From: Bacteroidales bacterium | Lineage (GTDB): Bacteria > Bacteroidota > Bacteroidia > Bacteroidales > UBA12077 | Direction of reading: 5' to 3' | NCBI GenBank assembly: GCA_030611105.1 | Contig: JAUWQL010000002.1 | Span: forward strand, 6,192 to 70,191 | Length of the DNA: 64,000 bases | Shown: positions 1 through 64,000 of the stretch, in pieces | Numbering within the stretch: position 1 is the stretch's first letter | Layout: every line of letters begins with the position of its first letter | Made by a program: the position numbers and the translations under genes | The notes under the pieces: generated by a model | Told to the model about the DNA's origin: nothing | The model's input: only the letters and a program-made list of their open reading frames with translations | Database searches by the model: none

Positions 1-567
1 TTTTGCAAAAGCGGTGTAAGTAGTTCCTTTGGCATTTGGTACTGAACCATTATAAGGGATTAACAGACCTGCATCTATACACGCTTTTTGTTCTGATTCG
101 TTTAGTTTGCCACGATGATGGAACTGACCGGAGTTATAACCGATTTCTAAAAGCTCTTGATTTAAGTTCCTTGTTTGTAAATATTCCTTTGGTCGTTTGG
201 CTGTTCCGCTATTTATACCTTTTTGGAAGTAGGAATATATCTTGCTTAATATTTCTGTGTGGTTTTTCTTAATTGGTTTTGGTTGGATTACTTTTCCGTT
301 TATTGGTTTTGGTTCTCCAGATAATTCTGCAGCTTTTAATATTCCTTTGTGTTTACTATTTTCTTTTATGCTGCAAAACTCGATTACATCTCCATTCTTG
401 CTACAGCCAAAGCAATTAAATGTATTTGTTTGCGTGTAAATTTTCATGCTTGCTGTCTCATCCGCATGGAAAGGGCATTTTAACATTCCGTTTTTGTCTG
501 CCTGCAAGCTGTAATATTTCAAAACGGTTTCGATACTTAATCGCTGCTTTATTTCTGTGATTTCCAT
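1..567 (-). CDS. DNA primase, CHC2 zinc-finger type (N-terminal 189 aa; gene continues beyond the left edge)
   Basis: Absent from the ORF track because no stop lies inside the window. Reverse translation from the ATG at 567-565 gives MEITEIKQRLSIETVLKYYSLQADKNGMLKCPFHADETASMKIYTQTNTFNCFGCSKNGDVIEF... This is the CPFH..D...CFGC CHC2 zinc finger of DnaG-like primases typical of integrative/conjugative elements. The frame stays open to position 1. Confidence 0.75.
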   Translation of the reverse strand, partial: MEITEIKQRLSIETVLKYYSLQADKNGMLKCPFHADETASMKIYTQTNTFNCFGCSKNGDVIEFCSIKENSKHKGILKAAELSGEPKPINGKVIQPKPIKKNHTEILSKIYSYFQKGINSGTAKRPKEYLQTRNLNQELLEIGYNSGQFHHRGKLNESEQKACIDAGLLIPYNGSVPNAKGTTYTAFAK

Positions 568-659
568 AGCTTAAAAATATTTTTATCTGATTTGGATATT
601 ACAAATTAAAATATAAATCTCCATACAAGCAACTTAATGTTTACAAAAAGGATATATAG

Positions 660-690
660 TTGATAAAATTATCTTTATTGGCTATTTTTG
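660..690 (+). promoter_or_regulatory. Candidate Bacteroidota sigma-A-type promoter for the XRE gene
   Basis: TTG at 660-662, a 20-nt spacer, then TATTTTTG (TAnnTTTG -7 box) at 683-690, 25 nt upstream of the ATG at 716. Confidence 0.35.
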
Positions 691-715
691 TGCTATAACA
701 TCAATAATCTACACA

Positions 716-1081
716 ATGAAGCTTGCAGAGAATATAAAGAAGCTAAGAGAAGAAAAGGGATTTCTTCAAAAGCAAGTTGCTGCAGAAATAGGTTTAAAAC
801 CTGCACACTATAATAAAATTGAAAAGGGCATTGTTGAAGCATCTGTTGAGATTCTCGATAAACTAGCCAATCTATACGGTTTAACCATTGACCAGATTGT
901 ACATCTTGAAAATGACATACCTAAAGAAGTTACTATTGAAGATAAAGGATTAATTGAACAGGTTAAATTAATTCAGGAACTGGACGAAAAGGACAAGAAA
1001 ACTATCTTTAATATTATTGATACAATGCTTACTAAAAACAAATTTAAAGACTTCTTTAATAAAAATATTGCTGCTCTATAA
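716..1081 (+). CDS. XRE-family helix-turn-helix transcriptional regulator
   Basis: N-terminus IKKLREEKGFLQKQVAAEIGLKPAHYNKIEKG matches the Cro/C1 HTH_3 pattern. Divergent from the primase gene. Confidence 0.85.
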   Translation: MKLAENIKKLREEKGFLQKQVAAEIGLKPAHYNKIEKGIVEASVEILDKLANLYGLTIDQIVHLENDIPKEVTIEDKGLIEQVKLIQELDEKDKKTIFNIIDTMLTKNKFKDFFNKNIAAL

Positions 1082-1094
1082 AATCGGTTATCAT

Positions 1095-1532
1095 ATGCCT
1101 TGGAAGAATATTAACGAAAAATTGAAGTTTTTTATTTATGCTTCTACGATAATTGGGATCATATTTACTTTTATGAAGTACCTTTTAGATAATGGCTTTA
1201 TCATATATAAAGAACAACTTATTTCAATACCCTTTCTACTACCGTATAATAAATATTTCGCTTTAGCTGCAATAATCCCTGCTTTAGTCGCTTTTATTTA
1301 TATCGTAGTGTTAATTTACCGTTTTATGACTGCGAGAAGTATTCCTGATTCTTGGTCTGTTTTTTCATTTCTTATATTTATTTCTCTTCCAATGATATGG
1401 AGTGGCATTCTTAAATTATTATCTGAACCACTACCCGTTTTTGACCTTTCGGTTGGATTACTATTTTTTATTCCTCTCTCAATATATGTGACCAAACTTT
1501 CTTCTAGGGTACTAAAAATAATATTTGAGTAA
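1095..1532 (+). CDS. Hypothetical integral membrane protein
   Basis: ATG at 1095 within track ORF 1017..1532. The earlier start would overlap the XRE gene. About 4 hydrophobic segments; no recognisable motif. Confidence 0.5.
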   Translation: MPWKNINEKLKFFIYASTIIGIIFTFMKYLLDNGFIIYKEQLISIPFLLPYNKYFALAAIIPALVAFIYIVVLIYRFMTARSIPDSWSVFSFLIFISLPMIWSGILKLLSEPLPVFDLSVGLLFFIPLSIYVTKLSSRVLKIIFE

Positions 1533-1535
1533 AAA

Positions 1536-1570
1536 CAAAACCCAGCCTCTCTCAAGCTGGGTTCATTCTC
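1536..1570. terminator. Bidirectional hairpin terminator between convergent genes
   Basis: AACCCAGC (1539-1546) pairs with GCTGGGTT (1556-1563), flanked by A-rich and T-rich runs. Confidence 0.5.
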
Positions 1571-1647
1571 TATTTTGTTCTCTTTCCTTATATCCAGAAA
1601 ATTAATTTCGTTTTCATTCGTTTTGAGCTCGGCAATTGAGTTTTTAT

Positions 1648-2193
1648 CTAATTCGCAGGAAATAATTTCTCGATTTCTTCCTTACAAATAGTACGTTCCT
1701 TAACTAATTCTCCTTTATTTGAATATTGCAATATCGTAAAAGTACAGCATTCTGTTTTTTTAACATTCATCATAATATTACCATCTTCATAATAAACAAT
1801 AAAATCCTTAGCTATTTCACCATTATTAAAGAATATTTCCTTTTGCAACTTACCATTGCTATAATAATAGCTCCATAACCTATCTTTATTTCCATTCTTG
1901 TAAAACCCTACTGCATCAATTATATAATCTGAATCATAAATAGTTACTGAATCACTTATAATTATATGTGGGTTTGTATATTCTGTATCTTTATCTACAG
2001 ACATTAATTCATATGTATTAAGTGGCGTAAAGAAAAGCCATTTACCAAACCTTTGACCACTATCATTATATTGATTTAAAGTATCACCTTTAAATACTGT
2101 ATAATCTTTATACACCTGAATAGCATCATTTTGGGAATGTGATGCTAATGTATAGAAAGATGCTAGTATTGTTATTAATAGTTTTATTTTCAT
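1648..2193 (-). CDS. Secreted YwqK/MORN-repeat-like protein, candidate immunity protein for the upstream RHS toxin
   Basis: Signal peptide MKIKLLITILASFYTLASHSQ. Repeats of the G.W..YY.NG type (FYKNGNKDRLWSYYYSNGKLQKEIFFNNGEI). Starts 6 nt downstream of the RHS stop. Confidence 0.6.
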   Translation of the reverse strand: MKIKLLITILASFYTLASHSQNDAIQVYKDYTVFKGDTLNQYNDSGQRFGKWLFFTPLNTYELMSVDKDTEYTNPHIIISDSVTIYDSDYIIDAVGFYKNGNKDRLWSYYYSNGKLQKEIFFNNGEIAKDFIVYYEDGNIMMNVKKTECCTFTILQYSNKGELVKERTICKEEIEKLFPAN

Positions 2194-2199
2194 TTTTAA

Positions 2200-5100
2200 T
2201 TATCTTAATTCCAGATTAATAGTCGTATTAATAGTCGTTGTTTTTGAATCAAGCCTTTCTAATCGATGTTCTTTTGCTTCTGTTTTAACTTGTTCCTCAG
2301 TCTTATTCGCTTCAACTTCTCGTTGGTCACTTAACTCTTCACCCATATAAAATCCCATAAAACTTGCTATTTGTTCTGATAATTTTATATTATCTGGATC
2401 AGTTGCATGTATTGCTTCATGAGAAGCAACAGCACCTATAGCTTCGTCCATAGTGTATGTTGAATATTCTCCACCTGAGTTTTGGTCTTGAGCAATTGTG
2501 CCTTCAAAAATAGTAATTATTCCATTTCCGTCCGGGTTAAATTCTGCCGTCCCTGTTTCACGATTTTTAATTGGCAATTTAGTTCTTCCTAATGCTGTAG
2601 GGTCTACATCTGGACTAAGAACAAGTTGTATACCATAGTCAGCATTTACTAAATTATTAAATTGTTTGGTTCCTGTCGGAGTTGACATCATTGCATTTCC
2701 AATTTTCATTGCTCCCACTGAGGCATTTTTTGACCAACCAGTTTTATTTGAATAAATTACATTCTTATTTGCATCTACAATATCATTTCCATCAGGGTCA
2801 ATAAAACGGATAGGGTTATTAACTGCATATACATAAGGCGAAATAGAATAATACTTCTCTGCTTTATTATCTATCACTCCCCACCTTTCATCCATCTTAA
2901 AGCGAGCACCATAATCGTCCCACATTAATCCAAATTCGTCCTGTCTCTCTTTACCATTATATAAATATTTTGTGGGTAGTCCTGTACTGTAATTCAATCC
3001 TGCTAAAGTCATTCCAAACGGATAATAGTGTGCCTCCTGCAATATTTCGGCTGTACCTGTTCCATCATCGGTAAACATTACACGGTTATTGCCCAAATGG
3101 TCTTGTAAGTAATATTCATAACGGTATTCACTGTCAGGAATGGTTATCCTTCCTTCATCGGTGTGGATCAGCTCCAACTCGCCTTCATTATATTCAAAAT
3201 TTCCTACATAATGCCTGTCAGAAATCAAACTACCGGATTCATACACTTGTTTCCTTAATTTAACGCCTGCTGCATTATAAGTAAACTCTAAACGGTTTCC
3301 GCTGCCAAGATCAACTATTGCAGGTAAATTCAAATAATTATACTCAATATTAACAATTCCTTTATTATCATCAATAAACATGCTGCCATTTGCATCATAT
3401 AAGTACTCGTGCGTATTTATATCGTTTACGTCCGGTACAACAACACTGCCATTGTCTGTAAAATCATCTTCCAATTGCCCGCTAATAACATCATTCTTAG
3501 CAATTAACTGGTTACCGTTGTAATAGAAAGTTAAATCGTCTATTGTACTGTTTTGCCCTTCTCTTATAAGTGTCAAGATATTTCCGTTAGCATCATAAGA
3601 TATTCCGGGAACATCATATTTGCTTAAATCTGCCCACGTACCGGACTTTTCGCCGTAATTAGCTTTTGACAAGCGGTTAATAGCATCGTACTTGAAGCCG
3701 TAACCACGAATTCCCGTGTTATAAGCTGTTTGCCATTTCATAGCCGAGATATTGCCGTTAAACTGCCGATCTGCTTCGTCATTAAGGGTTGGCAGAATAT
3801 CGTTATAATGCAACTGCATTGCAAACATATCTTTTGGCTCACCTGTTTGTTGTAGGTTATCTGGATTGTTGATACTTGTAAGCCATCCACGTATATTATA
3901 CTCGTAATCTATTTCCTGCAAAAAGTTTCCGGAAGCAGATTCATGTAATTTCTTTTTAATAAGCTGCCCGAGTTCATTGTATTCCATAGCAGCCATCAGC
4001 ACTTCAGGGTTTGTGCCCACCTGATGATGCACTTCTGTTAACCTGAATGCATGATCGTAATCGAATTCTTGATTTATTTCAACTGATGTTGCTCCTGCAT
4101 TCTTTACATGAATTTGTTTTGTTTTTAAAACTGTACCTACAAAATCGTATTTACTTAGAAACAGGTCATCGCCACCCAAATAATTCTCGGCGTATGCCCT
4201 TAAAACCCGGTATTTGTCGTCGTAAAGGTTTACAGATAATAAATAACGATCTTCGGTTCCCAACACTTTAGTCAAGGTTCCGGTTACCAAACCTTTTACT
4301 GCATAGTTAATTTCCGAAACAAGATAATCATCATTGTCAATAGATTCTGCATAATCACGAACATTATCGAATGTACCTATAGGGTTTTCATCGAAATTGT
4401 AATTATCGTAGTAAGTAACTGTTAATATTTCATCGTTAGCATCCAGTTGTGGAAACGATTGGTTAGTATATCCAAAATCAGCATTATCATAATCAGTACC
4501 TACAGGTATTTCTTCGTAGAAAATATCCATCTGGCTATTTACAGTATCCTGCATTGTAGTTTGACTAATTGTACTTCCGTAAGCATAAATACCTGTCAAT
4601 ACAGGACGATTTAATACATCGTATTTGGTAAACATCCATTTATTCGCATCGCATAAGTTCCCGTCCTGTGTTAAAACAATTCGGTCGCGATTGTCGTGGA
4701 CAAGGTAAACAGGTTGTGCGCCAGGGAGTTTCTTCTGTGTCATCCGCCTGCGGCCATCGTACTCGTAGTAATAACATAAGTTATTTATGGTATTTGCATC
4801 TATTGTTCCTGTTGTTTGAGTGCTAATTACCTCAACTGCTTTAGGTGGAATTACATAACGTAATAATCCATAATCGTCATAAACATAATAAGTTTGAAGA
4901 TTTAATCCGTCAGCTGACGGATCGGAAACTTTTAATAAAACTTGCCCCAGCACATTTTTAAACTCGTAAGTCCAAACACCATTTTCATCCCGTGTTCCTG
5001 TTTTATATAAAGTTGCAGGATCATAATTTGGCTTTGCAATTAAGTTATTGTTTTCATCAACTTCAAATAGCTTAACTTCACCTTCGTTGGTTTGGTAAGC

Positions 5101-5604
5101 AAAATGAACCGCATTATCTTCATCGCTGCTTTTTACGGGTTGCCAAACTGTTCCAGGAGCACCCTGCTGCAACACACGGTTTAGTGGTGATTCTTCGAAC
5201 TCAATAACAGCCCATGGTTCAACAGTTTCTGTAGCTTTAAACTCACTCTGATAAAATGCATCCTGCTCGTTTTCTGCTAACTCTCTGAAAAACCCGCCTG
5301 CTGCTTCGGAAACATATGGCAAAAACTTCTTCGACTCGCGGCCATATTCATCGTATTCAACATGTTGAATCATATCCTTACCATCAGGGCTAGCTCCTAC
5401 CTGAATACTTTGAATGGGGCGACCTAGGCCATCGAAATAACTTACCGAGATGCTTTTATCATTTATTCCAGTTGTTGGTACTGTAGTACCCGAAGTATAA
5501 ACTTTTTCGATGATAAAGTTTTGGGTATTCTGAGATATTGCACTACTTACTCCAATATATAAGAAAAGCATGCAAAAAACTGATATATTTAATAGATTTT
5601 TCAT
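2200..5604 (-). CDS. DUF6443-type RHS/YD-repeat polymorphic toxin with a C-terminal HExxH (zincin-like) toxin domain
   Basis: Signal peptide. N-terminus SYFDGLGRPIQSIQVG...YDEYGRESKKFLPYVS is a DUF6443-like pattern. Many YD repeats (YDANGNILTL, YDAINRLSKANY). RHS core end is YVYAVNNPIRFIDPDG. A 194-aa tail follows and contains SHEAIHATD (HExxH at nt 2406-2421). Confidence 0.9.
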   Translation of the reverse strand: MKNLLNISVFCMLFLYIGVSSAISQNTQNFIIEKVYTSGTTVPTTGINDKSISVSYFDGLGRPIQSIQVGASPDGKDMIQHVEYDEYGRESKKFLPYVSEAAGGFFRELAENEQDAFYQSEFKATETVEPWAVIEFEESPLNRVLQQGAPGTVWQPVKSSDEDNAVHFAYQTNEGEVKLFEVDENNNLIAKPNYDPATLYKTGTRDENGVWTYEFKNVLGQVLLKVSDPSADGLNLQTYYVYDDYGLLRYVIPPKAVEVISTQTTGTIDANTINNLCYYYEYDGRRRMTQKKLPGAQPVYLVHDNRDRIVLTQDGNLCDANKWMFTKYDVLNRPVLTGIYAYGSTISQTTMQDTVNSQMDIFYEEIPVGTDYDNADFGYTNQSFPQLDANDEILTVTYYDNYNFDENPIGTFDNVRDYAESIDNDDYLVSEINYAVKGLVTGTLTKVLGTEDRYLLSVNLYDDKYRVLRAYAENYLGGDDLFLSKYDFVGTVLKTKQIHVKNAGATSVEINQEFDYDHAFRLTEVHHQVGTNPEVLMAAMEYNELGQLIKKKLHESASGNFLQEIDYEYNIRGWLTSINNPDNLQQTGEPKDMFAMQLHYNDILPTLNDEADRQFNGNISAMKWQTAYNTGIRGYGFKYDAINRLSKANYGEKSGTWADLSKYDVPGISYDANGNILTLIREGQNSTIDDLTFYYNGNQLIAKNDVISGQLEDDFTDNGSVVVPDVNDINTHEYLYDANGSMFIDDNKGIVNIEYNYLNLPAIVDLGSGNRLEFTYNAAGVKLRKQVYESGSLISDRHYVGNFEYNEGELELIHTDEGRITIPDSEYRYEYYLQDHLGNNRVMFTDDGTGTAEILQEAHYYPFGMTLAGLNYSTGLPTKYLYNGKERQDEFGLMWDDYGARFKMDERWGVIDNKAEKYYSISPYVYAVNNPIRFIDPDGNDIVDANKNVIYSNKTGWSKNASVGAMKIGNAMMSTPTGTKQFNNLVNADYGIQLVLSPDVDPTALGRTKLPIKNRETGTAEFNPDGNGIITIFEGTIAQDQNSGGEYSTYTMDEAIGAVASHEAIHATDPDNIKLSEQIASFMGFYMGEELSDQREVEANKTEEQVKTEAKEHRLERLDSKTTTINTTINLELR

Positions 5605-5690
5605 CTTACTTTGAGTTTATCTTGAACAAAACTGAATATGAGATACTGTTTTTCCCTCTTTATTTAATGATTCCTTTTTCATAATATTGA

Positions 5691-8600
5691 TTATAGTCTT
5701 ACTAGTCCTTCTTTTTCATAATTTTTATTACTTATAGCCTGCGTTACATTGCTATATGAGTAGTATTTTGGACTATAGTCTCCATATGGATAAGGATATA
5801 TTGAACCATTCCATCCATAAGGAACATAAACTGTATAATATCCTTCAGAATTTGTGATAGCTGTATATGTTCCTGTTTCAGAACCTTTAGCATCTGTCAT
5901 AATAACATCTCCAATACCAAATTCACCTAACCATGGACTATAACTATAAATTCTCCCACTTATTGGAATCATTATAACCTCTCCTACGAAGTTTTGGTTA
6001 CTTTTATTAGCAACTACAGCAGAACTATAATTTCTTGTTGATGTTGAGAATGTGTAACCAGTTTTAGAAACAGAAATAGATCCGGTCCATCCATGATTCA
6101 CACTAAAAGAATAATAACCTGTAGATGAAGAAGTTTTTGTTCCACCTGTACTCATTGACAGGCTTGCTCCAGAAATAGCATTTCCATCGTCATCTTTAAC
6201 ATATCCTGTAATAGTATAAGTTTTTAGGGTTGCAGTAAAATTTTGATTTGATTTTGTATATGTTATACTACCAGGACTAATAGAACTGGGAGAAAAAGTG
6301 TAACCAGTCTTGCTTGGTGTTATCGTGCCATTCCAATTGTAATTAACATATTTATAATAATAACCTGAGCTATTAGTTGTAACTGTTCCTAAACCGCTAA
6401 AAGAAACACTTACTGAAGATAATGCTGAACCATCTTTTGTTATGTAACCTGAAACCTTATAAGTTTTTAAAGTTGCAGTATAATTTTGAAATGATTTAGC
6501 TACTATCACGTTTGAATAATTTATATATTCTGGTGAAAAATTATAGCCTGTTTTTGATGGTGTAACTTTACCTGACCAACCATATGCTACACTCTTCGTA
6601 TAATTGCCTGAAGAATTAGTATAAACATCGCTTAATCCTTCAAATGTTAATTTTACATTAGATAATGCAGAACCATTATATGATATTCTTCCAGAAATTG
6701 TTTTATAAATCTTAGTCCCTTCAAAATTAATATTAGAGTAGTTGGTATTTATATTATTTACTTCAAATGGTAAGCAGAAATTAGGGTCAACGCATTTGCG
6801 TTCAAATTCATATCCGTATTTTGATACAGAGATTGTACCACTCCAACCATATTCTGCTGTCAGGGTGTATGTACCATCAGAACCGGTAACAAAAGAATCG
6901 CTGTTATCGGACAATTTTACTGTAACTCCTGATATTCCTATAGGGTGATAATCACGAATTGTTCCTGAAATTGTATAAGTATTAATAGTGCCATCAAAAT
7001 TTTGATTTGATTTAACAGATGTAGTAGAACTAATTGGGATTGAGCCTGGAGAAAATGTATAACCTGTTTTGGAAGGTGTAATACTCCCTTCCCAACCATA
7101 ATCCACTGTTTTTTCATAGTATCCGGAACTATTTGTTGTTACAGATCCAAGACCACTATATGCTACACTTACTCCTGATAAACCAACACCATCTTTCTTT
7201 ATATGTCCAGATACTTTGTATGTTTTTAGGGTCGCAGTATAATTTACTATTCGTTGCATAGAAACGACTTCTGAATAATCGGTATATATTGGATTGAAGT
7301 CATAACCTTCAAATATAGGCGTTACCCGACCAGACCAATTATAATCAACATTTTTACTAAATACTCCATTTGAAGAAGGATTAGTACTACTTAAATCAGA
7401 AAATGTTACTTGCACATTTTCTACAATATCATCTATCCCATTAATGGTTCCACTAATTGCGTAAGTCAATTTTGTTCCTTCAAAATCAATATTGTTATAA
7501 ATTTGATCTAAGTTATTGATTGAAAAAACAGAACATAACTCGATACAATTATCTTTCTCAAAAGTATAACCTGTTTTTGATACCTCTACATATCCATTCC
7601 AACCATATTCTGCTGTTAAAGTATAAATACCGTCAGAACCGGTTACAAAAGAATCACTATTATCAGATAATTTTACAGTAACGCCTGATATTCCAACAGG
7701 ATGATAATCATGAATTGTTCCTGATATAACATAGGTATTTATTGTTCCTGTGAAATCTTGGTTTGGCTGATCCAAAATAACTCCAGGAGAATCATAATTG
7801 TGCAATGATGTTGTAAAACTATATCCGGTTTTAGATACTGATATAGTTCCTGTCCAGCCATGATTTACTGTAAATGAGTATAAACCTGTTGATGTAGTTG
7901 TTATTGAACTCTGCCCTGTAATTGAAACTTCTGCTCCTGAAAGTCCAACCCCAGACTCGTCTTTTACTTTTCCGGAAATTTCATAGTTTTTTATAGTACC
8001 GTTATAATTTTGAATAACATCAGAGATTTGATTAGAATATGTGAATTCTGAATTTGCAAAAGTATATGCAGGATGAGAAACAGAAACAGTACCATTCCAA
8101 TCATAATCGACTGTAAAAGAATATGCTCCGGATGCTGTAGTTGTAACACTTTGTCCGGAATTAGTTGTAACTAGTACACCTTCAATGTTGTTATTATTTA
8201 TATCTTTAATAACACCACTTATACTCAGAGGAGTCCTTTGTAATACTATATCACCTATAGTAACATCAGTAATTACATTTGGATCGACAGTTATAGTTAA
8301 GTCCTCAAAACTATTTTTATTAATTGTAATGTTTGAATTAACATAACTCCAATTATAGTATACTTCCAAATCGAAGTTACCCTGATCATCTGTATTTGTT
8401 CGAGCATAAACAAATGCTTCATGATTAAAATCATATTCCATTATTGCGTTTACTTCTGCATCAATAACAGGATCTCCATTTGAATCAATAACTCTACCAC
8501 TGATAATCGGCTTGAATAATGTAAAATTCTGATTTGTATAATTCTGTTGTATATTAAAAAATTCATACTGTGAAAAAGGTTTATTCAAAGAAGTAACCAG

Positions 8601-11600
8601 ATAAGTCGGTGCATATATTGAAATTAATACGGAAGTACCATACTCTACATTAAATTCGTAATATCCATTCACATCTGTGTTAGTGTAATCATCTATATTT
8701 TCAATTCGATGTACAACAGGCTGATCATATCGATCAAATACATACCCGGAGATAGTGTAGGATATACGACTCGCATTAATAATATCTAAGTTAAGATCCT
8801 CACCTAATTCCGAAATATTTAATGTTGCAATATCATAACCTTCTTTCTCGAAACTTATACTACCGTTAAAAGACCTATCGGCTAATAATGAAAATCCTCC
8901 AGTATCATCTGATACAGTAGAAACACCATTGCTTAATCCTACTATAACTCCTTCAAGACCAGTTGCATCTAATTGAATTGTACCTGAAATCTCAATAGGT
9001 TCATTGTCTGTTTGATAATAATACTCATATTCCTTTAATAAATTAGTATCATTATCTCTAACATTAGTTAATCTGCCCAATCCATCGTATTCGTAATGTG
9101 TAATTTTACCGTTCGGATCGGATTGGGAGGTCATCCCAGTTAAGAGATCATAAGTATAAGTTGTAACATTTGCTGAAGGTAAACTATCACGCAGCACATT
9201 TATTTTATCTCTTATTTCTTGGTCACTTAAAGTGTTTAATTTCAATTTATTTAACTCTGTTTGACCTATTGCTGCTTGTATTTCATTGTATGTGCAATTT
9301 TCGATTCTGGCAACTGGTAGTGTGCTGTTGTAACCCCATATGTAGGATACAAACATATCATTTATTTTATGAAGCTGAATGATGTTCCCGTATTCATCAT
9401 ATCTGTCAAAAACTACTCTTCCTTTATAAGCTCCATTCTCATAATTAAAGATTGTATCTTTCGAAATAATATCATTTTGACCTAACTTATAAGAACTTAA
9501 AGAACCCTTTATTTTTGTATTACCTTTGAAAGTCTCTACTTCTACTTTTTCATTTATTATATTCTTAGAAAATAGAGCACTATATAAACTACCACTTAAA
9601 TCATAAGGGTAATAGTAATTATTTTGTAATGTTTCTTCTTCACCCAAACTAAAATTCCCTATTTTTTTAGTTTCGATCTTAAGTTGATTTTTAGAATCGT
9701 ATAAAAACGTTTTAGACTCTGTAACATCATAACCATTTAGGTTTTTTATTGTATTTGCTAAGCTAAGGAGTCCAATCCCTCCTTTTATCTCATATGTACG
9801 ATGATCAATAAAATATTTGGTAGAATCTTCCCATTCATCCGCTAAGCATGATATTCTTTCAAAACCCGCTTTTAAAGCAAAAAAATCAGTATTTTCAATT
9901 AAATCATAAATATTAATAGTTGTAACTACTTTCTTATTACTACTATCTAAAACTGTTTGTTTAATTAAATGGCCTCTTTTCCAATCTTCACTTTCAATTG
10001 GTGGATATGGATTCATATTATATCTGTAATCTCTATATTCTTTAGGTGATAAAAATTCATATATTGTTTTTCCATTATCCTCAGACGATGACAAATATTC
10101 TGTTACTGTGGAATATCCAATATGGCTTCCTTGCGTATTTCCTAGTGGACAATAACTCCCTGAGTTGCGAGTATAATATTTGCATTCTTCCAAACCAAGA
10201 TATTTATTTATAAAATCATTGTAAAGGATACCATCATAATGTGGTTTGCCTGAAGCTAAGAATCCACTCGACTTGGCATCATCAAGCAGTTGTGTATATT
10301 CATAATTCTTTTGACTAACAATTATGTTTTCACTACTATAATTGGATATTTGCTTTATACGTGCACCTCCGGCGTCAGAATTTACTATGCTGTTAAATCC
10401 ATATTTTTTATAGCTTAGTAATAAATTTGATGAAAAATTTGATCCATTATCCCAACCTTCACGTTTTAATGAAATCCTATACCAACCTTGACCAAGTATT
10501 AATTGTTTAATCAACAAACCATCCGGTTCGCCTTCATCCACAGTGAAATTATTCTCATTATAGGTGTAGGAATTTCTGCCATTATCAGTTATATATGTAA
10601 ATTCAGCTACATTATGGTGTGGATCCCCTGTTAAAACTGTAATTGGTTCAACTACAGCTACAATAGGATTCTCAAACTCATCCCAACCAATTAGCGGTGA
10701 TAAACTAAAATCCATGTAGCCATTTTGGTTAAAATCAATATTCCTATATGTAACAATTTCATCATCATCAGGAGTAAACTCAAGAAATGCATCTACATTA
10801 ATATTTTCTGCGGGGATTGTTTCATCGTAATAATCATGTCCTTCGAATATAAATCTTGTATATCCACCAGTTGGGTAATCAATTCTATTTATCAATCCAC
10901 AAGTACTATACGAATTGTGAGCTTCTCGATCTGCCCCTTCTTGGAATGCATCTATATCTTCTGGGATAAAAGTAGTCGTATTGTTAGCACCATTATAATA
11001 TCCCCAATGATCTTGATTATAAGATCCACGAGAAGGTAAATTACTATTATATGAAAATTTATATGCTGGAAGAGATAGGCTTTCATCGCCAGAGTATTCT
11101 TTAATTGAATCTAACTTTAACCTGTAATTTCCATAATAAGTAAGAACTCCACTTTGAAAATAACTATGTCCTAATTTAAATCTTTTAATTTCTGTATCTG
11201 TCCTTCTATCCCTTATATGGATTGCCTTCAAATAAGATCCTGAACCATCCATCAAATCACTTCGAGGTTCAGTACTAGGTATAAATTCAATAATTTGATT
11301 ATCTGTAATTATTTCATGAATTTTATATGAAACGATCGTAGTCACACTAGTTCGTTTGTTATTATCTAATTCACTGCAACCGCTAGTGGAACTTGTTTGT
11401 AATGTATATGCAGTCTCTGTGATGCTATTATCATAAATTTCGAGAGGGTTAACTTGGAATTCACTTTCACAAGGTGCAAATAAGTCAATCTCATCATAAT
11501 AAGTAATATTTATTTCATCTTCTTCAAAAGGACTTGTTATTTTTGTTAAATACCATGCCGATACATAGCGTATTTCAGAACGACTCGTAACTTCACTAGA

Positions 11601-12461
11601 TCCACTAATATTATTAGTTACTTCTGTTCTACTGAAATAATATTTAGTCCCATCCGGTATTGTTATAGTAAAATCTTTTATACTTCTTTCAGGATGAAAC
11701 GTCTGCAAAACACATTCAGAAGTAGTATTCTCATCACAAACTTTAATCCATGTTGGTAATACTCCTATTCCTCCTGTAAAGACAGGCACCCAATTACAAT
11801 GCTCACTACTAGAAGTTTGCGGAGCCCAATAAGAAACAGGCTCGCCTTCATCTATTGTAACATCAACTTTCAGATTCTGTTCAGAAGTTAATTTAACAAC
11901 ATAGATACCTGCGTTTTTTTGAATAACAAATTTACCAGAATAACCATTAAAATTAAAATTAAAAACATCAGGTTCTGTATCGATATTCCCCTTGGCAGCT
12001 TCCCAATAAAATTCCTTCTCAGCCCATTCCCCATAGCCTGTATAGCCAGTATTTGAAATATATGGACTTATATCAAAATATCCATTATCTCTTTCATCAG
12101 GGAAACCTCTCATAGTTCTTGCAACAACTCCTCCCGCATTTAATGACCAACCTAATCCAACCCAGCTGGAAATTTCATCAACCTTAAACCCGCCTGCGTG
12201 ATATGAGAGTGAAACAGGCAAGCTAAGTTTTTTACTTTTAGCTTCCCAAATGGGAATATTTATCGACGGTGTTCCTGTATATAAACTAACTGGCACATCT
12301 CCATACTTACCAAGAGCAGCCGCATCAGGTGAAGGTGGAACTTCAACAAAATTATTTACCTCGTATACAGAATTGAACTCTCCAACTTCCTGTGCAAACA
12401 AACTAATATGACAAAGTAAAAAAATACTTAAATAAATGCTGATTTTTGTAATAATTCTCAT
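5691..12461 (-). CDS. Giant (2256 aa) secreted protein: SpvB/TcB-like N-terminal region, YD repeats, then 13 tandem Ig-like/CarboxypepD_reg-like modules
   Basis: Signal peptide MRIITKISIYLSIFLLCHISLFAQE. N-terminal motif LSLPVSLSYHAGGFKVDEISSWVGLGWSLNAGGVVARTMRGFPDE and PDVFNFNFNGYSGKFVI resemble the SpvB/TcB N-terminal pattern. YD repeats YTYDLLTGMTSQSDPNGKITHYEYDGLGRLTNVRD. The C-terminal half has 13 modules of about 82-88 aa (x-ISG-x ... G.Y...V.YGW.G.I..SK.GY.F). Confidence 0.85.
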   Translation of the reverse strand: MRIITKISIYLSIFLLCHISLFAQEVGEFNSVYEVNNFVEVPPSPDAAALGKYGDVPVSLYTGTPSINIPIWEAKSKKLSLPVSLSYHAGGFKVDEISSWVGLGWSLNAGGVVARTMRGFPDERDNGYFDISPYISNTGYTGYGEWAEKEFYWEAAKGNIDTEPDVFNFNFNGYSGKFVIQKNAGIYVVKLTSEQNLKVDVTIDEGEPVSYWAPQTSSSEHCNWVPVFTGGIGVLPTWIKVCDENTTSECVLQTFHPERSIKDFTITIPDGTKYYFSRTEVTNNISGSSEVTSRSEIRYVSAWYLTKITSPFEEDEINITYYDEIDLFAPCESEFQVNPLEIYDNSITETAYTLQTSSTSGCSELDNNKRTSVTTIVSYKIHEIITDNQIIEFIPSTEPRSDLMDGSGSYLKAIHIRDRRTDTEIKRFKLGHSYFQSGVLTYYGNYRLKLDSIKEYSGDESLSLPAYKFSYNSNLPSRGSYNQDHWGYYNGANNTTTFIPEDIDAFQEGADREAHNSYSTCGLINRIDYPTGGYTRFIFEGHDYYDETIPAENINVDAFLEFTPDDDEIVTYRNIDFNQNGYMDFSLSPLIGWDEFENPIVAVVEPITVLTGDPHHNVAEFTYITDNGRNSYTYNENNFTVDEGEPDGLLIKQLILGQGWYRISLKREGWDNGSNFSSNLLLSYKKYGFNSIVNSDAGGARIKQISNYSSENIIVSQKNYEYTQLLDDAKSSGFLASGKPHYDGILYNDFINKYLGLEECKYYTRNSGSYCPLGNTQGSHIGYSTVTEYLSSSEDNGKTIYEFLSPKEYRDYRYNMNPYPPIESEDWKRGHLIKQTVLDSSNKKVVTTINIYDLIENTDFFALKAGFERISCLADEWEDSTKYFIDHRTYEIKGGIGLLSLANTIKNLNGYDVTESKTFLYDSKNQLKIETKKIGNFSLGEEETLQNNYYYPYDLSGSLYSALFSKNIINEKVEVETFKGNTKIKGSLSSYKLGQNDIISKDTIFNYENGAYKGRVVFDRYDEYGNIIQLHKINDMFVSYIWGYNSTLPVARIENCTYNEIQAAIGQTELNKLKLNTLSDQEIRDKINVLRDSLPSANVTTYTYDLLTGMTSQSDPNGKITHYEYDGLGRLTNVRDNDTNLLKEYEYYYQTDNEPIEISGTIQLDATGLEGVIVGLSNGVSTVSDDTGGFSLLADRSFNGSISFEKEGYDIATLNISELGEDLNLDIINASRISYTISGYVFDRYDQPVVHRIENIDDYTNTDVNGYYEFNVEYGTSVLISIYAPTYLVTSLNKPFSQYEFFNIQQNYTNQNFTLFKPIISGRVIDSNGDPVIDAEVNAIMEYDFNHEAFVYARTNTDDQGNFDLEVYYNWSYVNSNITINKNSFEDLTITVDPNVITDVTIGDIVLQRTPLSISGVIKDINNNNIEGVLVTTNSGQSVTTTASGAYSFTVDYDWNGTVSVSHPAYTFANSEFTYSNQISDVIQNYNGTIKNYEISGKVKDESGVGLSGAEVSITGQSSITTTSTGLYSFTVNHGWTGTISVSKTGYSFTTSLHNYDSPGVILDQPNQDFTGTINTYVISGTIHDYHPVGISGVTVKLSDNSDSFVTGSDGIYTLTAEYGWNGYVEVSKTGYTFEKDNCIELCSVFSINNLDQIYNNIDFEGTKLTYAISGTINGIDDIVENVQVTFSDLSSTNPSSNGVFSKNVDYNWSGRVTPIFEGYDFNPIYTDYSEVVSMQRIVNYTATLKTYKVSGHIKKDGVGLSGVSVAYSGLGSVTTNSSGYYEKTVDYGWEGSITPSKTGYTFSPGSIPISSTTSVKSNQNFDGTINTYTISGTIRDYHPIGISGVTVKLSDNSDSFVTGSDGTYTLTAEYGWSGTISVSKYGYEFERKCVDPNFCLPFEVNNINTNYSNINFEGTKIYKTISGRISYNGSALSNVKLTFEGLSDVYTNSSGNYTKSVAYGWSGKVTPSKTGYNFSPEYINYSNVIVAKSFQNYTATLKTYKVSGYITKDGSALSSVSVSFSGLGTVTTNSSGYYYKYVNYNWNGTITPSKTGYTFSPSSISPGSITYTKSNQNFTATLKTYTITGYVKDDDGNAISGASLSMSTGGTKTSSSTGYYSFSVNHGWTGSISVSKTGYTFSTSTRNYSSAVVANKSNQNFVGEVIMIPISGRIYSYSPWLGEFGIGDVIMTDAKGSETGTYTAITNSEGYYTVYVPYGWNGSIYPYPYGDYSPKYYSYSNVTQAISNKNYEKEGLVRL
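6230..7745 (-). repeat. Tandem duplication (2 x about 756/759 nt) of a three-module block inside the giant gene
   Basis: Modules 6-8 and 9-11 are pairwise near-identical. Example: INTYVISGTIHDYHPVGISGVTVKLSDNSDSFVTGSDGIYTLTAEYGW versus INTYTISGTIRDYHPIGISGVTVKLSDNSDSFVTGSDGTYTLTAEYGW. DNA matches at offsets 756-759 (6843 versus 7599; 6472 versus 7231). Confidence 0.75.
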
Positions 12462-12828
12462 ATCAATAATAAATTATAAATTTTCAAAACGAAATCTAAA
12501 TTATAACGATTAACTTTTGAGGCTATATAATATAGTATGTTTTATAACACAATCATAATTTTGGAAATTTCATAAACAAATTTTGAGTTTTCACTTTCGC
12601 AAATAACCGTAGTAGACTAATAATTAAGAAATAAAGATATTAACATTCCAAAATTTTAAAACATACTGTTTAAAAGATAAACGTGAGTTTTCAACAAAAA
12701 AATCAATTTTGTTGAAAAGATAATTTCAAAATTTAACGTAAAAAAGAATTTCGGATCTAAGTGTCTTTATTTAAGCAATAAAGGTGTTGAAATTCGCTAA
12801 TTCATATTAGTTCTAAATAATTTAAAAT

Positions 12829-14262
12829 TTAGGAGTTTATCAAAATGGAGTAAATTTCTTCAATGGAAGTTTGCCCGTCTTTAAACAATTCAAAAGCAGA
12901 ATCGGAAAGTGTTTTAAAATTGCTCTCGCCAATAACTTCATGTTCATCAATATTTTGTGCTTTTATTGTTTCGGCTAATTCATGATCAATAGGAATAATT
13001 TCATATACCGCTTTTCGGCCTTTATAACCTGTATAGAAGCATTCTTCGCATCCTTTTGCTAAATAATGCACCTTAACTTGTTGTGGTGGTTTATAATTTC
13101 GTGGGTATAGCATGTTATTAAATTCCTGTTTTTCTTTACAAACGGGGCAGAGTAAACGCACCAATCGTTGTGCAACCGATAAATTTAATGTACTTGCTAC
13201 CAGAAAAGGAGGAACTCCCATATCGTTTAATCGTGATATTGTACCCCAGGCAGAATTAGTATGTATAGTAGATAAAACTAAATGGCCAGTGAGTGCCGCA
13301 CGAACAGCCATTTTTGCTGTTTCGCCATCTCGAATCTCACCTAGCATAATAACATCAGGATCCTGGCGTAAAAATGTTCTCAGTGCACTTGCAAAAGTTA
13401 ATCCTATACTTTCTTTCAACTGTACCTGGTTTATTCCTTCCAAGGTATATTCAATAGGATCCTCAATAGTCACAATATTTGAATGTTCCTTATTTAAAAT
13501 TTTTAAAGTAGCGTACAATGTAGTTGTTTTTCCCGATCCTGTTGGCCCACTAATTAAAATAATGCCATGAGGTTTCTTAATTCCTTCGGAATAATTTCTC
13601 AATTGCTCTGTATTCATTCCCAGCAATTCAATATCAATATCGGTTGCATCTTTGCTTAACAAACGCATTACTACTTTTTCGCCGTATAGTGTTGGCAAAA
13701 CCGAAACACGAATATCAAATTTTTGGTCTCCATCGTGAAAAAATATTCGTCCGTCCTGAGGTAATCTTTTTTCTGCAATATCCAGGTTGGCCTTAATTTT
13801 TATTTTATTGATAATAGACGGGTAATCCTCTTTATTCAATACATAACGTTCAATAAGTTTACCATCAATACGCATTCGAACCCGGCATCTATCTTCGTAT
13901 GTCTCAATATGAATATCAGAGCTTCCTATATCATCGGCTTCTGAGATCAGGTTTATTAAAAAATCATCTGATTTAGGAATAAAAACATCTGCTCTCGAAC
14001 TTTTCGAAGTTTTCTTTTTTCGATAATATTTTCCTAAAGATTTTTGTATAATATTTGAATCGACCTTTTCAAGTTTGATCGTTTTGCCAAAAAGCAATTC
14101 TAATTCGTCGGAAATCTGATCAGAATATTTTGAATCATCTATATAAAATTCTATCTGGTTATTCTCAGAATGTTTTGGAACGATATTATAGTGCCATGCC
14201 TGCTCAGCAGTAATTATCTGCTGAAGTTCAGTTGAAATTTCTATAAATCCATCTCTAATCAT
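12829..14262 (-). CDS. Type II secretion / type IV pilus assembly ATPase (GspE/PilB family)
   Basis: Walker A GPTGSGKTTTLYA, Asp/His boxes, tetracysteine motif CPVC...CEEC, and a T2SSE_N-like N-terminus. Confidence 0.9.
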   Translation of the reverse strand: MIRDGFIEISTELQQIITAEQAWHYNIVPKHSENNQIEFYIDDSKYSDQISDELELLFGKTIKLEKVDSNIIQKSLGKYYRKKKTSKSSRADVFIPKSDDFLINLISEADDIGSSDIHIETYEDRCRVRMRIDGKLIERYVLNKEDYPSIINKIKIKANLDIAEKRLPQDGRIFFHDGDQKFDIRVSVLPTLYGEKVVMRLLSKDATDIDIELLGMNTEQLRNYSEGIKKPHGIILISGPTGSGKTTTLYATLKILNKEHSNIVTIEDPIEYTLEGINQVQLKESIGLTFASALRTFLRQDPDVIMLGEIRDGETAKMAVRAALTGHLVLSTIHTNSAWGTISRLNDMGVPPFLVASTLNLSVAQRLVRLLCPVCKEKQEFNNMLYPRNYKPPQQVKVHYLAKGCEECFYTGYKGRKAVYEIIPIDHELAETIKAQNIDEHEVIGESNFKTLSDSAFELFKDGQTSIEEIYSILINS

Positions 14263-14783
14263 AATTTCCTAATAATGTGTTCTAAAATTATATAATCGTT
14301 ATAAAGACTAAACTTAATAAAAATCTGAGAAATTATAACTACCAACAAAAAAAGAGATTGCAAACCAGCAAGAGGAACTCTTTGCTTTTTATAAATTCTT
14401 AGCCAGTTAATAATTGAATAAACTAATAAAGAAAATATAATCGAAGCAATAAAAAACACTATAAAATTTAAGGGTGAGAAAAGCGGAATTATCATTATAA
14501 GGAATAATAAATCACCGAATCCAAAAACGGATTTAAAGATGTTTTTTCGTTGTTTATATTTAATCCAAGTAAATAGATAGATAATGCACAGTTGAAACAA
14601 CACAAACAAGGTATTAATTACCACATTCAAGAAAATATCTGGCAGGTAATCTACTTTTACAGAGATCCACATTGTAAGTACAAATCCAATAAGAAAAAAA
14701 ATCCAGGATACAGCTTGAAAGCGAAAATCCTGGTATAAAATAATTAGAAGTACTATAAGTAATACAATTTTAATATAAAGCAT
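14259..14783 (-). CDS. Short prepilin peptidase-like membrane protein (A24 family, TadV/CpaA-like, no methyltransferase domain)
   Basis: Polytopic membrane protein. Two candidate catalytic Asp contexts: LYQDFRFQAVS and FGFGDLLFL (compare GxGDxKL). Overlaps the ATPase gene by 4 nt and follows the pilin gene by 3 nt. Confidence 0.55.
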   Translation of the reverse strand: MLYIKIVLLIVLLIILYQDFRFQAVSWIFFLIGFVLTMWISVKVDYLPDIFLNVVINTLFVLFQLCIIYLFTWIKYKQRKNIFKSVFGFGDLLFLIMIIPLFSPLNFIVFFIASIIFSLLVYSIINWLRIYKKQRVPLAGLQSLFLLVVIISQIFIKFSLYNDYIILEHIIRKL

Positions 14784-14786
14784 AAA

Positions 14787-15182
14787 TTAATCCTTCACTA
14801 CTTCACGTAAGTTCTTATCCTGATCAATTTCCCAAACATTAAATGTTCCATCTCCGTCGAAGTCAACAATTGCAGTTGCTTTGGCTTTAAAACTATTAAC
14901 CGATGCTTCAACAACCTCAATGATATAATTCGCTGTACCTCCCTCTGAAACTAACTTTTCGTGTGCGTATCCGATTTCCTCAAAATCCTCAGAATACCTT
15001 GAGTACATATAGAAATAACTTTTCTCAAGCATATGTAAGTGATCCAACTGCAATTTAGCTTCCGTACTTCTGGCTCTTGATATTAGAGGCATTAAATTAG
15101 GTATTGCTAATAGAACCAGTATTCCTATTATAATTAAAACAACCAACAGTTCTGTTAAAGTAAACGCTTTTACCTTTTTCAT
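14787..15182 (-). CDS. Type IV pilin / pseudopilin with prepilin N-terminal cleavage-methylation motif
   Basis: MKKVKAFTLTELLVVLIIIGILVLLAIP: class III signal peptide with Glu at +5 after the predicted cleavage before FTLTE. Confidence 0.85.
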   Translation of the reverse strand: MKKVKAFTLTELLVVLIIIGILVLLAIPNLMPLISRARSTEAKLQLDHLHMLEKSYFYMYSRYSEDFEEIGYAHEKLVSEGGTANYIIEVVEASVNSFKAKATAIVDFDGDGTFNVWEIDQDKNLREVVKD

Positions 15183-15190
15183 ATCATAAT

Positions 15191-15284
15191 CATTTAATCC
15201 AAGTCAAAATTAATCAAATCAATTCATTTTGAAAGGAATATTTACAAAAATAACATAAAATTTATAGACACCTATTCGGACACC
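15191..15284 (-). promoter_or_regulatory. Upstream module of the pilin operon: -7 box plus distal GACACC direct repeats; a near-copy exists at 27620-27711
   Basis: On the minus strand, TAATTTTG (nt 15212-15205). GACACC at 15267-15272 and 15279-15284 (12-nt period). The 40-nt core 15191-15230 is 35/40 identical to 27620-27659. Confidence 0.45.
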
Positions 15285-15337
15285 CTAATTAAATTCTGGC
15301 TTGCATAAGCCTGATTTTGTGCCCTATATATATTAAT

Positions 15338-15358
15338 TTCGACTCCCGCCAGCTCCAC
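15338..15358 (+). mobile_element. tmRNA (ssrA) 3'-terminal fragment; att-type direct repeat of a genomic island
   Basis: TTCGACTCCCGCCAGCTCCAC is the T-loop/T-stem plus 3' acceptor strand (CAGCTCC + discriminator A) characteristic of tmRNA. No 5' part of a tmRNA or tRNA precedes it; the upstream sequence is AT-rich non-RNA-like. Confidence 0.6.
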
Positions 15359-15366
15359 TTTTAATT

Positions 15367-15401
15367 GAAACGTTTTGAAATCAAAAGCCTCAAAACGTTT
15401 C
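15367..15401 (+). terminator. Hairpin immediately after the tmRNA-like fragment
   Basis: Perfect 12-bp inverted repeat: GAAACGTTTTGA (15367-15378) and TCAAAACGTTTC (15390-15401). Confidence 0.4.
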
Positions 15402-15503
15402 TTAATCAACTATTTATAACAATTCTTTGATGCTTTTATTAGGTTAGTTTTTAAGTTATTTTTCATATTTGTTTTACAAATGTTTAACATAAAAAAATAA
15501 CTT

Positions 15504-15821
15504 ATGAATGCATCAGTAAAACTAATTTTAAGAGAAGGCTATGTTCGAAAAAATGGAACAAGTCCGGTTAATCTTCGGTTAACAATTAATAGAAAATCTA
15601 AATACTATTCTTTGGGAATTTTTATTGTTAAAGAAGACCTAAAAAAGAACAAATTTAAGGTTAAAGAAACTGTCCCAAAATCTCAAATAATCAATATTCA
15701 ATTAAGAGACTCTATTTCAAGAGCTGAACAAATCTTATTAGACTTTTTTAAGTTTAATAAACCTCCTACGTTCACAGAATTTGAGAAAATATATAAGGGT
15801 AACTTTTCAAAAGAATATTAA
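15504..15821 (+). pseudogene. Tyrosine integrase, N-terminal arm-binding fragment only (truncated)
   Basis: MNASVKLILREGYVRKNGTSPVNLRLTINRKSKYYSLGIFI resembles the N-terminus of Bacteroidota phage-type integrases. The ORF stops after 105 aa and no catalytic domain follows. Confidence 0.6.
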
Positions 15822-15824
15822 GTC

Positions 15825-15853
15825 AGTACAAAATGAGTACAAAGCAGTACAAA
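15825..15853 (+). repeat. Three tandem AGTACAAA direct repeats (10-11 nt period)
   Basis: AGTACAAA at 15825-15832, 15836-15843 and 15846-15853, directly after the integrase fragment. Confidence 0.5.
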
Positions 15854-16013
15854 ATTGATCTTAAAGTATAAATTAATCTTACTATTATATTTTAAATTTC
15901 TGAGTACTATAAAAAAAATGTATTTAATTCTAACCCAAAATATAAAGAAATATATTGTTAATGTTCAATATAATGAACAAAATTATGTATATTTGTGCAA
16001 AATACTGAACGTT

Positions 16014-16337
16014 ATGGCAAGAAGAAAAAATGTTTTATTACCAAAATCGAAACGAATACTTTTAGAACTTGGCGAAAATATTCGATTAGCAAGATTAAGA
16101 AGAAAATTAAGTACTGAACAAGTTGCTGAAAGAGCAAATATGAGCAGAACAACTTTATATGCTATTGAAAAAGGATCTCCAACAGTTAGTATTGGTTCTT
16201 ACTTTTCTGTATTACAGGTATTAGGATTAGAAAAAGATTTTCTACTTTTAGCAAAGGATGATGTATTGGGAAGAAAATTACAAGATGCCAAAATTAAGAC
16301 ACAAAGACGAGCCCCAAAACGAACAAATAATGAGTAA
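16014..16337 (+). CDS. hipB: HipB-like XRE-family antitoxin
   Basis: Internal ATG at 16014 of track ORF 15855..16337. HTH LSTEQVAERANMSRTTLYAIEKG. Overlaps the HipA start by 8 nt. Confidence 0.75.
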   Translation: MARRKNVLLPKSKRILLELGENIRLARLRRKLSTEQVAERANMSRTTLYAIEKGSPTVSIGSYFSVLQVLGLEKDFLLLAKDDVLGRKLQDAKIKTQRRAPKRTNNE

Positions 16338-17598
16338 AAGAAAAATATGTGTTTATGCAGATTGGCAGGAAATTGACACTCCTTTTTTAATTGGATTTTT
16401 ATATTCTGAAAGATTAAGAGGAAAAGAGATCTTCTCATTTGAATATACTGAAGAATGGTTAAAGTCAGAAAATGCTTTCCTACTTGACCCTGCACTACAA
16501 TTATATTCGGGCTTACATTATTTGAATGATGATGAAAAATCAAACTTTGGAATATTCCTAGATTCATCTCCTGATCGATGGGGACGTTTATTAATGAGAA
16601 GAAGAGAAGCGGCCTTGGCTAGAATTGAAAAACGAACAGAACAAACTTTATTTGAAACAGATTATTTGCTTGGCGTTTATGATGGTCACAGAATGGGAGC
16701 TTTAAGATTTAAATTAGAAGAAGATGAACCATTTTTAAATGATAATAAAGAATTAGCTAGTCCTCCATGGACATCACTCAGAGAATTGGAGCAAATCAGT
16801 TTAAAACTGGAAGATGATGATGTTACAGACGATCCTGAATATTTCAAATGGTTAAGCATGCTAATTGCTCCTGGTTCTTCGTTGGGCGGTGCAAGACCAA
16901 AAGCAAGTGTTATTAATAAAGATGGAAGCTTATGGATTGCTAAATTTCCAAGCCGTAGTGATATAGGAGATGTTGGTGGTTGGGAAATGGTTACTTATGA
17001 ATTAGCATTAAAAGCCGGTATTAACATGGCGGAATCCATGGCACAAAAGTTTTCTTCTAATTACTATACTTTTCTTACCAAACGATTTGATAGAAAGGAG
17101 AAAAATGAACGAATTCATTTTGCATCTGCTATGACCATGTTAGGTTATATCGATGGACAAGACCATAGTGATGGAGCTAGTTACCTTGAATTAGTAGAGT
17201 TTATTAGCAATAATGGAGCTAATGTGAATGAAGATCTAGAAGAATTATGGAGAAGAATCGTTTTTAGTATTTGTGTTTCTAATACCGATGATCATCTACG
17301 AAATCATGGTTTTATACTCTCCGATAAAGGGTGGCTTTTATCTCCTGCTTACGATATAAACCCTAATGAAAATGGATCTGGTTTAAAATTGAATATATCT
17401 GAAAATGACAATGCTCTTGATCTTGACCTTGCCATGGAAGTGCATGAATATTTTAGATTAACACAAGAAAAGGCAGAAGAAATAATAAAAGAAGTAAAGA
17501 AGTCTGTTCAAGATTGGAGAAAAATTGCTACGAAATACGGAATTTCAAAAGCAGAGCAAGAACTTAAAAGTATCGCTTTTTCAAGAGCAAAAGGTTAG
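16330..17598 (+). CDS. hipA: HipA-family type II toxin serine/threonine kinase
   Basis: HipA N-terminal coupling region (ICVYADWQE..IGFLY). Motifs GSSLGGARPKASV and NTDDHLRNHGF. Confidence 0.9.
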   Translation: MSKRKICVYADWQEIDTPFLIGFLYSERLRGKEIFSFEYTEEWLKSENAFLLDPALQLYSGLHYLNDDEKSNFGIFLDSSPDRWGRLLMRRREAALARIEKRTEQTLFETDYLLGVYDGHRMGALRFKLEEDEPFLNDNKELASPPWTSLRELEQISLKLEDDDVTDDPEYFKWLSMLIAPGSSLGGARPKASVINKDGSLWIAKFPSRSDIGDVGGWEMVTYELALKAGINMAESMAQKFSSNYYTFLTKRFDRKEKNERIHFASAMTMLGYIDGQDHSDGASYLELVEFISNNGANVNEDLEELWRRIVFSICVSNTDDHLRNHGFILSDKGWLLSPAYDINPNENGSGLKLNISENDNALDLDLAMEVHEYFRLTQEKAEEIIKEVKKSVQDWRKIATKYGISKAEQELKSIAFSRAKG

Positions 17599-17642
17599 TA
17601 TTAAATACATTTATAACAAGAATTATACCAGATCGGATATAA

Positions 17643-17981
17643 TTACATATTTAACTTCATCTCCCCCGTTTCTTCGTCTAATTCAAGGGAATCTACAAAA
17701 GCAAGATATTCTTTCACCTTAACAAAGTTAGGCGGCACCCAGGAACAACCAGTTGGGGTTGAATCAAACTCCCTAAAATCAATTACATCAACCACTTCCC
17801 TAGTGAAAGTTTTGTAAACAACTATTTTCTTATTATAAATCATTAATTTTAATAAAACTGAAACCATTTCTTGTTCATCTTCTTCATCGGACAATGAAGT
17901 AAAATAATCAAAGAATTTATAGTTAGTTAACTTAACAAACTCCGCATAGTATTTTAGCTCATTAAATGTCCAATTAATCAT
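17643..17981 (-). CDS. Hypothetical protein (acidic, 112 aa)
   Basis: ORF only; no motif recognised. Confidence 0.35.
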   Translation of the reverse strand: MINWTFNELKYYAEFVKLTNYKFFDYFTSLSDEEDEQEMVSVLLKLMIYNKKIVVYKTFTREVVDVIDFREFDSTPTGCSWVPPNFVKVKEYLAFVDSLELDEETGEMKLNM

Positions 17982-18355
17982 AGTTTGTCCTAAAATACAT
18001 TATACCATTTAGAATCTTTAAACAAGTAGGCTTTCCCATTCCAATAATCTTCTTTTTTATCATCCCACTCATAACCCGTATTTACTAATTCATAAAATAT
18101 ATTTTTAGTTTTTGAATTATCAATAATATTAATTATTGATGTAAATCCATCATTTGGATGTAAGAAGAAATCTCCATTTACATGAATTGATTTATTTAAT
18201 TGAGTAATTCTATTTTCAAACTATTACCAATAGTTTGGTTTAAGTATTTTTTCGTGATTATTACCGAATAATGGTAATGTTCTAGAAATTTTACTAAACC
18301 TATATTATATTTGTTATGGCTGTTTTTACAGTATTAGAAAATTAACGAAACTGGT

Positions 18356-19114
18356 ATGAAAGTTCAATATTGTTCTGATTTGCATTTGGAATTTTCTGAA
18401 AACAATGAATTCCTAAAATCAAATCCTTTACAGGCCAAAGGAGACATTTTGGTTTTGGCAGGCGATATTGTTCCTTTTATAGTAATGAATAATCATAAGG
18501 ATTTTTTCAATTTTCTATCAGATCATTTTGAATATACTTATTGGGTCCCTGGAAACCATGAATATTATTATTACGATATTACTCAAAAAGATGGTACAAT
18601 AAATGAGAAAATCAGGACCAATGTTTTCCTGGTTAATAATACATCTGTAAAGCATAATAATCTAAAGCTTATATTCTCTACTCTTTGGTCAAAGATAGAT
18701 CCTGCAAATCAATGGATTATTCAACAAAGCATGTCTGATTTTCAAGTAATAAAACATAAGAAAGAGCTTTTTACTCCTTTTCATTATAACCAATTGCACC
18801 AGGAATGTATCCGATTTATTGAACAGGAATTAAAACAAAACGGGCAGAAAAAGACAATTGTCGTTTCTCATCACGCACCAAGCTTTTTAAATTATCCTGA
18901 AAAATACAAAGGAAATGTTTTAAGCAGTGCCTTTGCAGTAGAACTATATGATCTTATCGAAAAATCGAATATCAATTATTGGATCTTCGGACATCACCAT
19001 CAAAATGTTCCCGACTTCACTATCGATAAAACTAAATTAATAACCAACCAACTGGGTTACGTTAAGTATAATGAACATCAATTATTTAAACAGAATGCGA
19101 CAATTAATTGCTAA
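18356..19114 (+). CDS. Calcineurin-like metallophosphoesterase
   Basis: Motifs CSDLHLE, LAGDI, GNHEYY, VSHHAP and GHHH. Confidence 0.85.
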   Translation: MKVQYCSDLHLEFSENNEFLKSNPLQAKGDILVLAGDIVPFIVMNNHKDFFNFLSDHFEYTYWVPGNHEYYYYDITQKDGTINEKIRTNVFLVNNTSVKHNNLKLIFSTLWSKIDPANQWIIQQSMSDFQVIKHKKELFTPFHYNQLHQECIRFIEQELKQNGQKKTIVVSHHAPSFLNYPEKYKGNVLSSAFAVELYDLIEKSNINYWIFGHHHQNVPDFTIDKTKLITNQLGYVKYNEHQLFKQNATINC

Positions 19115-19153
19115 AATGTTAGCAAATTTTGTTTTGTTTTGTTTTTCAGTATA

Positions 19154-19210
19154 ATATCATTATATTTGCATGATATCATAAGCAATGATATTGTGCAAAA
19201 TACGTGATAT
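19154..19210. promoter_or_regulatory. Cluster of TGATAT/ATATCA half-sites upstream of the wHTH-nucleotidyltransferase pair
   Basis: ATATCA at 19154-19159. The palindrome TGATATCA at 19171-19178. TGATAT at 19186-19191 and 19205-19210. ATG at 19232. Confidence 0.35.
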
Positions 19211-19231
19211 TATTTTTATATACAGTCAATT

Positions 19232-20191
19232 ATGAATAATATTAAAAAGTATATATACGAAACTTTAGGTGTAAATATTGAAATAAAAGATATAAGCCCT
19301 AATAAATTAAAGGGCCTGCCATTTTTTATGGTTAATACTTATAAGTTTAAAAAGACAACCTTCTTTGACAGAGATGTAATTCTAATGGTTGTGCAGGATG
19401 AATTTACAACAAATAAGATTAGAAAACATCTTGATCTTGCTCAAGAAGCTTTTAATGCTATTGTGATTGCAGTAATCAGACCTGTTGAAGCATATAACCG
19501 GTTAAGATTAGTGGAAAAGAAAGTTCCGTTCATAATTCCCGGGAAACAAATGTATATACCACATTTATTGATAGATTTTAAAGAATATGCTGCGGCTCAA
19601 AGTGAAATACCAACAATAATGCAGCCGGCTGCTCAATGTCTTTTACTTTACAATATGCAGGTTGAATCTTTGGAAGGAATAAACTTTAAAGGTATTGCAG
19701 AAAAGTTACATTACAATCCTATGACGATTACTCGGGCAGCTTATTTTCTTCATAATGCAGGAATTTGCAAGTTAGAAGGTACTAAAGAAAAGTATTTACG
19801 CTTTGAAAAAAATAATAAAGAATTATGGAATGAAACAGAATCTATGATGATGAGTCCTGTCAAAAGAAGTAGTTATTATACTGGTTGGGTAGGTGACGAA
19901 AATATATACAAGACAAACATAAATGCACTAGCACATTATAGCGATCTTAACGATGAAGCTGTGGAATATTATGCTGTTAGACCTGGTTTCTTAAAATTTA
20001 TTGAAGGAGCAAATTTAAAGAAGATCAATAGCTATGAAGGAAATATTTGCATTGAAGAATGGTTGTATGATCCAAGCTTACTAACTAAAGGTGAATTTGT
20101 TGATCCACTGTCTCTTTATTTATGTTTTAGAGATAATCAGGATGAACGAATTGAAATGGCATTGGAACAAATAATTGAAAATATATGGTAA
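19232..20191 (+). CDS. Hypothetical protein with a central winged-helix-like segment; possible AbiEi-like antitoxin/regulator
   Basis: The segment IAEKLHYNPMTITRAAYFLHNAGICKLEG looks like a wHTH. Overlaps the downstream nucleotidyltransferase-like ORF (ATGGTAA). Confidence 0.45.
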   Translation: MNNIKKYIYETLGVNIEIKDISPNKLKGLPFFMVNTYKFKKTTFFDRDVILMVVQDEFTTNKIRKHLDLAQEAFNAIVIAVIRPVEAYNRLRLVEKKVPFIIPGKQMYIPHLLIDFKEYAAAQSEIPTIMQPAAQCLLLYNMQVESLEGINFKGIAEKLHYNPMTITRAAYFLHNAGICKLEGTKEKYLRFEKNNKELWNETESMMMSPVKRSSYYTGWVGDENIYKTNINALAHYSDLNDEAVEYYAVRPGFLKFIEGANLKKINSYEGNICIEEWLYDPSLLTKGEFVDPLSLYLCFRDNQDERIEMALEQIIENIW

Positions 20192-20649
20192 TAGGAATAG
20201 ATAAGTTTAGAGAATATTTTAAGGATGTTTCTGATAGTTATATCATTATTGGTGATACTGCATGTGATATTATTTTGGAAGATGCGGGATTTACACCAAG
20301 AGCGACTAAGGATATTGATATGATTCTGATTGTAGAAGCTTTAAAACCAGAATTTGTTAAACAGTTTTGGGCATTTATTAAGGAAGCTGATTACGAACGT
20401 AAAGAAAAAAGTGAAGATAAACGAAAGTATTATCGCTTCTTGAATCCGGAAAATAAAGAATTCCCAAAACAGGTTGAACTTTTTTCAAAAACTCCTGATT
20501 TAATTAAAGTAGATATGCAAAACTTTGTCGATGTAGTAAAAAATGATCTCCCAAATAAACAGATGTTTAAAGATTTAGGAATTCCAAACATGAATGTTGA
20601 TGTATTATTTAAACAATTTCTAAGTAACTTTAAATTGGAGATAGAATAA
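20185..20649 (+). CDS. Nucleotidyltransferase-fold protein, AbiEii/AbiGii-like (possibly truncated)
   Basis: IIIGDTACDIILEDAGFTPRATKDIDMILIVEAL resembles the GG..A....G..R.T.D.D motif of AbiEii-type nucleotidyltransferases. At 154 aa it is short for the family. Confidence 0.4.
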   Translation: MVIGIDKFREYFKDVSDSYIIIGDTACDIILEDAGFTPRATKDIDMILIVEALKPEFVKQFWAFIKEADYERKEKSEDKRKYYRFLNPENKEFPKQVELFSKTPDLIKVDMQNFVDVVKNDLPNKQMFKDLGIPNMNVDVLFKQFLSNFKLEIE

Positions 20650-20673
20650 TAATTACCTTGTAAAACAAACAAA

Positions 20674-20868
20674 ATGACTATCCAAGAATATATCGATTCC
20701 CTTAACAAAAGATTCAAAACAGGAATATCAAGAGAACATACTTACAGAACAGATTTAGAGCAACTAATTCGAACAATCGTAAAAGGTGTTGAAATAACCA
20801 ATGACCCAAGCTCCACTACTACAAAGTACAAAACAGCACAAAATCTACTATTTATAATGCTTTTATAA
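20674..20868 (+). pseudogene. N-terminal fragment of a restriction-modification (N6-methylase/type IIG-like) enzyme
   Basis: MTIQEYIDSLNKRFKTGISREHTYRTDLEQLIRTIVKGVEITNDP resembles the N-terminus of large fused R-M enzymes, by my recollection of the pattern ...TEHSYR..L..L......VTNEP. The reading frame then degenerates and stops at 64 aa. Confidence 0.4.
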
Positions 20869-21215
20869 GAAATTGAAGTTTCTCGTAATTCATTTTAATG
20901 CATCTTAATCCATCATTTAAGGTGTACAATTCGGGATATAAACAAATGCCGATACAATTTCAATGGAGTATTTGGAATTTAACATGAATAAACAAATTTC
21001 TACTACTTTTTACAAGCTACATTTTTTGAATTATTTTTTGTTATATTTGATATCTATATTTATAAATTCGGTTAACAAAAAATATCATTTCAACTCAGAT
21101 GATTACAACCGGAGGATTTATAGCTTAGTGTGCTGTTACTGGAGTTCATTAAGTTGCAACTATAGAAACAAAATTAATACCCATAAATATTCATATAAAC
21201 CTAAACTACAAAATA

Positions 21216-22358
21216 ATGAACTTTGAATACACAGAAGAGCAATTAATGGCTCAACAATCAGCAAGAGATTTTGCTCAAAGAGAATTGATATTAGATGTAA
21301 TTGAGAGAGATACTAAAGCAGAATTTCCTACTCAACACGTTAAGAAACTGGCCGAATTAGGATTTCTTGGAATGCTAGTTGATCCAAAATATGATGGAAC
21401 AGGCATGGATACTATCTCTTATGTTTTAGCAATGGAGGAGATATCAAAAGTCGATTCTTCGGTTGCAGTTATTATGTCTGTTAATAATTCCCTAGTATGT
21501 TACGGTCTGGAAAAATATGGTACCGAAGAACAAAAAGAGAAGTATTTAAAGCCACTAGCTCTAGGAGAAAAAATTGGTGCATTCCTATTATCTGAACCGG
21601 AAGCAGGTTCTGATGCCACAATGCAGCGAACCATGGCTGTTGACAAGGGTGATTATTATCTTGTTAATGGAACTAAGAATTGGATAACAAACGGGAATTC
21701 AGCTTCAACTTATATTGTAATCGTTCAAACAGATCCTGAAAAAGGGCACAAAGGAATAAATGCACTAATTATTGACCGACATGCAGAGGGAATAAGTCTT
21801 GGCCCACACGAAGATAAAATGGGAATGAGAAGCTCAGATACACATTCAGTTATGTTTACTGATGTTAAAGTACCCAAAGAAGACCGCATTGGAGAAGATG
21901 GTTTTGGATTTAAATTTGCCATGAAAACGCTTGAAGGCGGGAGACTTGGAATAGCAGCACAAGCATTGGGGCTTGCATCCGGGGCATATGAGTTAGCTTT
22001 GAAATATTCACAAGAAAGAAAGGCTTTCGGAAAAGAAATTATCCATCATCAGGCCATAGCATTTAAATTAGCAGATATGGCTACAGAGATCGAAGCTGCA
22101 CGATTTTTATGTCTAAAAGCTGCCTGGCTTAAAGATAATGATAAGCCTTATGGTACCGCAAGTGCAATGGCAAAATTATATTGTGCAGAAATGGCCATGA
22201 AAGTAACCACTGAAGCAGTCCAGATTTTTGGAGGATATGGATATGTTAAAGAATACCACGTAGAAAGATTAATGCGTGATGCCAAACTTACCCAAATTTA
22301 TGAAGGCACATCAGAAATTCAGAAAATCGTAATTTCCAGAGCTATTATGGACAAGTAA
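21216..22358 (+). CDS. Acyl-CoA dehydrogenase (short-chain/butyryl-CoA type)
   Basis: 380 aa. LSEPEAGSD, C-terminal IYEGTSEIQ motif. Confidence 0.9.
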   Translation: MNFEYTEEQLMAQQSARDFAQRELILDVIERDTKAEFPTQHVKKLAELGFLGMLVDPKYDGTGMDTISYVLAMEEISKVDSSVAVIMSVNNSLVCYGLEKYGTEEQKEKYLKPLALGEKIGAFLLSEPEAGSDATMQRTMAVDKGDYYLVNGTKNWITNGNSASTYIVIVQTDPEKGHKGINALIIDRHAEGISLGPHEDKMGMRSSDTHSVMFTDVKVPKEDRIGEDGFGFKFAMKTLEGGRLGIAAQALGLASGAYELALKYSQERKAFGKEIIHHQAIAFKLADMATEIEAARFLCLKAAWLKDNDKPYGTASAMAKLYCAEMAMKVTTEAVQIFGGYGYVKEYHVERLMRDAKLTQIYEGTSEIQKIVISRAIMDK

Positions 22359-22506
22359 AAATGAGAGAAAGAGAAAGTAGTTAAATGCAATTGTGTCAGA
22401 CATTTATCATTTTTTGCAAGTAAGTGACAAATTTCCACATAATATTTTTACATCAACTTTTTTATAAATTTAGTATTTCAATTAATAAAGATAAAACTTT
22501 TTTTGC

Positions 22507-25500
22507 ATGATTCAATCCGAAGTATATAAAACATCAAATAATATTAGAATCATTACCGCTACATCACTTTTTGACGGGCACGATGCTACAATTAATATTA
22601 TTCGAAGAATTATTCAATCAACCGGCGGTGAGGTTATACATCTTGGCCACAATAAATCTGTTGATGAAATTATAAACTGTGCCATACAAGAAGATGCACA
22701 TGCTATTGCCCTTACTTCATATCAGGGTGGCCATATGGAATTTTATAAATATATGTTCGATCTGTTGCGCGAAAAAGGTTGTGAACATATAAAAATTTTT
22801 GGTGGTGGCGGAGGTGTTATTTTACCTGAAGAAAATGACGAATTAAAAAGATATGGCATTGCAGGCATCTATTCTCCTGATGATGGAAGAAAAATGGGTT
22901 TGCAGGGTATGATTAATGACTTGATGCAAAAGTCGGATTATCCTCTTGGATCTAAGGAAATTAAACTTGAAAAAATAAAATCTAAGGATCAATATGAAAT
23001 AGCATCGTTGATCACAAAAGCAGAAAATTACTCTGAGCAAGCCAAAGATTATCTGGATAGTATTAGAAAAGATATTGTTGATTCGAATACTCCGGTAATT
23101 GGAATTACCGGGACAGGTGGAGCTGGAAAATCTTCTATCGTTGATGAAATCATCAGGCGATTTCTGGATTTATATCCCGACCTGACTATTGGAATAGTAT
23201 CCGTTGATCCATCAAAAAGGAAAAGTGGCGGTGCTTTATTGGGTGACAGAATTAGGATGAATTCTATTAATCATTCTAATATATATATGCGTTCGCTGGC
23301 AACGCGACAACAAAATCTGGCTTTATCTGCTCATGTTAAAGATGCAATTGATATTCTTAAATATGCAAATTTTGATATAATTATTCTAGAATCATCTGGT
23401 ATTGGGCAATCTGATACAGAAATTATTGATCAGAGCGATGTGTATTTTTATGTTATGACACCGGATTATGGAGCAGCATCTCAACTGGAAAAAATAGCAA
23501 TGCTTGATTATGCTGATATTATAGCATTAAATAAGTTTGATAAACAAGGAGCTTTGGATGCTTTACGCGATGTAAAAAAACAATATCAAAGGAGTAATTT
23601 ATTATTTGAAACTCCTGTTGATGAGATGCCTGTTTTTGGAACAATTGCCTCACAATACAATAACGAGGGAGTAAATATTCTGTTTGAGAAGTTGATGAAA
23701 ATAGTGAGTGCAAAAACAGGATTCAATTTTCCTGAAACAAATTATTCATTACGAATTAGCCATAATAAAGAGCAAGTTGTACCATCTAGCAAAGTAAGAT
23801 ATCTTTCAGAAATTGCTGATACCATAAGAACTTATAATAAATATATTGATGATCAGGCAAAAATAGCAAACCGATGGCAAGCTTTGGTTACTTCAGAGGA
23901 AGAAATTGGAAATGACAACGGATTTTCAGAGCAGATAAAGAATAGAATTGCATCATTGAAAAATGACCTTGGCAACGAAAATATTAAGATAATTGAGAAC
24001 TGGGAAAGCAAAAAGAAAAAATATAAGGATGAATTTTACACATACGAGGTAAGAGGAAAATCAATTAAAGTAGAAACACATATTAAGTCATTATCTCAAT
24101 CTAAGATACCTAAAATTGCTCTTCCCTCCTATTCTTCCTGGGGTGACATTTTAAAGTGGAATTTAAAAGAAAATGTGCCCGGAGAGTTTCCATATGCGGC
24201 AGGTGTATTTCCCTTTAAACGCGAATCGGAAGATCCAACAAGAATGTTTGCCGGAGAAGGAGGACCTGAACGAACCAATAAAAGATTCCATTATCTTTCA
24301 AAAGGACAAAAAGCAAAACGTTTATCTACAGCCTATGATTCCGTTACCCTTTATGGAGCAAATCCTGATATTCGTCCTGATATTTTAGGAAAAATTGGCA
24401 ATTCCGGTGTTTCAGTGGCTTGTTTAGATGATGCAAAGAAACTTTATTCAGGTTTCGATCTTCTTGATCCTTACACGTCAGTTTCGATGACAATTAATGG
24501 ACCAGCTCCCTTTATGGTAGGTTATTTCATGAATACAGCAATTGATCAAAATTGCGAAAAGTACATAATTGAACACGGGCTGGAAGAAAAAGTACAAAAA
24601 CAGATTAAGAAAATATACAAAGAGAAGGGGGTAAATCTTCCTGAATATCAAGGTAATTTACCTGATACGAATAACGGACTAGGTTTATTTCTACTAGGAG
24701 TAACCGGCGATCAGGTATTGCCTAAAGAGGTTTACAACAAAATAAAGGAAAATACTTTACAAAAAGTGAGAGGAACAATTCAGGCTGATATTTTAAAAGA
24801 GGATCAGGCACAAAATACATGTATCTTCTCAACTGATTTTGCTCTAAAAATGATGGGTGATATTCAGGAGTATTTTATTGATAAGGATGTTAAGAATTTC
24901 TATTCGGTATCCATTTCTGGTTATCATATGGCTGAAGCCGGAGCTAACCCTATTACTCAACTTGCTTTTACCCTGGCTAATGGTTTCACATTTGTCGAGT
25001 ATTATCTATCCCGGGGCATGAAAATAGATGATTTTGCGCCTAGCTTATCATTTTTCTTTTCTAATGGTCTGGATCCTGAATATTCTGTGATTGGGAGAGT
25101 AGCCAGAATAATATGGTCAAAAGCAATGAAAAATAAATATAAAGCCAACTCTTTATCTCAAAAACTTAAATACCACATTCAAACTTCCGGAAGGTCTTTA
25201 CATTCGCAGGAAATCGAATTTAATGATATTAGAACCTCTCTTCAGGCACTTTCAGGAATCTACGATAATTGTAACTCATTACATACAAATGCATATGATG
25301 AGGCTATTACCACTCCTACAGAAGAATCTGTCAGGCGAGCAATGGCTATTCAAATGATAATTAATCATGAATTTGGATTGGCAAAAAACCAGAATCCTTT
25401 ACAAGGATCTTTTATCATTGAAGAATTAACAGAGCTTGTGGAAGAAGCTGTATTACTGGAATTTGACAGACTTACAGATCGTGGAGGTGTTTTAGGTGCA

Positions 25501-25869
25501 ATGGAGTCAATGTATCAGAGAGGTAAAATCCAGGACGAATCTCTTTATTATGAGTCTCTTAAACACAGTGGCGAACTTCCTATCATGGGAGTGAATACAT
25601 TTTTATCATCTCAGGGTTCACCAACTATAGTTCCAAAAGAAGTAATAAGAGCAACTGAGAAAGAGAAAAATTATCAAATCGAAAATTTAAAAAACTTACA
25701 TAAGGCAAATGTTAATATCTCTAAGAAGAAATTAACAGATCTCAAACAAGCGGTTCTTGATAATAAAAACACTTTCGAATATCTGATGGAAGTAACAAAA
25801 TATTGTTCTATTGGACAAATTACAAATGCTTTGTACGAAGTAGGAGGCCAGTACAGAAGAAATATGTAA
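22507..25869 (+). CDS. icmF: Fused isobutyryl-CoA mutase (B12-binding domain + MeaB-like G protein + mutase catalytic domain)
   Basis: N-terminal [10 protein letters not shown] (DxHxxG B12 motif). P-loop [16 protein letters not shown] box. C-terminal methylmalonyl-CoA-mutase-like domain. 1120 aa. Confidence 0.9.
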
Positions 25870-25984
25870 ATACATTTGAAACCTTAGAAATATATTTTTG
25901 ATATTTAAATCTTTCAGTGTATTTTGAAATAAATTAAATAGAATCATTTTTGAACAAATTCAATAACTCTATAAAACTCTAAGT

Positions 25985-27079
25985 ATGAATTACAAAATAG
26001 ATTATTCAGCAGAAAATTTAATTCTTGTCATTAATCCCAGAATTCCTTTTACTAAAATTGGAATTTACAATAATAAAAACCTTGTGTTTTTAAAAAAAAT
26101 AATACATCCTGAAGAAGATTTGCGAAAATTTTCAAAGATCGAAGACCAGGCAAATTATAGAAAAGATGCAATAATAAAAGAATTGAAAGATAATGATATC
26201 GATTTCGAAAAAATCAGACTTGTGATTAGTAGAGGTGGCTTGCTTAAACCTGTAAAATCAGGCGTTTATCTTATTACTGATAAAGTAAAACAGGATCTTG
26301 CTAATTCAATTCAGGGCACAGATGTGGTCAATTTGGGAGGATTAATTTCAGGAAGTATTGTTGATGAGCTACCAAATGCAAATGCTTTCGTTGCTGATCC
26401 GGTAGTTGTTGATGAGTATAATGATCTTGCAAAGGTTACAGGTTTGCCTGAACTAAAAAGAAAATCTATTTTTCATGCACTAAATCAAAAATATATCGCA
26501 CATCATTATGCAAAATCCATACATAAAGAATATGAAGATCTGAATTTAATTGTTGCTCATTTAGGATCTGGAATAACCATTGGTGCACACCAAAAAGGAT
26601 GTGTTATCGATTCAAATATGGGATACGATGGTGATGGCCCGTTTTCTCCTATGAGAGCTGGTAGTTTGCCTACAGGAGATCTAATCAGACTGTGTTTTAG
26701 TGGAAAGTATACCAAAGAAGAGTTGTTGAAAAAAGTAAGCATGGAAGGTGGTTTGCATGCTCATTTTGGAACTTTTAGCGGTTTAGAGATTAACAAAAGA
26801 GTTGAGGAAGGTGATAAAGAAGCTGCATTTATATTTGAAGCTATGGCATACCAGGTTTCTAAAACTATTGGCTCTATGTATGCAGTCTTAGGAGGAAAAG
26901 TAGATGCCATATTAATTACAGGATCAATTGCTCATAGCTCATGGTTTGTTCGTAAAATATTAGAAAGAGTTGAAGATATAGCGCCTGTTTCTGTATATCC
27001 GGGATCTGATGATATACAAACATTAGCCCTGAAAGGGCTTGCTGTATTACATGGAGATGAAGATGTGCGTGTTTACTAA
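25985..27079 (+). CDS. buk: Butyrate kinase family protein (atypical N-terminal phosphate loop)
   Basis: HLGSGITIGAH, GPFSPMRAGSLP and ILITGSIAHS match the butyrate kinase/ASKHA pattern. The N-terminal loop reads VINPRIPFTK rather than the usual NPGSTSTK. Confidence 0.75.
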   Translation: MNYKIDYSAENLILVINPRIPFTKIGIYNNKNLVFLKKIIHPEEDLRKFSKIEDQANYRKDAIIKELKDNDIDFEKIRLVISRGGLLKPVKSGVYLITDKVKQDLANSIQGTDVVNLGGLISGSIVDELPNANAFVADPVVVDEYNDLAKVTGLPELKRKSIFHALNQKYIAHHYAKSIHKEYEDLNLIVAHLGSGITIGAHQKGCVIDSNMGYDGDGPFSPMRAGSLPTGDLIRLCFSGKYTKEELLKKVSMEGGLHAHFGTFSGLEINKRVEEGDKEAAFIFEAMAYQVSKTIGSMYAVLGGKVDAILITGSIAHSSWFVRKILERVEDIAPVSVYPGSDDIQTLALKGLAVLHGDEDVRVY

Positions 27080-27103
27080 AGATATGACTCAATAATAAAT
27101 CTG

Positions 27104-27140
27104 AAGTGGTGTTTCTTTACGAAGCACCACTTTTTATTAT
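27104..27140. terminator. Hairpin terminator between convergent buk and thioesterase genes
   Basis: AAGTGGTG (27104-27111) pairs with CACCACTT (27125-27132), followed by a T-run. Overlaps the thioesterase stop. Confidence 0.5.
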
Positions 27141-27617
27141 TTCTTTAATATATTTATCCGGAACCTGAATTGTTACAACCTCTCCTGTTGCAGTTACAAT
27201 ATTATTAGCAAATACCTCCACATCAACAGTAACCTTTCTTCCATTAATTTCTCTAATTCTCCCTCTAATCTGCAAAGTGCAATCAATAGGAGTCGGTTTT
27301 AAGTATTTTACATTTAACGTGCCGGTTAGAAACCTGAATGAGGGTTCTGTATCCATCTCCCTGTTTTCTTTTTTATACATGGCAGCCGCTGCCGATCCTG
27401 TACCATGACAATCAATCAGAGAAGCAATTAAACCACCATATACAAAACCAGGAATAGCAGTGTGGTATGGCTTAGGAGTGAATGTACTTAAAGTTTCATC
27501 ACCATCCCAAACAGTTTTTATTTGATATCCATGTTCATTTAGGTTTCCACAACCATAGCAGTGGCTTAAGTGATCAGGATAATAGTCTTGAAATGCTTTT
27601 ATATTTTCCATTTTCAA
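27117..27617 (-). CDS. Hotdog-fold (PaaI-like) thioesterase
   Basis: 166 aa. HCYGCG...N-terminal segment. VYGGLIASLIDCHG core typical of PaaI/4HBT thioesterases. Confidence 0.7.
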   Translation of the reverse strand: MKMENIKAFQDYYPDHLSHCYGCGNLNEHGYQIKTVWDGDETLSTFTPKPYHTAIPGFVYGGLIASLIDCHGTGSAAAAMYKKENREMDTEPSFRFLTGTLNVKYLKPTPIDCTLQIRGRIREINGRKVTVDVEVFANNIVTATGEVVTIQVPDKYIKEIIKSGAS

Positions 27618-27619
27618 TT

Positions 27620-27711
27620 CATTTAATTAAAGTCAAAAATAATCAAATCAATTTATTTATATAGAAATATATATAAAGTTTTTCAATTAAACTGACTCCT
27701 ATCTGGACACC
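27620..27711 (-). promoter_or_regulatory. Upstream module of the thioesterase gene; near-copy of 15191-15284
   Basis: -7 box TATTTTTG (minus strand, nt 27641-27634). GACTCC at 27694-27699 and GACACC at 27706-27711 (12-nt period). 35/40 identity of 27620-27659 with 15191-15230. Confidence 0.45.
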
Positions 27712-28120
27712 ACTATATTACTCAATAATTATAATTCTGTAGATTACAAAATCATTTCCACTTTACCTGCATCATAAAAAATCACTAGTAACCGGTTAAA
27801 ATTATTATGTTTTATATTTCGTATCCCGAATCACCTTGCCGGCAGGAGTTTGGACCAAAATCTACGGTGTTTTTATTTATTTTTTGGAAACATCAGTTCT
27901 ACACAAAACTAACTTTGACCATTGCTTTAGTAATCAGTATTCATGCTAAACCATTATAACAGAATAAACATTTTTGAATGATGATTGTTGATATTTAATT
28001 AACATATAATTTCCTTTAATAATATTAAATACTACTTTTGACAATACTTAATCATCTAAATATGTGAATAAAAAAGCATTCACAACCTTAAGATTTTAAC
28101 TTACTTCATATTAAGAAACT

Positions 28121-29752
28121 ATGAATAAACCAGAAAATCAAACATTACCATCTTTACTGCAAAACAGCTTTAAACTATATGGTGAAAATATAGCTTTATC
28201 GTATGTAAATGAAGAATCGCTTACATATAACGATCTTAACTCCGAAATAGAAAAAATTAAAAAATTACTTGTCGGCCAGGGAATTACAAAAGGAGACAAA
28301 GTAGCTATTTTAAGCAGAAACATGCCTAACTGGGGAGTTGCCTTTTTTGCCGTTACATCCATTGGAGCTATTGCTGTTCCTCTATTACCTGATTTTCATG
28401 AAAATGAGATTCAGAATATAATAGAACATTCCGAAGCCAAAGCAATTTTTGTTTCTAAATTAATGTATCCTAAAATTGAACATTTGCCTGTTAATATGCT
28501 TGAAACAATCATTTATACCGATGATTTTGAAATAGTGAAAGCTAAGTCAACAACAGCAAACATCAATTATAAGAATAACTTCATAGTCGAAGAATCTGAT
28601 CTGGCATCTATCATATATACATCTGGAACTACAGGAAAATCAAAAGGTGTAATGTTAACACACAAAAACATTGTTTTTGATGCTGTACAGAGTCTTTCAG
28701 TTGAACACGTAAAATCACGACATCGTTTTCTTTCAATATTGCCATTATCGCATTCTTATGAAAACACTTTAGGATTAATAGTCCCTATTTTGCAAGGAGC
28801 ATCGGTATATTATCTTGAAAAACCTCCTACGCCAAATGCGCTAATACCGGCAATGCAAAAAGTAAAACCTACACATATTTTTAGTGTGCCAATGGTAATA
28901 GAAAAAATATATAGAAATCAGGTTTTACCTAAATTCACAAATAGCAAAATCCTGGCTATCTTATATAAATTATCGTTTGTAAGAAAAGCCTTAAATAAGT
29001 TAGCAGGCAAAAAATTATTAGAAACATTTGGTGGTAAATTAGAATTCTTTGGTATTGGAGGTGCAGCGCTCGACCCTGTGGTTGAAAAGTTTTTAAGAGA
29101 AGCTAAATTCCCCTATGCCATAGGATATGGATTAACAGAATCTGCCCCGTTGCTTTCAGGATCAAACCCGAAAATTTCAAAGTTTAGAGCAATTGGACCG
29201 GTAATGGAAGGCATTGAAATTAAAATCAATAATGCTAATCCTAAAACTGGGGAAGGCGAAGTATGGGCCAAAGGTGATAATATCATGAAAGGATATTATA
29301 AGGAACCGGAACTAACTAAAGACGTTTTAACTCATGATGGCTGGTTAAAAACCGGAGATCTTGGTTATTTTGACAAAGATAATTTCTTGTTTCTCAAGGG
29401 GAGAATTAAAAATATGATTGTAGGCGCCAGTGGCGAAAATATTTACCCTGAAGAAATTGAATCTGTTATAAATAATTTCAGATACGTTCTGGAATCAATC
29501 GTTATTGAAAAGAAAGGAAAGTTAGTTGCATTAGTACATTTCAATTACGAAGAACTGGAAAAACAATTTCAACATTTTAAAGAAGAAGCTGTTGATTATG
29601 CCAGGAAAAAAGGCGAAGAATTAAAGACTGAGTTACAAGATTATGTTAACGCAAGAGTAAATAAATTTTCGAGAATACACTCTGTTGTTCCACAAATAAC
29701 CCCTTTTACAAAAACTGCAACAAAAAAAATTAAACGATATTTATATCACTAA
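28121..29752 (+). CDS. AMP-dependent synthetase/ligase (long-chain acyl-CoA synthetase-like)
   Basis: AMP-binding motif IYTSGTTGKSKGV, plus GYGLTE and TGDLG. Confidence 0.85.
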   Translation: MNKPENQTLPSLLQNSFKLYGENIALSYVNEESLTYNDLNSEIEKIKKLLVGQGITKGDKVAILSRNMPNWGVAFFAVTSIGAIAVPLLPDFHENEIQNIIEHSEAKAIFVSKLMYPKIEHLPVNMLETIIYTDDFEIVKAKSTTANINYKNNFIVEESDLASIIYTSGTTGKSKGVMLTHKNIVFDAVQSLSVEHVKSRHRFLSILPLSHSYENTLGLIVPILQGASVYYLEKPPTPNALIPAMQKVKPTHIFSVPMVIEKIYRNQVLPKFTNSKILAILYKLSFVRKALNKLAGKKLLETFGGKLEFFGIGGAALDPVVEKFLREAKFPYAIGYGLTESAPLLSGSNPKISKFRAIGPVMEGIEIKINNANPKTGEGEVWAKGDNIMKGYYKEPELTKDVLTHDGWLKTGDLGYFDKDNFLFLKGRIKNMIVGASGENIYPEEIESVINNFRYVLESIVIEKKGKLVALVHFNYEELEKQFQHFKEEAVDYARKKGEELKTELQDYVNARVNKFSRIHSVVPQITPFTKTATKKIKRYLYH

Positions 29753-29778
29753 TTTTAAATTTTACTTTTAAAAGTAGA

Positions 29779-29817
29779 AAACAGCATTATCGCTATAAGC
29801 GAATTGCTGTTTTTTTT
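29779..29817 (+). terminator. Rho-independent terminator
   Basis: AACAGCA...TGCTGTT stem with inner TCGCT/AGCGA pairing, followed by T7-8. Confidence 0.65.
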
Positions 29818-29923
29818 ATTAATTCCGCTATTTTAATTTTATATACTCTTGACAAATGTCAATTTAATATGTACTTTATACGACACTATGATGAATAATT
29901 GGTATTATTAAAAATTTCAGGAA

Positions 29924-30619
29924 ATGAGGTATTGTATTGGCGACATACATGGATGTATTAAAACTCTCAAAGAACTTATTCGTCAAATATGTTTAATTCA
30001 TAAACATCCTGAGCTTTATTTTGTTGGAGATTTTATTGATCGTGGACCAAATTCAAAAGCCGTAATTGATTATATTTTAGAATTAAAAGACAATGGATTA
30101 AGAATTAATACTATTCGCGGAAACCATGAACAAATGCTGATACATGCATATACGCATAATCAAAAAATTACAGACTCAAACTGGAGCTTTAACGGAGCCG
30201 AACATACCATAAGAAGTTTTAATGCTATGGCCGATTTAAATAAAACTGTAAAATATTTAATACCTGAAAAATATTTTCATTTTCTTACTTCATTACCCTA
30301 TTTTATCGAGCTTAGTGATTATTATATTGTTCACGCAGGATTTAACTTTAAACTTAAAAATCCATTCACCGACTTTGAAACGATGCTGTGGACAAGAGAA
30401 GAAGAATATAATTCGAAAATTACAAAAACGAAGAAAATAATTCATGGTCATACTCCTGTGCCATTCGGTCAAGTAAAATCCCAAATTTTAAATAAAGCTA
30501 ATAATGTATTTAACATTGATTCGGGTTGTGTTTTTACAAATAGGGAAAAGCTAGGAACTTTAACAGCACTGAACATGGATAAATTGGAACTATTAAATGT
30601 TAAAAATATTGATACTTAA
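29924..30619 (+). CDS. PPP-family serine/threonine phosphatase / metallophosphoesterase
   Basis: GDIHGC, GDFIDRGP and GNHE motifs. Confidence 0.8.
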   Translation: MRYCIGDIHGCIKTLKELIRQICLIHKHPELYFVGDFIDRGPNSKAVIDYILELKDNGLRINTIRGNHEQMLIHAYTHNQKITDSNWSFNGAEHTIRSFNAMADLNKTVKYLIPEKYFHFLTSLPYFIELSDYYIVHAGFNFKLKNPFTDFETMLWTREEEYNSKITKTKKIIHGHTPVPFGQVKSQILNKANNVFNIDSGCVFTNREKLGTLTALNMDKLELLNVKNIDT

Positions 30620-30713
30620 ATTATGACAAAAATATTGTTACCTTTTATAATTAAATTATGATAAAAATTGGTATCTTTTCATTTATTAGCTAATACAACT
30701 TAAATTTAAGAAT

Positions 30714-30956
30714 ATGACAAATCAAAACGATTTAGTGCTATTATTTACCGGTTCGGAAATTGATACCAGCATTTTAAAAGAATTTCTAGAGGATAATCAA
30801 ATTGCGTCACTTATTAAAAACGAAATGAGTTCTGGAAAAGCAGCCGGTTTTGGTGGTGGATTTTATGGTATTGAAACGCATTTATACGTTTCTGAAAAAG
30901 ATAATAATAAGGCAAAAGATATATTGAACGAATTTCTTAAATCTATTGATTCATAA
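30714..30956 (+). CDS. DUF2007-like small protein
   Basis: 80 aa. The pattern LLFTGSEIDTSILKEFLEDNQIASLIKN resembles the putative signal-transducing DUF2007 fold. Confidence 0.5.
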   Translation: MTNQNDLVLLFTGSEIDTSILKEFLEDNQIASLIKNEMSSGKAAGFGGGFYGIETHLYVSEKDNNKAKDILNEFLKSIDS

Positions 30957-31218
30957 TATTATTCTAAAAATAAAAAAACTTTTTGGTTCTGTTTAATACC
31001 GATTGCATTTCAAATTGTTGTATTTGTTCATCCATATCAGATTCCAAATACTCTTTTGAAATTGCATCGGCATTAACCATTCTAATCTTCAAAATACCAT
31101 CCCATTTTAAACAGGACCGCATTTTGAAGAAGAATTGGTTTAAGTTCCAAAAAGCTCTTTGAGAATATAATATTTAACTAAATTACTCCTGCTTATGCCT
31201 CCATACCTCCATGCCTAC

Positions 31219-31253
31219 GGCAGGTAAAACGGCAGGTAAAACAGCAGATAAAC
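31219..31253. repeat. GC-rich tandem 12-mer (GGCAGGTAAAAC x2 plus a degenerate third unit)
   Basis: GGCAGGTAAAAC at 31219-31230 and 31231-31242, then AGCAGATAAAC. Lies just downstream of the sigma gene stop. Confidence 0.6.
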
Positions 31254-31270
31254 CCGCAGGCGAGTATCTG

Positions 31271-31774
31271 TTATTTAAAATCCTTTAAACTTTCCATTAA
31301 TTTTTTTCGTGTAAAGAAAATTCTACTTTTTACCGTACCTATTTTCAAATTTAACCCATCTGCAATTTCTTTATACTTGTAACCAGATAAAAACATTGTA
31401 AACGGTTCTTTAAATTCATCAGGCAAATTATCTATTTCTTTTGTAATTTCGTAAGTTGTATACTCCTTATCAGGTCTTGTCGGAGAAAGCTCCTTTGATA
31501 AATTCAAAAAATATAAATTATTTGTTGTATCGTTATGAGTATTTTCCTTTTGTTGTTTGCGATAATTATTAATAAAAGTATTTTTCATAATTGTAAAGGC
31601 CCAAGCCTTTAAATTAGTATAACCTACAAACTTATCTCTGTGAGATAAAGCTTTTAAATATGTTTCCTGCAAAAGATCCTGGGCTGCCTCTCTGTTGTAG
31701 GTCAAACTCATTGCAAATCTCGAAAGTTTAGTTTCTAAACCTATAAGTTGATGATTAAATTCTATTGCTGTCAT
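31271..31774 (-). CDS. ECF-type RNA polymerase sigma-70 factor
   Basis: Region 2 (DLLQETYLKAL, WAFTIMKNTFINNYRK) and region 4 (YKEIADGLNLKIGTVKSRIF). Confidence 0.85.
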   Translation of the reverse strand: MTAIEFNHQLIGLETKLSRFAMSLTYNREAAQDLLQETYLKALSHRDKFVGYTNLKAWAFTIMKNTFINNYRKQQKENTHNDTTNNLYFLNLSKELSPTRPDKEYTTYEITKEIDNLPDEFKEPFTMFLSGYKYKEIADGLNLKIGTVKSRIFFTRKKLMESLKDFK

Positions 31775-31802
31775 AGTTGTACGTTTTTAAATAATTCTTA
31801 AA

Positions 31803-31835
31803 CAAATATACAACACTGAAAGGTCAAAAAGCAAA
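31803..31835 (-). promoter_or_regulatory. Candidate sigma-A-type promoter of the ECF sigma gene
   Basis: On the minus strand, TTTG (31835-31832), a 21-nt spacer, then TATATTTG (31810-31803). This lies 29 nt upstream of the ATG. Confidence 0.45.
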
Positions 31836-31859
31836 TTTCCGAATGCCTCAAATCCCAAT

Positions 31860-31892
31860 AACAACAGCTATTCTAAATAAGAACAACAGCTA
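31860..31892. promoter_or_regulatory. Perfect 11-bp direct repeat AACAACAGCTA x2 (22-nt period) upstream of the ECF sigma promoter
   Basis: Copies at 31860-31870 and 31882-31892. Confidence 0.45.
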
Positions 31893-32051
31893 AAAGCATG
31901 CTATTTAAGCATTGTGCTACCTTTTTACCTTATTCTTCTAAATTACGATTAAGGTACATTTTTTTGTTTAATGTTTGTGTTATTAAACTAACACTTGATT
32001 AAACAAAAAATCCTGCTTAAACTCAAGCAGAGTACACTATTTAGAATGATT

Positions 32052-32942
32052 CTAAGAAGATTGCGGGTTTTTTAATGTTTCTACAAGATCTAGTGGTGAT
32101 GATACTTTCAGAACATTTGACGGTAATTCTGTAAAATTTTCTTTTATCTGTAGTCCTGTTACAAATATCTTTTGGAAAGGAAAGGTTTGTGACAGCTTAT
32201 TTAAATATTCAATTACTTCTTTTTTATTCAACGAAGAAGTTAAGGATGTGAAAAGAAAATCAGGATTAACCATTTTACTGGTTTCTACAACATCTTCAAA
32301 TGGTACAGAACTTCCTAAATAATAAACAATTTTACCTGATTTTTTAATTAAATAATTGTAAAACAATAACGCTAACTCGTGATATTCAGCTTCTGGCAAA
32401 AATAACAGAAACTTTTTAGCTGTCTGACTCTCAGTAACAACAATATTATCTATCGCAACCATCAATTTTTGCCTGAATAAATTTGACACAAAATGTTCAT
32501 GAGCAGGATTAATAGATCCTGTTTGCCATAACAAACCAATCTTCTCAAAAAACGGGAAGATCACTCTTATAACTGAATTTTCAAACCCTTCGTGCATAAT
32601 GTATCGCGAGAGTATTCTGTTGAATTTATACTCATCCATTTCAACCATTGCAACAATTAAGTTTTCAATATTACTTTCCGCATTCGATGAATCAGAAGAA
32701 ACATTAATTACTTTTTCAGTTAACTCCGAATCAGATAATTTTGAAATATCAGAAATACGCATACCATATCTGTTGAGTATTGCAATATTTAATAACCTTT
32801 TTAAATCATTATCGCAATAGTATCTAATATTTGTATCGGTACGTGCCGGTTTAATAATACCATAACGTTTTTCCCAAATTCTAATGGTATGAGCTTTTAT
32901 CCCCGATAAATTTTCTAACTCCTTTATTGAATAGCTTGCCAT
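32052..32942 (-). CDS. MerR-family regulator with C-terminal cobalamin-binding-like domain (CarH/LitR-like)
   Basis: MerR HTH YSIKELENLSGIKAHTIRIWEKRYG. C-terminal LPEAEYHELALLFYNYLIKKSGKIVYYLGSSVPFEDVV resembles the E-x-H-E-L-G-L B12-binding motif, with the His retained. Confidence 0.7.
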   Translation of the reverse strand: MASYSIKELENLSGIKAHTIRIWEKRYGIIKPARTDTNIRYYCDNDLKRLLNIAILNRYGMRISDISKLSDSELTEKVINVSSDSSNAESNIENLIVAMVEMDEYKFNRILSRYIMHEGFENSVIRVIFPFFEKIGLLWQTGSINPAHEHFVSNLFRQKLMVAIDNIVVTESQTAKKFLLFLPEAEYHELALLFYNYLIKKSGKIVYYLGSSVPFEDVVETSKMVNPDFLFTSLTSSLNKKEVIEYLNKLSQTFPFQKIFVTGLQIKENFTELPSNVLKVSSPLDLVETLKNPQSS

Positions 32943-33048
32943 AAAATTTAATGTGTCTATTTATTTTTTCATATGTTACAACAACATTTGCACATAATAG
33001 TTCAATAACTCAACAAATTTTAATGACTAAATAAATTATACTAACATT

Positions 33049-33075
33049 AAAAAGGCCGCACAAAGTGCAGCCTTT
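33049..33075 (-). terminator. Rho-independent terminator of the S8 peptidase gene
   Basis: AAAGGCCGCAC / GTGCAGCCTTT stem with one G-U pair. U-run on the minus strand. Confidence 0.6.
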
Positions 33076-33094
33076 CAAAATCATAATCAAAATT

Positions 33095-34306
33095 TTATAT
33101 TGCTCCTATCGGATCAGCATCTCCGTCTGGATCTCCATTAACGTAACCATCAGTTACAGGATTTCCATTTGTCATAAGTAAAATACCACACATGTGTGGA
33201 GCAGCCATAGATGTTCCACTCATGGTCGTATATCCACCATCTTTATATGTTGAATAAACATTTACACCAGGTTCACAAAAATCAACAGGTGGATTACCAT
33301 AGTTTGAAAAATAAGCCCAATTATCGTTAATATCCATAGCAGAAACAGTCCAAATATTCGGTCCGTTAACTCTGGCAGGAGAATGATTATTTGCATCATC
33401 ACTTTCATTTCCAGCAGCTAAAGAGAAATAAATACCATTTTGAGAAGCTGCGTAAACAGCATCATCAATAGCTTGATAAACACCTCCACCAAGACTCATA
33501 TTTGCAGCATCACCCGGACTTGCATTAGCCCCAACAAAATCAATCCCTGCAATAATTACAGAATATGCACCACTACCACGTCGGTCAAGAACTTTTACAG
33601 GAACAACAGTTGCACCTGCAGCAACTCCAACTACACCTATTTCATTATCAATTGCAGCAACTGTTCCGGCACAGTGAGAACCATGACCATTATCATCATC
33701 TCCATAAGCATCATTGTTAATAAAATCGTAACCACTAGCAGCGTCAACATTTAAATCAGGGTGATCTAAATCTATACCTGTATCAATAATCCATGCAGTT
33801 TTACCAGCACCACTTCCATATCCTACTCTTGCAATACCAAACGGTATTTGCTCATCAACCGGAGCTGGAGGATCAACATTACCACCACCACCGCCACCTG
33901 GACCACGGCCTCTTATATACATTCTGTCAGGAAGAATATATTTTACCCTTTCGTCTTTTTCCAATAATGCTAAATCTTCTTGTGACATTGTTACACTAAA
34001 ACCTTTTAATACTTCTGCATAAGCGTTTTTCACTTCAAATGTTGAAATTGATTTAGTTCTTAACATAGATTCAGCAAATGCTTTTACTGCATTTACTTTC
34101 TCTGTGTACCCTGCATCATTAGCAGTTTTAATAGAAGTTTCATTCAAAACAACAACATACTGGCCTTCAATAATTTCCCCACTTTTTACATCATTAAGTA
34201 CAAGATTCTCTGTGTCACTTGTAATCATTTGATTTTCATCCTTGCTGCATGCAGTAAACAAAAATGTTACTACTACGGCAAAACACAATAAGTTTTTAAA
34301 TTTCAT
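33095..34306 (-). CDS. Subtilisin-like S8 serine peptidase (lipoprotein signal, I9 propeptide)
   Basis: Catalytic triad contexts DTGID, HGSHCAGT and SGTSMAAPH. N-terminal signal with Cys (FTACS). Confidence 0.9.
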   Translation of the reverse strand: MKFKNLLCFAVVVTFLFTACSKDENQMITSDTENLVLNDVKSGEIIEGQYVVVLNETSIKTANDAGYTEKVNAVKAFAESMLRTKSISTFEVKNAYAEVLKGFSVTMSQEDLALLEKDERVKYILPDRMYIRGRGPGGGGGGNVDPPAPVDEQIPFGIARVGYGSGAGKTAWIIDTGIDLDHPDLNVDAASGYDFINNDAYGDDDNGHGSHCAGTVAAIDNEIGVVGVAAGATVVPVKVLDRRGSGAYSVIIAGIDFVGANASPGDAANMSLGGGVYQAIDDAVYAASQNGIYFSLAAGNESDDANNHSPARVNGPNIWTVSAMDINDNWAYFSNYGNPPVDFCEPGVNVYSTYKDGGYTTMSGTSMAAPHMCGILLMTNGNPVTDGYVNGDPDGDADPIGAI

Positions 34307-34733
34307 AATTTTTTTAATTTTAGGTTAATAGATAGATAGTTATTAAATTAGTTTTTCAGAATGCAAATACTTAATTATAAATTTAAAAAGCAAGTAATGT
34401 TAAAAAGCACATAAAAGGTACTTATTGATATTCAATAAGTGCCTTTTTTAAAAAAATGAGTACATATAGATAAAACAGAATCTTATTTATAATCAATATA
34501 AATTTAATTATTAACACATTGAAATAGTGTACACCATACAGGATTATCACATCTTTTTATCTCTTTATCTTTTGTATTAATCGATAATCAATAAAAGATG
34601 CTTCAATATGAATTGTTTTTTTAATACTTGCACAGAGTATCTTTTATTCTATTTGTTTACAGCCTTGTACTACGGTAAAAATAATTCAGGCTAAAAAATC
34701 GTTATTATTTTTTATTAAATCTATATTTATAAA

Positions 34734-35390
34734 ATGACTAATATTATAAAAACCGATGATGGATCCAACACACTTTTTTCCGGCAAATTTAAAGAACATT
34801 ACCATTCAACTTATGGAGCTCGTAGTGAATCAACACATGTATTCATCGAAACAGGTTTGAACTATTGTCAATTAAAATCGATCAAAATATTCGAAGTAGG
34901 TTTTGGAACAGGGCTAAATACCATATTAACATATATTGAAAGTATAAAAAGAAACCTAAGGGTTGAATATACGGCCATTGAATTATTCCCTGTTTCTTTA
35001 GAAATTATTAATCAACTTAACTATACTGAATTTTTGTCGGCTGCTCAAAAAGATGTTTATAGCAAACTGCATACTTGCAAATGGAACGAAATTGTTAAAA
35101 TTTCTTCAAACTTTACTTTCCTGAAAATAAACTCAGATTTTAACAATTACATTTTCTCAAACAAATATGACATAATTTATTTTGATGCTTTTGCGCCGGA
35201 TAAACAACCGGCAATGTGGAGTGCTGAGAATTTTGCAAAAATTTATGAAGCATTAAATAAGCAAGGTATTTTAACTACATATAGCAGTAAAGGCATAGTT
35301 AAAAACAATTTGCGTAGTGCAGGATTTAAAGTTTCAAGATTACCCGGTCCAACAGGCAAAAGACATATCCTTAGAGCCGAAAAACTATAA
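34734..35390 (+). CDS. mnmD: tRNA (mnm5s2U34) methyltransferase, MnmD/MnmC methyltransferase-domain type
   Basis: DGSNTLFS..HYHSTYGA, SAM motif EVGFGTGLN, and FDAFAPDKQPAMWS. Confidence 0.7.
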   Translation: MTNIIKTDDGSNTLFSGKFKEHYHSTYGARSESTHVFIETGLNYCQLKSIKIFEVGFGTGLNTILTYIESIKRNLRVEYTAIELFPVSLEIINQLNYTEFLSAAQKDVYSKLHTCKWNEIVKISSNFTFLKINSDFNNYIFSNKYDIIYFDAFAPDKQPAMWSAENFAKIYEALNKQGILTTYSSKGIVKNNLRSAGFKVSRLPGPTGKRHILRAEKL

Positions 35391-35500
35391 AGCAATATAT
35401 AAATTTTAACTTTTTTTAAAACACTTCCTTTTGCCTTCTCAAATAAAATTAGCAAATTTGCACTTCATCTTAAATTTAATAATCTCAAAAAATAAAAACT

Positions 35501-36220
35501 ATGAAAATTAAAAACTTATTACTATTTATTGCCGGTTCAGTAATAATACTATCATCTTGTGGTCAGACAATGACAGGTAACGTTAAATTAGATAATGACA
35601 TTGACTCCTTGAGTTATATGTTGGGTGCAGACATTGGAAATAGTTTTAGAAATGCTTCATTTGAAGAAATTAATTACGATGTATTCTTAAAAGGAATAAT
35701 GGATGCATTTGAAGAAAAAGATTTAAAAGTAAGTAAGGAAGAAATTAAACCCTATATCCAAAAGTATTTAACAAAAGTAAGAGAAGAAAAAAATACTAAA
35801 AACTTAGAAGAAGGAAAAACCTTCTTAGAAGAAAATAAGAAGAATGATGGTGTTATAGTAACAGAGAGTGGTTTGCAATACGAAATAATTGAAGAAGGAA
35901 CAGGAAAATCTCCAATTGCTACTGATATAGTAAAATGTCACTATCACGGTACATTAATTGACGGAACAGTATTTGACAGTTCAGTTGAAAAAGGAGAACC
36001 TGCTGAATTTCCACTTAACAGAGTTATCCCGGGATGGACTGAGGGACTTCAGTTAATGAAAGAAGGTGCAAAATATAAGTTTTATATTCCTACAGAATTG
36101 GCTTATGGACAAAGAGGTACTCGCGGTCCTGTTCCTGTACAAGCAAACATGGCTATTATATTCGAAGTTGAACTTTTAGAAGTAAAAGCTCCGGAAGCTC
36201 CAGTGAAAAAAGTAAATTAA
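35501..36220 (+). CDS. FKBP-type peptidyl-prolyl cis-trans isomerase (lipoprotein)
   Basis: HYHGTLIDGTVFDSS...IPGWTEGLQLMKEGAKYKFYIP. Confidence 0.9.
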   Translation: MKIKNLLLFIAGSVIILSSCGQTMTGNVKLDNDIDSLSYMLGADIGNSFRNASFEEINYDVFLKGIMDAFEEKDLKVSKEEIKPYIQKYLTKVREEKNTKNLEEGKTFLEENKKNDGVIVTESGLQYEIIEEGTGKSPIATDIVKCHYHGTLIDGTVFDSSVEKGEPAEFPLNRVIPGWTEGLQLMKEGAKYKFYIPTELAYGQRGTRGPVPVQANMAIIFEVELLEVKAPEAPVKKVN

Positions 36221-36239
36221 TATTAGTTATAAAATTAGT

Positions 36240-36272
36240 AACAAGCGTTTGAAATATAACGCTTGTTTTTTT
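36240..36272 (+). terminator. Rho-independent terminator
   Basis: ACAAGCGTT / AACGCTTGT stem followed by T7. Confidence 0.65.
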
Positions 36273-36284
36273 ATCTTTTAAAAT

Positions 36285-36722
36285 ATGAAAAAAGCTGAAA
36301 TAATCACAGAAAAGGGTACTATGAAGGTTGAATTCTTTGAAAAAGATGCTCCCGGTACTGTATAAAATTTTATAAAATTATCAAAAGAAGGTTTTTATAA
36401 TGGATTAACATTTCATCGAGTAATTCCTAATTTTGTTATACAAGGAGGTTGTCCTGATGGTACAGGAATGGGCGGACCGGGATATACAATTAAATGTGAG
36501 TTGGATGGTGATAATCAATATCACGATAAAGGAGTTCTTTCAATGGCACATGCCGGAAGAGATACAGGCGGTTCACAATTTTTTATTTGCCATAGTCGTG
36601 AAAATACGCAACACCTGGATCGTAATCACACAGTATTTGGAAAAGTTTATGAAGGTCTTGAGGTAATTGATAATATCAGTCAAGGTGATACTATAGAAAA
36701 AATAATCATTAACGAAGAATAG
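36285..36722 (+). pseudogene. ppiB: Cyclophilin-type peptidyl-prolyl isomerase interrupted by an in-frame TAA (36363-36365)
   Basis: The ATG at 36285 gives MKKAEIITEKGTMKVEFFEKDAPGTV[44 protein letters not shown]... in one frame. The track only reports the downstream part, 36468..36722. Confidence 0.8.
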
Positions 36723-36949
36723 ATAGATTTTTTATTCAGTGTCGTATATCACATTAACCTGACAGAATTTTATTAATTTGAAAATACTAGACACTGTCAG
36801 GTTTATCCCGATAACTATCGGGACAGACAGGTCAAAATAGAATTATTAATTAAGATACATCAATTTATGATTTTATAATTCAGATAACGTAAATATAGAA
36901 TCGTAAATACAAAACCTTAAGCAATTACTTAAATTTAAACCAGATAATT

Positions 36950-37330
36950 ATGAGTTTTGAAATCGCAGGTAAATTAATCGAAAAATATAATATGGTTCAG
37001 GTAAATGATCGTTTTAAGAAACGTGAATTTGTTATTGAAAAAACGGAATCTAATGGCGGCATGGAATTTACTGATCATATTAAATTTCAACTAACTCAAG
37101 ACAGATGTAATCTTGTGGATAACATTGAGCTTAATGATGAAATTAAAGTGAATTTCAATATTCGTGGAAATAAATGGGAACGTGACGGTAAAGTAAATTA
37201 TTTTACAAATTTGGATGCCTGGAGAATTGAAAAAGTTCAAAATCAGAATTCTGATGACGGGAATATGCCTCCTCCTCCATCCTTAGATAATTTACCTCCG
37301 GAAAACGAACCTGACGATTTGCCATTCTAA
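36950..37330 (+). CDS. DUF3127-like protein
   Basis: MSFEIAGKLIEKYNMVQVNDRFKKREFVIE...YFTNLDAWRIE pattern, with an acidic/Pro-rich tail. Confidence 0.65.
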   Translation: MSFEIAGKLIEKYNMVQVNDRFKKREFVIEKTESNGGMEFTDHIKFQLTQDRCNLVDNIELNDEIKVNFNIRGNKWERDGKVNYFTNLDAWRIEKVQNQNSDDGNMPPPPSLDNLPPENEPDDLPF

Positions 37331-37338
37331 ATAGTAAC

Positions 37339-37370
37339 AAAAAATCCGAAGTAATTACTTCGGATTTTTT
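37339..37370. terminator. Bidirectional terminator
   Basis: Palindrome ATCCGAAGTAATTACTTCGGAT (37344-37365), flanked by an A-run and a T-run. Confidence 0.65.
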
Positions 37371-38095
37371 AATGTAAAATTCTGGCCTTACTTACTTCCC
37401 TGTCATTTGAATTCTTAATAACGTAATAACTTTCTTTATCATTATCTGCTTTGTGAATTGTGAACGTATCCTTTAAATATAATTCAGAAATAAAATTAAT
37501 TTCGAATTCCGAAATCACACCTTTATTTTCATCTGAAAAACATGAATCTAAAATCCACCGTACATAAGTTGCATTATTTACATGCTTATTTACATCCAAA
37601 TCACTGTAATAAACTTTTCTTCTTTCTAACTCATTAAGCTCACCCTTGAAAACAACTTTTTCAAGTTTTCTCTCAATCGCAGCTTTCGAAATGAAATCCT
37701 CATGAACAAAATTAAAATCCTCAGGTTTTCTAGGACGTTTTGTATCCCTATCAAGAATTAACCACGAGCTTGTAACTCTGCCAACAATCGTCCCTTTACA
37801 ATAAATCTCAAAATCACGAAGTGCAAAAAATCCATCTGCACCTTTTGGCCAGGTTTTAATTTCAATTTCATCTTTCCACTCGGGATATTCGTCCATTTGA
37901 ACTAATACACGCGACAAAACCCAAAATGCATTCTCTTTTTTTTAAAAACTCATAACCAAAATCATTTAACCTTGCATTATCCCATGCGCATTCTTGCAAA
38001 AAATGAAATAGCGCAGGTAAAGTTAATTTACCATTTTGATCTGAATGATATGATTTTATTGAAAAATTGTAATTACCTGATGGATGCTTTAACAT
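37369..38095 (-). pseudogene. Acyl-ACP thioesterase split by a +1 frameshift in an A8 tract (T8 on the plus strand, 37936-37943)
   Basis: ORFs 37868..38095 and 37369..37917 join into ...GYEFLKKENAFWVLSRVLVQMDEYPEWKDEIEIKTW if one A is removed. Confidence 0.8.
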
Positions 38096-38097
38096 AA

Positions 38098-39411
38098 TTA
38101 TCTTTCATTTAACTCGCCAAACTTAGTATTTTTATTTAAAATATACCGAAGTGGTCTTATAATTCTCTCTAGCAATCTGATATCTTCAGTAATTATTTCT
38201 GCTGTGCCTTGCATCTCCTGTTTAAATTCTAAATCTATTCCATAAAAGGTACTTAATCCTTCAGGCAATTCTATTTCGGCTGTATAATAATTATTATTTG
38301 GAGCTAGTGAAATGGATTTTATTATTCCTTTAACCATTCCAAATTCCATATATGGATAATTTGCAAATTGAATATTTACCAATTGACCTTCTTTAACTTT
38401 TCCGGCACCCTGAAACATTAATTGTACTTTACCAATCATTTCGCCCTCATCCTGAGGAATAACTGTCAAAACCGTTTCACCGGATTTTACAGTTTGATTC
38501 TCATTCCAAAACTGATTAAAAGTAACCACTCCATTTGTTGGTGCAATAAGAACATAATGGTGTTTCCATGTATCAATTGCCGAAAGAAGATTTTCATACG
38601 ATTCCCAAATGAGAATAACCTGATCTGAAATTTGCTTTTCTTGTTGTAACTCCAATTCCAGAATACTTTGATTCAATTGTTCAACTTGAATTTCAACATT
38701 TGTGACAGACAAATTGCTTTGTTCTAAATTATACGATTTAGAAAGTAATTCTGACTTTGATTTTTCGAAATCTGATTCTGATAACAAATTCTGTGTGTAT
38801 AAAACAGAATCGCGATTGAACTGTTTCTTTGTTAACTGATATCCTTCCTTTAATATTCCGTTTTGAATCTTATAATTTGCCAGATAAAGGCCATACTTCT
38901 TAAGCTCTTTTTTATACAATTCTATTTTACGTTGATGATAATTTAACTTAATGGTTTTATTGTATTCGTCAACATTTTTAAAAAAATTTGCATAATAAAC
39001 CTGTATTTCACCAAGGATATATGTTTTGTATGATAAATTAATTATTTCTCCTGATTTGAAATTACTTTTAAACTTCTTCAAATTTTTCGCTAAACTCTCA
39101 ACCGATTCATAATTTCCGGGGTTCTCGATTACACCTACAACTTGATTTTTTGAGACTAAATCATTATCTGAAACAAATAAATTTTGAATTTTACCCGTTG
39201 TCTTTGCTAAAACAGGAGCCGGAGGATTTTCAGTGGTTAAAACAATTGGAGCTGAGACAATATCAGGATATTTAAAAAACCAACTACCAACAATAATTAC
39301 AGCTACAACAAAAAACATTATGGTAATTCCCCACCTTACAATCCATTTTGGCGGCCTGCTAAGAATCTCTTGTACTTCATTGCTTCTTAATTCAATTGTA
39401 TCTTCTTTCAT
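38098..39411 (-). CDS. HlyD-family membrane fusion / peptide-export accessory protein
   Basis: N-terminal TM, long coiled coil and C-terminal beta domain. Typical bacteriocin-exporter partner architecture. Confidence 0.8.
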   Translation of the reverse strand: MKEDTIELRSNEVQEILSRPPKWIVRWGITIMFFVVAVIIVGSWFFKYPDIVSAPIVLTTENPPAPVLAKTTGKIQNLFVSDNDLVSKNQVVGVIENPGNYESVESLAKNLKKFKSNFKSGEIINLSYKTYILGEIQVYYANFFKNVDEYNKTIKLNYHQRKIELYKKELKKYGLYLANYKIQNGILKEGYQLTKKQFNRDSVLYTQNLLSESDFEKSKSELLSKSYNLEQSNLSVTNVEIQVEQLNQSILELELQQEKQISDQVILIWESYENLLSAIDTWKHHYVLIAPTNGVVTFNQFWNENQTVKSGETVLTVIPQDEGEMIGKVQLMFQGAGKVKEGQLVNIQFANYPYMEFGMVKGIIKSISLAPNNNYYTAEIELPEGLSTFYGIDLEFKQEMQGTAEIITEDIRLLERIIRPLRYILNKNTKFGELNER

Positions 39412-39434
39412 AATGGAACACTAATAACACAGAT

Positions 39435-39827
39435 TTAACTAATTTTCACTGATTTTTTGTTATTTGTAAAGATCTTCCTCTTAAATTCAGGTTCTTTACC
39501 AAAGTTAAGAAGTAAACCAATTTCTATTGTTGTTGCTTTTAAATAATTGATTAACTGAAACTCATGTTCCTCGCAAATATTTTCAACTACCTTTAATTCC
39601 AGTATTATTCTATTTTCAACAATTATATCGGCAAAATATTCTCCTACAATTATATTATTGTAATTCACCTTAATTGGTTTCTGTTTTTCACATTCTAATC
39701 CTAACTGTTTCAATTCAATTAATAAGGCATTCTCATAGACTTTTTCCAGAAAGCCATAGCCTAAATTATTATAAACATTATAAAATGCTTTAATTATTTT
39801 ATTAGAAAGCTCTTTATGAAGAAACAT
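39435..39827 (-). CDS. GxxExxY protein (PD-(D/E)xK-like family)
   Basis: GYGFLEKVYENAL contains the GxxExxY signature. 130 aa. Confidence 0.8.
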   Translation of the reverse strand: MFLHKELSNKIIKAFYNVYNNLGYGFLEKVYENALLIELKQLGLECEKQKPIKVNYNNIIVGEYFADIIVENRIILELKVVENICEEHEFQLINYLKATTIEIGLLLNFGKEPEFKRKIFTNNKKSVKIS

Positions 39828-39882
39828 AATTTTATATTTTAATTTGCGACAATCTGTTTAATCCGCGTCATCTGCGTTCTAT

Positions 39883-42084
39883 TTAACTACCAAGTTCCAA
39901 CTGATTCTTTACCAACTCATAATACGCACCCTTCTTTTTAGTTAGTTCAGCATGTGTTCCTTTTTCTACTATTTTTCCTTTTTCCAAAACAACAATCTGG
40001 TCGGCATTTTTTACTGTACTTAACCTGTGAGCCACTACAATAACCGTTTTCCCTTTAAAAAACTGATCGAGATTTTCCATTATAATTCGTTCATTATTAG
40101 CATCAAGAGCATTGGTAGCTTCATCGAAGAATATAAACTCGGGATTTTTATAAACAGCCCGCGCGATTAATATTCTCTGCTTTTGACCCTGGCTCATTCC
40201 TACTCCGTTTTGTCCTATTTTTGTATTGTAACCTAACGGCAATGACTCTATAAACTCCTGAATATTTGCAACTTTAACGGCATTTAATAATTTTTCAAGA
40301 TCAGGATATTCATCTGAAACAGCAATGTTATTCGCTATAGAATCTGAAAAGATAAAACCATCTTGCATTACAACGCCACATTTGTCTCGCCACATGCGGT
40401 TACTTACATTATCCAGGTATAGATCACCTAAATTAATTTTACCTTTGGTTGGATTATAGAACCCGAGTAATAATTTAATCAGTGTTGTTTTACCGCTTCC
40501 GCTGGTTCCTACAATTGCCGTTATTTTCTTTTCCGGAATATTCAAATTCACATCGTCTAAAACAAATGGTGAGCGAGGCCCTTCGTATTGAAAAAATAGT
40601 TTATCGATATTTAAATCCCGATGTTCCGGTAAAATACTGATTTTTGGAGTTTCATCAGATTCTTCATTTTCCTTATTATGAATTTCACCTAAACGCTCTA
40701 AACTTATCTTTGCATCCTGGGTCGATTGTAAGAAACTAATCATTTGATTAATCGGACTATTCATCTGTCCAATAATATACTGTACAGCCAGCATCATACC
40801 CAGGGTCATATTACCATCGATAACCGATTTTGCCGCGATAAATGTGATAATTATGTTCTTTACTTCGTTTATTAAAACACCTCCAGCCTGCTGATACTGA
40901 TTTAACGACAAACTTGCCATATTAACTTTAAACAACTTTACTTGGATATTTTCCCATTCCCAGCGTTTTTGTTTTTCGCAGTTATTCAGTTTTATTTCCT
41001 GCATCCCGGTTATAAGCTGAATAACATTACTCTGATTATCGGACATTTGAGCAAATCTACGATTGTCCAAATCTCGTCTCTTTTTCATAAAAAGATATAC
41101 CCAGACTGTATATAGTACACTACCTATAAGAAATATTAAGAAAATATTTACGCTATAAATCAGCAAAACAATTCCAAATATTATCAAATTGATAAAAGAA
41201 AATAAAATATTTAAAGTTGATGATGTTAAAAAGGTTTCGATACGTTTATGATCTCCTATGCGCTGAATCAGGTCCCCAATCATTTTGGTATCAAAAAAAG
41301 AAACCGGTAGTTTCATTAATTTAATCAGGAAATCAGAAATTAAAGAAATATTGATCCGTGTACCCAAATGCAACAATATCCAACTGCGAATAAACTCGAC
41401 AATTGTACGTGAGAATATTAAAACCAGTTGGGCAATAATGATTAATGTAACAAAATCTAAATTCTGTGTATTTATACCTTTATCGACAATACTCTGAGTT
41501 AAAAACGGAAAAATTAATTGTAATAAACTTCCTAATAATAATCCCAGGAATAATTGAGTAATAATCTTTTTAAAAGGACGCAGGTAAGAAAACAAAAACT
41601 TAAAACCCGATTTATTTAATTTTTCATCATCTGCCTTGTAAAAATCAGGTGTGGTTTCAAGCAATAAGCAAAGGCCTTTATCATCTCCTCCTTCTTTTGT
41701 AGATGCCCAACCCGATAAAAACTCTTCTTTGGTAAATTTTATTAATCCACGAGCAGGATCTGAAACATACACAAATATTTTCCCGTTACGCTGTTTCTTT
41801 ATTTTATAAACAACAACAAAATGATTCTGATTCCAATGTGCAACACATGGTAAAGGTGTTTCGTTTAAAAGTTGCTCAAATGTTATCCTTACTCCCATAC
41901 TTCGGAATCCAATTGCTTCGGCAGCATCACTTATCCCAAGCATCGAAACACCTTCGCGGGTAATATAGCTTTTATCTCGTAATGTTTGTAAAGAGTAATT
42001 TTTACCATAATGTTTTGCAATCATCCTGAGGCAGGAAGGGCCGCAATCCATGGCGTCGAGTTGTTTGAAAAAGGGGAAAGGCAT
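39883..42084 (-). CDS. Peptidase C39 domain-containing ABC transporter (double-glycine peptide cleavage/export)
   Basis: ATG at 42084. The N-terminus FFKQLDAMDCGPSCLRMIAKHYG carries the C39 catalytic Cys. Six TM segments. Walker A GTSGSGKTT, signature MSQGQKQR, Walker B FIFFDEAT. Confidence 0.9.
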   Translation of the reverse strand: MPFPFFKQLDAMDCGPSCLRMIAKHYGKNYSLQTLRDKSYITREGVSMLGISDAAEAIGFRSMGVRITFEQLLNETPLPCVAHWNQNHFVVVYKIKKQRNGKIFVYVSDPARGLIKFTKEEFLSGWASTKEGGDDKGLCLLLETTPDFYKADDEKLNKSGFKFLFSYLRPFKKIITQLFLGLLLGSLLQLIFPFLTQSIVDKGINTQNLDFVTLIIIAQLVLIFSRTIVEFIRSWILLHLGTRINISLISDFLIKLMKLPVSFFDTKMIGDLIQRIGDHKRIETFLTSSTLNILFSFINLIIFGIVLLIYSVNIFLIFLIGSVLYTVWVYLFMKKRRDLDNRRFAQMSDNQSNVIQLITGMQEIKLNNCEKQKRWEWENIQVKLFKVNMASLSLNQYQQAGGVLINEVKNIIITFIAAKSVIDGNMTLGMMLAVQYIIGQMNSPINQMISFLQSTQDAKISLERLGEIHNKENEESDETPKISILPEHRDLNIDKLFFQYEGPRSPFVLDDVNLNIPEKKITAIVGTSGSGKTTLIKLLLGFYNPTKGKINLGDLYLDNVSNRMWRDKCGVVMQDGFIFSDSIANNIAVSDEYPDLEKLLNAVKVANIQEFIESLPLGYNTKIGQNGVGMSQGQKQRILIARAVYKNPEFIFFDEATNALDANNERIIMENLDQFFKGKTVIVVAHRLSTVKNADQIVVLEKGKIVEKGTHAELTKKKGAYYELVKNQLELGS

Positions 42085-42145
42085 TTTTTGTTTAAAGATA
42101 ACTATTCTAAAAATTAACAAAAACTTTTTTGCATTATATCAAATA

Positions 42146-42183
42146 GATACCATCTCCAAATATTAACATTCGGAGATGGTATC
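42146..42183 (-). promoter_or_regulatory. Perfect 12-bp intercistronic hairpin between the LytTR gene and the ABC exporter gene
   Basis: GATACCATCTCC (42146-42157) pairs with GGAGATGGTATC (42172-42183), with a 14-nt loop. Confidence 0.5.
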
Positions 42184-42218
42184 ACTGGGGTTAATAACAA
42201 CAAACCTAACTTAATAAT

Positions 42219-42572
42219 TTATACTAACTCTTGAAGATCATACACTTTTTTTAAGCTCGTGAATAATTCATCTTGCTTATTATAGTTTACAAATATTTCC
42301 TTACCGTTTTCTAATACAACTTTTGAGGCATCGGAAGGAAATACTACCTCAACATGACGAAGATTTACCAGGTATCTATTATTAAACCTGAAAAATCCCT
42401 GGTCGAATAATAAATGCTCTATTTCATTTAGGGTTAATAACAACTCGATTTTTTCGTTATTAATTAGCGTAAGTCTTGAACATTGAAGGCTTGTTTCAAT
42501 ATAGAGTATCTGACTACAATCTATTTTCATTTTACCCTTTTCTGTAGGTATATAAATATTATAAGTACTCAT
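42219..42572 (-). CDS. Stand-alone LytTR DNA-binding domain protein (no receiver domain)
   Basis: ILYIETSLQCSRLTL...FFRFNNRYLVNLRHV matches the LytTR pattern. 117 aa. Confidence 0.8.
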   Translation of the reverse strand: MSTYNIYIPTEKGKMKIDCSQILYIETSLQCSRLTLINNEKIELLLTLNEIEHLLFDQGFFRFNNRYLVNLRHVEVVFPSDASKVVLENGKEIFVNYNKQDELFTSLKKVYDLQELV

Positions 42573-42583
42573 AATTTCTTAAT

Positions 42584-43357
42584 TTAAATTATATTAAATC
42601 CTTTATTTCTTTCATGTTTTATTGGAATAACAAAAGAGAATTCCTGATTTTCAGAATCCAGAGTCAGCTCACCTCCCAGCATTGATACTGAACCGGATAG
42701 AACTTTGTAATTAAAATAGTCGAAAGAATTATCTTCATCAATTGAACACAACTGATGTTCGGTTAAAAAATCATTAGTAGATAATTTTTCCTTTGCAGGA
42801 CGAACAAATATATTCAAGTATTTATTCTCAGTTATACGATAACCCAATTCAAATTCTACAACAGGATATTTTACAGATACCAGGTTAATAATTCTTCGTA
42901 AAGCTTTTTTCAGTAACATTGAATCTGTTTCAATTTTCAAATCCTTTACCTTGGTATCCCACACAAGCATCAAATTAATATCGGTATCATTATTTTCAAT
43001 TTTTCGATTGTAAAAATCCTCAGTAAATTCCCATAAAATCTGATTTATATCGTATTTTTTTATTATTAACGAATAGTTGTTCGCCTCAAATTGGGATAAA
43101 TCCATAATATTATCTACAAACTGTAGTAATAAATTACTCCCATTTAAAATACCCCGAATATATTCTTTCTGCTTTTCATCAATTACCTCCCTTAAAACCA
43201 GCAATTTCGAAAAACCCATGATTGAGTTTAGCGGAGTTCGTATACCATGCGAGATATGAGATAAAAAACTAATTTTTTCAGTGTTATATTTTTTCTTATT
43301 TTCTCTCACGATTTTGCCGTTTATGGTTTTTATATTGTTTTTCATAGAATCTCGCAT
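42584..43357 (-). CDS. Cytoplasmic HisKA-domain protein with degenerate ATPase domain (pseudo-histidine kinase / phosphotransfer protein)
   Basis: H-box FLSHISHGIRTPLNSIMGF. No TM segments or sensor domain. In the C-terminal domain I cannot find an N-box Asn, DxGxG or GxGxG boxes. Confidence 0.65.
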   Translation of the reverse strand: MRDSMKNNIKTINGKIVRENKKKYNTEKISFLSHISHGIRTPLNSIMGFSKLLVLREVIDEKQKEYIRGILNGSNLLLQFVDNIMDLSQFEANNYSLIIKKYDINQILWEFTEDFYNRKIENNDTDINLMLVWDTKVKDLKIETDSMLLKKALRRIINLVSVKYPVVEFELGYRITENKYLNIFVRPAKEKLSTNDFLTEHQLCSIDEDNSFDYFNYKVLSGSVSMLGGELTLDSENQEFSFVIPIKHERNKGFNII

Positions 43358-43370
43358 GAATTTCTCTCAG

Positions 43371-44120
43371 TTAATTTTTGAGATCTTTTAATACTTTAGC
43401 TGCCTGTTCCCTGTAATAACTTTCATCTTTTATTATTTCATTTAATACATTTTTGGCCTTAAGGGTATTTTCAGTTTTTAAATAACACATTGCCAAATAC
43501 CATTTTGCCTGCTCAATAAACAAGTTATCATTATGAGAAATAATATTGTTAAATGACTTTGTGGCTTTCTGGTATTTTTCCTCTTCTATGTATGAAATAC
43601 CGGAATATAAGCTAACAGCTATATCATTTTCCCTGGTATCTAGAACTTCTTCGAAAAGAACTAATGCCTGTTCATAGTCTTTTTCTTCGTAGCGTTCGAG
43701 TGCATTTAACAATAATCTGTCTACTTCGGTATTTCCGGAACGATAAGTAACAGTTACATCATAAGGAGCATAATACTTTGCAAAAACTGCACTATTATCC
43801 AAATCGGGTTTTGCTAATCTCTGAACCAATCCTCCTGTTGCAATTAATAAAGCAGCTGAAGCCGCAGCATAGTAGAGTCTGCGTTTAGTAAATACCGGCG
43901 GTATTCTCTTAACCTCAGATTCTTCCGCATACATGTAGTCCATAGTTTCTCTCAGCGCCATTACATCATCTTCGATTATTGAGTTATTGATTTCAATACT
44001 CAGGTTATAATCGCGCTTTATATCGTTGTCGGTTGAAAGTAATTCTTTAAAATTGAATAATGCCTTTCCTGCTAATTCTCCATCGATATATTTTTCAATC
44101 ATTTCAAAGTTTGTATCCAT
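43371..44120 (-). CDS. Single-pass membrane TPR protein with anti-sigma-like N-terminus (paralog of 47544..48290)
   Basis: ATG at 44120 (MDTNFEMIEKYIDGEL...). TM segment LYYAAASAALLIATGGLV. C-terminal TPR-like repeats. Confidence 0.6.
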   Translation of the reverse strand: MDTNFEMIEKYIDGELAGKALFNFKELLSTDNDIKRDYNLSIEINNSIIEDDVMALRETMDYMYAEESEVKRIPPVFTKRRLYYAAASAALLIATGGLVQRLAKPDLDNSAVFAKYYAPYDVTVTYRSGNTEVDRLLLNALERYEEKDYEQALVLFEEVLDTRENDIAVSLYSGISYIEEEKYQKATKSFNNIISHNDNLFIEQAKWYLAMCYLKTENTLKAKNVLNEIIKDESYYREQAAKVLKDLKN

Positions 44121-44160
44121 AGTTTTTAATTTCAAGTTTAACTCCTTACTGTCTTATTTG

Positions 44161-44180
44161 AGACACAATGCATTGCGTCT
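44161..44180 (-). promoter_or_regulatory. 20-nt palindrome/hairpin between the peptide gene and downstream genes
   Basis: AGACACAATGCATTGCGTCT. One mismatch, which becomes a G-U pair in the minus-strand RNA. Confidence 0.4.
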
Positions 44181-44329
44181 TTACCATATCTATTTAACTC
44201 TCCGCCAACTGGCAGATTAGTTCAGGTCTTGTTAGAAAAGACCAACTCAACATTATACTTCGACAGGGCATATACATTGAGTCGGTCAACACTTTAAGAA
44301 CGTATATTTGAATCGAAAGGGAGGGCAAT

Positions 44330-44485
44330 TTAATTTCCGCCGTTTGTTGATGGTGGCCATAAATCTTCATCTTGTTCATCTCCACCTTTTATAATTATCA
44401 TTGCATTTGTATCAAGACTGTTTAAAAAATTGTTCATTGATTTTTTAGTTTCTTTAATTCCAAAAATGTTTTTTAATGTTTTCAT
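44330..44485 (-). CDS. Double-glycine-leader peptide precursor (51 aa), not in the ORF track
   Basis: Minus-strand ATG at 44485. Sequence MKTLKNIFGIKETKKSMNNFLNSLDTNAMIIIKGG / DEQDEDLWPPSTNGGN. The leader fits the L(-15), L(-12), M(-7), I(-4), G(-2)G(-1) spacing of C39-processed peptides. Heads the gene string containing the C39 ABC exporter. Confidence 0.65.
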   Translation of the reverse strand: MKTLKNIFGIKETKKSMNNFLNSLDTNAMIIIKGGDEQDEDLWPPSTNGGN

Positions 44486-44755
44486 AGTTCCTTTTTTTTA
44501 AAATTTAAAATTTATTTAATTTTTATCTTTAATGTCCTCTCACTTATATATTCCGAAAATCACCAAAAGGTGACCCCCTGTTTTCAACTTTTTTTCAACT
44601 TTTTTTATTTTATTTAGATAAGTAACTGATTTGCTGATAATTATTTTTTGCATTTTTTAAAACTTTTTTGCATTTTTATAGTATATATTAATGAAATCTC
44701 TAAAAACTCAAAAAATAATTTTTAGAAATGCCATTAAGTATAGAATAAGAAAATA

Positions 44756-47566
44756 ATGTATTTAAAAAATTTATTTTTCGTATTATTCCTGTTTATTTCG
44801 GTAAATGTACAAGCTGTTAATCAAACCCCTGACAGTCTTGAAAACATTAAAATACTGGAAAAAGCAGAATTATTCTATAACAAAGGTTTAGCATTTGGAA
44901 AAAACGGGAAACTTGATAGTGCCTTATACTATACACAAAATGCAGTTTTATTATATGAAAGTATTCAACAAACAGATAGTACTTTTTTAGCCAATTCATA
45001 CCAAAACCTTGGAATTATAAATAAATTATTGGGGAAATACAATGATGCAATTAACTGTTATAATAAAGCTGAAGAAATATATAAATTAAATTCCAACCTG
45101 TCGTTACTAGCCTATGTTTATGGAAATAAAGCCAACATTTTTTATATACAACAAGATTATTCCAAAGCAAAAGATTTCCACTTCAGGGCAATAAATATAT
45201 TTAATAGGGATTCTTTGAAATATAATAATCAATTGGCATCGACTTATAACAATCTTGGAATTATTTTTAGGAAAAATAATGATTTTGAAAATGCGATTAA
45301 ATATTATACTATCAGTCTAAGGTTAAAAGAAAACAGTAGTTATTTATATATTACAATAGGTAATTTAGCTATTTGTTACGAAAAGATAAATAATTTTAAA
45401 AAAGCAGAAAATTATTATATACAAGCAATTGAAATATCTGAAATTCTATATGGTTTAGAAAATAATAGAGTAGCATTACAGTATATGAATTATGGAGATT
45501 TTATTTCAAAACAATTAAATGATAATGAAAATGCACTTAATTATTTTAATAAAGCGTTAAATATTTATAAGAATAACTTTGGAGAAAATCACCCGGATTT
45601 ATCAATGTGTTACAATAAAGTTGGAGAATTTTATCTAACCAATAACCAAACCGACAGCGCCCTATTCTATTTTCAGAAATCGTTAATTGCCTTATCGCCG
45701 GAATTTAATGATACCAATCTAAATTCGAATCCTGAAATTAACCAGGTTCTCTCTAAAACACATTTATTGAGTTCTCTAAAAAACAAGGCTTATGCTCTTT
45801 CAAGATCGGGAACGCAAAACAAAAATATAAGTAATTATAAACTAAGTTTAGTTACTTACGATCGGGCAACAGAAGCCATTAATCTGATTAGGTCAGGGTA
45901 TTTAAACGAAGAGAGTAAATTATTTCTGGCCGATAATGAGTTTGAGACATTTTCGAATGCTTTACAAACAAGTTACGAATTATATAAATTAACTAATGAA
46001 CAAAAATACCTTGAAAAGGCCTTCAATTATAGTGAAGCCGGTAAATCAGCAATTTTAACTGAAGCTTTAAAAAATACTCATGCCTTAAATATTGGTGGTA
46101 TCCCAGACTCGTTAATCAATAAGGAAAAACAACTTGAAAAATCTATCTGGACTTACGAAGAACTGATATATGAAGAAAATAAGAAAAAGAATCCTGACCA
46201 AAATAAATTAGAATACTGGCATAAATACCTTTTCGAGAAAAAACAAGAATTTAATAAGCTTGCAGTTTATCTTGAAAATAATTTTCAAAAATATCATTCA
46301 TTAAAATATGTACAGAATACATTAAAGATTGAAGATATACAGAAAAAATTAAGCCGAAAAGATTTACTAATAGAGTATTTTTTAACCGATGATAAAATTT
46401 ACACGATTTTAATTGGCAAAACAAAATCAGATATTTTTGAACAAAACATAGATCAGTCATTCCATTATCATCTGGATAACTTATTACAATCTTTATCGAA
46501 CAATAATTTTTCAAATCATGGTTTTGAGGAATTCAAACAATACCAGGAATCATCATTTTTTATTTACAAGCAATTGCTTAAACCAATCGAAAATAGAATA
46601 ATCAATAAAAATTTAATTCTAATTCCTGATGGGAAACTGGCATACTTGCCATTTGAAGTATTAACCACTGAAAATATTTCGTTTAAACGTATAAATTATA
46701 AGGCTTTGCCATATTTATTGTATAGTAATCGTTTTAGCTATTCGTATTCAGCTACATTTTTATTTGAAAATAGTGATGTTACTAAAAGAGCCGATAAAAA
46801 ACTAGGGGCATTTGCTCCAACATATGATAATATTGACGGGTTACAAGGTGAGTTCTCTTCATTTCGTCAGGAATACCGGGAAAGACTATTTCCGTTAAAA
46901 GGCATTAAAGATGAAGTTCAAAAAGTATCAGAACTTATTGATGGTGATCTGTACCTGGATTTTGATGCCAGTGAAAGAACTTTTAAAAAAGTGGCTTCTC
47001 AATATGATATTCTTCATTTGGCTATGCATACTATAATGGATGATCAGAATCCGATGTATTCGAAAATGGCGTTTACGCAAAATGAAGACAGCATTGAAGA
47101 CGGTTTTCTGAACACTTACGAATTATATAATATGAAATTAAATAGCCGTATGGCTGTTTTAAGCTCGTGTAATAGCGGAAGTGGTAAATTACACCGTGGC
47201 GAGGGCGTGATGAGTATGGCCAGAGGTTTTATATATTCAGGTTGTCCTTCGATAATAATGACACTTTGGTCGGTAGAGGACAAATCGGGGGTTAAATTAA
47301 TGACATCTTTTTATGAAAATCTGCTAAAAGGCAAAACAAAATCTGAATCTCTTCAAAAGTCAAAAATAGATTTTATCAATAATGCTGACCAGTTAAAAGC
47401 TCACCCTTACTTTTGGTCGGGTTATGTTGTTATCGGAAATAATAATGCATTATTTACTTCTTATAAAAAGCATTTTATTTATGCCGGAATTATTTTGCTC
47501 CTTTTAACAATCGGAATATTGCTTTTGGTTAAAAACAAGAAAACTAATAAAGAATCTTTAAAATAA
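44756..47566 (+). CDS. Exported TPR-repeat CHAT-domain (caspase-like) protease with C-terminal membrane anchor
   Basis: Signal peptide MYLKNLFFVLFLFISVNVQA. Many TPR units. CHAT His/Cys dyad contexts ILHLAMHT and VLSSCNSGSG. C-terminal TM IYAGIILLLLTIGILLLV. Confidence 0.9.
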   Translation: MYLKNLFFVLFLFISVNVQAVNQTPDSLENIKILEKAELFYNKGLAFGKNGKLDSALYYTQNAVLLYESIQQTDSTFLANSYQNLGIINKLLGKYNDAINCYNKAEEIYKLNSNLSLLAYVYGNKANIFYIQQDYSKAKDFHFRAINIFNRDSLKYNNQLASTYNNLGIIFRKNNDFENAIKYYTISLRLKENSSYLYITIGNLAICYEKINNFKKAENYYIQAIEISEILYGLENNRVALQYMNYGDFISKQLNDNENALNYFNKALNIYKNNFGENHPDLSMCYNKVGEFYLTNNQTDSALFYFQKSLIALSPEFNDTNLNSNPEINQVLSKTHLLSSLKNKAYALSRSGTQNKNISNYKLSLVTYDRATEAINLIRSGYLNEESKLFLADNEFETFSNALQTSYELYKLTNEQKYLEKAFNYSEAGKSAILTEALKNTHALNIGGIPDSLINKEKQLEKSIWTYEELIYEENKKKNPDQNKLEYWHKYLFEKKQEFNKLAVYLENNFQKYHSLKYVQNTLKIEDIQKKLSRKDLLIEYFLTDDKIYTILIGKTKSDIFEQNIDQSFHYHLDNLLQSLSNNNFSNHGFEEFKQYQESSFFIYKQLLKPIENRIINKNLILIPDGKLAYLPFEVLTTENISFKRINYKALPYLLYSNRFSYSYSATFLFENSDVTKRADKKLGAFAPTYDNIDGLQGEFSSFRQEYRERLFPLKGIKDEVQKVSELIDGDLYLDFDASERTFKKVASQYDILHLAMHTIMDDQNPMYSKMAFTQNEDSIEDGFLNTYELYNMKLNSRMAVLSSCNSGSGKLHRGEGVMSMARGFIYSGCPSIIMTLWSVEDKSGVKLMTSFYENLLKGKTKSESLQKSKIDFINNADQLKAHPYFWSGYVVIGNNNALFTSYKKHFIYAGIILLLLTIGILLLVKNKKTNKESLK

Positions 47567-48290
47567 ACTGTGCATCAGATTTCTGTATCATATTTTCTTC
47601 AACTATTTTTTTTAAGATATTTTCAGCACTAATCATTTCATTTTGTTTTAAATAAACAAGTGCCAGATACCAATGAGATTGTTCCCGGAAAATATGATTC
47701 TTTTTTAAAATCAGATCATTTAAATATTTTTCGGCTTCACTCAAATTATTTTTCTCAATTTCGCAAACAGACAAATAAAACTGGCTCATATAATTTGTGC
47801 TATCCTTTTCCAGTACCTGCTTAAAATACACAGAAGCCATTTCGTACTTTCCGTCATCATAATAATTAAATGCATCATATAATATCTTTTCAATTTCAGT
47901 TTGATCTACAGGAGATCTGAAACTCATAACTGCAGGATATGCAGAATAATAGGATTTAAAAACCTCATTCTTATCCATTTGTCCTAATGGGAAAATATAA
48001 ATATTTGCAATTACAACAATTAAAATAATAACAGCGGCAACAGCAGAATATATAAATGGATTTTTAATTTTTTTAGTTAAGGCAGGTTTGGTATTTATTA
48101 TTTCATCTAAATTATTTCTTAAACTTATAATATCATCTTCAATTATGGCTTCGTTAATATCTTTTCTAAGCAAAAATTCTTTCATCAGGTCAGGATTGCT
48201 TCTTAACGATTCTTCAAATTCTACTTGTTCCCTAACCGACATTTCATTCATCAAATATTTTTCTATCAAATCGAATTTATTCTCCATCAC
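47544..48290 (-). CDS. Anti-sigma-like single-pass membrane TPR protein
   Basis: N-terminus LIEKYLMNEMSVREQVEFEESLRSNPDL, a TM segment, then TPR repeats. 4-nt overlap with the upstream sigma gene. Confidence 0.6.
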   Translation of the reverse strand: MMENKFDLIEKYLMNEMSVREQVEFEESLRSNPDLMKEFLLRKDINEAIIEDDIISLRNNLDEIINTKPALTKKIKNPFIYSAVAAVIILIVVIANIYIFPLGQMDKNEVFKSYYSAYPAVMSFRSPVDQTEIEKILYDAFNYYDDGKYEMASVYFKQVLEKDSTNYMSQFYLSVCEIEKNNLSEAEKYLNDLILKKNHIFREQSHWYLALVYLKQNEMISAENILKKIVEENMIQKSDAQFILKILY

Positions 48291-48850
48291 TCATCTTTAT
48301 AATTCGGGTCACTCTTAATATATCGCACAAGTTGTTCTTTACATTTATATTTTTTGCGTTTTATATATATCATGCTATCAATCCCTAACTCTTCAGCTAT
48401 ATCTTTTAAAGGTACTTTTTTTAAAAATAATTTCAATAATTTCCGGCAATCTTTTTCAAGTCTTTTAAAATGTTTTTGATATAATTTATATTGTTCGTTT
48501 TTTTTATATTCATCTATCGTTATGTCAGGAATATTATCGTATTCAATATAAATATTCTGATTTTCGATATTTTCTTTCTGCTTCGATAATTGTTTTATCC
48601 AAATATATCGACAAACAGAGTATATATATGATTTAAACGAAGATGTAAGTTCAAAGTTACCTTCTTTAATTTTTCTATAAATAATTATTATACTGTCCTG
48701 AAATACATCCTTCGCATCCTGTACAGATCCCCTGTTATCTAATACAAATCTTTTTATGGTTGGAAAATATACTAAGTATATGCTTTTTAGAATTTGCTTA
48801 TCTTGTTTACGAATTCCTTCAACTATTATTTTATTATCTATTGATCTCAA
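48287..48850 (-). CDS. Sigma-70 family (ECF-like) sigma factor
   Basis: Region 2-like DVFQDSIIIIYRKI...YIYSVCRYIWIKQ and region 4-like LKDIAEELGIDSMIYIKRKKYKC. Confidence 0.75.
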   Translation of the reverse strand: MRSIDNKIIVEGIRKQDKQILKSIYLVYFPTIKRFVLDNRGSVQDAKDVFQDSIIIIYRKIKEGNFELTSSFKSYIYSVCRYIWIKQLSKQKENIENQNIYIEYDNIPDITIDEYKKNEQYKLYQKHFKRLEKDCRKLLKLFLKKVPLKDIAEELGIDSMIYIKRKKYKCKEQLVRYIKSDPNYKDE

Positions 48851-48901
48851 TTTAAAGAAAGGATATATATAATTTCAACCAAATCTAAAAAAATAAGATT
48901 A

Positions 48902-48940
48902 TAAAAAAAATAAAAAAAGGCCGTAAAGCTTTACGACCTT
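48902..48940 (-). terminator. Rho-independent terminator
   Basis: GGCCGTAAAG / CTTTACGACC stem (48919-48940) with a long U-run on the minus strand. Confidence 0.65.
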
Positions 48941-48963
48941 ATAAATAAACAGTTATGATTTTT

Positions 48964-49380
48964 TTAAATAGAATATAAATATTTTACAATTGTTTTATCC
49001 ATGATAACTAAAAGAATAACTCCAAATAAGGCTATTAATAAATAAGGCGATAAACTTAATTCGCTCCAAAATTTCGAAAAGAAATCAGCGAATGCGTTAA
49101 GATATGCCGGTGTTTGAAATCCATCGGAAACCTGAGAAAAATCCAATCCATGCTTTATAAAATAAAAGATAAAAAAACCAACTACCATAATACACATCGA
49201 TATAGCCAGCCAAATATTACTTTGTTTATCGTCATTAGTAATAAAACTAACCTTTATAGCCGGGTCTTTTAATATTCGGCTCATTACATTTTTTGTAAAA
49301 TCCGAACCAGGTTGCTGAACCTCTCCTTTACTAATTAACTTCTTAGTAAATTCATCGGTATTAAATTTATTATTATTCAT
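48964..49380 (-). CDS. Membrane protein, candidate anti-sigma factor
   Basis: Starts 2 nt after the ECF sigma stop. Two or three TM segments. Confidence 0.45.
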   Translation of the reverse strand: MNNNKFNTDEFTKKLISKGEVQQPGSDFTKNVMSRILKDPAIKVSFITNDDKQSNIWLAISMCIMVVGFFIFYFIKHGLDFSQVSDGFQTPAYLNAFADFFSKFWSELSLSPYLLIALFGVILLVIMDKTIVKYLYSI

Positions 49381-49381
49381 A

Positions 49382-49957
49382 TCACAGAATTGTTTTTACT
49401 TCATCTTTTAAAATTGTTTTTAGCTCATCGTAAAATCGCTTTCTTGCCCTATGCAATTTTACCTTTACATTTGAGAGTGTTAGTCCTGTAATTTCGCAAA
49501 TTTCTTCAATTGTATTTTCTTGTAAATAGTATAATGTTATTATTAAAGCATCATCTTCCTTTAACTTTTCAATTGTCTCATTAATGTATTTTTTTTGTTC
49601 ATTTCTGGTTAATTCGTTTATGGCATTATATGCTGAAACCACTTCGCTATCCGGCAATACTGTATCTTCAACATTATATACCTCAATCTGTTTTTTTCTT
49701 AATTTCGAAATTGCTCCATTATACGTTATCCTGTATAACCATGTTGAAAATTTAGATTCAAATTTAAAATCTTTCAACGAATTAAATGCCTTTACAAATG
49801 TATCCTGAGCCAACTCCTCAGCATCTTCCGAATTTTTCAACATTCTTAATGCGATTGTATATACCATACCTTTATATTCATCAACCAGGTATGTAAAAGC
49901 ATTAATATCACCTCTTAAAACGCGTTCGATATAGTATTTGTCTTGTTTCAATCCCAA
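49382..49957 (-). CDS. ECF-type RNA polymerase sigma factor
   Basis: AEELAQDTFVKAF, WLYRITYNGAISKLRK, and region 4 IEEICEITGLTLSNVKVKLHRAR. Confidence 0.85.
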   Translation of the reverse strand: MGLKQDKYYIERVLRGDINAFTYLVDEYKGMVYTIALRMLKNSEDAEELAQDTFVKAFNSLKDFKFESKFSTWLYRITYNGAISKLRKKQIEVYNVEDTVLPDSEVVSAYNAINELTRNEQKKYINETIEKLKEDDALIITLYYLQENTIEEICEITGLTLSNVKVKLHRARKRFYDELKTILKDEVKTIL

Positions 49958-50045
49958 TCTTTTTCAGTATGACGCTTATTAATCGTTTTAAGTTACAAAT
50001 AATATTTAAAATGATTAAAATACTTACAAAACATTTTAAACATTT

Positions 50046-50202
50046 ATGAATCCAGTCTAAAAAGTACGAAATATTTTGAAATGCTGAAAATAAGTTTTGC
50101 CCCTGCCCTAAAGGGAGACTGATTTTCAGCTACTTCTCCCTTTAGGGTTTGGGGCTAAAAGTAGTTGAAAATCAAATTTAAACCTTTTTAGACTGGATTC
50201 AT
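50046..50202. repeat. Structured MITE-like / ncRNA-like element bounded by 19-bp inverted repeats
   Basis: ATGAATCCAGTCTAAAAAG (50046-50064) pairs with CTTTTTAGACTGGATTCAT (50184-50202). Inner perfect 13-bp stem CCCTAAAGGGAGA (50106-50118) / TCTCCCTTTAGGG (50135-50147), flanked by GCCCC/GGGGC. Confidence 0.55.
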
Positions 50203-50298
50203 TTATAATTTTAAATTTTAGCTCATTCCTGCCAGCCGGCAGGCTGGTTAGACATTTATAATTTTAGTTCATTCCTGCCAGCCGGCAGGCTGGTTAGG
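50200..50298. repeat. Tandem direct repeat (53 + 46 nt), each unit carrying the GC-rich palindromic motif CCTGCCAGCCGGCAGGCTGG
   Basis: CATTCCTGCCAGCCGGCAGGCTGGTTA at 50224-50250 and 50270-50296. Units start with CATTTATAATTTTA. Confidence 0.7.
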
Positions 50299-50380
50299 CA
50301 TTTTTCACCGTAAAGTGTAACCCAATTTAAAAAGGTAGCGTCATAGCAATAAAACGATGTTAAACTAAAAACAATTTATT

Positions 50381-50710
50381 ATGAACGATTTAGAATTTTT
50401 AATACCAATAGCATTCTTCGCAGTAGTATATGGAATTTTTCAACTATATGTTAGAAGAAAAGAAAGATTAGCACTAATAGAGAAAGGTGTTACAGCAGCA
50501 ATATTTAATAGTGAATCAAATGTATCTCCAAGTTTAAAGTATGGTATATTTTGCATTGGAATTGCCATTGGATTCTTAATGGGTGCAATTTTAAATGAAA
50601 CAACTCATTTAGAAGAAGGAGTTGCATATCTTTCAATGATTTTCTTATTTGGTGGTATTGGATTAGTTGTATACTACTTTATAGCAAGAAAACATATTCG
50701 AAAAGAATAA
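50381..50710 (+). CDS. Small membrane protein (3 TM)
   Basis: Hydrophobic segments only; no motif recognised. Confidence 0.5.
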   Translation: MNDLEFLIPIAFFAVVYGIFQLYVRRKERLALIEKGVTAAIFNSESNVSPSLKYGIFCIGIAIGFLMGAILNETTHLEEGVAYLSMIFLFGGIGLVVYYFIARKHIRKE

Positions 50711-50751
50711 TTAATATCAAACTCGAACAATAAAAAACGTAATAGAGAGGA

Positions 50752-50789
50752 AACATCCGAAGTTTTCAAAACTTCGGATGTTTTATTTA
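50752..50789. terminator. Bidirectional Rho-independent terminator
   Basis: AACATCCGAAGTTTT / AAAACTTCGGATGTT, a perfect 14-15-bp stem followed by a T-run. Confidence 0.75.
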
Positions 50790-50880
50790 ATATCCATTAT
50801 CGAACACCTAATATTGAATTCATTATTCGATGTTTATTATTCATTATTATAAAAACTCTGGCAGGGTTGATAATCTGAAT

Positions 50881-52158
50881 TTATTCTTTTTCAGATTTTA
50901 ATAATATCATTTTAGCTATTGCGTTCTGGCAAACAGGGCAAAATCCTTCGGCTTCATTGGTTTTCATTCTGCAATCCATATAAGGACTATACATTCCCTC
51001 ACTTACATAGCCTCCTCCTTCGTAAACACCAATAGTTTTTTGGAATTGTTTTTCACGTGGTGTAGGAATTGGAGTATCTGTATTCAATAAAGATTTCCAT
51101 TTCGAATCGAAACTTACTAAAGTAGTTAAGTTTGGCTGCCATGGTTCAATTTCAAGATTGAAAAAATCGTTATATGCTGTCGATGAATTATAATATTCAT
51201 CACCCAGACCGGCAAATGAATGCCCAAGTTCGTGAATAAATACTTCGTTTGACAAAGCATGATCGACAGTGGAAATACAATAATGATTATATATTCCACC
51301 TCCACCATATTTTTCGGAATTCACAAGAATACATATATCATCGTAAGGTACTACAGAAGCAGCATCTCTAACAGCAAAAAAATCTTCGGTTGTTAAATAA
51401 CGTTCACTTCCAAATGTGTAAAAATTACTGTTTAATACTGTGTTTTTATAAATATCATGTCCCGGAATATCTGTTTCTGATTCCTCAGATTCTGACTTAA
51501 CCAACCAAATATTAAATTTTTCTTTATTGCTACTGTAAGGTTCAAATAAAAACATGTAATTTATTAATCGCTGAGCATCACTTTCAAATTTATCCATTTC
51601 ACTTAAAGTATAACCTTCGGCCAAAAATACTAAATCAACTTTGGTTGAAGGATCTCCATTATCGAGAATCTTTGTGTAAGGGAATTGAGCAATTTCAGAA
51701 TCTAAAGTGTATTCTTTGGTATTAATCTCATATTCAAAAATCTCTTCAAAATTACCTTCCCACGATCTGCTATAAATTTTTAAAATAACCGGGTTTTTAG
51801 GCAGCGGAAATAAAACTGTTTGATAAAACTCACGATAAACAGAATCGGCTTCTAGTGTGGTTTGCCACTCCTCAAATAAAGTACAAAATCCCTGAGAATA
51901 AATTATATTTTCTGTTTTCAAATCTGTAATTTCAAACTTATATTCGCCATAATTAAGCATGTTGTTTAAATTTGTTTTTGAACCTCCCCAGAAAGGTTCT
52001 TTGGAAATCTTAGCCAGTTTAATTTCTTCGTTATCTGCATTTCCATAAAAAACAAAATCTACCCGCATCGATTGTTCTTCAAAATATTGCTCGTATCCGG
52101 TCTTTTGTATACAAGACTGACTTATAAGTATTAAAAGAAAAAATAATAATGTTCTCAT
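50881..52158 (-). CDS. Peptidase M64 (IgA-peptidase-like) zinc metalloprotease lipoprotein
   Basis: ATG at 52158 (MRTLLFFLLILISQSC lipobox). HELGHSFAGLGDEY zinc motif. Confidence 0.85.
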   Translation of the reverse strand: MRTLLFFLLILISQSCIQKTGYEQYFEEQSMRVDFVFYGNADNEEIKLAKISKEPFWGGSKTNLNNMLNYGEYKFEITDLKTENIIYSQGFCTLFEEWQTTLEADSVYREFYQTVLFPLPKNPVILKIYSRSWEGNFEEIFEYEINTKEYTLDSEIAQFPYTKILDNGDPSTKVDLVFLAEGYTLSEMDKFESDAQRLINYMFLFEPYSSNKEKFNIWLVKSESEESETDIPGHDIYKNTVLNSNFYTFGSERYLTTEDFFAVRDAASVVPYDDICILVNSEKYGGGGIYNHYCISTVDHALSNEVFIHELGHSFAGLGDEYYNSSTAYNDFFNLEIEPWQPNLTTLVSFDSKWKSLLNTDTPIPTPREKQFQKTIGVYEGGGYVSEGMYSPYMDCRMKTNEAEGFCPVCQNAIAKMILLKSEKE

Positions 52159-52218
52159 GTCAAACCTTTTTAATTTGTTAAATTTACAAAAAATCATTTA
52201 TAATAATATTCTTTGACT

Positions 52219-53481
52219 ATGAATACAACGATTGGATTAAAACTAAAGGAATTACTTATTAACTGGGGATTCTCGGAACAATACGCATCACTAACAAAAT
52301 CTGCAATCATCGTTTTACTCATTTTAATATTGGCTTTTATCGCGTATTTCGTAACCAATAAAATATTATTCAGAATTGTTCGTAAGTTGGTTCAAAAAAC
52401 AAAATATACCTGGGATGATATTATTTTTCAGCAAAAAGTATTTAAAAGATTATCACACCTGGTACCGGCAATTATAATTTACTATTTTGCCGAAATTGGA
52501 TTGGCAGATTTCCCTGAAACCGCATCTCTTGTGCAATCTGTCACATACATTTATATGATTTTTGCAAGTATGCTGGTTCTTGATGCATTTTTAGATGCCT
52601 TACATTCTGCATACCTGACTCTTTCAATTTCTCAAGAACGGCCAATTAAAGGATATATTCAAAGTGTTAAAATTATAATTTATGCCTTTGGTATCATTTT
52701 TATTTTATCTGTAATACTAGGTAAATCACCGCTAAAATTGTTCGCAAGTTTAGGAGCAGTTGCAGCCATTCTGATTTTAGTTTTTAAAGATACCATTTTA
52801 GGATTCGTTTCAGGCATTCAACTTTCTGCAAATCAAATGGTAAAACCCGGCGACTGGATTTCTATGCCAAGCAGAAATGCCGATGGAACAGTATTGGAAA
52901 TTACGCTTAATACAGTAAAAGTCCAAAATTGGGATAAAACCATATCTACGATTCCAACATATGCATTAATATCAGAATCTTTCCAAAACTGGAAAGGGAT
53001 GGAAGATTCGAAAGGAAGACGAATTAAACGATCGCTATATGTTGATATTAAGACAGTGAAATTTTGCGATACTGAAATGTTAAATCGCTTCAAAAAGATA
53101 AAATTAATCCGGGATTATATTGAAATGAAGCAAGAAAATATTGCAAAATACAACATCGAGAAAGGTATTGAAAATGACAAGGCAAGCAGGCGAAATTTAA
53201 CTAATTTAGGAGTATTCAGGATATATATTGAAAAATACCTGGAACAACATCCTAATATCTATCCAAATATACCACCCTATACAACAATGGTTAGGCACCT
53301 TGACCCAACTGAAAAAGGGATTCCAATCCAGATATATGCATTTAGTAAAATTCAGGGCTGGGTGGAATATGAAAAGGTACAAGCTGATATATTTGATCAT
53401 ATATTAGCTGTAATATCTGAATTTGAGTTAAGTATTTTCCAAAATCCCACCGGTGATGATTTCAGACAATTAACAAATTAA
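52219..53481 (+). CDS. Mechanosensitive ion channel family protein (MscS-like)
   Basis: N-terminal TM segments. Core ILGFVSGIQLSANQMVKPGDWI...GTVLEITLNTVKVQNWD. Confidence 0.85.
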   Translation: MNTTIGLKLKELLINWGFSEQYASLTKSAIIVLLILILAFIAYFVTNKILFRIVRKLVQKTKYTWDDIIFQQKVFKRLSHLVPAIIIYYFAEIGLADFPETASLVQSVTYIYMIFASMLVLDAFLDALHSAYLTLSISQERPIKGYIQSVKIIIYAFGIIFILSVILGKSPLKLFASLGAVAAILILVFKDTILGFVSGIQLSANQMVKPGDWISMPSRNADGTVLEITLNTVKVQNWDKTISTIPTYALISESFQNWKGMEDSKGRRIKRSLYVDIKTVKFCDTEMLNRFKKIKLIRDYIEMKQENIAKYNIEKGIENDKASRRNLTNLGVFRIYIEKYLEQHPNIYPNIPPYTTMVRHLDPTEKGIPIQIYAFSKIQGWVEYEKVQADIFDHILAVISEFELSIFQNPTGDDFRQLTN

Positions 53482-53483
53482 TA

Positions 53484-53822
53484 ATGAGATTCATTATTCT
53501 ACTAAATATAATTGTACTCTTATCGATTAGTAAAATCCATGCGCAAAAGGTTTATTCTGCAAACTATGATTACCAGGCAGATGTAAAAGTGTATATCACT
53601 AATTATGATTATCAGGCCGATTTGTTAGTTTATAAAGTAAAATACGACTATCAGGCAAAAGAAAATAAAGGCTTATGGTTTTTTACAAAATATGATTATC
53701 AAGCTGATAAAAAATTATTTTTCACCAATTACGATTATCAGGCTGATTTGAAAATCTTTTTTGTGGATTATGACTATCAAGCCAGGTGGAGAAATTCTGA
53801 AAAGAAACATTTGTTGTTTTAA
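53484..53822 (+). CDS. Secreted small repeat protein with six YDYQA(D/K/R) units
   Basis: Signal peptide, then ANYDYQADVKVYI / TNYDYQADLLVYK / VKYDYQAKENKGLWFF / TKYDYQADKKLFF / TNYDYQADLKIFF / VDYDYQARWRN. Confidence 0.6.
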   Translation: MRFIILLNIIVLLSISKIHAQKVYSANYDYQADVKVYITNYDYQADLLVYKVKYDYQAKENKGLWFFTKYDYQADKKLFFTNYDYQADLKIFFVDYDYQARWRNSEKKHLLF

Positions 53823-53851
53823 CCACACAGTTAGGAAATTATGTTAAATAT

Positions 53852-55066
53852 ATGACAAGCCCAAAATCGAAAAATTTAAATAAGCTAAATCTATCTGAAA
53901 AATTTGCTGCCCCTGGTTCAGCATTAAGTATTAATCCTGAAAGTTTAGAAATTATTAATTTCTTAAAAAAATCACAGGAAGAAAACACAAAACTTACCGA
54001 TAAAATTGAGAGCCTTGAAAAAGCCCAGGATATAATTTTCGAGCAATTTAGAACTCTTGAACTACAAAGAATCGATCTTGAAAAACAACAAAAGAAATTA
54101 GAAGAAGAGAGCTATAAGTTTCGAGGTCGTACCATTGAGTTGTTTGGCAAAATGGTTGATTTAAAAAAAGCTAAAAAAACCATTAGCCAGCAAAACAAAA
54201 AACTAAAAACACAACAGCAAGAAATTGAAAGCCACCAGCTATTATTAGAAAAATCAAATCATAAATTCAGAGAAAGAACAATTGAGCTTTTTGGTAGAAT
54301 AATTGACCTTAAAAAAGCAAAAAAGACCATTGTTCAACAAAAAGAGGAAATTGAAAATCACCGTGAACAGTTAAAAACTTTAAATGCAAGCAAGGATAAA
54401 TTCTTTTCAATAATAGCACACGATCTACGTAATCCAATTGCCGGTTTTTTAAATCTTACGGAAGTATTAACAAATAATTTTGATGTTTTTTCGGAGAAAG
54501 AAAGTAAGGAATTTATAGGAGCAATGAACCAGGCATCAAAGCAATTATATAATTTGTTAGAAAACCTGTTACAGTGGTCAAGATCGCAAACGGGCAACAT
54601 TACTTATGAACCAAAATTTGTATCTGTCAGGAAAATGGTTGATAATACCATTGATGAATTAATGATTAATATCGAAAATAAAAGCATAAAAATTAACATA
54701 AATATTGACGAAAAAACCCTTGTATTTGTCGACGAAAATATGATTACAACAGTAATTCGAAACCTCATAAGCAATGCTATAAAATTTACACATCCGGAGG
54801 GTTTAATATCTATTAGATGTGTTAAAAAAGATGAACACGTTGAATTATCTGTAATTGATAATGGTGTAGGAATTAAAAAAGAAGATCAGAAAAAACTATT
54901 CAGGATTGATCAGCATTTAACTACACAAGGCACTTCAGAAGAGAGAGGAACCGGATTAGGACTGATTTTATGTAAGGAATTTATAGAGAAAAATAATGGA
55001 GAAATATGGGTCGAGAGTGAACTTAACAAAGGTTCAGCTTTTAAATTTACTTTAAAAACAGCTTAA
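53852..55066 (+). CDS. Histidine kinase with N-terminal coiled coil (internally duplicated segment)
   Basis: H-box FFSIIAHDLRNP. N-box RNLISNAIKFT. G1 DNGVGI. G2 GTGLGL. Duplicated KFR(G/E)RTIELFG(K/R)..DLKKAKKTI segment. Confidence 0.85.
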   Translation: MTSPKSKNLNKLNLSEKFAAPGSALSINPESLEIINFLKKSQEENTKLTDKIESLEKAQDIIFEQFRTLELQRIDLEKQQKKLEEESYKFRGRTIELFGKMVDLKKAKKTISQQNKKLKTQQQEIESHQLLLEKSNHKFRERTIELFGRIIDLKKAKKTIVQQKEEIENHREQLKTLNASKDKFFSIIAHDLRNPIAGFLNLTEVLTNNFDVFSEKESKEFIGAMNQASKQLYNLLENLLQWSRSQTGNITYEPKFVSVRKMVDNTIDELMINIENKSIKININIDEKTLVFVDENMITTVIRNLISNAIKFTHPEGLISIRCVKKDEHVELSVIDNGVGIKKEDQKKLFRIDQHLTTQGTSEERGTGLGLILCKEFIEKNNGEIWVESELNKGSAFKFTLKTA

Positions 55067-55803
55067 TTCAGCCTTTGCTTTACAGCCTCGTACATCAATA
55101 TAGAAGCTGCAACAGAAACATTCAACGATTCAATTTCGCCTAAGATCGGTATTTTCACCATTTGGTCGGCTACTTTCAAATATTCCATATCAACTCCCCT
55201 ATCTTCGGCTCCTAATAAAATTGCAGTTGGTATTAAGAAATCTACTTTATAATAAAAATCACTGGCCTTTTCGGTAGCTGCCACAAGCTGAATTCCACTT
55301 TGCTGCAAATACTTTATGGTTTCTGACAAGTTTTTTACCCTACAAACCGGGATTTTAAGTAAAGCACCCGCCGATGTTTTAACTGCATCGCCCGAAATTT
55401 GTGCAGAACCTTTTTCAGGTATAATAATTGCATCTACATTGGCACATTCGGCAGTTCGAGTAATTGCTCCAAAATTTCGAACATCCGTAACTTTATCAAG
55501 GATTACAATAAGCGGAGTTTTGCCGGCTTCAAATATAGAAGGTAAAATATTTTCGATATTCTGAAATTCAATAGGTGAAATAAAAGCCAGAACACCCTGG
55601 TGATTTTTCATGGTCACCCGATTTATTCTTTCATTGGGCACATACTGAAATGGTATTTGCAAATCTTTAGTCAGCTTAATTAATTCAAAAAAAAGTTCTC
55701 CTTTTAAGCCAGCCTTTATCATTAGCTTATCAATCTGCTTACCTGCTTTTATTGCTTCAATAACAGCTCTTATGCCAAATATAAAATCTTTATCTTGTTT
55801 CAT
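55063..55803 (-). CDS. rlmB: 23S rRNA (guanosine-2'-O)-methyltransferase, SpoU/TrmH family
   Basis: N-terminal SpoU_sub_bind-like FGIRAVIEAIKAG. C-terminal LLGAEDRGV and IPILGEIESLNVSVAA motifs. Confidence 0.8.
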   Translation of the reverse strand: MKQDKDFIFGIRAVIEAIKAGKQIDKLMIKAGLKGELFFELIKLTKDLQIPFQYVPNERINRVTMKNHQGVLAFISPIEFQNIENILPSIFEAGKTPLIVILDKVTDVRNFGAITRTAECANVDAIIIPEKGSAQISGDAVKTSAGALLKIPVCRVKNLSETIKYLQQSGIQLVAATEKASDFYYKVDFLIPTAILLGAEDRGVDMEYLKVADQMVKIPILGEIESLNVSVAASILMYEAVKQRLN

Positions 55804-55875
55804 GTTTTAATAATCTTATAAAATTGCAATTTATTACTTTCAATACATGCTTTCCTTATTCTATTTTTTTTGTTA

Positions 55876-55898
55876 CCTGCCAGCCGGCAAGGCAGGCT
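55876..55898. repeat. Third copy (variant) of the GC-rich palindromic motif
   Basis: CCTGCCAGCCGGCAAGGCAGGCT. Compare with 50228-50247 and 50274-50293. Confidence 0.55.
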
Positions 55899-56024
55899 CA
55901 CTCCCACAATCCATCCCACAAACCTGTTCGTGAACCTTCATGAAATCATCATTCTTTATTTAATCTTTATAAAATATTTTCGTTCTTGCTACAAGTTTGT
56001 GTTTTTAAAATCATGAAGGTTTCA

Positions 56025-57329
56025 TTACATTAAGTTTTGAAAATAAAATATTTCTCCCTTATTCCACATTTCTATAGCCTCGTCCCAACCCGTTGTTTTT
56101 AATTTAGCGCGATCTAATAGATAGTGATTTAAACTAAAAGGATTTTCAATATATTTAAATGTGAAAGTTATTCCCGTACCAATACCTGTAGGGTTATAAA
56201 TCCATTTTTCCATTTCGCCCGATTTAAACAAATAATCAGGTAATCCGTAAATAATATATATCATTCCGCGATCTGTCTGCCAACCTTCTTTAAACGATGT
56301 AAAATACATATTTGCAAACATAACCCTGTTATAATATTCTTTTAAAAGTTCTCTGGATTTATCGATATTATTCGCTTTCCTGAGCCAAAAATTATCGACT
56401 GCTAATTTTGTAAGCTTTCCGATAGAATCCGAATCAGGGATTGAATCAATCGAACCCAAATACACAATTGGTTTTGCAAGATCATCGGGTGTTCTAACAA
56501 TAGGGAATCCATCACCAAAATTATATAAAGCAAAACCCTCAGCCTTTCTGGCAAGCGATTTATAAGATTTTGTAACCACGGTAAAATAATAAACTCCTTC
56601 TTGCTGGAAATTCAGATAATTGATTGAATCGAGATGACAAGCCCAATTTGTATCGGCAACTTCAAAATTTTCTTTAGTGGTATCATTTATATATGGTGGT
56701 TGCGGAGTTTCAAAATTATTTGAAAAGAAAAACACATTTAAAGAATCTAAATCCTCTTTATAGTGCTTTATTCCGAATTGTTTTTTCTCATTTATTAATG
56801 AATTAATAACTAACACATCATTACTTTTATTATAAACAATAAAATCCTGTTCATTAATATCATTTGTTCTGTCAATTCTTCTGAATGAATATTGATTACT
56901 TTTCCTGTTTAGATCTGTTGTAATAATCTCTAAAAAGTAATTATTATCAACAAATGTATTAATTGGAATCTCCAAAGTGTGATACAAAATATCAGAGAGT
57001 TTTTCAAATTTAAATGTAGTGGTTAAACTGTCAACCAGTTTTTGTTTATTGTTTAAATCGTATAAATTGTAAATTATCTTAACTCTTGCCAAGAATTTTT
57101 TTTCAGCATTAGCCTGGTTAAATAACAATTCTTTAGTGTAAACTCTCTCTACAATAATTGAGCTGGTATCTGAAGTATTATAAACTTTTATTTCGGGATG
57201 AATTGAAGAGCTGGCCGGATCGTAAATACGGTGTAAGTTTCTTGGCACAGTTGCTTTTTTTGAAACATTGCATGAAAGAATAAAAATAGAAAGAAAAAGT
57301 AACAACAGATATTTAAGTTGATTTTTCAT
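56025..57329 (-). CDS. GWxTD domain-containing protein
   Basis: Signal/lipobox. C-terminal FKEGWQTDRGMIYIIYGLPD. Confidence 0.8.
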   Translation of the reverse strand: MKNQLKYLLLLFLSIFILSCNVSKKATVPRNLHRIYDPASSSIHPEIKVYNTSDTSSIIVERVYTKELLFNQANAEKKFLARVKIIYNLYDLNNKQKLVDSLTTTFKFEKLSDILYHTLEIPINTFVDNNYFLEIITTDLNRKSNQYSFRRIDRTNDINEQDFIVYNKSNDVLVINSLINEKKQFGIKHYKEDLDSLNVFFFSNNFETPQPPYINDTTKENFEVADTNWACHLDSINYLNFQQEGVYYFTVVTKSYKSLARKAEGFALYNFGDGFPIVRTPDDLAKPIVYLGSIDSIPDSDSIGKLTKLAVDNFWLRKANNIDKSRELLKEYYNRVMFANMYFTSFKEGWQTDRGMIYIIYGLPDYLFKSGEMEKWIYNPTGIGTGITFTFKYIENPFSLNHYLLDRAKLKTTGWDEAIEMWNKGEIFYFQNLM

Positions 57330-57338
57330 GCAATTTGG

Positions 57339-57689
57339 TTAAGATTCTGAATCATTTTTATCAATCAATTTCTCAACCTCGATTTTCAATAACGGTAAAT
57401 TTTTATTTATTATTCCCCATATAATTTCATCAACAATATTATCATACGCATGAATAATATGATTCCTTAATCCTATAATGTTTCTTGAGTTTGAAATTAT
57501 AATGTCGGGATTAATTTTCAGAATACGATTTAAAGCTTCACCAATTATTTCAAATTCTCGTTCAACAGCTTTTTTAAGCATATGGTTATTCTCATAATCA
57601 TAAAAATTTCTATTTTCTCCTAAAAAACTTTCAATATAATTGATAGATTTTAATATATCATATAAATATTTGTTTATTTTATGCTTCAT
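57339..57689 (-). CDS. hepT: HepT-like (DUF86) toxin RNase
   Basis: ATG at 57689. Rx4HxY motif in GLRNHIIHAYDNI. Overlaps the MntA stop by 11 nt. Confidence 0.8.
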   Translation of the reverse strand: MKHKINKYLYDILKSINYIESFLGENRNFYDYENNHMLKKAVEREFEIIGEALNRILKINPDIIISNSRNIIGLRNHIIHAYDNIVDEIIWGIINKNLPLLKIEVEKLIDKNDSES

Positions 57690-57987
57690 AAATCTTAATC
57701 TTAGATTTTTCAACTTCTTCCTTAAAATAAGGATTCTTGATTGATTTTTCGACAACTAAATCTATCTGTCTTTTAAGTAGTTTATTTAAAGATTCTTCTA
57801 AATCAAAAAAATTATCAGCAAAATCTAATAATGGAAGGTTGTCTTTGAAAGATATCAATAGGTCAATATCACTATTTTCATTAAATTCTTCTGAACTGGC
57901 AGAACCAAATAAAAATAATGATTTCACCATGTGGTTTTTACATAAAATATTAATTTCATTTAATTTGTTTTCAATAATTTTATTCAT
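57679..57987 (-). CDS. mntA: MntA-like nucleotidyltransferase antitoxin
   Basis: LFLFGSASSEEFNENSDIDLLISF (GSx10DxD). Confidence 0.85.
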   Translation of the reverse strand: MNKIIENKLNEINILCKNHMVKSLFLFGSASSEEFNENSDIDLLISFKDNLPLLDFADNFFDLEESLNKLLKRQIDLVVEKSIKNPYFKEEVEKSKIKIYEA

Positions 57988-58058
57988 GGTTCTTATCTAA
58001 AGTTATCTTTAAAAATTCAGTTGTTTTTACTTTTCAATTAACATGAATGTAAAGATAA

Positions 58059-59999
58059 TCAATTTCTTTGTTGTTTCAGGTCTTCTAAAGATTCATGTAT
58101 ATTTTCCCAGATTTTCATTTCAGATTCCAGCTGTTTTTTAAGTTCATCGTATTTCGAAAACAAAGAAGGATTATTATTCATTTTTTCAGGATCAGATAAA
58201 ACTTCACTTATCTGTTCCATCTCTGTTTCAATATTCTCTATTTTTGACTCACTATCTTTTACTTTATTTTCTACCTTCCTGATTTGCTTTTCCAGTTCCT
58301 TCCGTTCAAGATACGATTGTTTATTTCCCGAAATCTTATTTCCTTTGGATTTAGAAGCTTGTTTTTCTCTCCTCTCTAATTCTTTAAGATTCTCCAGTTT
58401 CCTCTTTCTTAAAAAATCATATATTCCACCAATATGTTCCCGAATTTTTTTATCTCTGAATTCGTACGTTTTTTCAACAAGATCATCAAGAAACTCCCTG
58501 TCGTGTGAAACAATAATTAAAGTTCCCTCAAAATCTTTTAAAGCCTTTTTAAGAATATCCTTCGATCGCATATCCAGATGATTTGTTGGCTCATCGAGAA
58601 CAAGCAAATTGTACGGTTTTAACAACAGTTTCGTCATTGCCAATCGTGACCGTTCACCCCCCGATAAAACTTTAACTTTTTTGTCAATGTCTTCGCCTCC
58701 AAAAAGGAAGGCTCCCAAGATGTCCCTTATCTTAGTCCTCACATCGCCAACAGCAATATCATCAATGGTTTGAAAAACAGTTTTGTTTTCTTCTAATAAT
58801 TCATCCTGGTTTTGAGCAAAATACCCAATTGCAACATTATGACCTATTTTCAATTCTCCATTATAATCAAGATCACCAACAATTATTCTGGAGAGTGTTG
58901 TTTTCCCCTCGCCATTTCTACCCACAAATGCTATTTTTTCGCCACGTGTAATTGTTAACTCAATATCTTTAAATACCAAAAGATCATCATAATTTTTAGA
59001 AACATTTTTTGTTCGAACTACCAGATCACCTGAACGCGGAGCAGGTGGAAACTTTATGTTTATAGCTGCAGTATCCTGTTCATCAACCTCAATACGATCA
59101 ATTTTTGCAAGTTGTTTAATTCGCGATTGAACCTGAACCGCTTTTGTAGCTTTGTATCTGAATCTTTCAATAAACTCCTCAGTTTCTTCAATTAATTTCC
59201 GCTGATTTCGATAAGCCGCCAATTGCTGCTCCCTTCTTTCCTTTCGTAAAACCTCGTATTTAGAATACGGAACATTATAATCGTAAATCTTACCCAGTGA
59301 AATTTCAGCTGTTCTCCCGGTAATATTATCGAGGAATGCTCTATCGTGCGAAATAAGAACAACAGCTCCGGGATAATCTATCAAAAAATCTTCGAACCAT
59401 TGAATAGCTTCAATGTCAAGATGATTTGTAGGCTCATCAAGTAATAATACATTTGGTTTTTGTAATAAGATTTTTGCTAATTCAATCCGCATACGCCAAC
59501 CATCACTAAATTCTACAGTTTGACGATTAAAATCGGCAGTTTTAAATCCCAAACCTAATAATGTTTGTTCAATACTGGCCTCAATTGATCCACCACCAAG
59601 TAGTTGATACCTATCACTCGCTTCTGATAAATCATGAATTAGTTTTGAATATGCCGGTGATTCGTAATCTGTTCTATCTGCAAGCTTTATATTGATCTTC
59701 TTAATTTTTTCATCGAGTTGTAAAATATCGGAAAAGGCTTCACGGGATTCTTCAAAAACAGTCCGACTATCTTTACAGACCATATTTTGTGGAAGGTATC
59801 CCAAACTAATGTCAGAAGGAACGGTTACAGTCCCTTTTGTTGGAACTTGAATTCCCATAAATACTTTTAGCAAAGTAGATTTACCTGCTCCATTTTTCCC
59901 AACCAATCCAATCCGGTCTTTTTGGTTAATTAAAAAAGAAACATCATTAAATAATTGGAAACCTCCAAACTCAACTGTTAACCGATCAACAGAAATCAT
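58059..59999 (-). CDS. ABC-F family ATPase (two ABC domains, C-terminal coiled coil)
   Basis: ATG at 59999 (MISVDRLTVEFGG). Two Walker A motifs (GKNGAGKST, GRNGEGKTT). Signatures FSDGWRMR and LSGGERSR. No TM domains. Confidence 0.9.
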   Translation of the reverse strand: MISVDRLTVEFGGFQLFNDVSFLINQKDRIGLVGKNGAGKSTLLKVFMGIQVPTKGTVTVPSDISLGYLPQNMVCKDSRTVFEESREAFSDILQLDEKIKKINIKLADRTDYESPAYSKLIHDLSEASDRYQLLGGGSIEASIEQTLLGLGFKTADFNRQTVEFSDGWRMRIELAKILLQKPNVLLLDEPTNHLDIEAIQWFEDFLIDYPGAVVLISHDRAFLDNITGRTAEISLGKIYDYNVPYSKYEVLRKERREQQLAAYRNQRKLIEETEEFIERFRYKATKAVQVQSRIKQLAKIDRIEVDEQDTAAINIKFPPAPRSGDLVVRTKNVSKNYDDLLVFKDIELTITRGEKIAFVGRNGEGKTTLSRIIVGDLDYNGELKIGHNVAIGYFAQNQDELLEENKTVFQTIDDIAVGDVRTKIRDILGAFLFGGEDIDKKVKVLSGGERSRLAMTKLLLKPYNLLVLDEPTNHLDMRSKDILKKALKDFEGTLIIVSHDREFLDDLVEKTYEFRDKKIREHIGGIYDFLRKRKLENLKELERREKQASKSKGNKISGNKQSYLERKELEKQIRKVENKVKDSESKIENIETEMEQISEVLSDPEKMNNNPSLFSKYDELKKQLESEMKIWENIHESLEDLKQQRN

Positions 60000-60216
60000 A
60001 TTAATAAATAATTTCCGCAAAGATAGAATTATAAGATAAATAGACTTCAATTCTTCTATTTAAATTACGAATGTAAATTGATTCTTATTTTCGATGTCAG
60101 ATAGCTTTTGGCAATTGGCTGTTAGCAATTTAATTTACAGAGTTACTATTTTACTATTAAACCAATAAACCATTAAACTTAAATTATATCTTTGTCAAAA
60201 ATTAAATTTATCTGAA

Positions 60217-61626
60217 GTGGGAAGAAAAAAAAGAACGTTACCCTTACTTGAAAAGCTTGAAATTATTGATATTGCAGCAGAAGGGAAAGCTATTGCTAAA
60301 ATTGATAATAAAGTTGTTTTTGTTACACAAGCTGTTCCGGGCGATATAGTTGATGTACAGGTTACAAAAAAACGAAAGAGTTTTATGGAAGCTATTCCTG
60401 TAAAGTTTCATAAATATTCGGATATTAGGGTTGAACCTTTCTGCGAACACTTTGGAGTTTGTGGCGGCTGTAAATGGCAAAATCTTCCGTACGAGGAACA
60501 ATTAAAGTATAAGTACCAGCAAGTTATCGATAATTTAGAGCGCATCGCAAAAGTTGAATTACCTAAAATTGATTATATACTTCCATCAAATAAAACCACT
60601 TATTATAGGAATAAACTTGAATTTACCTTTTCGAATAAACGTTGGTTAACAAAAGAAGAAATAAATACTCAAGACACATTTGAAAAAAGTAATGCTTTAG
60701 GTTTTCATGTTCCAAAAATATGGGATAAAATTGTAAATATTAATAGTTGTTATTTACAAGAAGAACCTTCAAATACAATCAGGCTTGAAATAAAGAAATA
60801 CGCTGACGAAAACAATCTTACATATTTTGATTTAAGAAAACAAGAAGGCTTACTGAGAAATGTAATTATAAGAACGTCAACCACAAAAGAACTTATGGTT
60901 ATTGTTGTTTTCTTTTATGATGATCAGAAAATCATAAATTCTTTATTAAATCATATCGCGGATAAATTCCCGGAAATTACCTCGTTAATGTATATCGTAA
61001 ATTCCAAAGCGAATGATTCAATATCCGATCAGAAAGTAATTTGTTTTAAAGGAAAAGATCATTTTTTCGAACAAATGGAAGATTTAAAGTTTAAAATCGG
61101 TCCAAAATCTTTCTATCAGACTAATTCTGAACAAGCATATAATTTATATTGTAAAACGAGAGAATTTGCCGATTTAACAGGTAATGAAATTGTTTATGAT
61201 CTTTACACGGGAACAGGAACTATAGCAAATTTTGTAGCAAAAAAAGCAAAAAAAGTTATTGGAATTGAGTTTATTCCTGAAGCTATTGAAGATGCAAAAG
61301 TAAATTCTGAAATTAATAATATTACTAATACTGATTTCTTTGCCGGAGATATGAAAGATATCCTCACCACTGATTTCTTTAAAAAACATGGTAATCCCGA
61401 CCTTATTATTTCCGATCCTCCGCGAGCCGGCATGCACAAAAATGTTATTGAATCAATTCTTAAAGCAAATCCACAGAAAATAGTTTATGTAAGTTGTAAT
61501 CCGGCAACGCAGGCAAGAGATATTAATTTATTGGATACTAATTATAAGATTGTAAAAGTTCAACCTGTAGATATGTTTCCACATACTCATCATGTTGAAA
61601 ATATTGTTTTGCTCGAACGAAGATAA
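60217..61626 (+). CDS. rlmD: 23S rRNA (uracil-5-)-methyltransferase RlmD/RumA family
   Basis: GTG start. TRAM domain. Fe-S Cys cluster CEHFGVCGGCKWQ. SAM motif DLYTGTGT. Catalytic VYVSCNPAT. Confidence 0.85.
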   Translation: MGRKKRTLPLLEKLEIIDIAAEGKAIAKIDNKVVFVTQAVPGDIVDVQVTKKRKSFMEAIPVKFHKYSDIRVEPFCEHFGVCGGCKWQNLPYEEQLKYKYQQVIDNLERIAKVELPKIDYILPSNKTTYYRNKLEFTFSNKRWLTKEEINTQDTFEKSNALGFHVPKIWDKIVNINSCYLQEEPSNTIRLEIKKYADENNLTYFDLRKQEGLLRNVIIRTSTTKELMVIVVFFYDDQKIINSLLNHIADKFPEITSLMYIVNSKANDSISDQKVICFKGKDHFFEQMEDLKFKIGPKSFYQTNSEQAYNLYCKTREFADLTGNEIVYDLYTGTGTIANFVAKKAKKVIGIEFIPEAIEDAKVNSEINNITNTDFFAGDMKDILTTDFFKKHGNPDLIISDPPRAGMHKNVIESILKANPQKIVYVSCNPATQARDINLLDTNYKIVKVQPVDMFPHTHHVENIVLLERR

Positions 61627-61741
61627 TACATTTTAAAGGCAGGTCATTAATGTTCATTTCACATTAAACGTTATCTGTCAATCAATCACGAATTCCATGT
61701 TTGATAATTAATATTATTTACTTAAATTAGCTATCCTTATT

Positions 61742-61790
61742 ACTGGGATTTAAACAATATCATTTAATTTATATCCCAGTTTTGTTTTTT
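61742..61790 (+). terminator. Hairpin terminator
   Basis: ACTGGGAT (61742-61749) pairs with ATCCCAGT (61773-61780), followed by TTTGTTTTTT. Confidence 0.45.
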
Positions 61791-61803
61791 ATCTAGTTTG
61801 AAA

Positions 61804-63195
61804 ATGAAACAAAATATATCAGATTCTTATAAAAAAGAAAATTACAGTTATACTGATTTACTTTTTGGGAACCGAGAAAATTATAGTCTGGAACACCGGT
61901 TCTTTAATTCAGTGAGTCTTTTTTCTGCCTTGGCAGCCTGTTTTGCAAGTATTACAAATATTGCTTTACAACTTAATTTAAAACTAACTTTCTTCACAAT
62001 ATTTTCAACCGTAGTATTATTTATATTTTACTACATATCCAGAAAAAGAAAAATATTTAAACCTATAATTACCCCCTATATAATTTATTCTTTAATAATA
62101 CTTTCAATAGTTTGGTTTTTTAATGCCGGCTCCGAGGGCCCTGTGGTATTTGTTTATCTGGTTGGTCTGATTATTTTTGTAATAATTACCGAAGGAAAAA
62201 ACCGGATTATTGTTATTACCGGCTTTTTGTTAAACTTAATTTTCTTATTTTATCTTGAAAGAAAATTCCCAAATTTAATTACTCCTTATGAAAGTGACTT
62301 TATAAAATTCTATGATGTAACAATTACCTTCCTTTTTTCTTTTGTGCTTATATACTTTGTTGTTGCAATACTAGTAAAAAGTTATCGCGAAGAAAAGGCT
62401 ATTTCTACCTCACAAAAAGATGAACTAATATTTCAGAAAAAACAAATTACTGATAGTATCCAATATGCTAAAAGTTTGCAAACCGGTATGTTAACAGGAC
62501 AAAAAACAATAAAAAAGATACTTCCTGATTATTTCATATTTTATCTTCCAAAAGATATAGTAAGTGGAGATTTCTATTGGGTAAAGAAAATAAATGATTT
62601 TACTCTTATTGCTACTGCAGACTGCACAGGACATGGAATTGCAGGAGCTTTCATGAGTGTTTTAGGTATATCTTTACTAAACGAAATTGTTCGCAGAAAA
62701 GAAATTACTAAAGCAAATCAAACGCTTGAAATTTTAAGATATGAATTAAAAGACACCTTAAATCAAACGGAAAATGATTATTCGCACAATAGTGGTATAG
62801 ACATAGCACTATGTGTAATTAATCATAAAGAAAAGATAATACAATATGCAGGAGCAAATGCACCATTATATCTTATCAGAGACAATAAACTTATAGAATA
62901 TAAACCTACACGAAACCCTATTGGCGTAACCCCTATTGAAATTCCTTTCCAAAATAACGAAATTGAATATGAAGAAGGAGATATTTTTTATCTGTTCTCG
63001 GACGGATTAATGGATCAATTTGGAGGTGATGATGGTAAAAAATTTCTTTCAAGAAGATTTAAACACCTGTTATTAGAAATTCACAATGAGCCTCTCGAAA
63101 CCCAAAGAAATCTTATTAAACTAAGTTTAAGTAACTGGATGGATAATAAATATGAGCAGATTGATGACATAATGGTCCTTGGATTTAAACCATAA
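61804..63195 (+). CDS. Membrane-anchored PP2C/SpoIIE-family phosphatase
   Basis: About 6-7 N-terminal TM segments. SGDFYW and DCTGHGIAGAFMS motifs. C-terminal DDIMVLG. Confidence 0.8.
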   Translation: MKQNISDSYKKENYSYTDLLFGNRENYSLEHRFFNSVSLFSALAACFASITNIALQLNLKLTFFTIFSTVVLFIFYYISRKRKIFKPIITPYIIYSLIILSIVWFFNAGSEGPVVFVYLVGLIIFVIITEGKNRIIVITGFLLNLIFLFYLERKFPNLITPYESDFIKFYDVTITFLFSFVLIYFVVAILVKSYREEKAISTSQKDELIFQKKQITDSIQYAKSLQTGMLTGQKTIKKILPDYFIFYLPKDIVSGDFYWVKKINDFTLIATADCTGHGIAGAFMSVLGISLLNEIVRRKEITKANQTLEILRYELKDTLNQTENDYSHNSGIDIALCVINHKEKIIQYAGANAPLYLIRDNKLIEYKPTRNPIGVTPIEIPFQNNEIEYEEGDIFYLFSDGLMDQFGGDDGKKFLSRRFKHLLLEIHNEPLETQRNLIKLSLSNWMDNKYEQIDDIMVLGFKP

Positions 63196-63218
63196 AAACT
63201 ATTCATCTTTCGGATAAA

Positions 63219-64000
63219 TCATAAATATTTGCTGATCATCGTTAAAATTTTTGGAGCTGAAATAGGCTTTTCAAGTATATCATTAAAAATATTCCTTGTG
63301 GTAAACATAAAATCTGCTGAGGCTAAATAAGCCGATTGTGCAATAACGGGTATATCAGGCAATTGTTTTTTTATTAAACCAGTAGCTTCAACACCATCCA
63401 TTTCAGGCATTTTTATGTCCATTAAAATTAAATCAATTTTATTTTTTTGACAAATATCTACAGCATCTTTACCATCTTTAGCCCGTAAAATTTTAGCTTT
63501 TGTATTTGATAATAGCACTTTAAAATAAGAGAAATTACTATCTTCATCTTCTGCAATAAGAATTGTTTTATCAGGCCAATTATAATTTGCAGTAAAGTCA
63601 GGTTTCTCATCAACCAGCTTTTCTTCTTCTGATATTTTATCACAAGGAACTGTAAAGTAAAATTCAGTACCATTGTTGATTTTTGATTTAAGCCAGATTT
63701 TACCACCGAGTAAATCAACAAGACCCTTGGAAATTGCTAATCCCAGTCCCGCCCCTCTATATAATTTTTTTATATCAGTTTCTATTTTGGTAAATCTTTC
63801 AAATATATTTTTTTGTTGTTCTTCGGATATACCAATACCTGTATCTTTAACAAAAAACTTGACGCAAGGCTGAGCTGATTGATTATCAATATTATATCCG
63901 AATTCGACTGAGCCTTTTTCTGTAAATTTTAAAGCATTATCAATTAAGTTTGATAAAATTTGTTTAATGCGAAACTGATCACAATATATCTTAATATTTA
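63219..64000 (-). CDS. Hybrid sensor histidine kinase, C-terminal part (HATPase_c + receiver); 5' end beyond the right edge
   Basis: The minus-strand frame is open from the window edge: ...FRIKQILSNLIDNALKFTEKG...KDTGIGISEE...GAGLGLAISKGLVDLLGG...TILIAEDEDSNF...LILMDIKMPEMDG. The track reports only the last 99 aa. Confidence 0.8.
   Translation of the reverse strand, partial: NIKIYCDQFRIKQILSNLIDNALKFTEKGSVEFGYNIDNQSAQPCVKFFVKDTGIGISEEQQKNIFERFTKIETDIKKLYRGAGLGLAISKGLVDLLGGKIWLKSKINNGTEFYFTVPCDKISEEEKLVDEKPDFTANYNWPDKTILIAEDEDSNFSYFKVLLSNTKAKILRAKDGKDAVDICQKNKIDLILMDIKMPEMDGVEATGLIKKQLPDIPVIAQSAYLASADFMFTTRNIFNDILEKPISAPKILTMISKYL

Follow-up and report, generated by a model that had tools for sequence, protein, structure and literature searches.

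The pilin, prepilin peptidase, and ATPase genes (G, O, and E) at positions 12,829 to 15,182 of the window, which is the whole 64,000-nucleotide stretch of Bacteroidales DNA analyzed here, very probably constitute the G-O-E head, i.e., the first block, of a complete 13-gene Bacteroidota machine that is split in this genome. The complete 13-gene machine is peculiar to Bacteroidota. We assign a probability of about 0.5 to the full reading, in which the machine bearing this trio is complete, split, carried on an island, and serves the toxins encoded within it; the service to the embedded giant and RHS toxins, predicted from the arrangement of the genes, taken by itself falls a little short of an even chance.

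The pilin, peptidase, and ATPase genes of the window

The three genes are minus-strand open reading frames with the layout that had been described, that is, a 3-nt gap between G and O and a 4-nt ATGA overlap between O and E, and the co-stranded 2256-aa giant gene follows downstream after a spacer of the reported 367 nt (Table 1). The pilin has an N_methyl domain (PF07963, E = 1.9e-6, above cut-off), and its best NCBIfam matches, PilA, ComGC, and GspG, all lie under their equivalog cut-offs (GspG, 35.8 versus 88.9). Pilin identity between families is 63–77%, and the signal in 24 orthologues has A or G at position −1, F or Y at +1, and an invariant E at +5.

The window peptidase scored 18.7 bits against Peptidase_A24 (PF01478), under the cut-off of 26.5; 9 of 13 orthologues match PF01478, the best with E = 1.3e-9. 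D19 and the motif G88-x-G90-D91, which contains the GxGD aspartate, are invariant across orthologues, and the protein has the features of the A24 family, namely a polytopic membrane protein with two catalytic aspartates (D19 and D91), the second of which lies in GxGD. A family search detected no N-terminal methyltransferase/DiS_P_DiS domain of bifunctional PilD in the 174-aa protein. Its best match among solved structures was FlaK (3S0X), a weak one (E = 0.07) in which the first aspartate was aligned; the peptidase can be likened to short forms such as FlaK. In each of 24 loci examined (24 of 24), the peptidase gene stands between G and E, with G-O-E contiguous.

The ATPase matches T2SSE (PF00437) with E = 1.6e-126 and scored 491 bits against GspE (cut-off 630) and 484 bits against PilB, both under the equivalog cut-offs. 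Its Walker A motif (GPTGSGKT) and four cysteine residues (C372, C375, C405, and C408) are invariant. As this is the sole T2SSE-family gene above the cut-off in the genome, PilT is absent from the genome.

Table 1. Features around the trio, in window coordinates
Feature	Position	Strand	Size and remarks
Candidate immunity protein	1648..2193	minus	181 aa; directly downstream of the RHS gene; weak MORN_2 match
DUF6443-RHS toxin	2200..5604	minus	1134 aa; second module gene; PF20041, E = 1.4e-39
Giant exported protein	5691..12461	minus	2256 aa; first module gene after the trio; N-terminal 170 aa conserved
Spacer between ATPase and giant genes	12462..12828	minus	367 nt; hairpin and palindrome
Spacer palindrome	about 12536-12551		TATGTTTTATAACACA
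12-bp AU-rich hairpin in spacer	12688-12718		folds at -11.7 kcal/mol, z = -2.25; without a clear U tract
GspE/PilB-type assembly ATPase (E)	14262..12829	minus	477 aa
Short A24-type prepilin peptidase (O)	14783..14259	minus	174 aa; without methyltransferase domain
Major pseudopilin/pilin (G)	15182..14787	minus	131 aa; class III signal MKKVKA/FTLTE
Conserved pilin-operon leader	15191..15284	minus	GGTGTCCGAATAGGTGTC repeat and TTCTTTCAAAATGAATTGATTTGATTAATTTTGA, the latter with a TAnnTTTG-type box
tmRNA (ssrA) 3'-end copy, att-site repeat	15338..15358	plus	21 nt; TTCGACTCCCGCCAGCTCCAC; C152:21529
Integrase cut down to Arm-DNA-binding domain	15504..15821	plus	105 aa; past the att repeat; PF17293, E = 2.9e-13

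A complete machine on three contigs

The source genome (G000) is a fragmented assembly, 89.7% complete, in which the window belongs to contig C152. The window was rightly described as having no platform protein, secretin, or PilMNO, because T2SSF and Secretin match other contigs only: in a search of the whole genome, the T2SSF match was on C60 only and the Secretin match on C142 only, and the PilM/N-like genes were on C142. The genome contains one T2SSE ATPase, one T2SSF gene (5.5e-42), and one secretin (PF00263, 1.9e-37, with STN domains), the last two off the window contig. The second block, on C142, consists of the secretin, the PilM/N-like genes, and five conserved accessory genes; the third block, on C60, consists of two minor pilins and the PilC/GspF platform. 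N_methyl was found in one minor pilin, and a 400-aa cluster protein is a weak match to PilN. A secretin, a GspF/PilC platform, two minor pseudopilins, and divergent PilM/N/O-like genes are accordingly all present in the genome, and the ten partner genes are all full length.

The label "orphan" given to the trio in the preliminary description is therefore apt for the window and its contig but not for the genome, which holds the ten partner genes intact on C142 and C60. Neither a minimal pseudopilus set nor a remnant of a larger cluster, the two alternatives offered there, is supported: three contigs together carry the 13 genes intact, the trio and every partner are full length, and in two congeners (G003 and G017), as in many other families, the 13 genes are contiguous in the same order. 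Other contigs encode the components missing from the window, and the trio belongs to a split system canonical for Bacteroidota, which is the outcome that had been set against the idea of a dedicated device. The core order of pseudopilin, short A24 peptidase, ATPase, and secretin (G-O-E-D) is contiguous in G003, G017, and most other families; here the link between E and D is cut by a cassette, as in G043 and G048.

Split layout and the ssrA island

The split layout could be followed on single contigs in G043 and G048, where it runs G-O-E, cassette, D to X, cassette, minor-minor-F; in the sister species G043, the three blocks are collinear, with two giant+DUF6443-RHS cassettes between them. A giant gene also directly follows E in G024 and G047. 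The ends of C152, C142, and C60 overlap no other contig, and the adjacency of the blocks in the source genome is therefore taken from these relatives: by analogy, the blocks would be collinear on one strand and parted by giant+DUF6443-RHS cassettes, all on an island at the tmRNA gene. On C142, the secretin is preceded at the contig start by recombinases and an orphan RHS tip.

The preliminary description had placed the trio inside a putative island, in agreement with the ssrA 3'-end repeat beside the pilin gene and with the complete ssrA island of the sister species. The island of G043 spans ~51 kb; ssrA and its integrase (414 aa) bound it on one side, and a 28-nt repeat of the 3' end of ssrA bounds it on the other. 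In the source genome, 155 nt separate the pilin gene from the ssrA 3' copy upstream of it, and the genuine ssrA (C75:6170-6568) is at the end of a separate contig. The 105-aa integrase piece has no catalytic domain, and no intact integrase was seen in the source genome. The empty site in G008 is clean at one flank only. The ATPase is present in 9 of the 37 genomes of the genus. Taken together, the machine of the source genome is probably island-borne. No tRNA or tmRNA gene adjoins the clusters of other families, and thus the island context is specific to the subclade of the genus. In the ATPase tree, the deep branches are unresolved and support is confined to the monophyly of the split-type subclade of the genus, so that transfer of the machine between families is not demonstrable from it.

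G000, G024, G043, G047, and G048 share the conserved leader ahead of the pilin gene. The GGTGTCC repeat also occurs ~100 nt past ssrA on C75; it is found at each end of the island and, in one further place, ahead of a thioesterase-like gene that is unrelated, and is absent at the secretin and minor-pilin blocks. An ATATGTT-N-AACATAT palindrome is present upstream of the giant genes of G024, G043 (both cassettes), and G048 (both cassettes). We rejected it as the mark of a shared regulon because there are only 5 sites genome-wide and none at the other machine blocks. A sigma-70 scan of positions 12300-15600, which does not cover Bacteroidota promoters, yielded no more sites than shuffled sequences did.

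Comparison with known secretion and pilus systems

The machine resembles most closely, in gene content and order as described for CHU_3191-3202 and Fjoh_0611-0622 (Wang et al. 2017, PMC5553014) rather than by protein comparison, the putative type II secretion system (T2SS) of Bacteroidetes, which has the same gene set and G-O-E-D order. Both contain a pseudopilin, a short A24 peptidase, an ATPase, and a secretin, followed by PilM/N/O-like genes of low similarity, two minor pseudopilins, and GspF/PilC; both have no PilT, and the published cluster was also described as not being one operon. The window system differs in that giant+DUF6443-RHS cassettes cut it in three and in its probable location on an ssrA island. 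The Cytophaga hutchinsonii system has been associated with cellulose-utilization and outer-membrane protein phenotypes, with no toxin genes mentioned (PMC5553014), and the Bacteroidota system was grouped with type IVa pili (T4aP), not with T2SS (Denise et al., PMC6668835).

Like the proteobacterial T2SS (Gsp/Pul/Xcp), the machine has a secretin, a tetracysteine GspE-type ATPase, a GspF-type platform, a GspG-like pseudopilin, and a prepilin peptidase, has no retraction ATPase, and would handle Sec-dependent cargo (here the proposed cargo). It differs from the proteobacterial T2SS in that (i) the ATPase and pilin are under the GspE and GspG equivalog cut-offs, (ii) the peptidase is without a methyltransferase domain, and (iii) no GspC, GspL, or GspM family matches were found among the cluster proteins. 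A canonical Gsp system was rejected on the GspE and GspG scores given above and the lack of GspC/L/M. With the type IVa pilus (PilABCDMNOPQT), the machine shares a PilB-like ATPase, PilC, a PilQ-type secretin, a weak PilN-like domain, and a pilin with a class III signal; it differs in that its peptidase is short, its five conserved accessory genes have no counterpart in T4aP, and PilT/PilU are lacking. Membership in the type IVa pili was rejected on this last point, the genome having a single T2SSE-family gene above the cut-off.

The toxin side of the locus recalls the Rhs effectors of type VI secretion systems (T6SS) and the Tc-like BC cocoons, in which a polymorphic RHS toxin and an immunity gene also lie in or beside an envelope-machine cluster; the combination of a large partner with an RHS shell is like that of two-part BC cocoons. 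By contrast with those systems, the machine here is of the type IV filament/secretin kind, the toxins have Sec signal peptides, and there is no VgrG, PAAR, or TcA. When the giant and RHS proteins were searched against PDB sequences, nothing useful and no solved relative beyond one YD repeat turned up.

Recurrent pairing of the machine with toxin modules

Machine and module are also paired in five congeners and, among clusters from other families, in 8 of the 15 examined, with the position of the module varying; modules lie beside or inside the cluster at different points in G281, G270, G140, G299, G253, G337, G107, and G307, and in G270 the start of a giant gene is no more than about 12 nt from a machine gene. 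In the order sample, the giant N-terminal domain (query, aa 30–560) was present in 22 of the 30 genomes with the ATPase and in 38 of the 271 without it, a Fisher probability of 2e-11 among related genomes that are not independent. DUF6443 was present in 15 of 30 versus 36 of 271 genomes, respectively, and the same comparison inside the genus gave 9 of 9 versus 4 of 28. Among the matches listed in a scan of public contigs with the ATPase profile, most were generic PilB/GspE of other phyla.

The co-occurrence, a check proposed in the preliminary description, is thus strong but not obligatory. No PilB/GspE ATPase at all was found in 38 of the 60 module-bearing genomes, and hence the machine is not generally required; G314, a closed genome with three modules, has none. 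In 6 of the 15 clusters from other families, no module lies within the available flanks. A functional tie between trio and toxins had also been proposed, and it is partly upheld: the giant/RHS cassette itself splits the machine and the pairing recurs, but the evidence is comparative and many genomes have modules without the machine. The recurring pairing suggests, rather than proves, that the machine serves the toxins.

Proposed function and alternative explanations

As far as family knowledge goes, the peptidase, with its catalytic D19/D91, would cut the short leader off the pilins, and the ATPase and PilC platform would then polymerize them beneath the secretin. Because no retraction ATPase is present, the filament would most likely be a T2SS-type piston or a static fiber. 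Going by gene neighborhood, its passengers may be the Sec-exported giant and RHS proteins encoded within the cluster, which would be pushed through the secretin or displayed there. Several observations count against this cargo link. An RHS cocoon is possibly too wide for the secretin channel. Within the genus, co-occurrence may merely mirror shared carriage on the island, and in the source genome the spacer with its hairpin parts E from the giant gene. The sole published phenotype of the machine is cellulose use in Cytophaga, not toxins (PMC5553014).

The locus could instead be a permissive site or hot spot in accessory DNA where toxin cassettes land and are exchanged. In that case the machine would secrete other proteins, which has been suggested for Cytophaga, and the toxins would leave by another route. 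We regard such co-location without function as conceivable, although doubtful. In its favor, modules are common in genomes without the machine (the 38 of 271 above, including closed G314, in which a gene upstream of one module has a T9SS sorting domain) and the 6 of 15 clusters have no module nearby; in the genus, the machine and cassettes are both on the ssrA island, and the cassettes are interspersed with recombinases, a primase-like gene, and orphan RHS tips. A fragment of the 3' end of the ATPase gene between two modules of G047 points in the same direction, as it suggests cassette shuffling via flanking homology. Chance, however, would yield the adjacency in about 1–7% of cases per genome, and the adjacency is found in at least eight other families without a detectable tRNA/tmRNA island context. 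The insertion points vary by family, yet the modules are almost always co-stranded with the machine genes, and few genomes with the machine lack the module family (8 of 30).

A true pilus for DNA uptake (competence) or adhesion, with the toxin genes as bystanders, is improbable. The nearly equal PilB and GspE scores of the ATPase, the matches of the pilin to PilA and ComGC models, and the branching of the Bacteroidota system with T4aP (PMC6668835) are consistent with a pilus, as are natural competence in some Flavobacteriaceae, whose uptake machinery is undefined (PMC8459023), and reduced adhesion to cellulose in Cytophaga mutants (PMC5553014). Against these stand a genome without a retraction ATPase, an accessory, probably island-borne cluster missing from most congeners and with no tie to ComEC or DprA, and published mutants that indicate effects on secretion and outer-membrane proteins (PMC5553014). 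That splitting of the operon inactivated the machine in this lineage and left the trio as a non-functional leftover is very improbable. The operon is indeed in three units, the blocks contain or adjoin mobile-element genes and a GxxExxY-type insert, and the assembly is fragmented and incomplete; nevertheless, 13 of 13 genes are intact and of orthologue length, catalytic and motif residues have been retained, the pilin and the secretin each have conserved promoter-like boxes upstream, and at least five species, with ATPases 81–88% identical, share the split layout.

On the reading that the machine serves the toxins, we tentatively propose that the T2SS-like machine of Bacteroidota could be a dedicated route of export or display for two-part giant+DUF6443-RHS toxins, and that in this genus the two could make up one tmRNA-gene "weapon island" moving together. 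We found no paper on a link between Rhs and T2SS in Bacteroidetes and none naming DUF6443. With its machine genes repeatedly interleaved with such cassettes, the locus offers a concrete test for two questions, namely how Rhs toxins with Sec signals cross the outer membrane in Bacteroidota and what cargo the T2SS-like machine carries. Even if the toxins prove not to be that cargo, it is a clear case of a functional-looking operon split by polymorphic-toxin cassettes.

The pilin trio is part of a complete machine

The pilin, short A24 peptidase and GspE/PilB-type ATPase genes of the window are tightly packed, with a 3-nt gap between the first two and a 4-nt overlap between the last two, and the ORF listing bears out the coordinates, spacing and same-strand distance to the giant gene given in the preliminary description (Table). 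Despite its weak Pfam match, the peptidase assignment is sound, because 9 of 13 orthologues match A24, Asp19 and the GxGD motif (D91) are invariant, and the short preflagellin peptidase FlaK is the best, although weak, match among solved structures. The ATPase scored 491 bits against GspE and 484 bits against PilB, under both equivalog cut-offs.

The trio had been described as a minimal orphan pseudopilus set or a remnant of a larger cluster. A search of the whole source assembly for T2SSE, T2SSF/PilC and secretin revealed one T2SSF/PilC gene on contig C60 with the minor pilins and one secretin on contig C142 with its block; the set is thus not an orphan. The window ATPase is the only T2SSE ATPase in the assembly, and therefore PilT is absent. 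All 13 machine genes have the length of their orthologues, which makes decay unlikely. In 2 congeners (G003 and G017), exactly these 13 genes form a contiguous operon-like array in the order pilin, peptidase, ATPase, secretin, ~410-aa protein, ~183-aa protein, lipoprotein, ~165-aa protein, MORN-repeat protein, ~410-aa protein, 2 minor pilins and PilC. Many further families in the order have the array, and pilin, peptidase and ATPase genes are contiguous in all 24 loci examined. In the source genome, a GxxExxY-type gene with short GT-rich repeats on either side lies between the 198-aa and 430-aa genes and is missing from the corresponding site in congeners.

The cluster matches the "putative T2SS" of Bacteroidetes, which includes CHU_3191-3202 of Cytophaga hutchinsonii and, among others, Fjoh_0611-0622 of Flavobacterium johnsoniae, and in which, as in the window, the pseudopilin and ATPase genes have a short A24 peptidase gene between them (PMC5553014). 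According to Denise et al., the Bacteroidota system branches with T4aP rather than T2SS, and they suggested that it might have evolved independently as a secretion system (PMC6668835); the near-equal GspE and PilB scores are consistent with this branching. The trio is ordinary and well conserved, and the machine to which it belongs is known, although poorly understood.

Features of the machine, cassettes and island ends (bare coordinates are window positions, the window being C152:6192–70191; C, contigs of the source genome; L, loci of comparison genomes)
Feature	Position	Strand	Remarks
Pilin, 131 aa	15182–14787	minus	leader MKKVKA|FTLTELLVVL; Pfam N_methyl
A24 peptidase, polytopic, 174 aa	14783–14259	minus	Pfam Peptidase_A24, sub-threshold
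ATPase, 477 aa	14262–12829	minus	Pfam T2SSE, 1.6e-126
Spacer, ATPase to giant gene, 367 nt	12462–12828		weak AU-rich hairpin; palindrome common to giant-gene leaders
Giant gene, 2256 aa	after spacer	minus	
DUF6443-RHS gene, 1134 aa, then 181-aa gene	downstream of giant gene		ORF listing
Leader palindrome	~12536–12551		also giant-gene leaders in L013, L022, L023, L025, L026
Secretin block	C142	one strand	secretin 639 aa, then 400, 179, 324, 165, 198, 430 aa
GxxExxY-type gene, 142 aa	C142:11461–11889		
Minor pilin and PilC block	C60		pilin-like 125 aa and 181 aa (156 aa from inner start), then PilC 395 aa
tmRNA 3′-end copy, 21 nt	15338–15358		
ssrA	C75:6170–6568		559 nt to contig end
ssrA of G043	L057:18280–18674		13 kb beyond PilC
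GGTGTCCGAATAGGTGTC motif	15267–15284; C75:6672–6689		
GGTGTCCGAATAGGTGTC variant and ~60-nt pilin leader	27620–27711		
XRE-type regulator and HipA-like kinase gene	15855–17598		kinase 446 aa
Tyrosine recombinase pairs	within C152:1–6191 (left of the window) and C142:600–5150		308+316 aa; 336+298 aa
ATPase C-terminus fragment, 82 aa	L147 (G047:C31), ~10814–11059		67% identical to window ATPase aa 396–477

Toxin cassettes split the machine into three blocks

On a 426-kb contig of the congener G043, all blocks lie on one strand in the order pilin-peptidase-ATPase, a cassette (1091-aa giant and 2079-aa DUF6443-RHS), the secretin through a 438-aa gene, a 2488-aa DUF6443-RHS with further giants, and finally the 2 minor pilins and PilC; G048 has the same layout, and in G024 and G047 a giant gene follows the ATPase before the contig ends. 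In the source genome, the start of C142, upstream of the secretin, holds genes for 2 tyrosine recombinases, a HicB-like gene and an orphan RHS tip that is followed by a small gene. The window contig C152 has at its left end a primase-like gene, 2 recombinases and a second RHS gene that is cut off by the contig end. From these contents, the 3 contigs correspond to the 3 blocks of G043; no overlap was found among their ends, and we infer the physical adjacency of the blocks. The 6 ATPases of the split-layout subclade form one clade (support 100/99), and the split is therefore probably ancestral to it. In these species, the pilin and secretin genes have conserved promoter-like TAnnTTTG boxes upstream.

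The tyrosine recombinase pairs of the source genome, with a 947-aa primase-like gene nearby, adjoin RHS fragments or orphan RHS tips and may reflect recombinase-driven RHS-tip swapping or the insertion of a mobile element into the cassette. In G047, an ATPase C-terminus fragment sits between 2 tandem giant-RHS modules, away from the intact machine, which suggests that modules were copied or exchanged along with the ATPase 3′ end.

The inverted repeat ATATGTT-N4-6-AACATAT occurs 60–110 nt upstream of the giant genes of both cassettes in 4 species, with only 5 such sites in the source genome. It is not shared with the machine blocks and is a candidate operator of the toxin modules.

In G043, the split machine is bracketed like an ssrA island

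The tmRNA 3′ end that a neighbouring note placed upstream of the pilin was recovered as a 21-nt copy; the real ssrA lies on C75. In G043, ssrA adjoins mobilisation-type genes and a tyrosine integrase of 414 aa that has Arm-DNA-binding, SAM-like and catalytic domains. A direct repeat of 28 nt, TACTTTTGTGGAGCCGGCGGGAGTCGAA, is confined to two places, one at the ssrA end and the other ~150 nt upstream of the pilin. A stretch of ~51 kb that contains the entire machine and the two cassettes is thus bounded as an ssrA-integrated island would be. This reading fits the patchy distribution of the ATPase, present in 9 of 37 genomes of the genus. The closed genome G008, which lacks the machine, keeps ssrA and a conserved flank on one side (neighbour gene 88% identical); its other flank is not clean.

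The GGTGTCCGAATAGGTGTC motif lies just inside both presumed island ends of the source genome; it may act as an arm site for the integrase or as the operator of a regulator, or it may be a promoter module that was copied. An unrelated thioesterase-like gene (166 aa) has upstream of it a duplicate of a variant of this motif, together with the pilin leader that follows. The XRE-type regulator and HipA-like kinase genes, which lie past the att repeat and a truncated integrase, are probably part of a second element, degenerate and integrated in tandem. Elsewhere, G058 and G183, genomes labelled as different families, have very closely related ATPases (loci L049 and L056; branch lengths 0.14 and 0.12; support 100/100), a hint that the machine passed recently from one lineage to another.

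Association of the machine with toxin modules

The tie to the RHS cassette proposed for the trio is retained as the leading, unproven hypothesis for the whole machine, on the basis of recurrent neighbourhood and co-occurrence. Other families supplied 15 clusters with usable flanks, and 6 of these clusters had no module there. Giant-RHS modules lie on both sides of the cluster in G281, begin ~12 nt after a machine gene in G270, follow PilC in G140, precede the pilin in G299, and diverge from the pilin in G253, which has a second module 23 kb away; a 2823-aa RHS protein directly follows the ATPase in G337, giants and RHS fragments are adjacent in G107, a giant with the same N-terminal domain is adjacent in G307, and G141 has an RHS-tip fragment only. 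The chance expectation of a module beside the machine is ~1–7% per genome. A shared island does not explain these pairings, since no tRNA or tmRNA genes flank the other-family clusters.

Of 301 genomes sampled evenly from the order, 30 encoded the ATPase; the giant N-terminal domain occurred in 22 of these compared with 38 of the other 271, and DUF6443 in 15 compared with 36. Within the genus, the corresponding fractions were 9/9 and 4/28. Fisher p-values were small, with the reservation that related genomes are not independent observations and that both features may occur together in larger genomes. Against the tie, 38 of 60 module-bearing genomes lack such an ATPase, and the closed genome G314, without the machine, has 3 giant-RHS modules; the machine therefore cannot serve as a general means of export. 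Each G314 module (L141, L143 and L146) is preceded by a gene for a ~360–390-aa exported protein of no Pfam family, and one of these proteins has a T9SS C-terminal sorting domain. They could act as alternative helpers in genomes that lack the machine. Any dependency looks one-sided: the machine rarely occurs without modules, and modules often occur without the machine. A literature search found no published description of the machine-RHS pairing. What the window adds to this known machine is its division into 3 blocks by toxin cassettes and its ssrA-island context.

Follow-up and report, generated by a model that had tools for sequence, protein, structure and literature searches.

A conserved double-glycine peptide locus in uncultured Bacteroidales, read as a possible peptide-signalling circuit of a RiPP export island

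What does a short peptide with a double-glycine leader do when its gene lies beside genes for a TPR membrane protein, a kinase-like protein, a LytTR regulator and a C39-type exporter? The question is raised by a locus within a 64,000-nucleotide stretch of Bacteroidales DNA (the window), for which a sequence-only reading had proposed peptide signalling of the kind known from Gram-positive pheromone and bacteriocin circuits. All seven minus-strand genes are present as that reading described them, every checked detail of the recomputed coordinates and domains is correct (Table 1), and its parts list is right; HMM searches matched HisKA, LytTR, Peptidase_C39, ABC_membrane, ABC_tran, HlyD_3, TIGR01843 and TPR. 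The genes are co-oriented and closely spaced, with recomputed gaps of 209, 13, 11, 134, 55 and 23 nt. These gaps take in a small GxxExxY gene that the reading had counted in its spacing and left out of its title. The proposal itself is supported in part; the extent of the locus had been drawn too narrowly, missing a divergent TPR-CHAT protease gene and an ECF/TPR2 gene pair.

Table 1. Genes and putative expression elements of the locus, numbered from the first nucleotide of the window.
Feature	Coordinates	Strand	Description
pep	44330-44485	minus	51-aa double-glycine-leader precursor
TPR gene	43371-44120	minus	single-pass membrane protein, Pfam TPR matches
HisKA protein	42584-43357	minus	soluble, degenerate catalytic domain (pseudo-kinase); HisKA 2.5e-15
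LytTR	42219-42572	minus	stand-alone DNA-binding protein, 117 aa; LytTR 1.3e-12
C39-ABC exporter	39883-42084	minus	Peptidase_C39 1.6e-33, ABC_membrane, ABC_tran
GxxExxY / PD-(D/E)XK_3 small gene	39435-39827	minus	TIGR04256 2.5e-40
HlyD periplasmic adaptor	38098-39411	minus	HlyD_3 1.5e-9, TIGR01843 4.7e-24
ECF-type sigma factor (ECF-B)	48287-48850	minus	TIGR02937 1.9e-15, Sigma70_r2
TPR2	47544-48290	minus	anti-sigma-like membrane protein; TPR_19/TPR_2 matches
TPR-CHAT caspase-like protease	44756-47566	plus	CHAT 2.1e-53, TPR_12 5e-39
Promoter-like element upstream of pep	44549-44579	minus	non-sigma-A, conserved motif
32-nt element just past pep stop codon	44290-44321	minus	nearly invariant
Intrinsic terminator/attenuator, pep-TPR interval	44236-44287	minus	hairpin and T-tract; predicted, covarying stem
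17-bp perfect hairpin after LytTR	42146-42183	minus	from terminator-like scan

The leader encoded by pep ends in IIIKGG, which is followed by the predicted mature peptide DEQDEDLWPPSTNGGN; no second ORF with a GG leader was found in the 64-kb window. Orthologues were found in at least 15 loci, and pep is found at an equivalent position in all related loci that span the site, which upholds the conservation of the small ORF on which the earlier proposal depended. The family comprises 23 protein clusters, in which the GG is invariant and hydrophobic residues occupy leader positions -4, -7 and -12, and relatives retain a C39-type double-glycine leader together with an acidic core of the D(D/E)DLWPP type. 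Across orthologues, codon differences at positions 1, 2 and 3 number 116, 77 and 173, a bias that points to coding. These comparisons establish pep as a genuine and conserved gene for a double-glycine precursor. Conservation is higher in the 35-residue leader than in the core, although the core motif is itself fairly conserved rather than diversified, in contrast to many pheromone systems.

Upstream of pep lies a promoter-like element, AGGGGGTCACCTTTT-N6-TTYCGGAATA, which is unique within the window, does not occur in shuffled sequence and is present in one copy per related locus. Its extended form is also found at five non-pep loci in sister genomes, with three hits in one MAG, and it looks like the mark of a small regulon resembling that of a dedicated sigma factor; within the window, no copy of the motif precedes the ECF gene. 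The 32-nt element, CCCTTTCGATTCAAATATACGTTCTTAAAGTG, is identical in the window, L003, L004, L005, L007 and L016 and differs by one substitution and one deletion in L001, the most diverged of the related loci that bear it having HisKA identities of 61-72%; an Rfam search returned no match to it. The hairpin between pep and the TPR gene is predicted in all loci, with three compensatory stems (GGCCAAY/RTTGGCC, GACCGAC/GTTGGTC in the window and GATCAAC/GTTGATC in L016), and looks like a leaky intrinsic terminator or attenuator. The hairpin after LytTR, which has equivalents in L003, L004 and L006, marks the point at which additional LytTR genes and the cargo cassette are found in relatives. LytTR-type direct repeats were sought upstream of the pep, cargo and exporter genes, and none were found.

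The TPR protein, a member of a family of more than 120 homologues, is predicted to comprise a cytoplasmic anti-sigma-like helical domain, one membrane pass and a periplasmic domain of 3.5 TPR repeats, with an invariant Arg-Ser in the juxtamembrane linker. The best fold matches to its AF2 model (pLDDT 75) are the peptide-binding 3-TPR modules SycD, IpgC and SGT. The anti-sigma-like character of its N-terminus, suggested earlier, is supported by paralogy with TPR2 (30% identity over the full length, E 5e-41), a predicted single-pass protein that also has a periplasmic TPR domain and whose start overlaps the stop of the ECF-B gene, an arrangement of translational coupling. The TPR-CHAT protease has an N-terminal signal-like segment and a C-terminal membrane anchor and is predicted to face the periplasm; its His (HLAMHT)/Cys (LSSCNSG) dyad and hydrophobic anchor are retained in 13 of 13 homologues. 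A PADLOC run on the locus returned no defence proteins.

The remaining signalling parts had been called non-canonical, and rightly so: the LytTR protein is without a receiver domain in Pfam searches, the locus has no membrane kinase, and the ATPase domain of the HisKA protein is degenerate. In the latter, the H-box reads SHGIRTPLN without variation and has Gly at H+1. HATPase_c was not matched by Pfam in the window protein, PF02518 is absent from 104 of 104 clusters of its family, and the N, G1 and G2 box motifs are unidentifiable by eye in the family alignment. The solved structure closest to its AF2 model (pLDDT 79) is that of the RetS kinase region (E 1e-12), with GacS and, further down the list, DivL also represented. 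Judged by its motifs, the catalytic domain is degenerate, the ATP-binding motifs having been lost within this clade. The LytTR protein matches AgrA and 3d6w LytTR domains, and relatives carry one to three LytTR copies in tandem.

The ATG that begins the exporter gene, at 42084, is its true start and matches that of the orthologues, to which the protein is 87-96% identical. It matches TIGR01193 (2.8e-131) and TIGR03796 (3.1e-135), and the catalytic Cys (DCGPSC) and His (NHFVVVY) of the C39 domain can be read in its sequence; it is thus, on sequence grounds, a catalytically intact C39-ABC exporter with an HlyD adaptor, whose gene follows the ABC gene in relatives too. The GxxExxY gene between them is probably a passenger, being missing from the corresponding site in L004 and replaced by a 23S_rRNA_IVP/bAvd-type gene in L010. 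The earlier statement that modification enzymes and immunity genes are absent holds for the window, where no cargo cassette was found, but fails for relatives, in which interchangeable RiPP/bacteriocin cassettes occupy a single insertion point between LytTR and the exporter. These comprise rSAM cassettes (TIGR04148-04150), Cys-rich peptides with VKOR and CPBP, and a class I lanthipeptide type; TIGR04148/04149/04150, rSAM/SPASM with CPBP, and LanC-like with TIGR03891 were confirmed by HMM. Their presence strengthens the analogy with bacteriocin circuits.

Close relatives (HisKA identity of at least 34%) share the order ECF, TPR2, CHAT, pep, TPR, HisKA, LytTR, (cargo), ABC, HlyD, which persists down to 34-41% HisKA identity; ECF-B lies beside TPR2 and CHAT in all of them, and C39-ABC and HlyD are usual, not constant, members of the block. 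The exporter is encoded downstream of TPR, HisKA and LytTR in about 12 of the 15 lineages with enough sequence and is absent nearby in three (L005, L014/15 and L104). Three partners always accompany the peptide: a TPR-CHAT protease in the periplasm, a TPR protein with one membrane pass, and a soluble protein of the HisKA(-like) type. Three more distant relatives combine CHAT, peptide and TPR genes with that of a soluble kinase; two of these kinases are catalytically intact, those of L095 and L097, where LytTR and exporter are not adjacent, and match HATPase_c. This gene content implies that kinase and TPR protein function as a pair. Housekeeping genes on the flanks (M64 peptidase, DUF6249, thioesterase and DUF3127) are syntenic as well, so adjacency by itself carries less weight than it seems to and partly reflects vertical inheritance.

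The simplest reading of the gene set is an as yet undescribed circuit for peptide signalling; no description of one of this composition was found in the literature searched. In the best reading, the locus supplies the chassis, for regulation and export, of a RiPP/bacteriocin island that a clade of uncultured Bacteroidales has inherited at a single site in the chromosome and whose cargo is missing in this genome. Tentatively, and with a probability a little short of even, a secreted-peptide autoinduction circuit with novel sensor parts controls this island, and we infer that the peptide is the signal and the TPR protein its sensor. The exporter would cut the leader after GG and secrete the acidic peptide, whose accumulation would track cell density. 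It might then be read in the periplasm by the TPR array of CHAT, by the TPR domains of TPR and TPR2, or by both. CHAT is a candidate to cleave the invariant Arg-Ser linker of TPR/TPR2, as in regulated anti-sigma proteolysis. The ECF sigma factor, freed by TPR2, would be the best candidate driver of the pep promoter motif, giving positive feedback. Conceivably, the TPR protein also acts on the kinase-dead HisKA protein through protein-protein contact, without phosphotransfer, and the LytTR regulator(s) thereby freed would switch on cargo and exporter genes. Elsewhere, bacteriocin genes are controlled by LytTR-only regulators held by membrane inhibitors (PMC6193735), and an ECF sigma factor by a periplasmic TPR-CHAT domain (PMC11506125).

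Several observations count against this account. The periplasmic domain of the TPR protein (net charge -8) and the peptide core (-5) are both acidic, which argues against simple direct binding. ABC/HlyD exporters in diderms usually secrete to the outside, so sensing would require the 16-mer to return to the periplasm. Also counted against it are the conserved core, the missing LytTR repeats, the lack of the motif at the ECF gene, the synteny of the neighbourhood, the exporter-less lineages and the lack of LytTR in L095 and L097.

It could be, instead, that the peptide belongs to the CHAT and ECF sigma/anti-sigma module, as protease substrate, activator or regulated product, with HisKA, LytTR and exporter only syntenic neighbours or a separate output. 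CHAT adjoins pep in every locus reaching that far, even those without LytTR or exporter; an independent operon of sigma, anti-sigma, CHAT and GG/GA-leader peptide genes occurs elsewhere in L005, and in another genomic context in L100; and both the sigma-regulon-like promoter motif and the precedent of DdvA/DdvS (PMC11506125), in which TPR-CHAT controls an ECF sigma factor, fit this arrangement. However, CHAT is divergent, whereas pep is co-oriented with TPR-HisKA-LytTR, only the attenuator-like hairpin intervening; a GG leader depends on a C39 exporter, which most lineages encode downstream; and the TPR and kinase(-like) proteins accompany pep as invariantly as CHAT does. We regard this alternative as unlikely, and it overlaps with the autoinduction account rather than excluding it.

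Rather unlikely, too, is that pep encodes an exported product, such as an anionic extracellular peptide or minor bacteriocin-like cargo, and no signal, the regulators answering something else, for instance envelope stress or the peptides of competitors. Its leader is of the standard C39 type, as in cargo peptides, and the undiversified core and the shared acidity of TPR domain and peptide point the same way; yet pep is retained in loci without cargo and in loci without exporter, always heads the sensor genes away from the cargo cluster, and differs from cargo in its leader type, with its own promoter motif and terminator. Moreover, the peptide is Cys-free, acidic and only 16-30 residues in length, properties at odds with known membrane-active bacteriocins.

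The conserved leader also invites an improbable third reading, a FlgM-type export checkpoint in which unprocessed peptide blocks HisKA, LytTR or the TPR cytoplasmic domain until export lifts the block, so that the circuit reports exporter activity rather than cell density. No route of periplasmic re-entry would be needed, and the soluble pseudo-kinase and LytTR protein have no evident ligand; but C39 recognition already accounts for leader conservation, the conserved periplasmic TPR domains and CHAT protease would be left without a role, and the peptide is kept in lineages without an adjacent exporter. That the genes form no functional unit and are neighbours merely by vertical inheritance and synteny, as the conserved order of the housekeeping flanks might suggest, is very improbable given their co-orientation and short gaps, the survival of the CHAT, peptide, TPR and kinase set where flanks differ (L095, L096), the precise insertion of cargo between regulators and exporter, and the paralogous sigma, anti-sigma, CHAT and peptide operon at an unrelated site.

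Among known systems, the ComC-ComAB-ComDE and BlpC-BlpAB-BlpHR circuits likewise place a GG-leader peptide gene beside sensor and regulator genes, use a C39 peptidase-ABC exporter with an accessory protein and an output regulator with a LytTR DNA-binding domain, and carry variable bacteriocin cargo, with cargo-less 'cheater-like' versions. Unlike them, the present locus has no membrane HPK10-type kinase, no receiver on its regulator and no LytTR direct repeats that could be found. It encodes a soluble, ATPase-dead kinase-like protein and, beyond the parts of those circuits, an ECF sigma factor, anti-sigma-like TPR proteins and a TPR-CHAT protease; the host being a diderm, an HlyD adaptor is used. 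HdrRM and BrsRM of Streptococcus mutans (PMC6193735) share a stand-alone LytTR protein with a co-transcribed membrane protein, here a possible inhibitor, as well as bacteriocin gene control and a sigma/anti-sigma-like logic. Here, however, the membrane protein is a single-pass TPR anti-sigma homologue not of the HdrM/BrsM type, a HisKA pseudo-kinase intervenes between it and LytTR, and the 9-bp/12-bp direct repeats that define HdrRM/BrsRM autoregulation were not found.

DdvS/DdvA of Myxococcus xanthus (PMC11506125) likewise brings together an ECF sigma factor, a single-pass anti-sigma and a periplasmic TPR-CHAT module of the caspase-like kind, with proteolysis as the proposed trigger. In DdvA, CHAT is fused and its active site incomplete, whereas CHAT here is separate, membrane-anchored and has a complete His-Cys dyad; the DdvS/DdvA output is a phage-defence island, and here a peptide/RiPP export island. 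Csx29, another TPR-CHAT protease (PMC10028731), is a looser parallel. With RetS/DivL-type kinases, the HisKA protein shares a DHp hairpin and CA-like domain in its predicted fold. Such kinases are thought to signal through protein-protein contact, not autophosphorylation; the protein here differs in being soluble, 257 aa long and without sensor or receiver domains, and its phospho-acceptor His and RTPLN are invariant, yet His+1 is Gly. Finally, RRNPP receptors (PlcR, PrgX, Rap, NprR and Rgg) resemble the TPR protein in offering a TPR-type domain as a candidate binding site for short peptides. Those receptors are cytoplasmic, require peptide import by Opp and mostly bind DNA themselves, whereas the TPR domain here has a predicted periplasmic location and is part of a single-pass membrane protein.

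The seven co-oriented minus-strand genes proposed in the sequence-only reading all lie where they were placed, and their intergenic gaps, recomputed, come to 209, 13, 11, 134, 55 and 23 nt. Pfam and NCBIfam back each of its domain calls, together with two absences, a HisKA protein without HATPase_c and a LytTR protein without a receiver. The conserved unit exceeds this set. Down to 34-41% HisKA identity, the gene order is the sigma gene ECF-B, TPR2 (a paralogue of TPR), the TPR-CHAT caspase-like protease gene CHAT on the opposite strand, the small double-glycine-leader peptide gene pep, the membrane protein gene TPR, HisKA and LytTR. Relatives carry one to three LytTR copies in tandem, and C39-ABC and HlyD genes then usually follow downstream. 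The nearest named relatives of the window are uncultured Bacteroidales and Marinilabiliales MAGs. Weak HisKA matches (L008, L009, most of L021-L094 and L108-L180) were discarded as ordinary histidine kinases or because no other locus gene lies nearby. A defence island was rejected, the PADLOC match being generic ABC ATPase similarity only.

Coordinates of the locus genes and of neighbouring and related features
Feature	Source	Position	Strand
pep	window	44330-44485	minus
TPR gene	window	43371-44120	minus
HisKA gene	window	42584-43357	minus
LytTR gene	window	42219-42572	minus
C39-ABC exporter gene	window	39883-42084	minus
GxxExxY passenger gene (ABC/HlyD slot)	window	39435-39827	minus
HlyD gene	window	38098-39411	minus
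32-nt element	window	44290-44321	minus
37-aa ORF, not taken as a gene	window	44540-44653	
Split acyl-ACP thioesterase	window	37369-38095	minus
A8 run in thioesterase	window	near 37936-37943	
Second ECF-type sigma gene and partner	window	48964-49957	minus
Sigma gene with upstream repeats	window	49382-49957	
Palindromic repeats	window	~50050-50310	
Hybrid kinase with receiver domain	window	63222-64000	
Separate CHAT-peptide operon	L005	13489-18632	minus
Separate CHAT-peptide operon	L100	3304-8256	plus
AACCGAAACCTTGACGGTTTTAAAATGCTCAAGG sites	L003	13930-14010, 14270-14300, 14650-14700	
AACCGAAACCTTGACGGTTTTAAAATGCTCAAGG sites	L010	13580-13630 and others	
ABC/HlyD slot	L010	18726-19097	
ABC/HlyD slot	L003	20344-20718	
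ABC/HlyD slot	L020	15497-15811	
Non-pep promoter motif	L207	2611-2639	
Non-pep promoter motif	L244	2247-2275	
Non-pep promoter motif	L282	~3913	
Non-pep promoter motif	L264		
Non-pep promoter motif	L194		

Some features of the surroundings can be recorded separately. The acyl-ACP thioesterase gene 3′ of HlyD is broken into two overlapping ORFs by one extra A in a homopolymer, and its orthologues in L004, L006, L016 and L017 are single ORFs of 244-256 aa; the split reflects an error of assembly or else a pseudogene that arose recently. A further sigma gene of ECF type, encoding 191 aa, sits immediately upstream of ECF-B together with a partner of 138 aa that is hydrophobic and resembles a membrane protein; the arrangement is syntenic in all close relatives. 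Farther upstream are two copies of a palindromic repeat of about 32 nt (t.cctaaccagcctgccggctggcaggaatga), followed by a segment of about 150 nt between inverted repeats (ccagtctaaaaag ... ctttttagactgg); these repeats look like REP- or MITE-like elements.

The small ORF of the sequence-only reading is present at the same site, between the CHAT and TPR genes, in every related locus that covers it (L001, L003, L004, L005, L007, L010/11, L012/13, L014/15, L016-L020, L102, L104, L106/107, L228 and L286), and in a large protein collection it is called as a protein in 23 clusters. Differences among orthologues are dominated by the third codon position (116/77/173 at positions 1/2/3). The leader, which in the window ends in ...L(-12)DTNAM(-7)III(-4)KGG, has an invariant L-12 and GG and a nearly invariant M-7 across 27 sequences; positions -4, -7 and -12 stay hydrophobic across orthologues, so that pep displays the double-glycine leader of Com/Blp peptides, with hydrophobic -4/-7/-12 and GG at -2/-1. 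The core consists of an acidic run, then LWPP or a proline run, then a variable tail, and the predicted mature peptide of the window is DEQDEDLWPPSTNGGN. Two tandem copies occur in L010 and L102, and pep is the sole GG-leader ORF of the 64-kb window. No Pfam or NCBIfam model matches it. On this sequence evidence, pep is a real gene. Two nearby ORFs were not taken as genes: an alternative-frame ORF overlapping pep (MKIYGH...), which arises as a side effect of the conserved DDDLWPP codons, and a 37-aa ORF that overlaps the promoter region, a stretch rich in indels in relatives.

The peptide gene has its own promoter and terminator. A promoter-like element, AGGGGGTCACCTTTT-N6-TTYCGGAATA, lies about 60-110 nt 5′ of pep, occurring once in the window, once per close relative and never in shuffled sequence; it is unlike what we take to be the Bacteroidota sigma-A consensus. 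Among 185,579 genomes scanned, the loose motif matches 116 times, which is near chance (about 140 expected by our own estimate). Extended by a downstream ATARKTG, the motif occurs 13 times, at eight pep promoters and five other loci, with one MAG holding three matches. We read the extended motif as the signature of a small regulon under a dedicated sigma factor or activator; the ECF sigma encoded alongside is the obvious choice for this role. The non-pep sites lie at an EEP-nuclease/amidohydrolase operon (two genomes), an operon whose first gene encodes a 320-aa hydrophobic protein, a gene for a 79-aa protein that contains Cys, and one site that is cut off; a single dedicated sigma factor may control all of these genes. 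It is the pep promoter motif in the form GGGGGTCACCTTTT...YCGGAAT.ATAGGTG that stands before these non-pep genes of sister genomes, and in both genomes the EEP-family nuclease and amidohydrolase operon adjoins a BT4734-like/primase gene. Autoregulation of the ECF genes through this motif was not borne out in the window, where it is missing 5′ of both ECF-B and ECF-A.

A 32-nt element lies directly 3′ of the pep stop codon and 5′ of a terminator hairpin. Six loci share it without a single change, and L001 departs from them by one substitution and one deletion, while protein identity has fallen to 61-72%. It corresponds to no Rfam family and no obvious promoter or repeat. The hairpin that follows, with its T-tract and three compensatory variants in the stem, makes it probable that pep is transcribed abundantly as a short RNA, while some transcription reads through into TPR-HisKA-LytTR. 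RNAalifold on the entire pep transcript supports the terminator only; a known RNA family was rejected for the region, Rfam returning nothing relevant.

The exporter contains Peptidase_C39 (1.6e-33), ABC_membrane and ABC_tran domains, matches TIGR01193 (2.8e-131) and is accompanied by an HlyD-family adaptor. Its C39 catalytic Cys (DCGPSC) and His (NHFVVVY), read from the sequence, are kept, as in the peptidase-exporter and accessory protein of Com/Blp circuits. Three lineages have no exporter nearby. Between the LytTR genes and the exporter, several relatives carry RiPP cassettes of differing kinds: a GG-Bacteroidales rSAM system in L002 and L012 (TIGR04148 at 362.7 bits, TIGR04150 and a TIGR04149 precursor); several Cys-rich GG peptides and a VKOR-type protein in L003 and L010, with a radical SAM/SPASM enzyme and a CPBP protease in addition in L003; and a class I lanthipeptide set in L007 (a LanC-like cyclase, a 743-aa protein read as a dehydratase, and TIGR03891). 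The window, L004, L006, L016, L017, L019 and L020 have no cassette. Because relatives carry them, the earlier statement that no modification or immunity gene is present is limited to the window genome, for which it stands.

A highly conserved element, AACCGAAACCTTGACGGTTTTAAAATGCTCAAGG, with two overlapping inverted repeats, lies 5′ of every Cys-rich cargo peptide gene; it is common to loci whose regulators are only ~40% identical and might act as a promoter/operator or as a structure in the 5′ UTR. A palindrome, CCTAAATTAGG, lies in perfect or closely variant form ~30 nt 5′ of the ABC start in L003, L004, L007, L016 and L017, is absent upstream of the exporter in the window, and may be an operator. 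The ABC-HlyD intergenic slot, or the position just after both genes, holds different small passenger genes by genome: a GxxExxY/PD-(D/E)XK_3 gene in the window, a 23S_rRNA_IVP/bAvd-type gene in L010 and, after the exporter in L003, a similar-looking 124-aa gene recognised by eye only. Small, possibly selfish genes appear to accumulate preferentially in this slot.

TPR2 and the TPR protein are paralogous over their full length (30% identity, E 5e-41). Since the TPR2 gene is translationally coupled to ECF-B (TIGR02937), the TPR protein looks anti-sigma-like, and context suggests an anti-sigma function for TPR2 itself. The TPR protein is a single-pass membrane protein encoded in the same operon as LytTR; in the model, four N-terminal helices are followed by a membrane segment, a flexible linker and 3.5 TPR repeats that resemble the peptide-binding modules SycD, IpgC, SGT and CTPR390. 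The TPR domain is predicted to be periplasmic because the membrane segment precedes it and positive residues lie on the N-terminal side. The Arg-Ser of the linker (VTVTYRSGN), shared with TPR2, provides the only invariant residues outside the repeats. A Pfam scan of the TPR protein detected nothing resembling the HdrM-type domain (DUF2154). A simple account in which the peptide fits the TPR domain directly by electrostatics was rejected, as both are acidic (net charge -5 for the pep core and -8 for the domain). The CHAT protein is separate (936 aa), and 13/13 homologues share its layout: the N-terminus is signal-like, a long TPR array and an intact His/Cys dyad are present, and the C-terminus carries a membrane anchor. 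The N-terminus, dyad and anchor lead to its prediction as an active periplasmic protease. A search with this protein alone returned one informative extra locus only.

The HisKA family comprises 104 clusters, all of ~250 aa, whose named members come from Bacteroidota MAGs. Pfam HATPase_c is found in 0/104 of them, and no N, G1 or G2 box motifs were identified when the alignment was read by eye. The H-box, LS..SHGIRTPLN.IMG, is invariant, with Gly after the His where an acidic residue is usual. An AF2 model (pLDDT 79) displays a DHp hairpin and a CA-like domain, and among solved structures the RetS kinase region comes closest (E 1e-12); model and alignment reading together thus give a RetS-like DHp + CA fold from which the ATP-binding motifs have been lost. 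The locus encodes no partner kinase for RetS-like action, in which the DHp domain of another kinase is bound. Neither the HisKA sequence nor its model contains a hydrophobic segment. The LytTR protein (117 aa) is a LytTR domain alone, and there is no receiver domain near the locus, the single one of the window belonging to a distant hybrid kinase. Read by eye in several loci, the regions 5′ of pep, the cargo peptides and the exporter contain no convincing LytTR-type direct repeats. The window clade appears to have lost kinase chemistry, and it has receiver-less LytTR proteins.

More distant homologues (L095, L096 and L097; TPR identity 35-41%) have both CHAT and the TPR protein in 3/3 cases. 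L095 has three tandem peptides and a 280-aa soluble kinase, and L097 one peptide and a 274-aa soluble kinase, both kinases with HisKA and HATPase_c and neither locus with a LytTR gene or exporter nearby; L096 has one peptide, a 249-aa HisKA-only protein and a 117-aa protein that is LytTR-like by eye, with no Pfam match recorded. Because they are kept here, CHAT, the GG-peptide, the TPR membrane protein and the soluble kinase(-like) protein constitute the invariant core. A few kb from the locus in L005 is a separate operon for a sigma-like protein, a zinc-finger anti-sigma (HxxxCxxC type), a CHAT protease and two GA-leader peptides, and in L100 the same sigma/anti-sigma/CHAT operon, here with a single GG peptide, lies in unrelated genomic surroundings (example cores, SEKTSIRATDGTGDSILDPGTTPPPTIQA and SDIKDITDYGNPSTTAPTYDCFNPVPIESWTCKRN). 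The link of CHAT and sigma factors to exported small peptides is therefore recurrent, and these operons may represent a wider, undescribed class of CHAT-linked peptide modules.

It is mainly because this link recurs that CHAT and the ECF sigma/anti-sigma pair are included in the mechanism that we consider most likely, with confidence slightly short of even. The exporter would cut pep after GG and secrete the acidic peptide, whose periplasmic sensor would be the TPR-CHAT protease, the paralogous TPR domains or both. Both membrane proteins, TPR and TPR2, would be inactivated, possibly through cleavage at the Arg-Ser linker. TPR2 would let go of the ECF sigma, a possible driver of the pep promoter, and the TPR protein, with the dead kinase as adaptor, would release LytTR to turn on the cargo and exporter genes. 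Elsewhere, LytTR-only regulators held by membrane inhibitors control bacteriocins (PMC6193735), and a periplasmic TPR-CHAT domain controls an ECF sigma (PMC11506125).

Several observations count against this mechanism. Among them are the exporter-less lineages and the failure to find LytTR repeats. The shared acidity of TPR domain and peptide core also counts against the mechanism, as does a core motif that is conserved, not diversified. Furthermore, ABC/HlyD secretion normally delivers outside the outer membrane, which counts against periplasmic sensing. Moreover, the adjacency is partly inheritance, because the entire region is syntenic, its housekeeping flanks as well. Of the rival readings, we judge it unlikely that pep belongs with CHAT and ECF only, and a shade less probable again that pep is an exported product and no signal. 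An export-coupled FlgM-like checkpoint seems improbable, and mere synteny as the whole account very improbable.

To our knowledge, peptide-based cell-cell signalling is documented almost only in Gram-positive bacteria, and the many RiPP/bacteriocin clusters of Bacteroidota have largely uncharacterised regulation. The locus is a conserved, compact candidate with one peptide, one exporter and a few unusual transducers. That it represents the first peptide-pheromone (quorum-sensing) system of Bacteroidota, with a new signal-transduction architecture of periplasmic peptide/CHAT sensing and two outputs, is a rather doubtful prospect. In such an architecture, the TPR-CHAT caspase-like protease would read the secreted GG-peptide in the periplasm and cut two paralogous anti-sigma-like TPR proteins; the parallel outputs would be an ECF sigma branch and a phosphorylation-independent pseudo-kinase/receiver-less LytTR branch, the latter controlling the swappable RiPP cassettes. 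If true, this would explain the timing of antimicrobial-peptide production in uncultured Bacteroidales and why cargo cassettes swap at one fixed regulated site, and it would wire anti-sigma-like proteins, a caspase-like protease, a dead kinase and a bare LytTR domain into one pathway. The peptide, the promoter motif and the candidate cleavage site are all short enough for synthesis and heterologous reconstitution.

As the sequence-only reading had supposed, the full-text literature searched describes no such system in Bacteroidota. RRNPP receptors combine a cytoplasmic TPR domain with an imported peptide, whereas the TPR domain here is predicted to be periplasmic, and no Opp genes were noted in the locus. 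The parts of DdvS/DdvA, an ECF sigma, an anti-sigma and TPR-CHAT, are shared: ECF-B and TPR2 correspond to an ECF sigma with a co-transcribed single-pass anti-sigma, that role being assigned to TPR2 by context, but TPR-CHAT is not fused to the anti-sigma and the output is different. With the LytTR regulatory systems HdrRM/BrsRM the locus shares the logic of a stand-alone soluble LytTR regulator; Pfam detected no likeness to their membrane protein, and reading by eye gave no convincing repeats. The earlier comparison to Com/Blp circuits fails for their defining sensor features: the polytopic membrane histidine kinase is missing, the only kinase-like protein having no membrane segment, and so is the response regulator with receiver and LytTR domains. 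It survives for the peptide, the exporter, the LytTR output and the cargo, and the streptococcal blp/com loci present a similar picture, a fixed regulator-plus-exporter frame enclosing a swappable cargo slot.

Follow-up and report, generated by a model that had tools for sequence, protein, structure and literature searches.

A Bacteroidales locus linking a TPR-CHAT protease gene with an ECF-type sigma factor and two TPR anti-sigma-like proteins: a candidate envelope signalling module

A gene for a predicted exported, membrane-tethered TPR-CHAT protease lies between the genes of two paralogous TPR membrane proteins with anti-sigma-like N-termini, one of which is coupled to a divergent ECF-type sigma factor, in a window of 64,000 nucleotides from a Bacteroidales contig (the window is the whole stretch of DNA analysed, and positions are counted from its first letter). 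The co-conservation of the CHAT gene with the sigma/TPR-anti-sigma pair goes far beyond simple synteny. Among the readings considered we favour, tentatively and with less than even confidence, a three-part envelope signalling module in which the anti-sigma factor would most likely be cut by the CHAT protein in the manner of a site-1 protease.

The CHAT gene, its neighbours and their conservation

The features of the central part of the locus are as follows.
43371..44120, minus strand: paralog A, of B-like architecture and with no sigma gene upstream; second gene of the double-glycine (GG) peptide operon
44660..44685, plus strand: AAAC-N17-GTATA element 5' of the CHAT gene, with ECF-like spacing
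44756..47566, plus strand: TPR-CHAT protease gene (ORF, 936 aa), product predicted to be exported and membrane-tethered
47027..47029, plus strand: codon of His758, catalytic His of the CHAT dyad
47168..47170, plus strand: codon of Cys805, catalytic Cys of the CHAT dyad
47544..48290, minus strand: paralog B, single-pass anti-sigma factor (degenerate ZAS, TM segment and three TPRs)
48287..48850, minus strand: sigma1, a divergent sigma factor of ECF type that is paired with paralog B
48880..48887, minus strand: TAGATTTG, housekeeping-type -7 promoter element 5' of sigma1

The 936-aa protein matches Pfam CHAT (E 2.1e-53, residues 603-895) and TPR_12 (E 5e-39). A signal peptide (residues 1-20), recognizable in the signal-peptide-like N-terminus MYLKNLFFVLFLFISVNVQA followed by VNQ, precedes a TPR array at approximately 36-430, and the CHAT domain is followed by a hydrophobic C-terminal TM segment (907-925) and the terminal residues KNKKTNKESLK. 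The signal peptide and the C-terminal anchor were recovered as the earlier note had described them, and both are retained in 30 of 32 CHAT partners of the TPR anti-sigma family; from these two signals the CHAT domain is predicted to lie on the same periplasmic side as the anti-sigma TPR domain. Regarding the catalytic dyad, whose absence was to count against the earlier note's hypothesis, His758 and Cys805 are intact and align with H862 and C907 of DdvA (PDB 8ROT_B), the best solved-structure match of the CHAT-domain profile (E 1.5e-8), and the dyad is retained in 31 of the 32 partners. In the AF2 model the TPR part reached a pLDDT of 80-94 and the CHAT domain, modelled from a 7-sequence alignment, a pLDDT of about 25. 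The AAAC-N17-GTATA element upstream is conserved in the orthologous loci aligned there.

Sigma1 was detected by NCBIfam TIGR02937 (56.8 bits, cut-off 42.9) and by Pfam Sigma70_r2 (25.7 bits, cut-off 24), and its region 4 yielded no Pfam detection. Its stop codon and the start codon of paralog B overlap at 48285-48290 (sequence ATGAGTGATG), the start being either GTG (4-nt overlap) or ATG (1-nt overlap), and the 3' ends of paralog B and the CHAT gene converge with a 23-nt overlap (47544-47566); the translational coupling and the 3' overlap proposed previously are thus both present in the sequence. The element TAGATTTG is conserved among those orthologous loci that have a spacer long enough to include it, and it corresponds to the consensus TAnnTTTG of Bacteroides promoters (Bacteroidota housekeeping-type -7 element), so that the sigma1/paralog B pair has a predicted housekeeping-type promoter in this window.

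Paralogs A and B share 30% identity along 253 aa (E 6e-41), and both consist of an N-terminal helical region, a single TM segment and C-terminal TPRs, which bears out their earlier description as paralogs bracketing the CHAT gene. Paralog B can be divided into a degenerate ZAS (residues 1-66), a TM segment (79-99), a juxtamembrane segment and a 3-TPR periplasmic domain (131-248) that resembles the peptide-binding TPRs of YbgF, SycD/IpgC/PcrH and the CHIP/Hop type. The AF2 model of the anti-sigma factor has four helices at the N-terminus, and the N-terminal profile matches RslA (PDB 3HUG_B, E 8.2e-6) across the region of the HxxxCxxC ZAS motif. Profile zf-HC2 is matched by 8 of 33 family members, and two members retain HLIDCPLC. 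The zinc ligands His/Cys/Cys are absent from A and B, which have S/L, N/D and L/I at those positions; both are best regarded as non-zinc variants whose N-termini are degenerate zinc-type anti-sigma domains. The 'anti-sigma-like' label of the earlier note is by now well grounded in the RslA match, in the zinc motif of some members and in one relative (L102) in which sigma and anti-sigma are fused in frame. Binding and inhibition of sigma by the TPR proteins are predicted, and the fusion supports this indirectly.

The juxtamembrane segment of paralog B, which contains YY114/115 and R125-S126, is conserved and modelled with low confidence (pLDDT <50, AF2). Of 55 order-level members, 53 retain R125 and 51 retain Y115, both residues lying between the TM segment and the TPR domain; the R-S motif is not conserved beyond the order. 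The segment with R125 is a candidate cleavage or recognition site. In several relatives (L088, L089, L092) a sigma factor of the sigma1 type is accompanied by an A-type protein and by no other member of the family, a new result of this analysis by which an A-type protein can be the sole anti-sigma factor present.

Conservation was assessed in 40 distant family members (class level) and in a separate order-level sample of 40 loci. Of the 40 distant members, 38 are immediately preceded by a sigma gene. The lack of co-conservation between CHAT and its neighbours had been named beforehand as evidence against the earlier hypothesis; a CHAT gene was found within 9 kb in 31 of the 40 distant loci and not found nearby in nine, and these linkages occur in three gene orders (13 convergent, 5 co-directional, 11 divergent) that follow clades. 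The order-level sample has a CHAT gene in 28 of 40 loci. Seen from the protease, a sigma or anti-sigma gene adjoins only some 10-12 of the 36 CHAT genes that were sampled within the order. In the genome analysed here the second CHAT gene is likewise convergent with a sigma gene paired with a zf-HC2 anti-sigma gene. Nearest-neighbour concordance was 16/56, compared with 1.06 on shuffles, and the paralog cases agreed in 13 of 18, which indicates that the modules are inherited as units. The family comprises 931 clusters at 50% identity (E <=1e-30), and 61 of the 151 genomes that were sampled from the order have members. The paralogy, the sigma pairing and the CHAT linkage are repeated in dozens of unrelated genomes, which speaks against a chance arrangement.

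The idea that the arrangement is mere inherited synteny, with CHAT functionally unlinked to the sigma and anti-sigma genes, draws on the six closest relatives, which keep the whole region including the unrelated genes for DUF6249, an M6-like peptidase and MscS. It is nevertheless highly improbable, being contradicted by the persistence of the linkage through three gene orders and many families of the class and by the paralogous modules within one genome, each of which keeps its own CHAT gene; chance proximity was estimated at about 1% per locus (about 3 CHAT genes, a genome of about 4 Mb and a 16-kb span).

The peptide operon and the promoter motif

Paralog A belongs to an operon on the minus strand with the following features.
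44550..44576, minus strand: 27-nt bipartite promoter-like motif GGGTCACCTTTTGGTGATTTTCGGAAT 5' of the peptide/paralog A operon, candidate sigma1-dependent promoter
44330..44485, minus strand: gene that heads the operon and encodes a 51-aa double-glycine-leader peptide whose core is DEQDEDLWPPSTNGGN
38098..43357, minus strand: remainder of the operon behind paralog A, as given in the next five lines
42584-43357, minus strand: HisKA-only protein
42219-42572, minus strand: stand-alone LytTR protein (117 aa)
39883-42120, minus strand: C39-ABC exporter (Peptidase_C39 E 1.6e-33, ABC_membrane, ABC_tran)
39435-39827, minus strand: GxxExxY insert between exporter and HlyD
38098-39411, minus strand: HlyD, downstream of the exporter

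Peptide orthologs retain the leader and a run of D/E followed by WPP(S/T). In 7 of 40 order-level loci the module has GG peptides next to it. Their cores are short (11-25 aa), acidic and rich in Pro and mostly lack Cys (present in 1 of 8), and no such peptide was found in the 40 class-level loci. HisKA is the sole domain match of the HisKA-only protein, which has no TM segment and no recognizable ATPase domain, and the LytTR protein is without a receiver domain. Within the order, the CHAT/sigma/anti-sigma triad is repeatedly accompanied by HisKA-like and exporter genes.

The 27-nt motif, newly described here as a promoter motif of the module, has the form GGGTnACCTTTT-N9-..GGAAT, which can also be given as GGGTCACC-N15-GGAAT, and the block is invariant in 8 orthologous loci. 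A PWM of the motif yielded 22 sites across the module loci (3.1 Mb), and 20 of these lie 5' of module genes, sigma/anti-sigma operons among them. In the organism's own genome (7.5 Mb, both strands) it yielded only 5 sites. In four relatives (L090, L104, L108, L121) it lies 14-21 nt before sigma/anti-sigma operons, and in relatives it also precedes HisKA-like genes and X-CHAT operons; here it precedes the operon of GG peptide, paralog A and exporter. These positions make it a candidate for the sigma1-read promoter of that operon. In some relatives, however, the CHAT gene stands behind the module's own motif, so that CHAT could be an output and not the trigger, a point against the reading favoured below.

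Proposed mechanism, related systems and alternatives

According to the favoured reading, sigma1 and paralog B would be expressed from the housekeeping-type promoter, and sigma1 would be held at the inner membrane by the single-pass anti-sigma factor, with its degenerate ZAS in the cytoplasm and its 3-TPR domain in the periplasm. A periplasmic cue, in this lineage possibly the exported acidic WPP peptide, would activate CHAT, which would cut the anti-sigma factor within its conserved and probably flexible juxtamembrane segment (a site-1-like cut). The RseP-type site-2 protease of the genome (PF02163 match, contig C29, 3027-4274, E 5.2e-55) would then complete the cleavage and free sigma1. We infer that free sigma1 would read the GGGTCACC..GGAAT promoter and thus induce the operon of peptide, paralog A, HisKA-like protein, LytTR protein and exporter, so that the peptide would feed back positively and the induced anti-sigma factor A negatively. 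The full autoinducing circuit, running from the peptide via TPR anti-sigma/CHAT and clipping to sigma1 and GGGTCACC-N15-GGAAT, with B as constitutive gatekeeper and A as sigma1-induced reset, is a more speculative extension that we consider rather doubtful. We know of no autoinducing peptide circuit of that kind in Gram-negative bacteria.

The closest studied system is DdvA/DdvS of Myxococcus xanthus (PDB 8ROT/8RW5), which shares with the present locus an ECF sigma factor, a single-pass anti-sigma factor with a ZAS-type N-domain and a periplasmic TPR-CHAT part with a His-Cys dyad. DdvA, described in 2024, combines ZAS, TM segment and TPR-CHAT in one chain, has a dimeric arrow architecture and a CHAT active site without a three-helix motif, and is proposed by its authors to undergo self-cleavage in trans; the role of its periplasmic CHAT as site-1 protease ahead of RseP is a published hypothesis, CHAT-mediated cleavage has not been shown for DdvA itself and no ligand is known (PMC11506125). 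Here, in contrast, the anti-sigma factor and the TPR-CHAT protein are separate genes and proteins, the latter with a signal peptide and a C-terminal anchor of its own, and the anti-sigma factor lacks the zinc ligands and has a small 3-TPR domain of its own. Moreover, DdvA controls a CBASS/CRISPR island, whereas none is present here (0 PADLOC matches; window ORFs), and DdvA-like fusions are reported only from Myxococcota and one Comamonas species, whereas the present module is widespread in Bacteroidota. As judged from sequence comparison, the locus is a split (two-protein) analogue of DdvA and not a member of the DdvA family.

The earlier statement that CHAT-dependent ECF activation had not been demonstrated is outdated in view of both the DdvA hypothesis (PMC11506125) and the experimental demonstration in 2022 that Csx29, a TPR-CHAT protein, cleaves the sigma inhibitor Csx30 and thereby frees the ECF-like CASP-sigma (PMC10028731). 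That Craspase system (Cas7-11/Csx29, Csx30, CASP-sigma) likewise has a TPR-CHAT gene beside an ECF-like sigma gene and an inhibitor gene, but it is cytoplasmic, RNA-guided and CRISPR-associated, and its inhibitor Csx30 bears no relation to anti-sigma factors of the ZAS type. In the present locus the CHAT protein has a signal peptide, the sensing side is predicted to be periplasmic and no cas genes are nearby. With the anti-sigma RIP systems (DegS/RseA/RseP; PrsW/RsiW/RasP) the locus shares a single-pass anti-sigma factor, a presumed periplasmic first cut and an M50 site-2 protease in the genome, whereas the enzyme proposed here for the site-1 cut is a cysteine protease of caspase fold instead of a serine or metalloprotease and is encoded together with the sigma/anti-sigma pair. 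For the MibX/MibW control of microbisporicin, a model cited in PMC4203916 proposes that the anti-sigma factor is inactivated by an exported peptide of ribosomal origin, so that the ECF sigma factor drives the peptide cluster; this is an actinomycete lantibiotic system with an antibiotic peptide and without CHAT or a TPR anti-sigma factor. The ComC-ComAB-ComDE and BlpC-BlpAB-BlpHR systems also have a GG-leader peptide, a C39-ABC exporter with accessory protein and LytTR in one operon, whereas a membrane sensor kinase and a receiver-LytTR regulator are missing here and the sensing part would be the sigma/anti-sigma/CHAT set.

Only somewhat less probable is that the triad is functional and CHAT does not cut the anti-sigma factor, being instead an output or a parallel arm. 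Its target might be the peptide, which it would mature, trim or destroy, or other proteins of the envelope. The switch on the anti-sigma factor would then be a ligand bound to the 3-TPR domain or a different site-1 protease. In L090, L099 and L100 the motif precedes an operon that ends with CHAT, which is therefore probably in the sigma regulon there; the likeness of the periplasmic domain to peptide-binding 3-TPR modules and the GG peptides beside order-level modules point the same way, and CHAT-free peptide release of an ECF sigma factor is already a published model, that of MibX/MibW (PMC4203916). However, CHAT is kept in class-level loci where such peptides are absent, so peptide processing is not its conserved role, and the fusion of anti-sigma factor and TPR-CHAT in DdvA argues for a direct relation between the two. 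We regard as unlikely a reversed flow in which the TPR proteins would be membrane adaptors or inhibitors of CHAT, comparable to securin and separase, and the sigma factor would merely link their abundance to transcription, the CHAT substrates being elsewhere in the envelope. CHAT proteases of the separase type are regulated through inhibitors that bind to them (PMC11506125), the protease gene is flanked by two paralogs, and A orthologs are better conserved than B orthologs, above all in the TM segment (76% in A vs 31% in B), which suggests a specific membrane partner of A. On the other hand, the N-terminal domain appears to be a bona fide anti-sigma domain that is coupled to sigma and once fused to it, and the module has no other conserved candidate substrate.

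Still less likely is a DdvA/DdvS-like envelope sensor for defence or conflict that would respond to phage or competitors, with the peptide as a bacteriocin-like weapon. A GG-leader peptide that is accompanied by a C39 exporter is usually a bacteriocin, but the short, acidic, Pro-rich and mostly Cys-free cores found here are unlike known ones. Although DdvA/DdvS controls a CBASS/CRISPR island (PMC11506125) and Craspase is CRISPR-linked (PMC10028731), 0 of 8 locus proteins match PADLOC, and no defence genes were found among the window ORFs or the module-gene matches in related loci.

The module as a whole, consisting of a sigma factor, a two-copy membrane anti-sigma factor and a periplasm-facing caspase-like protease, is widespread but unstudied. 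Among anti-sigma factors with a CHAT domain in the periplasm, DdvA alone has been studied, and there protease and substrate are one chain; their separation here could make the proposed step 'protease cuts anti-sigma' directly testable. Natural variants are available in the two anti-sigma paralogs, in sigma genes without a coupled anti-sigma gene and in sigma/anti-sigma fusions, and further assets are the recognizable promoter motif and, in this lineage, a self-made exported peptide as candidate ligand. Trans-cleavage, ligand dependence and the regulon are thereby open to simple co-expression and reporter assays. Given the size of the family, the mechanism would annotate a common unnamed signalling pathway of Bacteroidota.

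The neighbouring second sigma pair

A second sigma gene and its membrane-protein partner lie upstream of sigma1.
48917..48940, minus strand: intrinsic terminator of the pair's operon (10-bp stem, then T-run)
48964..49380, minus strand: gene of a 138-aa two-TM protein, probable anti-sigma factor of sigma2, adjoining sigma2
49382..49957, minus strand: sigma2, canonical SigW-like ECF sigma factor (Pfam Sigma70_r2 E 1.1e-18, r4_2 E 1.7e-13)
49970..49997, minus strand: TGTAAC-N17-CGTCA, predicted ECF-type autoregulatory promoter of sigma2

The earlier note had listed this pair with the others and given it its own terminator; the terminator was found, whereas membership in the conserved module did not hold. 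The pair has its own ECF promoter as well, and none of the 40 distant loci has a second sigma gene next to the family member, the sole sigma match near it being the one directly upstream. It is therefore placed outside the module, as what is predicted to be an independent, self-regulated neighbour unit. The 138-aa protein has no Pfam or NCBIfam match; its gene is 1 nt from that of sigma2. The promoter and the terminator are both conserved in orthologs, and the two-TM protein is kept beside sigma2 in L001-L006, L082 and L089.

Gene layout and conservation of the CHAT module

The features that the earlier note had described for this locus were right in every detail, as judged by ORFs, Pfam matches, paralog alignment, overlaps and terminator; the genes are listed here with their window coordinates.

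Features of the locus
43371..44120 (-), paralog A, TPR anti-sigma-like protein; Pfam TPR_19, TPR_2
44330..44485 (-), gene for a 51-aa double-glycine-leader (GG) peptide, core DEQDEDLWPPSTNGGN
44756..47566 (+), TPR-CHAT gene, 936 aa; Pfam CHAT at residues 603-895 (E 2.1e-53), with multiple TPRs N-terminal to CHAT
47544..48290 (-), paralog B, TPR anti-sigma-like protein; Pfam TPR_19, TPR_2
48287..48850 (-), sigma1, divergent ECF sigma factor; TIGR02937 (56.8 bits)
48964..49380 (-), 138-aa two-TM protein; ORF
49382..49957 (-), sigma2, canonical ECF sigma factor; Pfam

A and B align over their full length with 30% identity (E 6e-41) and are paralogous, as had been proposed. The start of B overlaps the stop codon of sigma1, and the 3' ends of B and the CHAT gene overlap by 23 nt, in agreement with the coupling and convergence noted earlier. 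Downstream of the two-TM protein gene is a strong terminator, so the claim that the second sigma/membrane-protein pair has its own terminator stands; its assignment to the module does not, because sigma2 has its own ECF promoter and the distant loci described below carry no second sigma gene beside the family member. Sigma2 was therefore rejected as a module component, and the pair is a bystander.

A contig scan with the CHAT protein as query yielded only the six closest relatives (CHAT proteins 59-86% identical), and in these the whole neighbourhood is retained, unrelated genes included. Because synteny of this extent is uninformative for function, profile searches of sampled genomes were used instead. 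The anti-sigma family was searched for in 401 genomes sampled over the phylum, and about ±9 kb was fetched around 40 full-length members from some 25 genomes (class-level sample). A CHAT gene of more than 600 aa lies within this span in 31 of these 40 distant loci, and its arrangements track the clades of the family tree.

Placement of the CHAT gene in the 40 distant loci
Convergent and adjacent, as in the window: 13 loci
Co-directional, directly downstream: 5 loci
Divergent, 1.3-5.3 kb upstream: 11 loci
Other placements: 2 loci
No CHAT gene in the span: 9 loci

The co-occurrence of CHAT, TPR anti-sigma and sigma genes on which the earlier proposal depended was thus recovered in three arrangements. 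Where a genome has more than one module, each module has its own CHAT gene. Anti-sigma and CHAT protein shared their nearest foreign relative in 16 of 56 triads, versus 1.06 on shuffles, and the two agreed in 13 of the 18 paralog cases that were informative. Within the window's order the family was found in 61 of 151 sampled genomes; of the 40 loci fetched at this level, 28 have a CHAT gene, and among the 12 that show none a contig end truncates at least five. The converse association is weaker: of 36 CHAT genes from a sample of the order, about 10-12 have a sigma or anti-sigma neighbour. We consider it very probable that the triad of sigma factor, TPR anti-sigma factor and CHAT protein is a real, conserved and unstudied functional unit. 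A search of a limited collection of papers yielded no description of the split Bacteroidota module, CHAT goes unmentioned in the main text of the ECF reclassification paper (PMC7826278), and a defence association was rejected for the locus because PADLOC gave no matches.

Outside the window, another contig of the same genome (C38:20017-25530) carries a further CHAT gene, for a protein of 1243 aa that has a signal-like N-terminus and lacks a C-terminal TM segment. It is convergent with a sigma-like gene (Sigma70_r4, E 3e-11) and a zf-HC2 anti-sigma gene whose periplasmic part is non-TPR. This is a second, different sigma/anti-sigma/CHAT set.

The TPR anti-sigma proteins

The description of the N-termini of A and B as anti-sigma-like was borne out. 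A profile built from the ~70 N-terminal residues of 33 family members matches RslA (PDB 3HUG chain B, E 8.2e-6), with the alignment falling exactly over the HxxxCxxC zinc motif; Pfam zf-HC2 matches 8 of the 33, two members retain HLIDCPLC, and the zinc ligands are lost in A and B. A sigma gene lies immediately 5' of the family member in 38 of the 40 distant homologs. The AlphaFold2 (AF2) model of B (mean pLDDT 74) comprises four N-terminal helices, a TM helix and, after a juxtamembrane stretch of low confidence (pLDDT <50 at 115-123), a TPR domain of 3.5 repeats that is modelled with confidence. R125-S126, tried as a family-wide cleavage site, was rejected, being conserved within the order and not across the class.

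One relative encodes an in-frame fusion (448 aa, L102:3146-4492 (+)) of a sigma1-type sigma factor with a TPR anti-sigma protein. Another carries the N-terminal anti-sigma-like domain in three tandem copies ahead of the TM and TPR parts (L092:9565-11085 (-)). Many family members share this build, and such multi-domain forms, of ~500 aa, account for roughly one third of the 150 top database matches. Tandem N-terminal domains might bind several sigma molecules.

In the family tree, A and its orthologs fall within an order-level clade (support 98), most of which is sigma-coupled, with B and its orthologs branching elsewhere as a clade of their own. B orthologs are more diverged among themselves than A orthologs, both in the linker plus TM segment (31% identity among B, 76% among A) and in the TPR domain (54% and 71%). 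The conserved linker/TM segment of A hints at a specific intramembrane partner. A different layout is seen in three relatives (L088, L089 and L092): the CHAT gene directly adjoins a gene of sigma1 type, no anti-sigma gene intervenes, and the locus has a single family member, of A type, encoded on the far side of CHAT beside a GG peptide gene and/or a HisKA-like gene. In all other respects the gene order of L089 matches that of the window (DUF6249, sigma2, membrane protein, sigma1, CHAT, peptide, A, HisKA). Since an ECF sigma factor without an anti-sigma factor would be unregulated, A-type proteins most likely serve sigma1-type sigma factors as anti-sigma factors, and the window would therefore hold one sigma factor with two anti-sigma factors. 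The CHAT gene of L088 is split into ORFs of 262 and 649 aa (11755-14645 (+)), by a frameshift or an assembly error.

The CHAT protease and its possible role

The N-terminus of the CHAT protein is a typical signal peptide and its C-terminus a hydrophobic helix followed by Lys-rich residues. The exported, anchored topology proposed earlier is common to 30 of 32 partner CHAT proteins, which have a signal sequence and a C-terminal TM segment followed by basic residues. The catalytic dyad is likewise present: His758 and Cys805 are each retained in 31 of the 32 partners and align to the catalytic H862 and C907 of DdvA. DdvA (8ROT_B) is the best solved relative of the CHAT-domain profile (E 1.5e-8), followed by Craspase Csx29 chains; a PDB search with the full-length sequence returned TPR matches only, and CHAT relatives surfaced only with the domain profile. 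AF2 on the CHAT protein (alignment of seven close orthologs) gave a good TPR array and a CHAT domain with pLDDT ~25.

DdvA of M. xanthus combines ZAS, TM and TPR-CHAT parts in a single chain, and its authors propose that CHAT clips the linker in trans ahead of RseP; they found DdvA-like fusions only in Myxococcota and one Comamonas species (PMC11506125). In the window, unlike in DdvA, the anti-sigma and TPR-CHAT parts are separate proteins. The earlier note's statement that CHAT-dependent ECF activation had not been demonstrated needs correction: Csx29, a cytoplasmic TPR-CHAT protein, cleaves Csx30 and thereby relieves inhibition of the ECF-like CASP-sigma (PMC10028731), so CHAT-dependent sigma activation has been demonstrated in another setting. 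A gene for an RseP-type M50 protease is encoded in the window's own genome.

Cleavage of the TPR anti-sigma factors by CHAT as site-1 protease is the best single mechanism, and is put forward tentatively. Its main rival, which we regard as slightly less probable, makes CHAT an output or parallel arm and lets the anti-sigma factor sense through its own TPR domain. A fold search with the model of B found this domain to resemble peptide-binding 3-TPR modules (YbgF, BamD, SycD/IpgC/PcrH, CHIP), and in the MibX/MibW model an exported peptide frees an ECF sigma factor (PMC4203916). The same search left a reading of B as a split DdvA scaffold unsupported, since the modules found are generic and not the scaffold of DdvA.

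Putative promoters and operon neighbours

Footprinting over orthologous loci (seven or eight per spacer) gave the following elements.

Conserved elements in the spacers
Sigma2 promoter: ECF type, TGTAAC-N17-CGTCA
Upstream of sigma1: sigma2-operon terminator, then TAGATTTG
Upstream of the peptide/A operon: invariant block with a 27-nt core, GGGTCACCTTTTGGTGATTTTCGGAAT (44576->44550)
Upstream of CHAT: AAAC-N17-GTATA

The element before sigma1 fits the Bacteroidota housekeeping -7 consensus TAnnTTTG. By footprinting and weight matrix, the 27-nt motif was not found upstream of CHAT or of sigma1 in the window. In the fetched loci (3.1 Mb, both strands) the matrix found 22 sites, 20 of them upstream of module genes; the result is partly circular, nine sites being the training set of the matrix and at least nine non-orthologous sites being new. 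Sites lie 14-21 nt before the sigma/anti-sigma operon (relatives' loci L090, L104, L108, L121), before HisKA-like genes (L090, L108), before CHAT with an additional gene for an exported protein in between (L090, L099, L100) and before GG peptides (window, L001-L006, L082, L084). The simplest reading is that the module's own sigma factor uses the motif as a promoter. Sigma and anti-sigma factor would then be autoregulated through it in most relatives; in the window's lineage it would drive an operon of peptide, A, HisKA-like, LytTR and exporter genes, with sigma1 and B expressed constitutively.

Small GG-leader ORFs with short acidic, Pro-rich cores adjoin the module in 7 of the 40 loci from the order; the peptide HMM reached close relatives only, and a leader regex was therefore added. 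Both together found none in the 40 class-level loci, a count that divergent peptides may escape. In close relatives a D/E run followed by WPP(S/T) is kept. From this distribution, the peptide is a lineage-specific addition and not a component of the ancestral triad. HisKA-like genes are neighbours of the triad in 12 of the 40 loci from the order, and some have a copy of the promoter motif to themselves (L090, L108). In the window, 42219-43357 holds two genes of one operon, for a HisKA-only protein with no TM segment or identified ATPase domain and for a LytTR protein that lacks a receiver.

In a subgroup of relatives a conserved exported protein of ~410-434 aa (motif ..SGTV.YHGD..), absent from the window, is encoded between the module motif and CHAT.

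Genes for the ~410-434-aa exported protein
L090:13913-15217 (-)
L096:11286-12515 (-)
L099:7365-8615 (-)
L100:12869-14110 (-)

The window's whole genome has five matrix matches, three of them strong (the window locus and contigs C86 and C69). The GGGTCAC..GGAAT motif lies upstream of a YdjC-like gene on C86 (286-312 (-)) and of a gene for a 633-aa exported TPR-TM-AraC-HTH regulator on C69 (22982-23008 (+)); both genes are candidate members of a sigma1 regulon. A terminator scan flags the promoter motif in the window as a weak hairpin (44564-44580 (-), CAGGGGGTCACCTTTTG), taken to be a by-product of the motif sequence because no upstream gene on that strand is there to be terminated.
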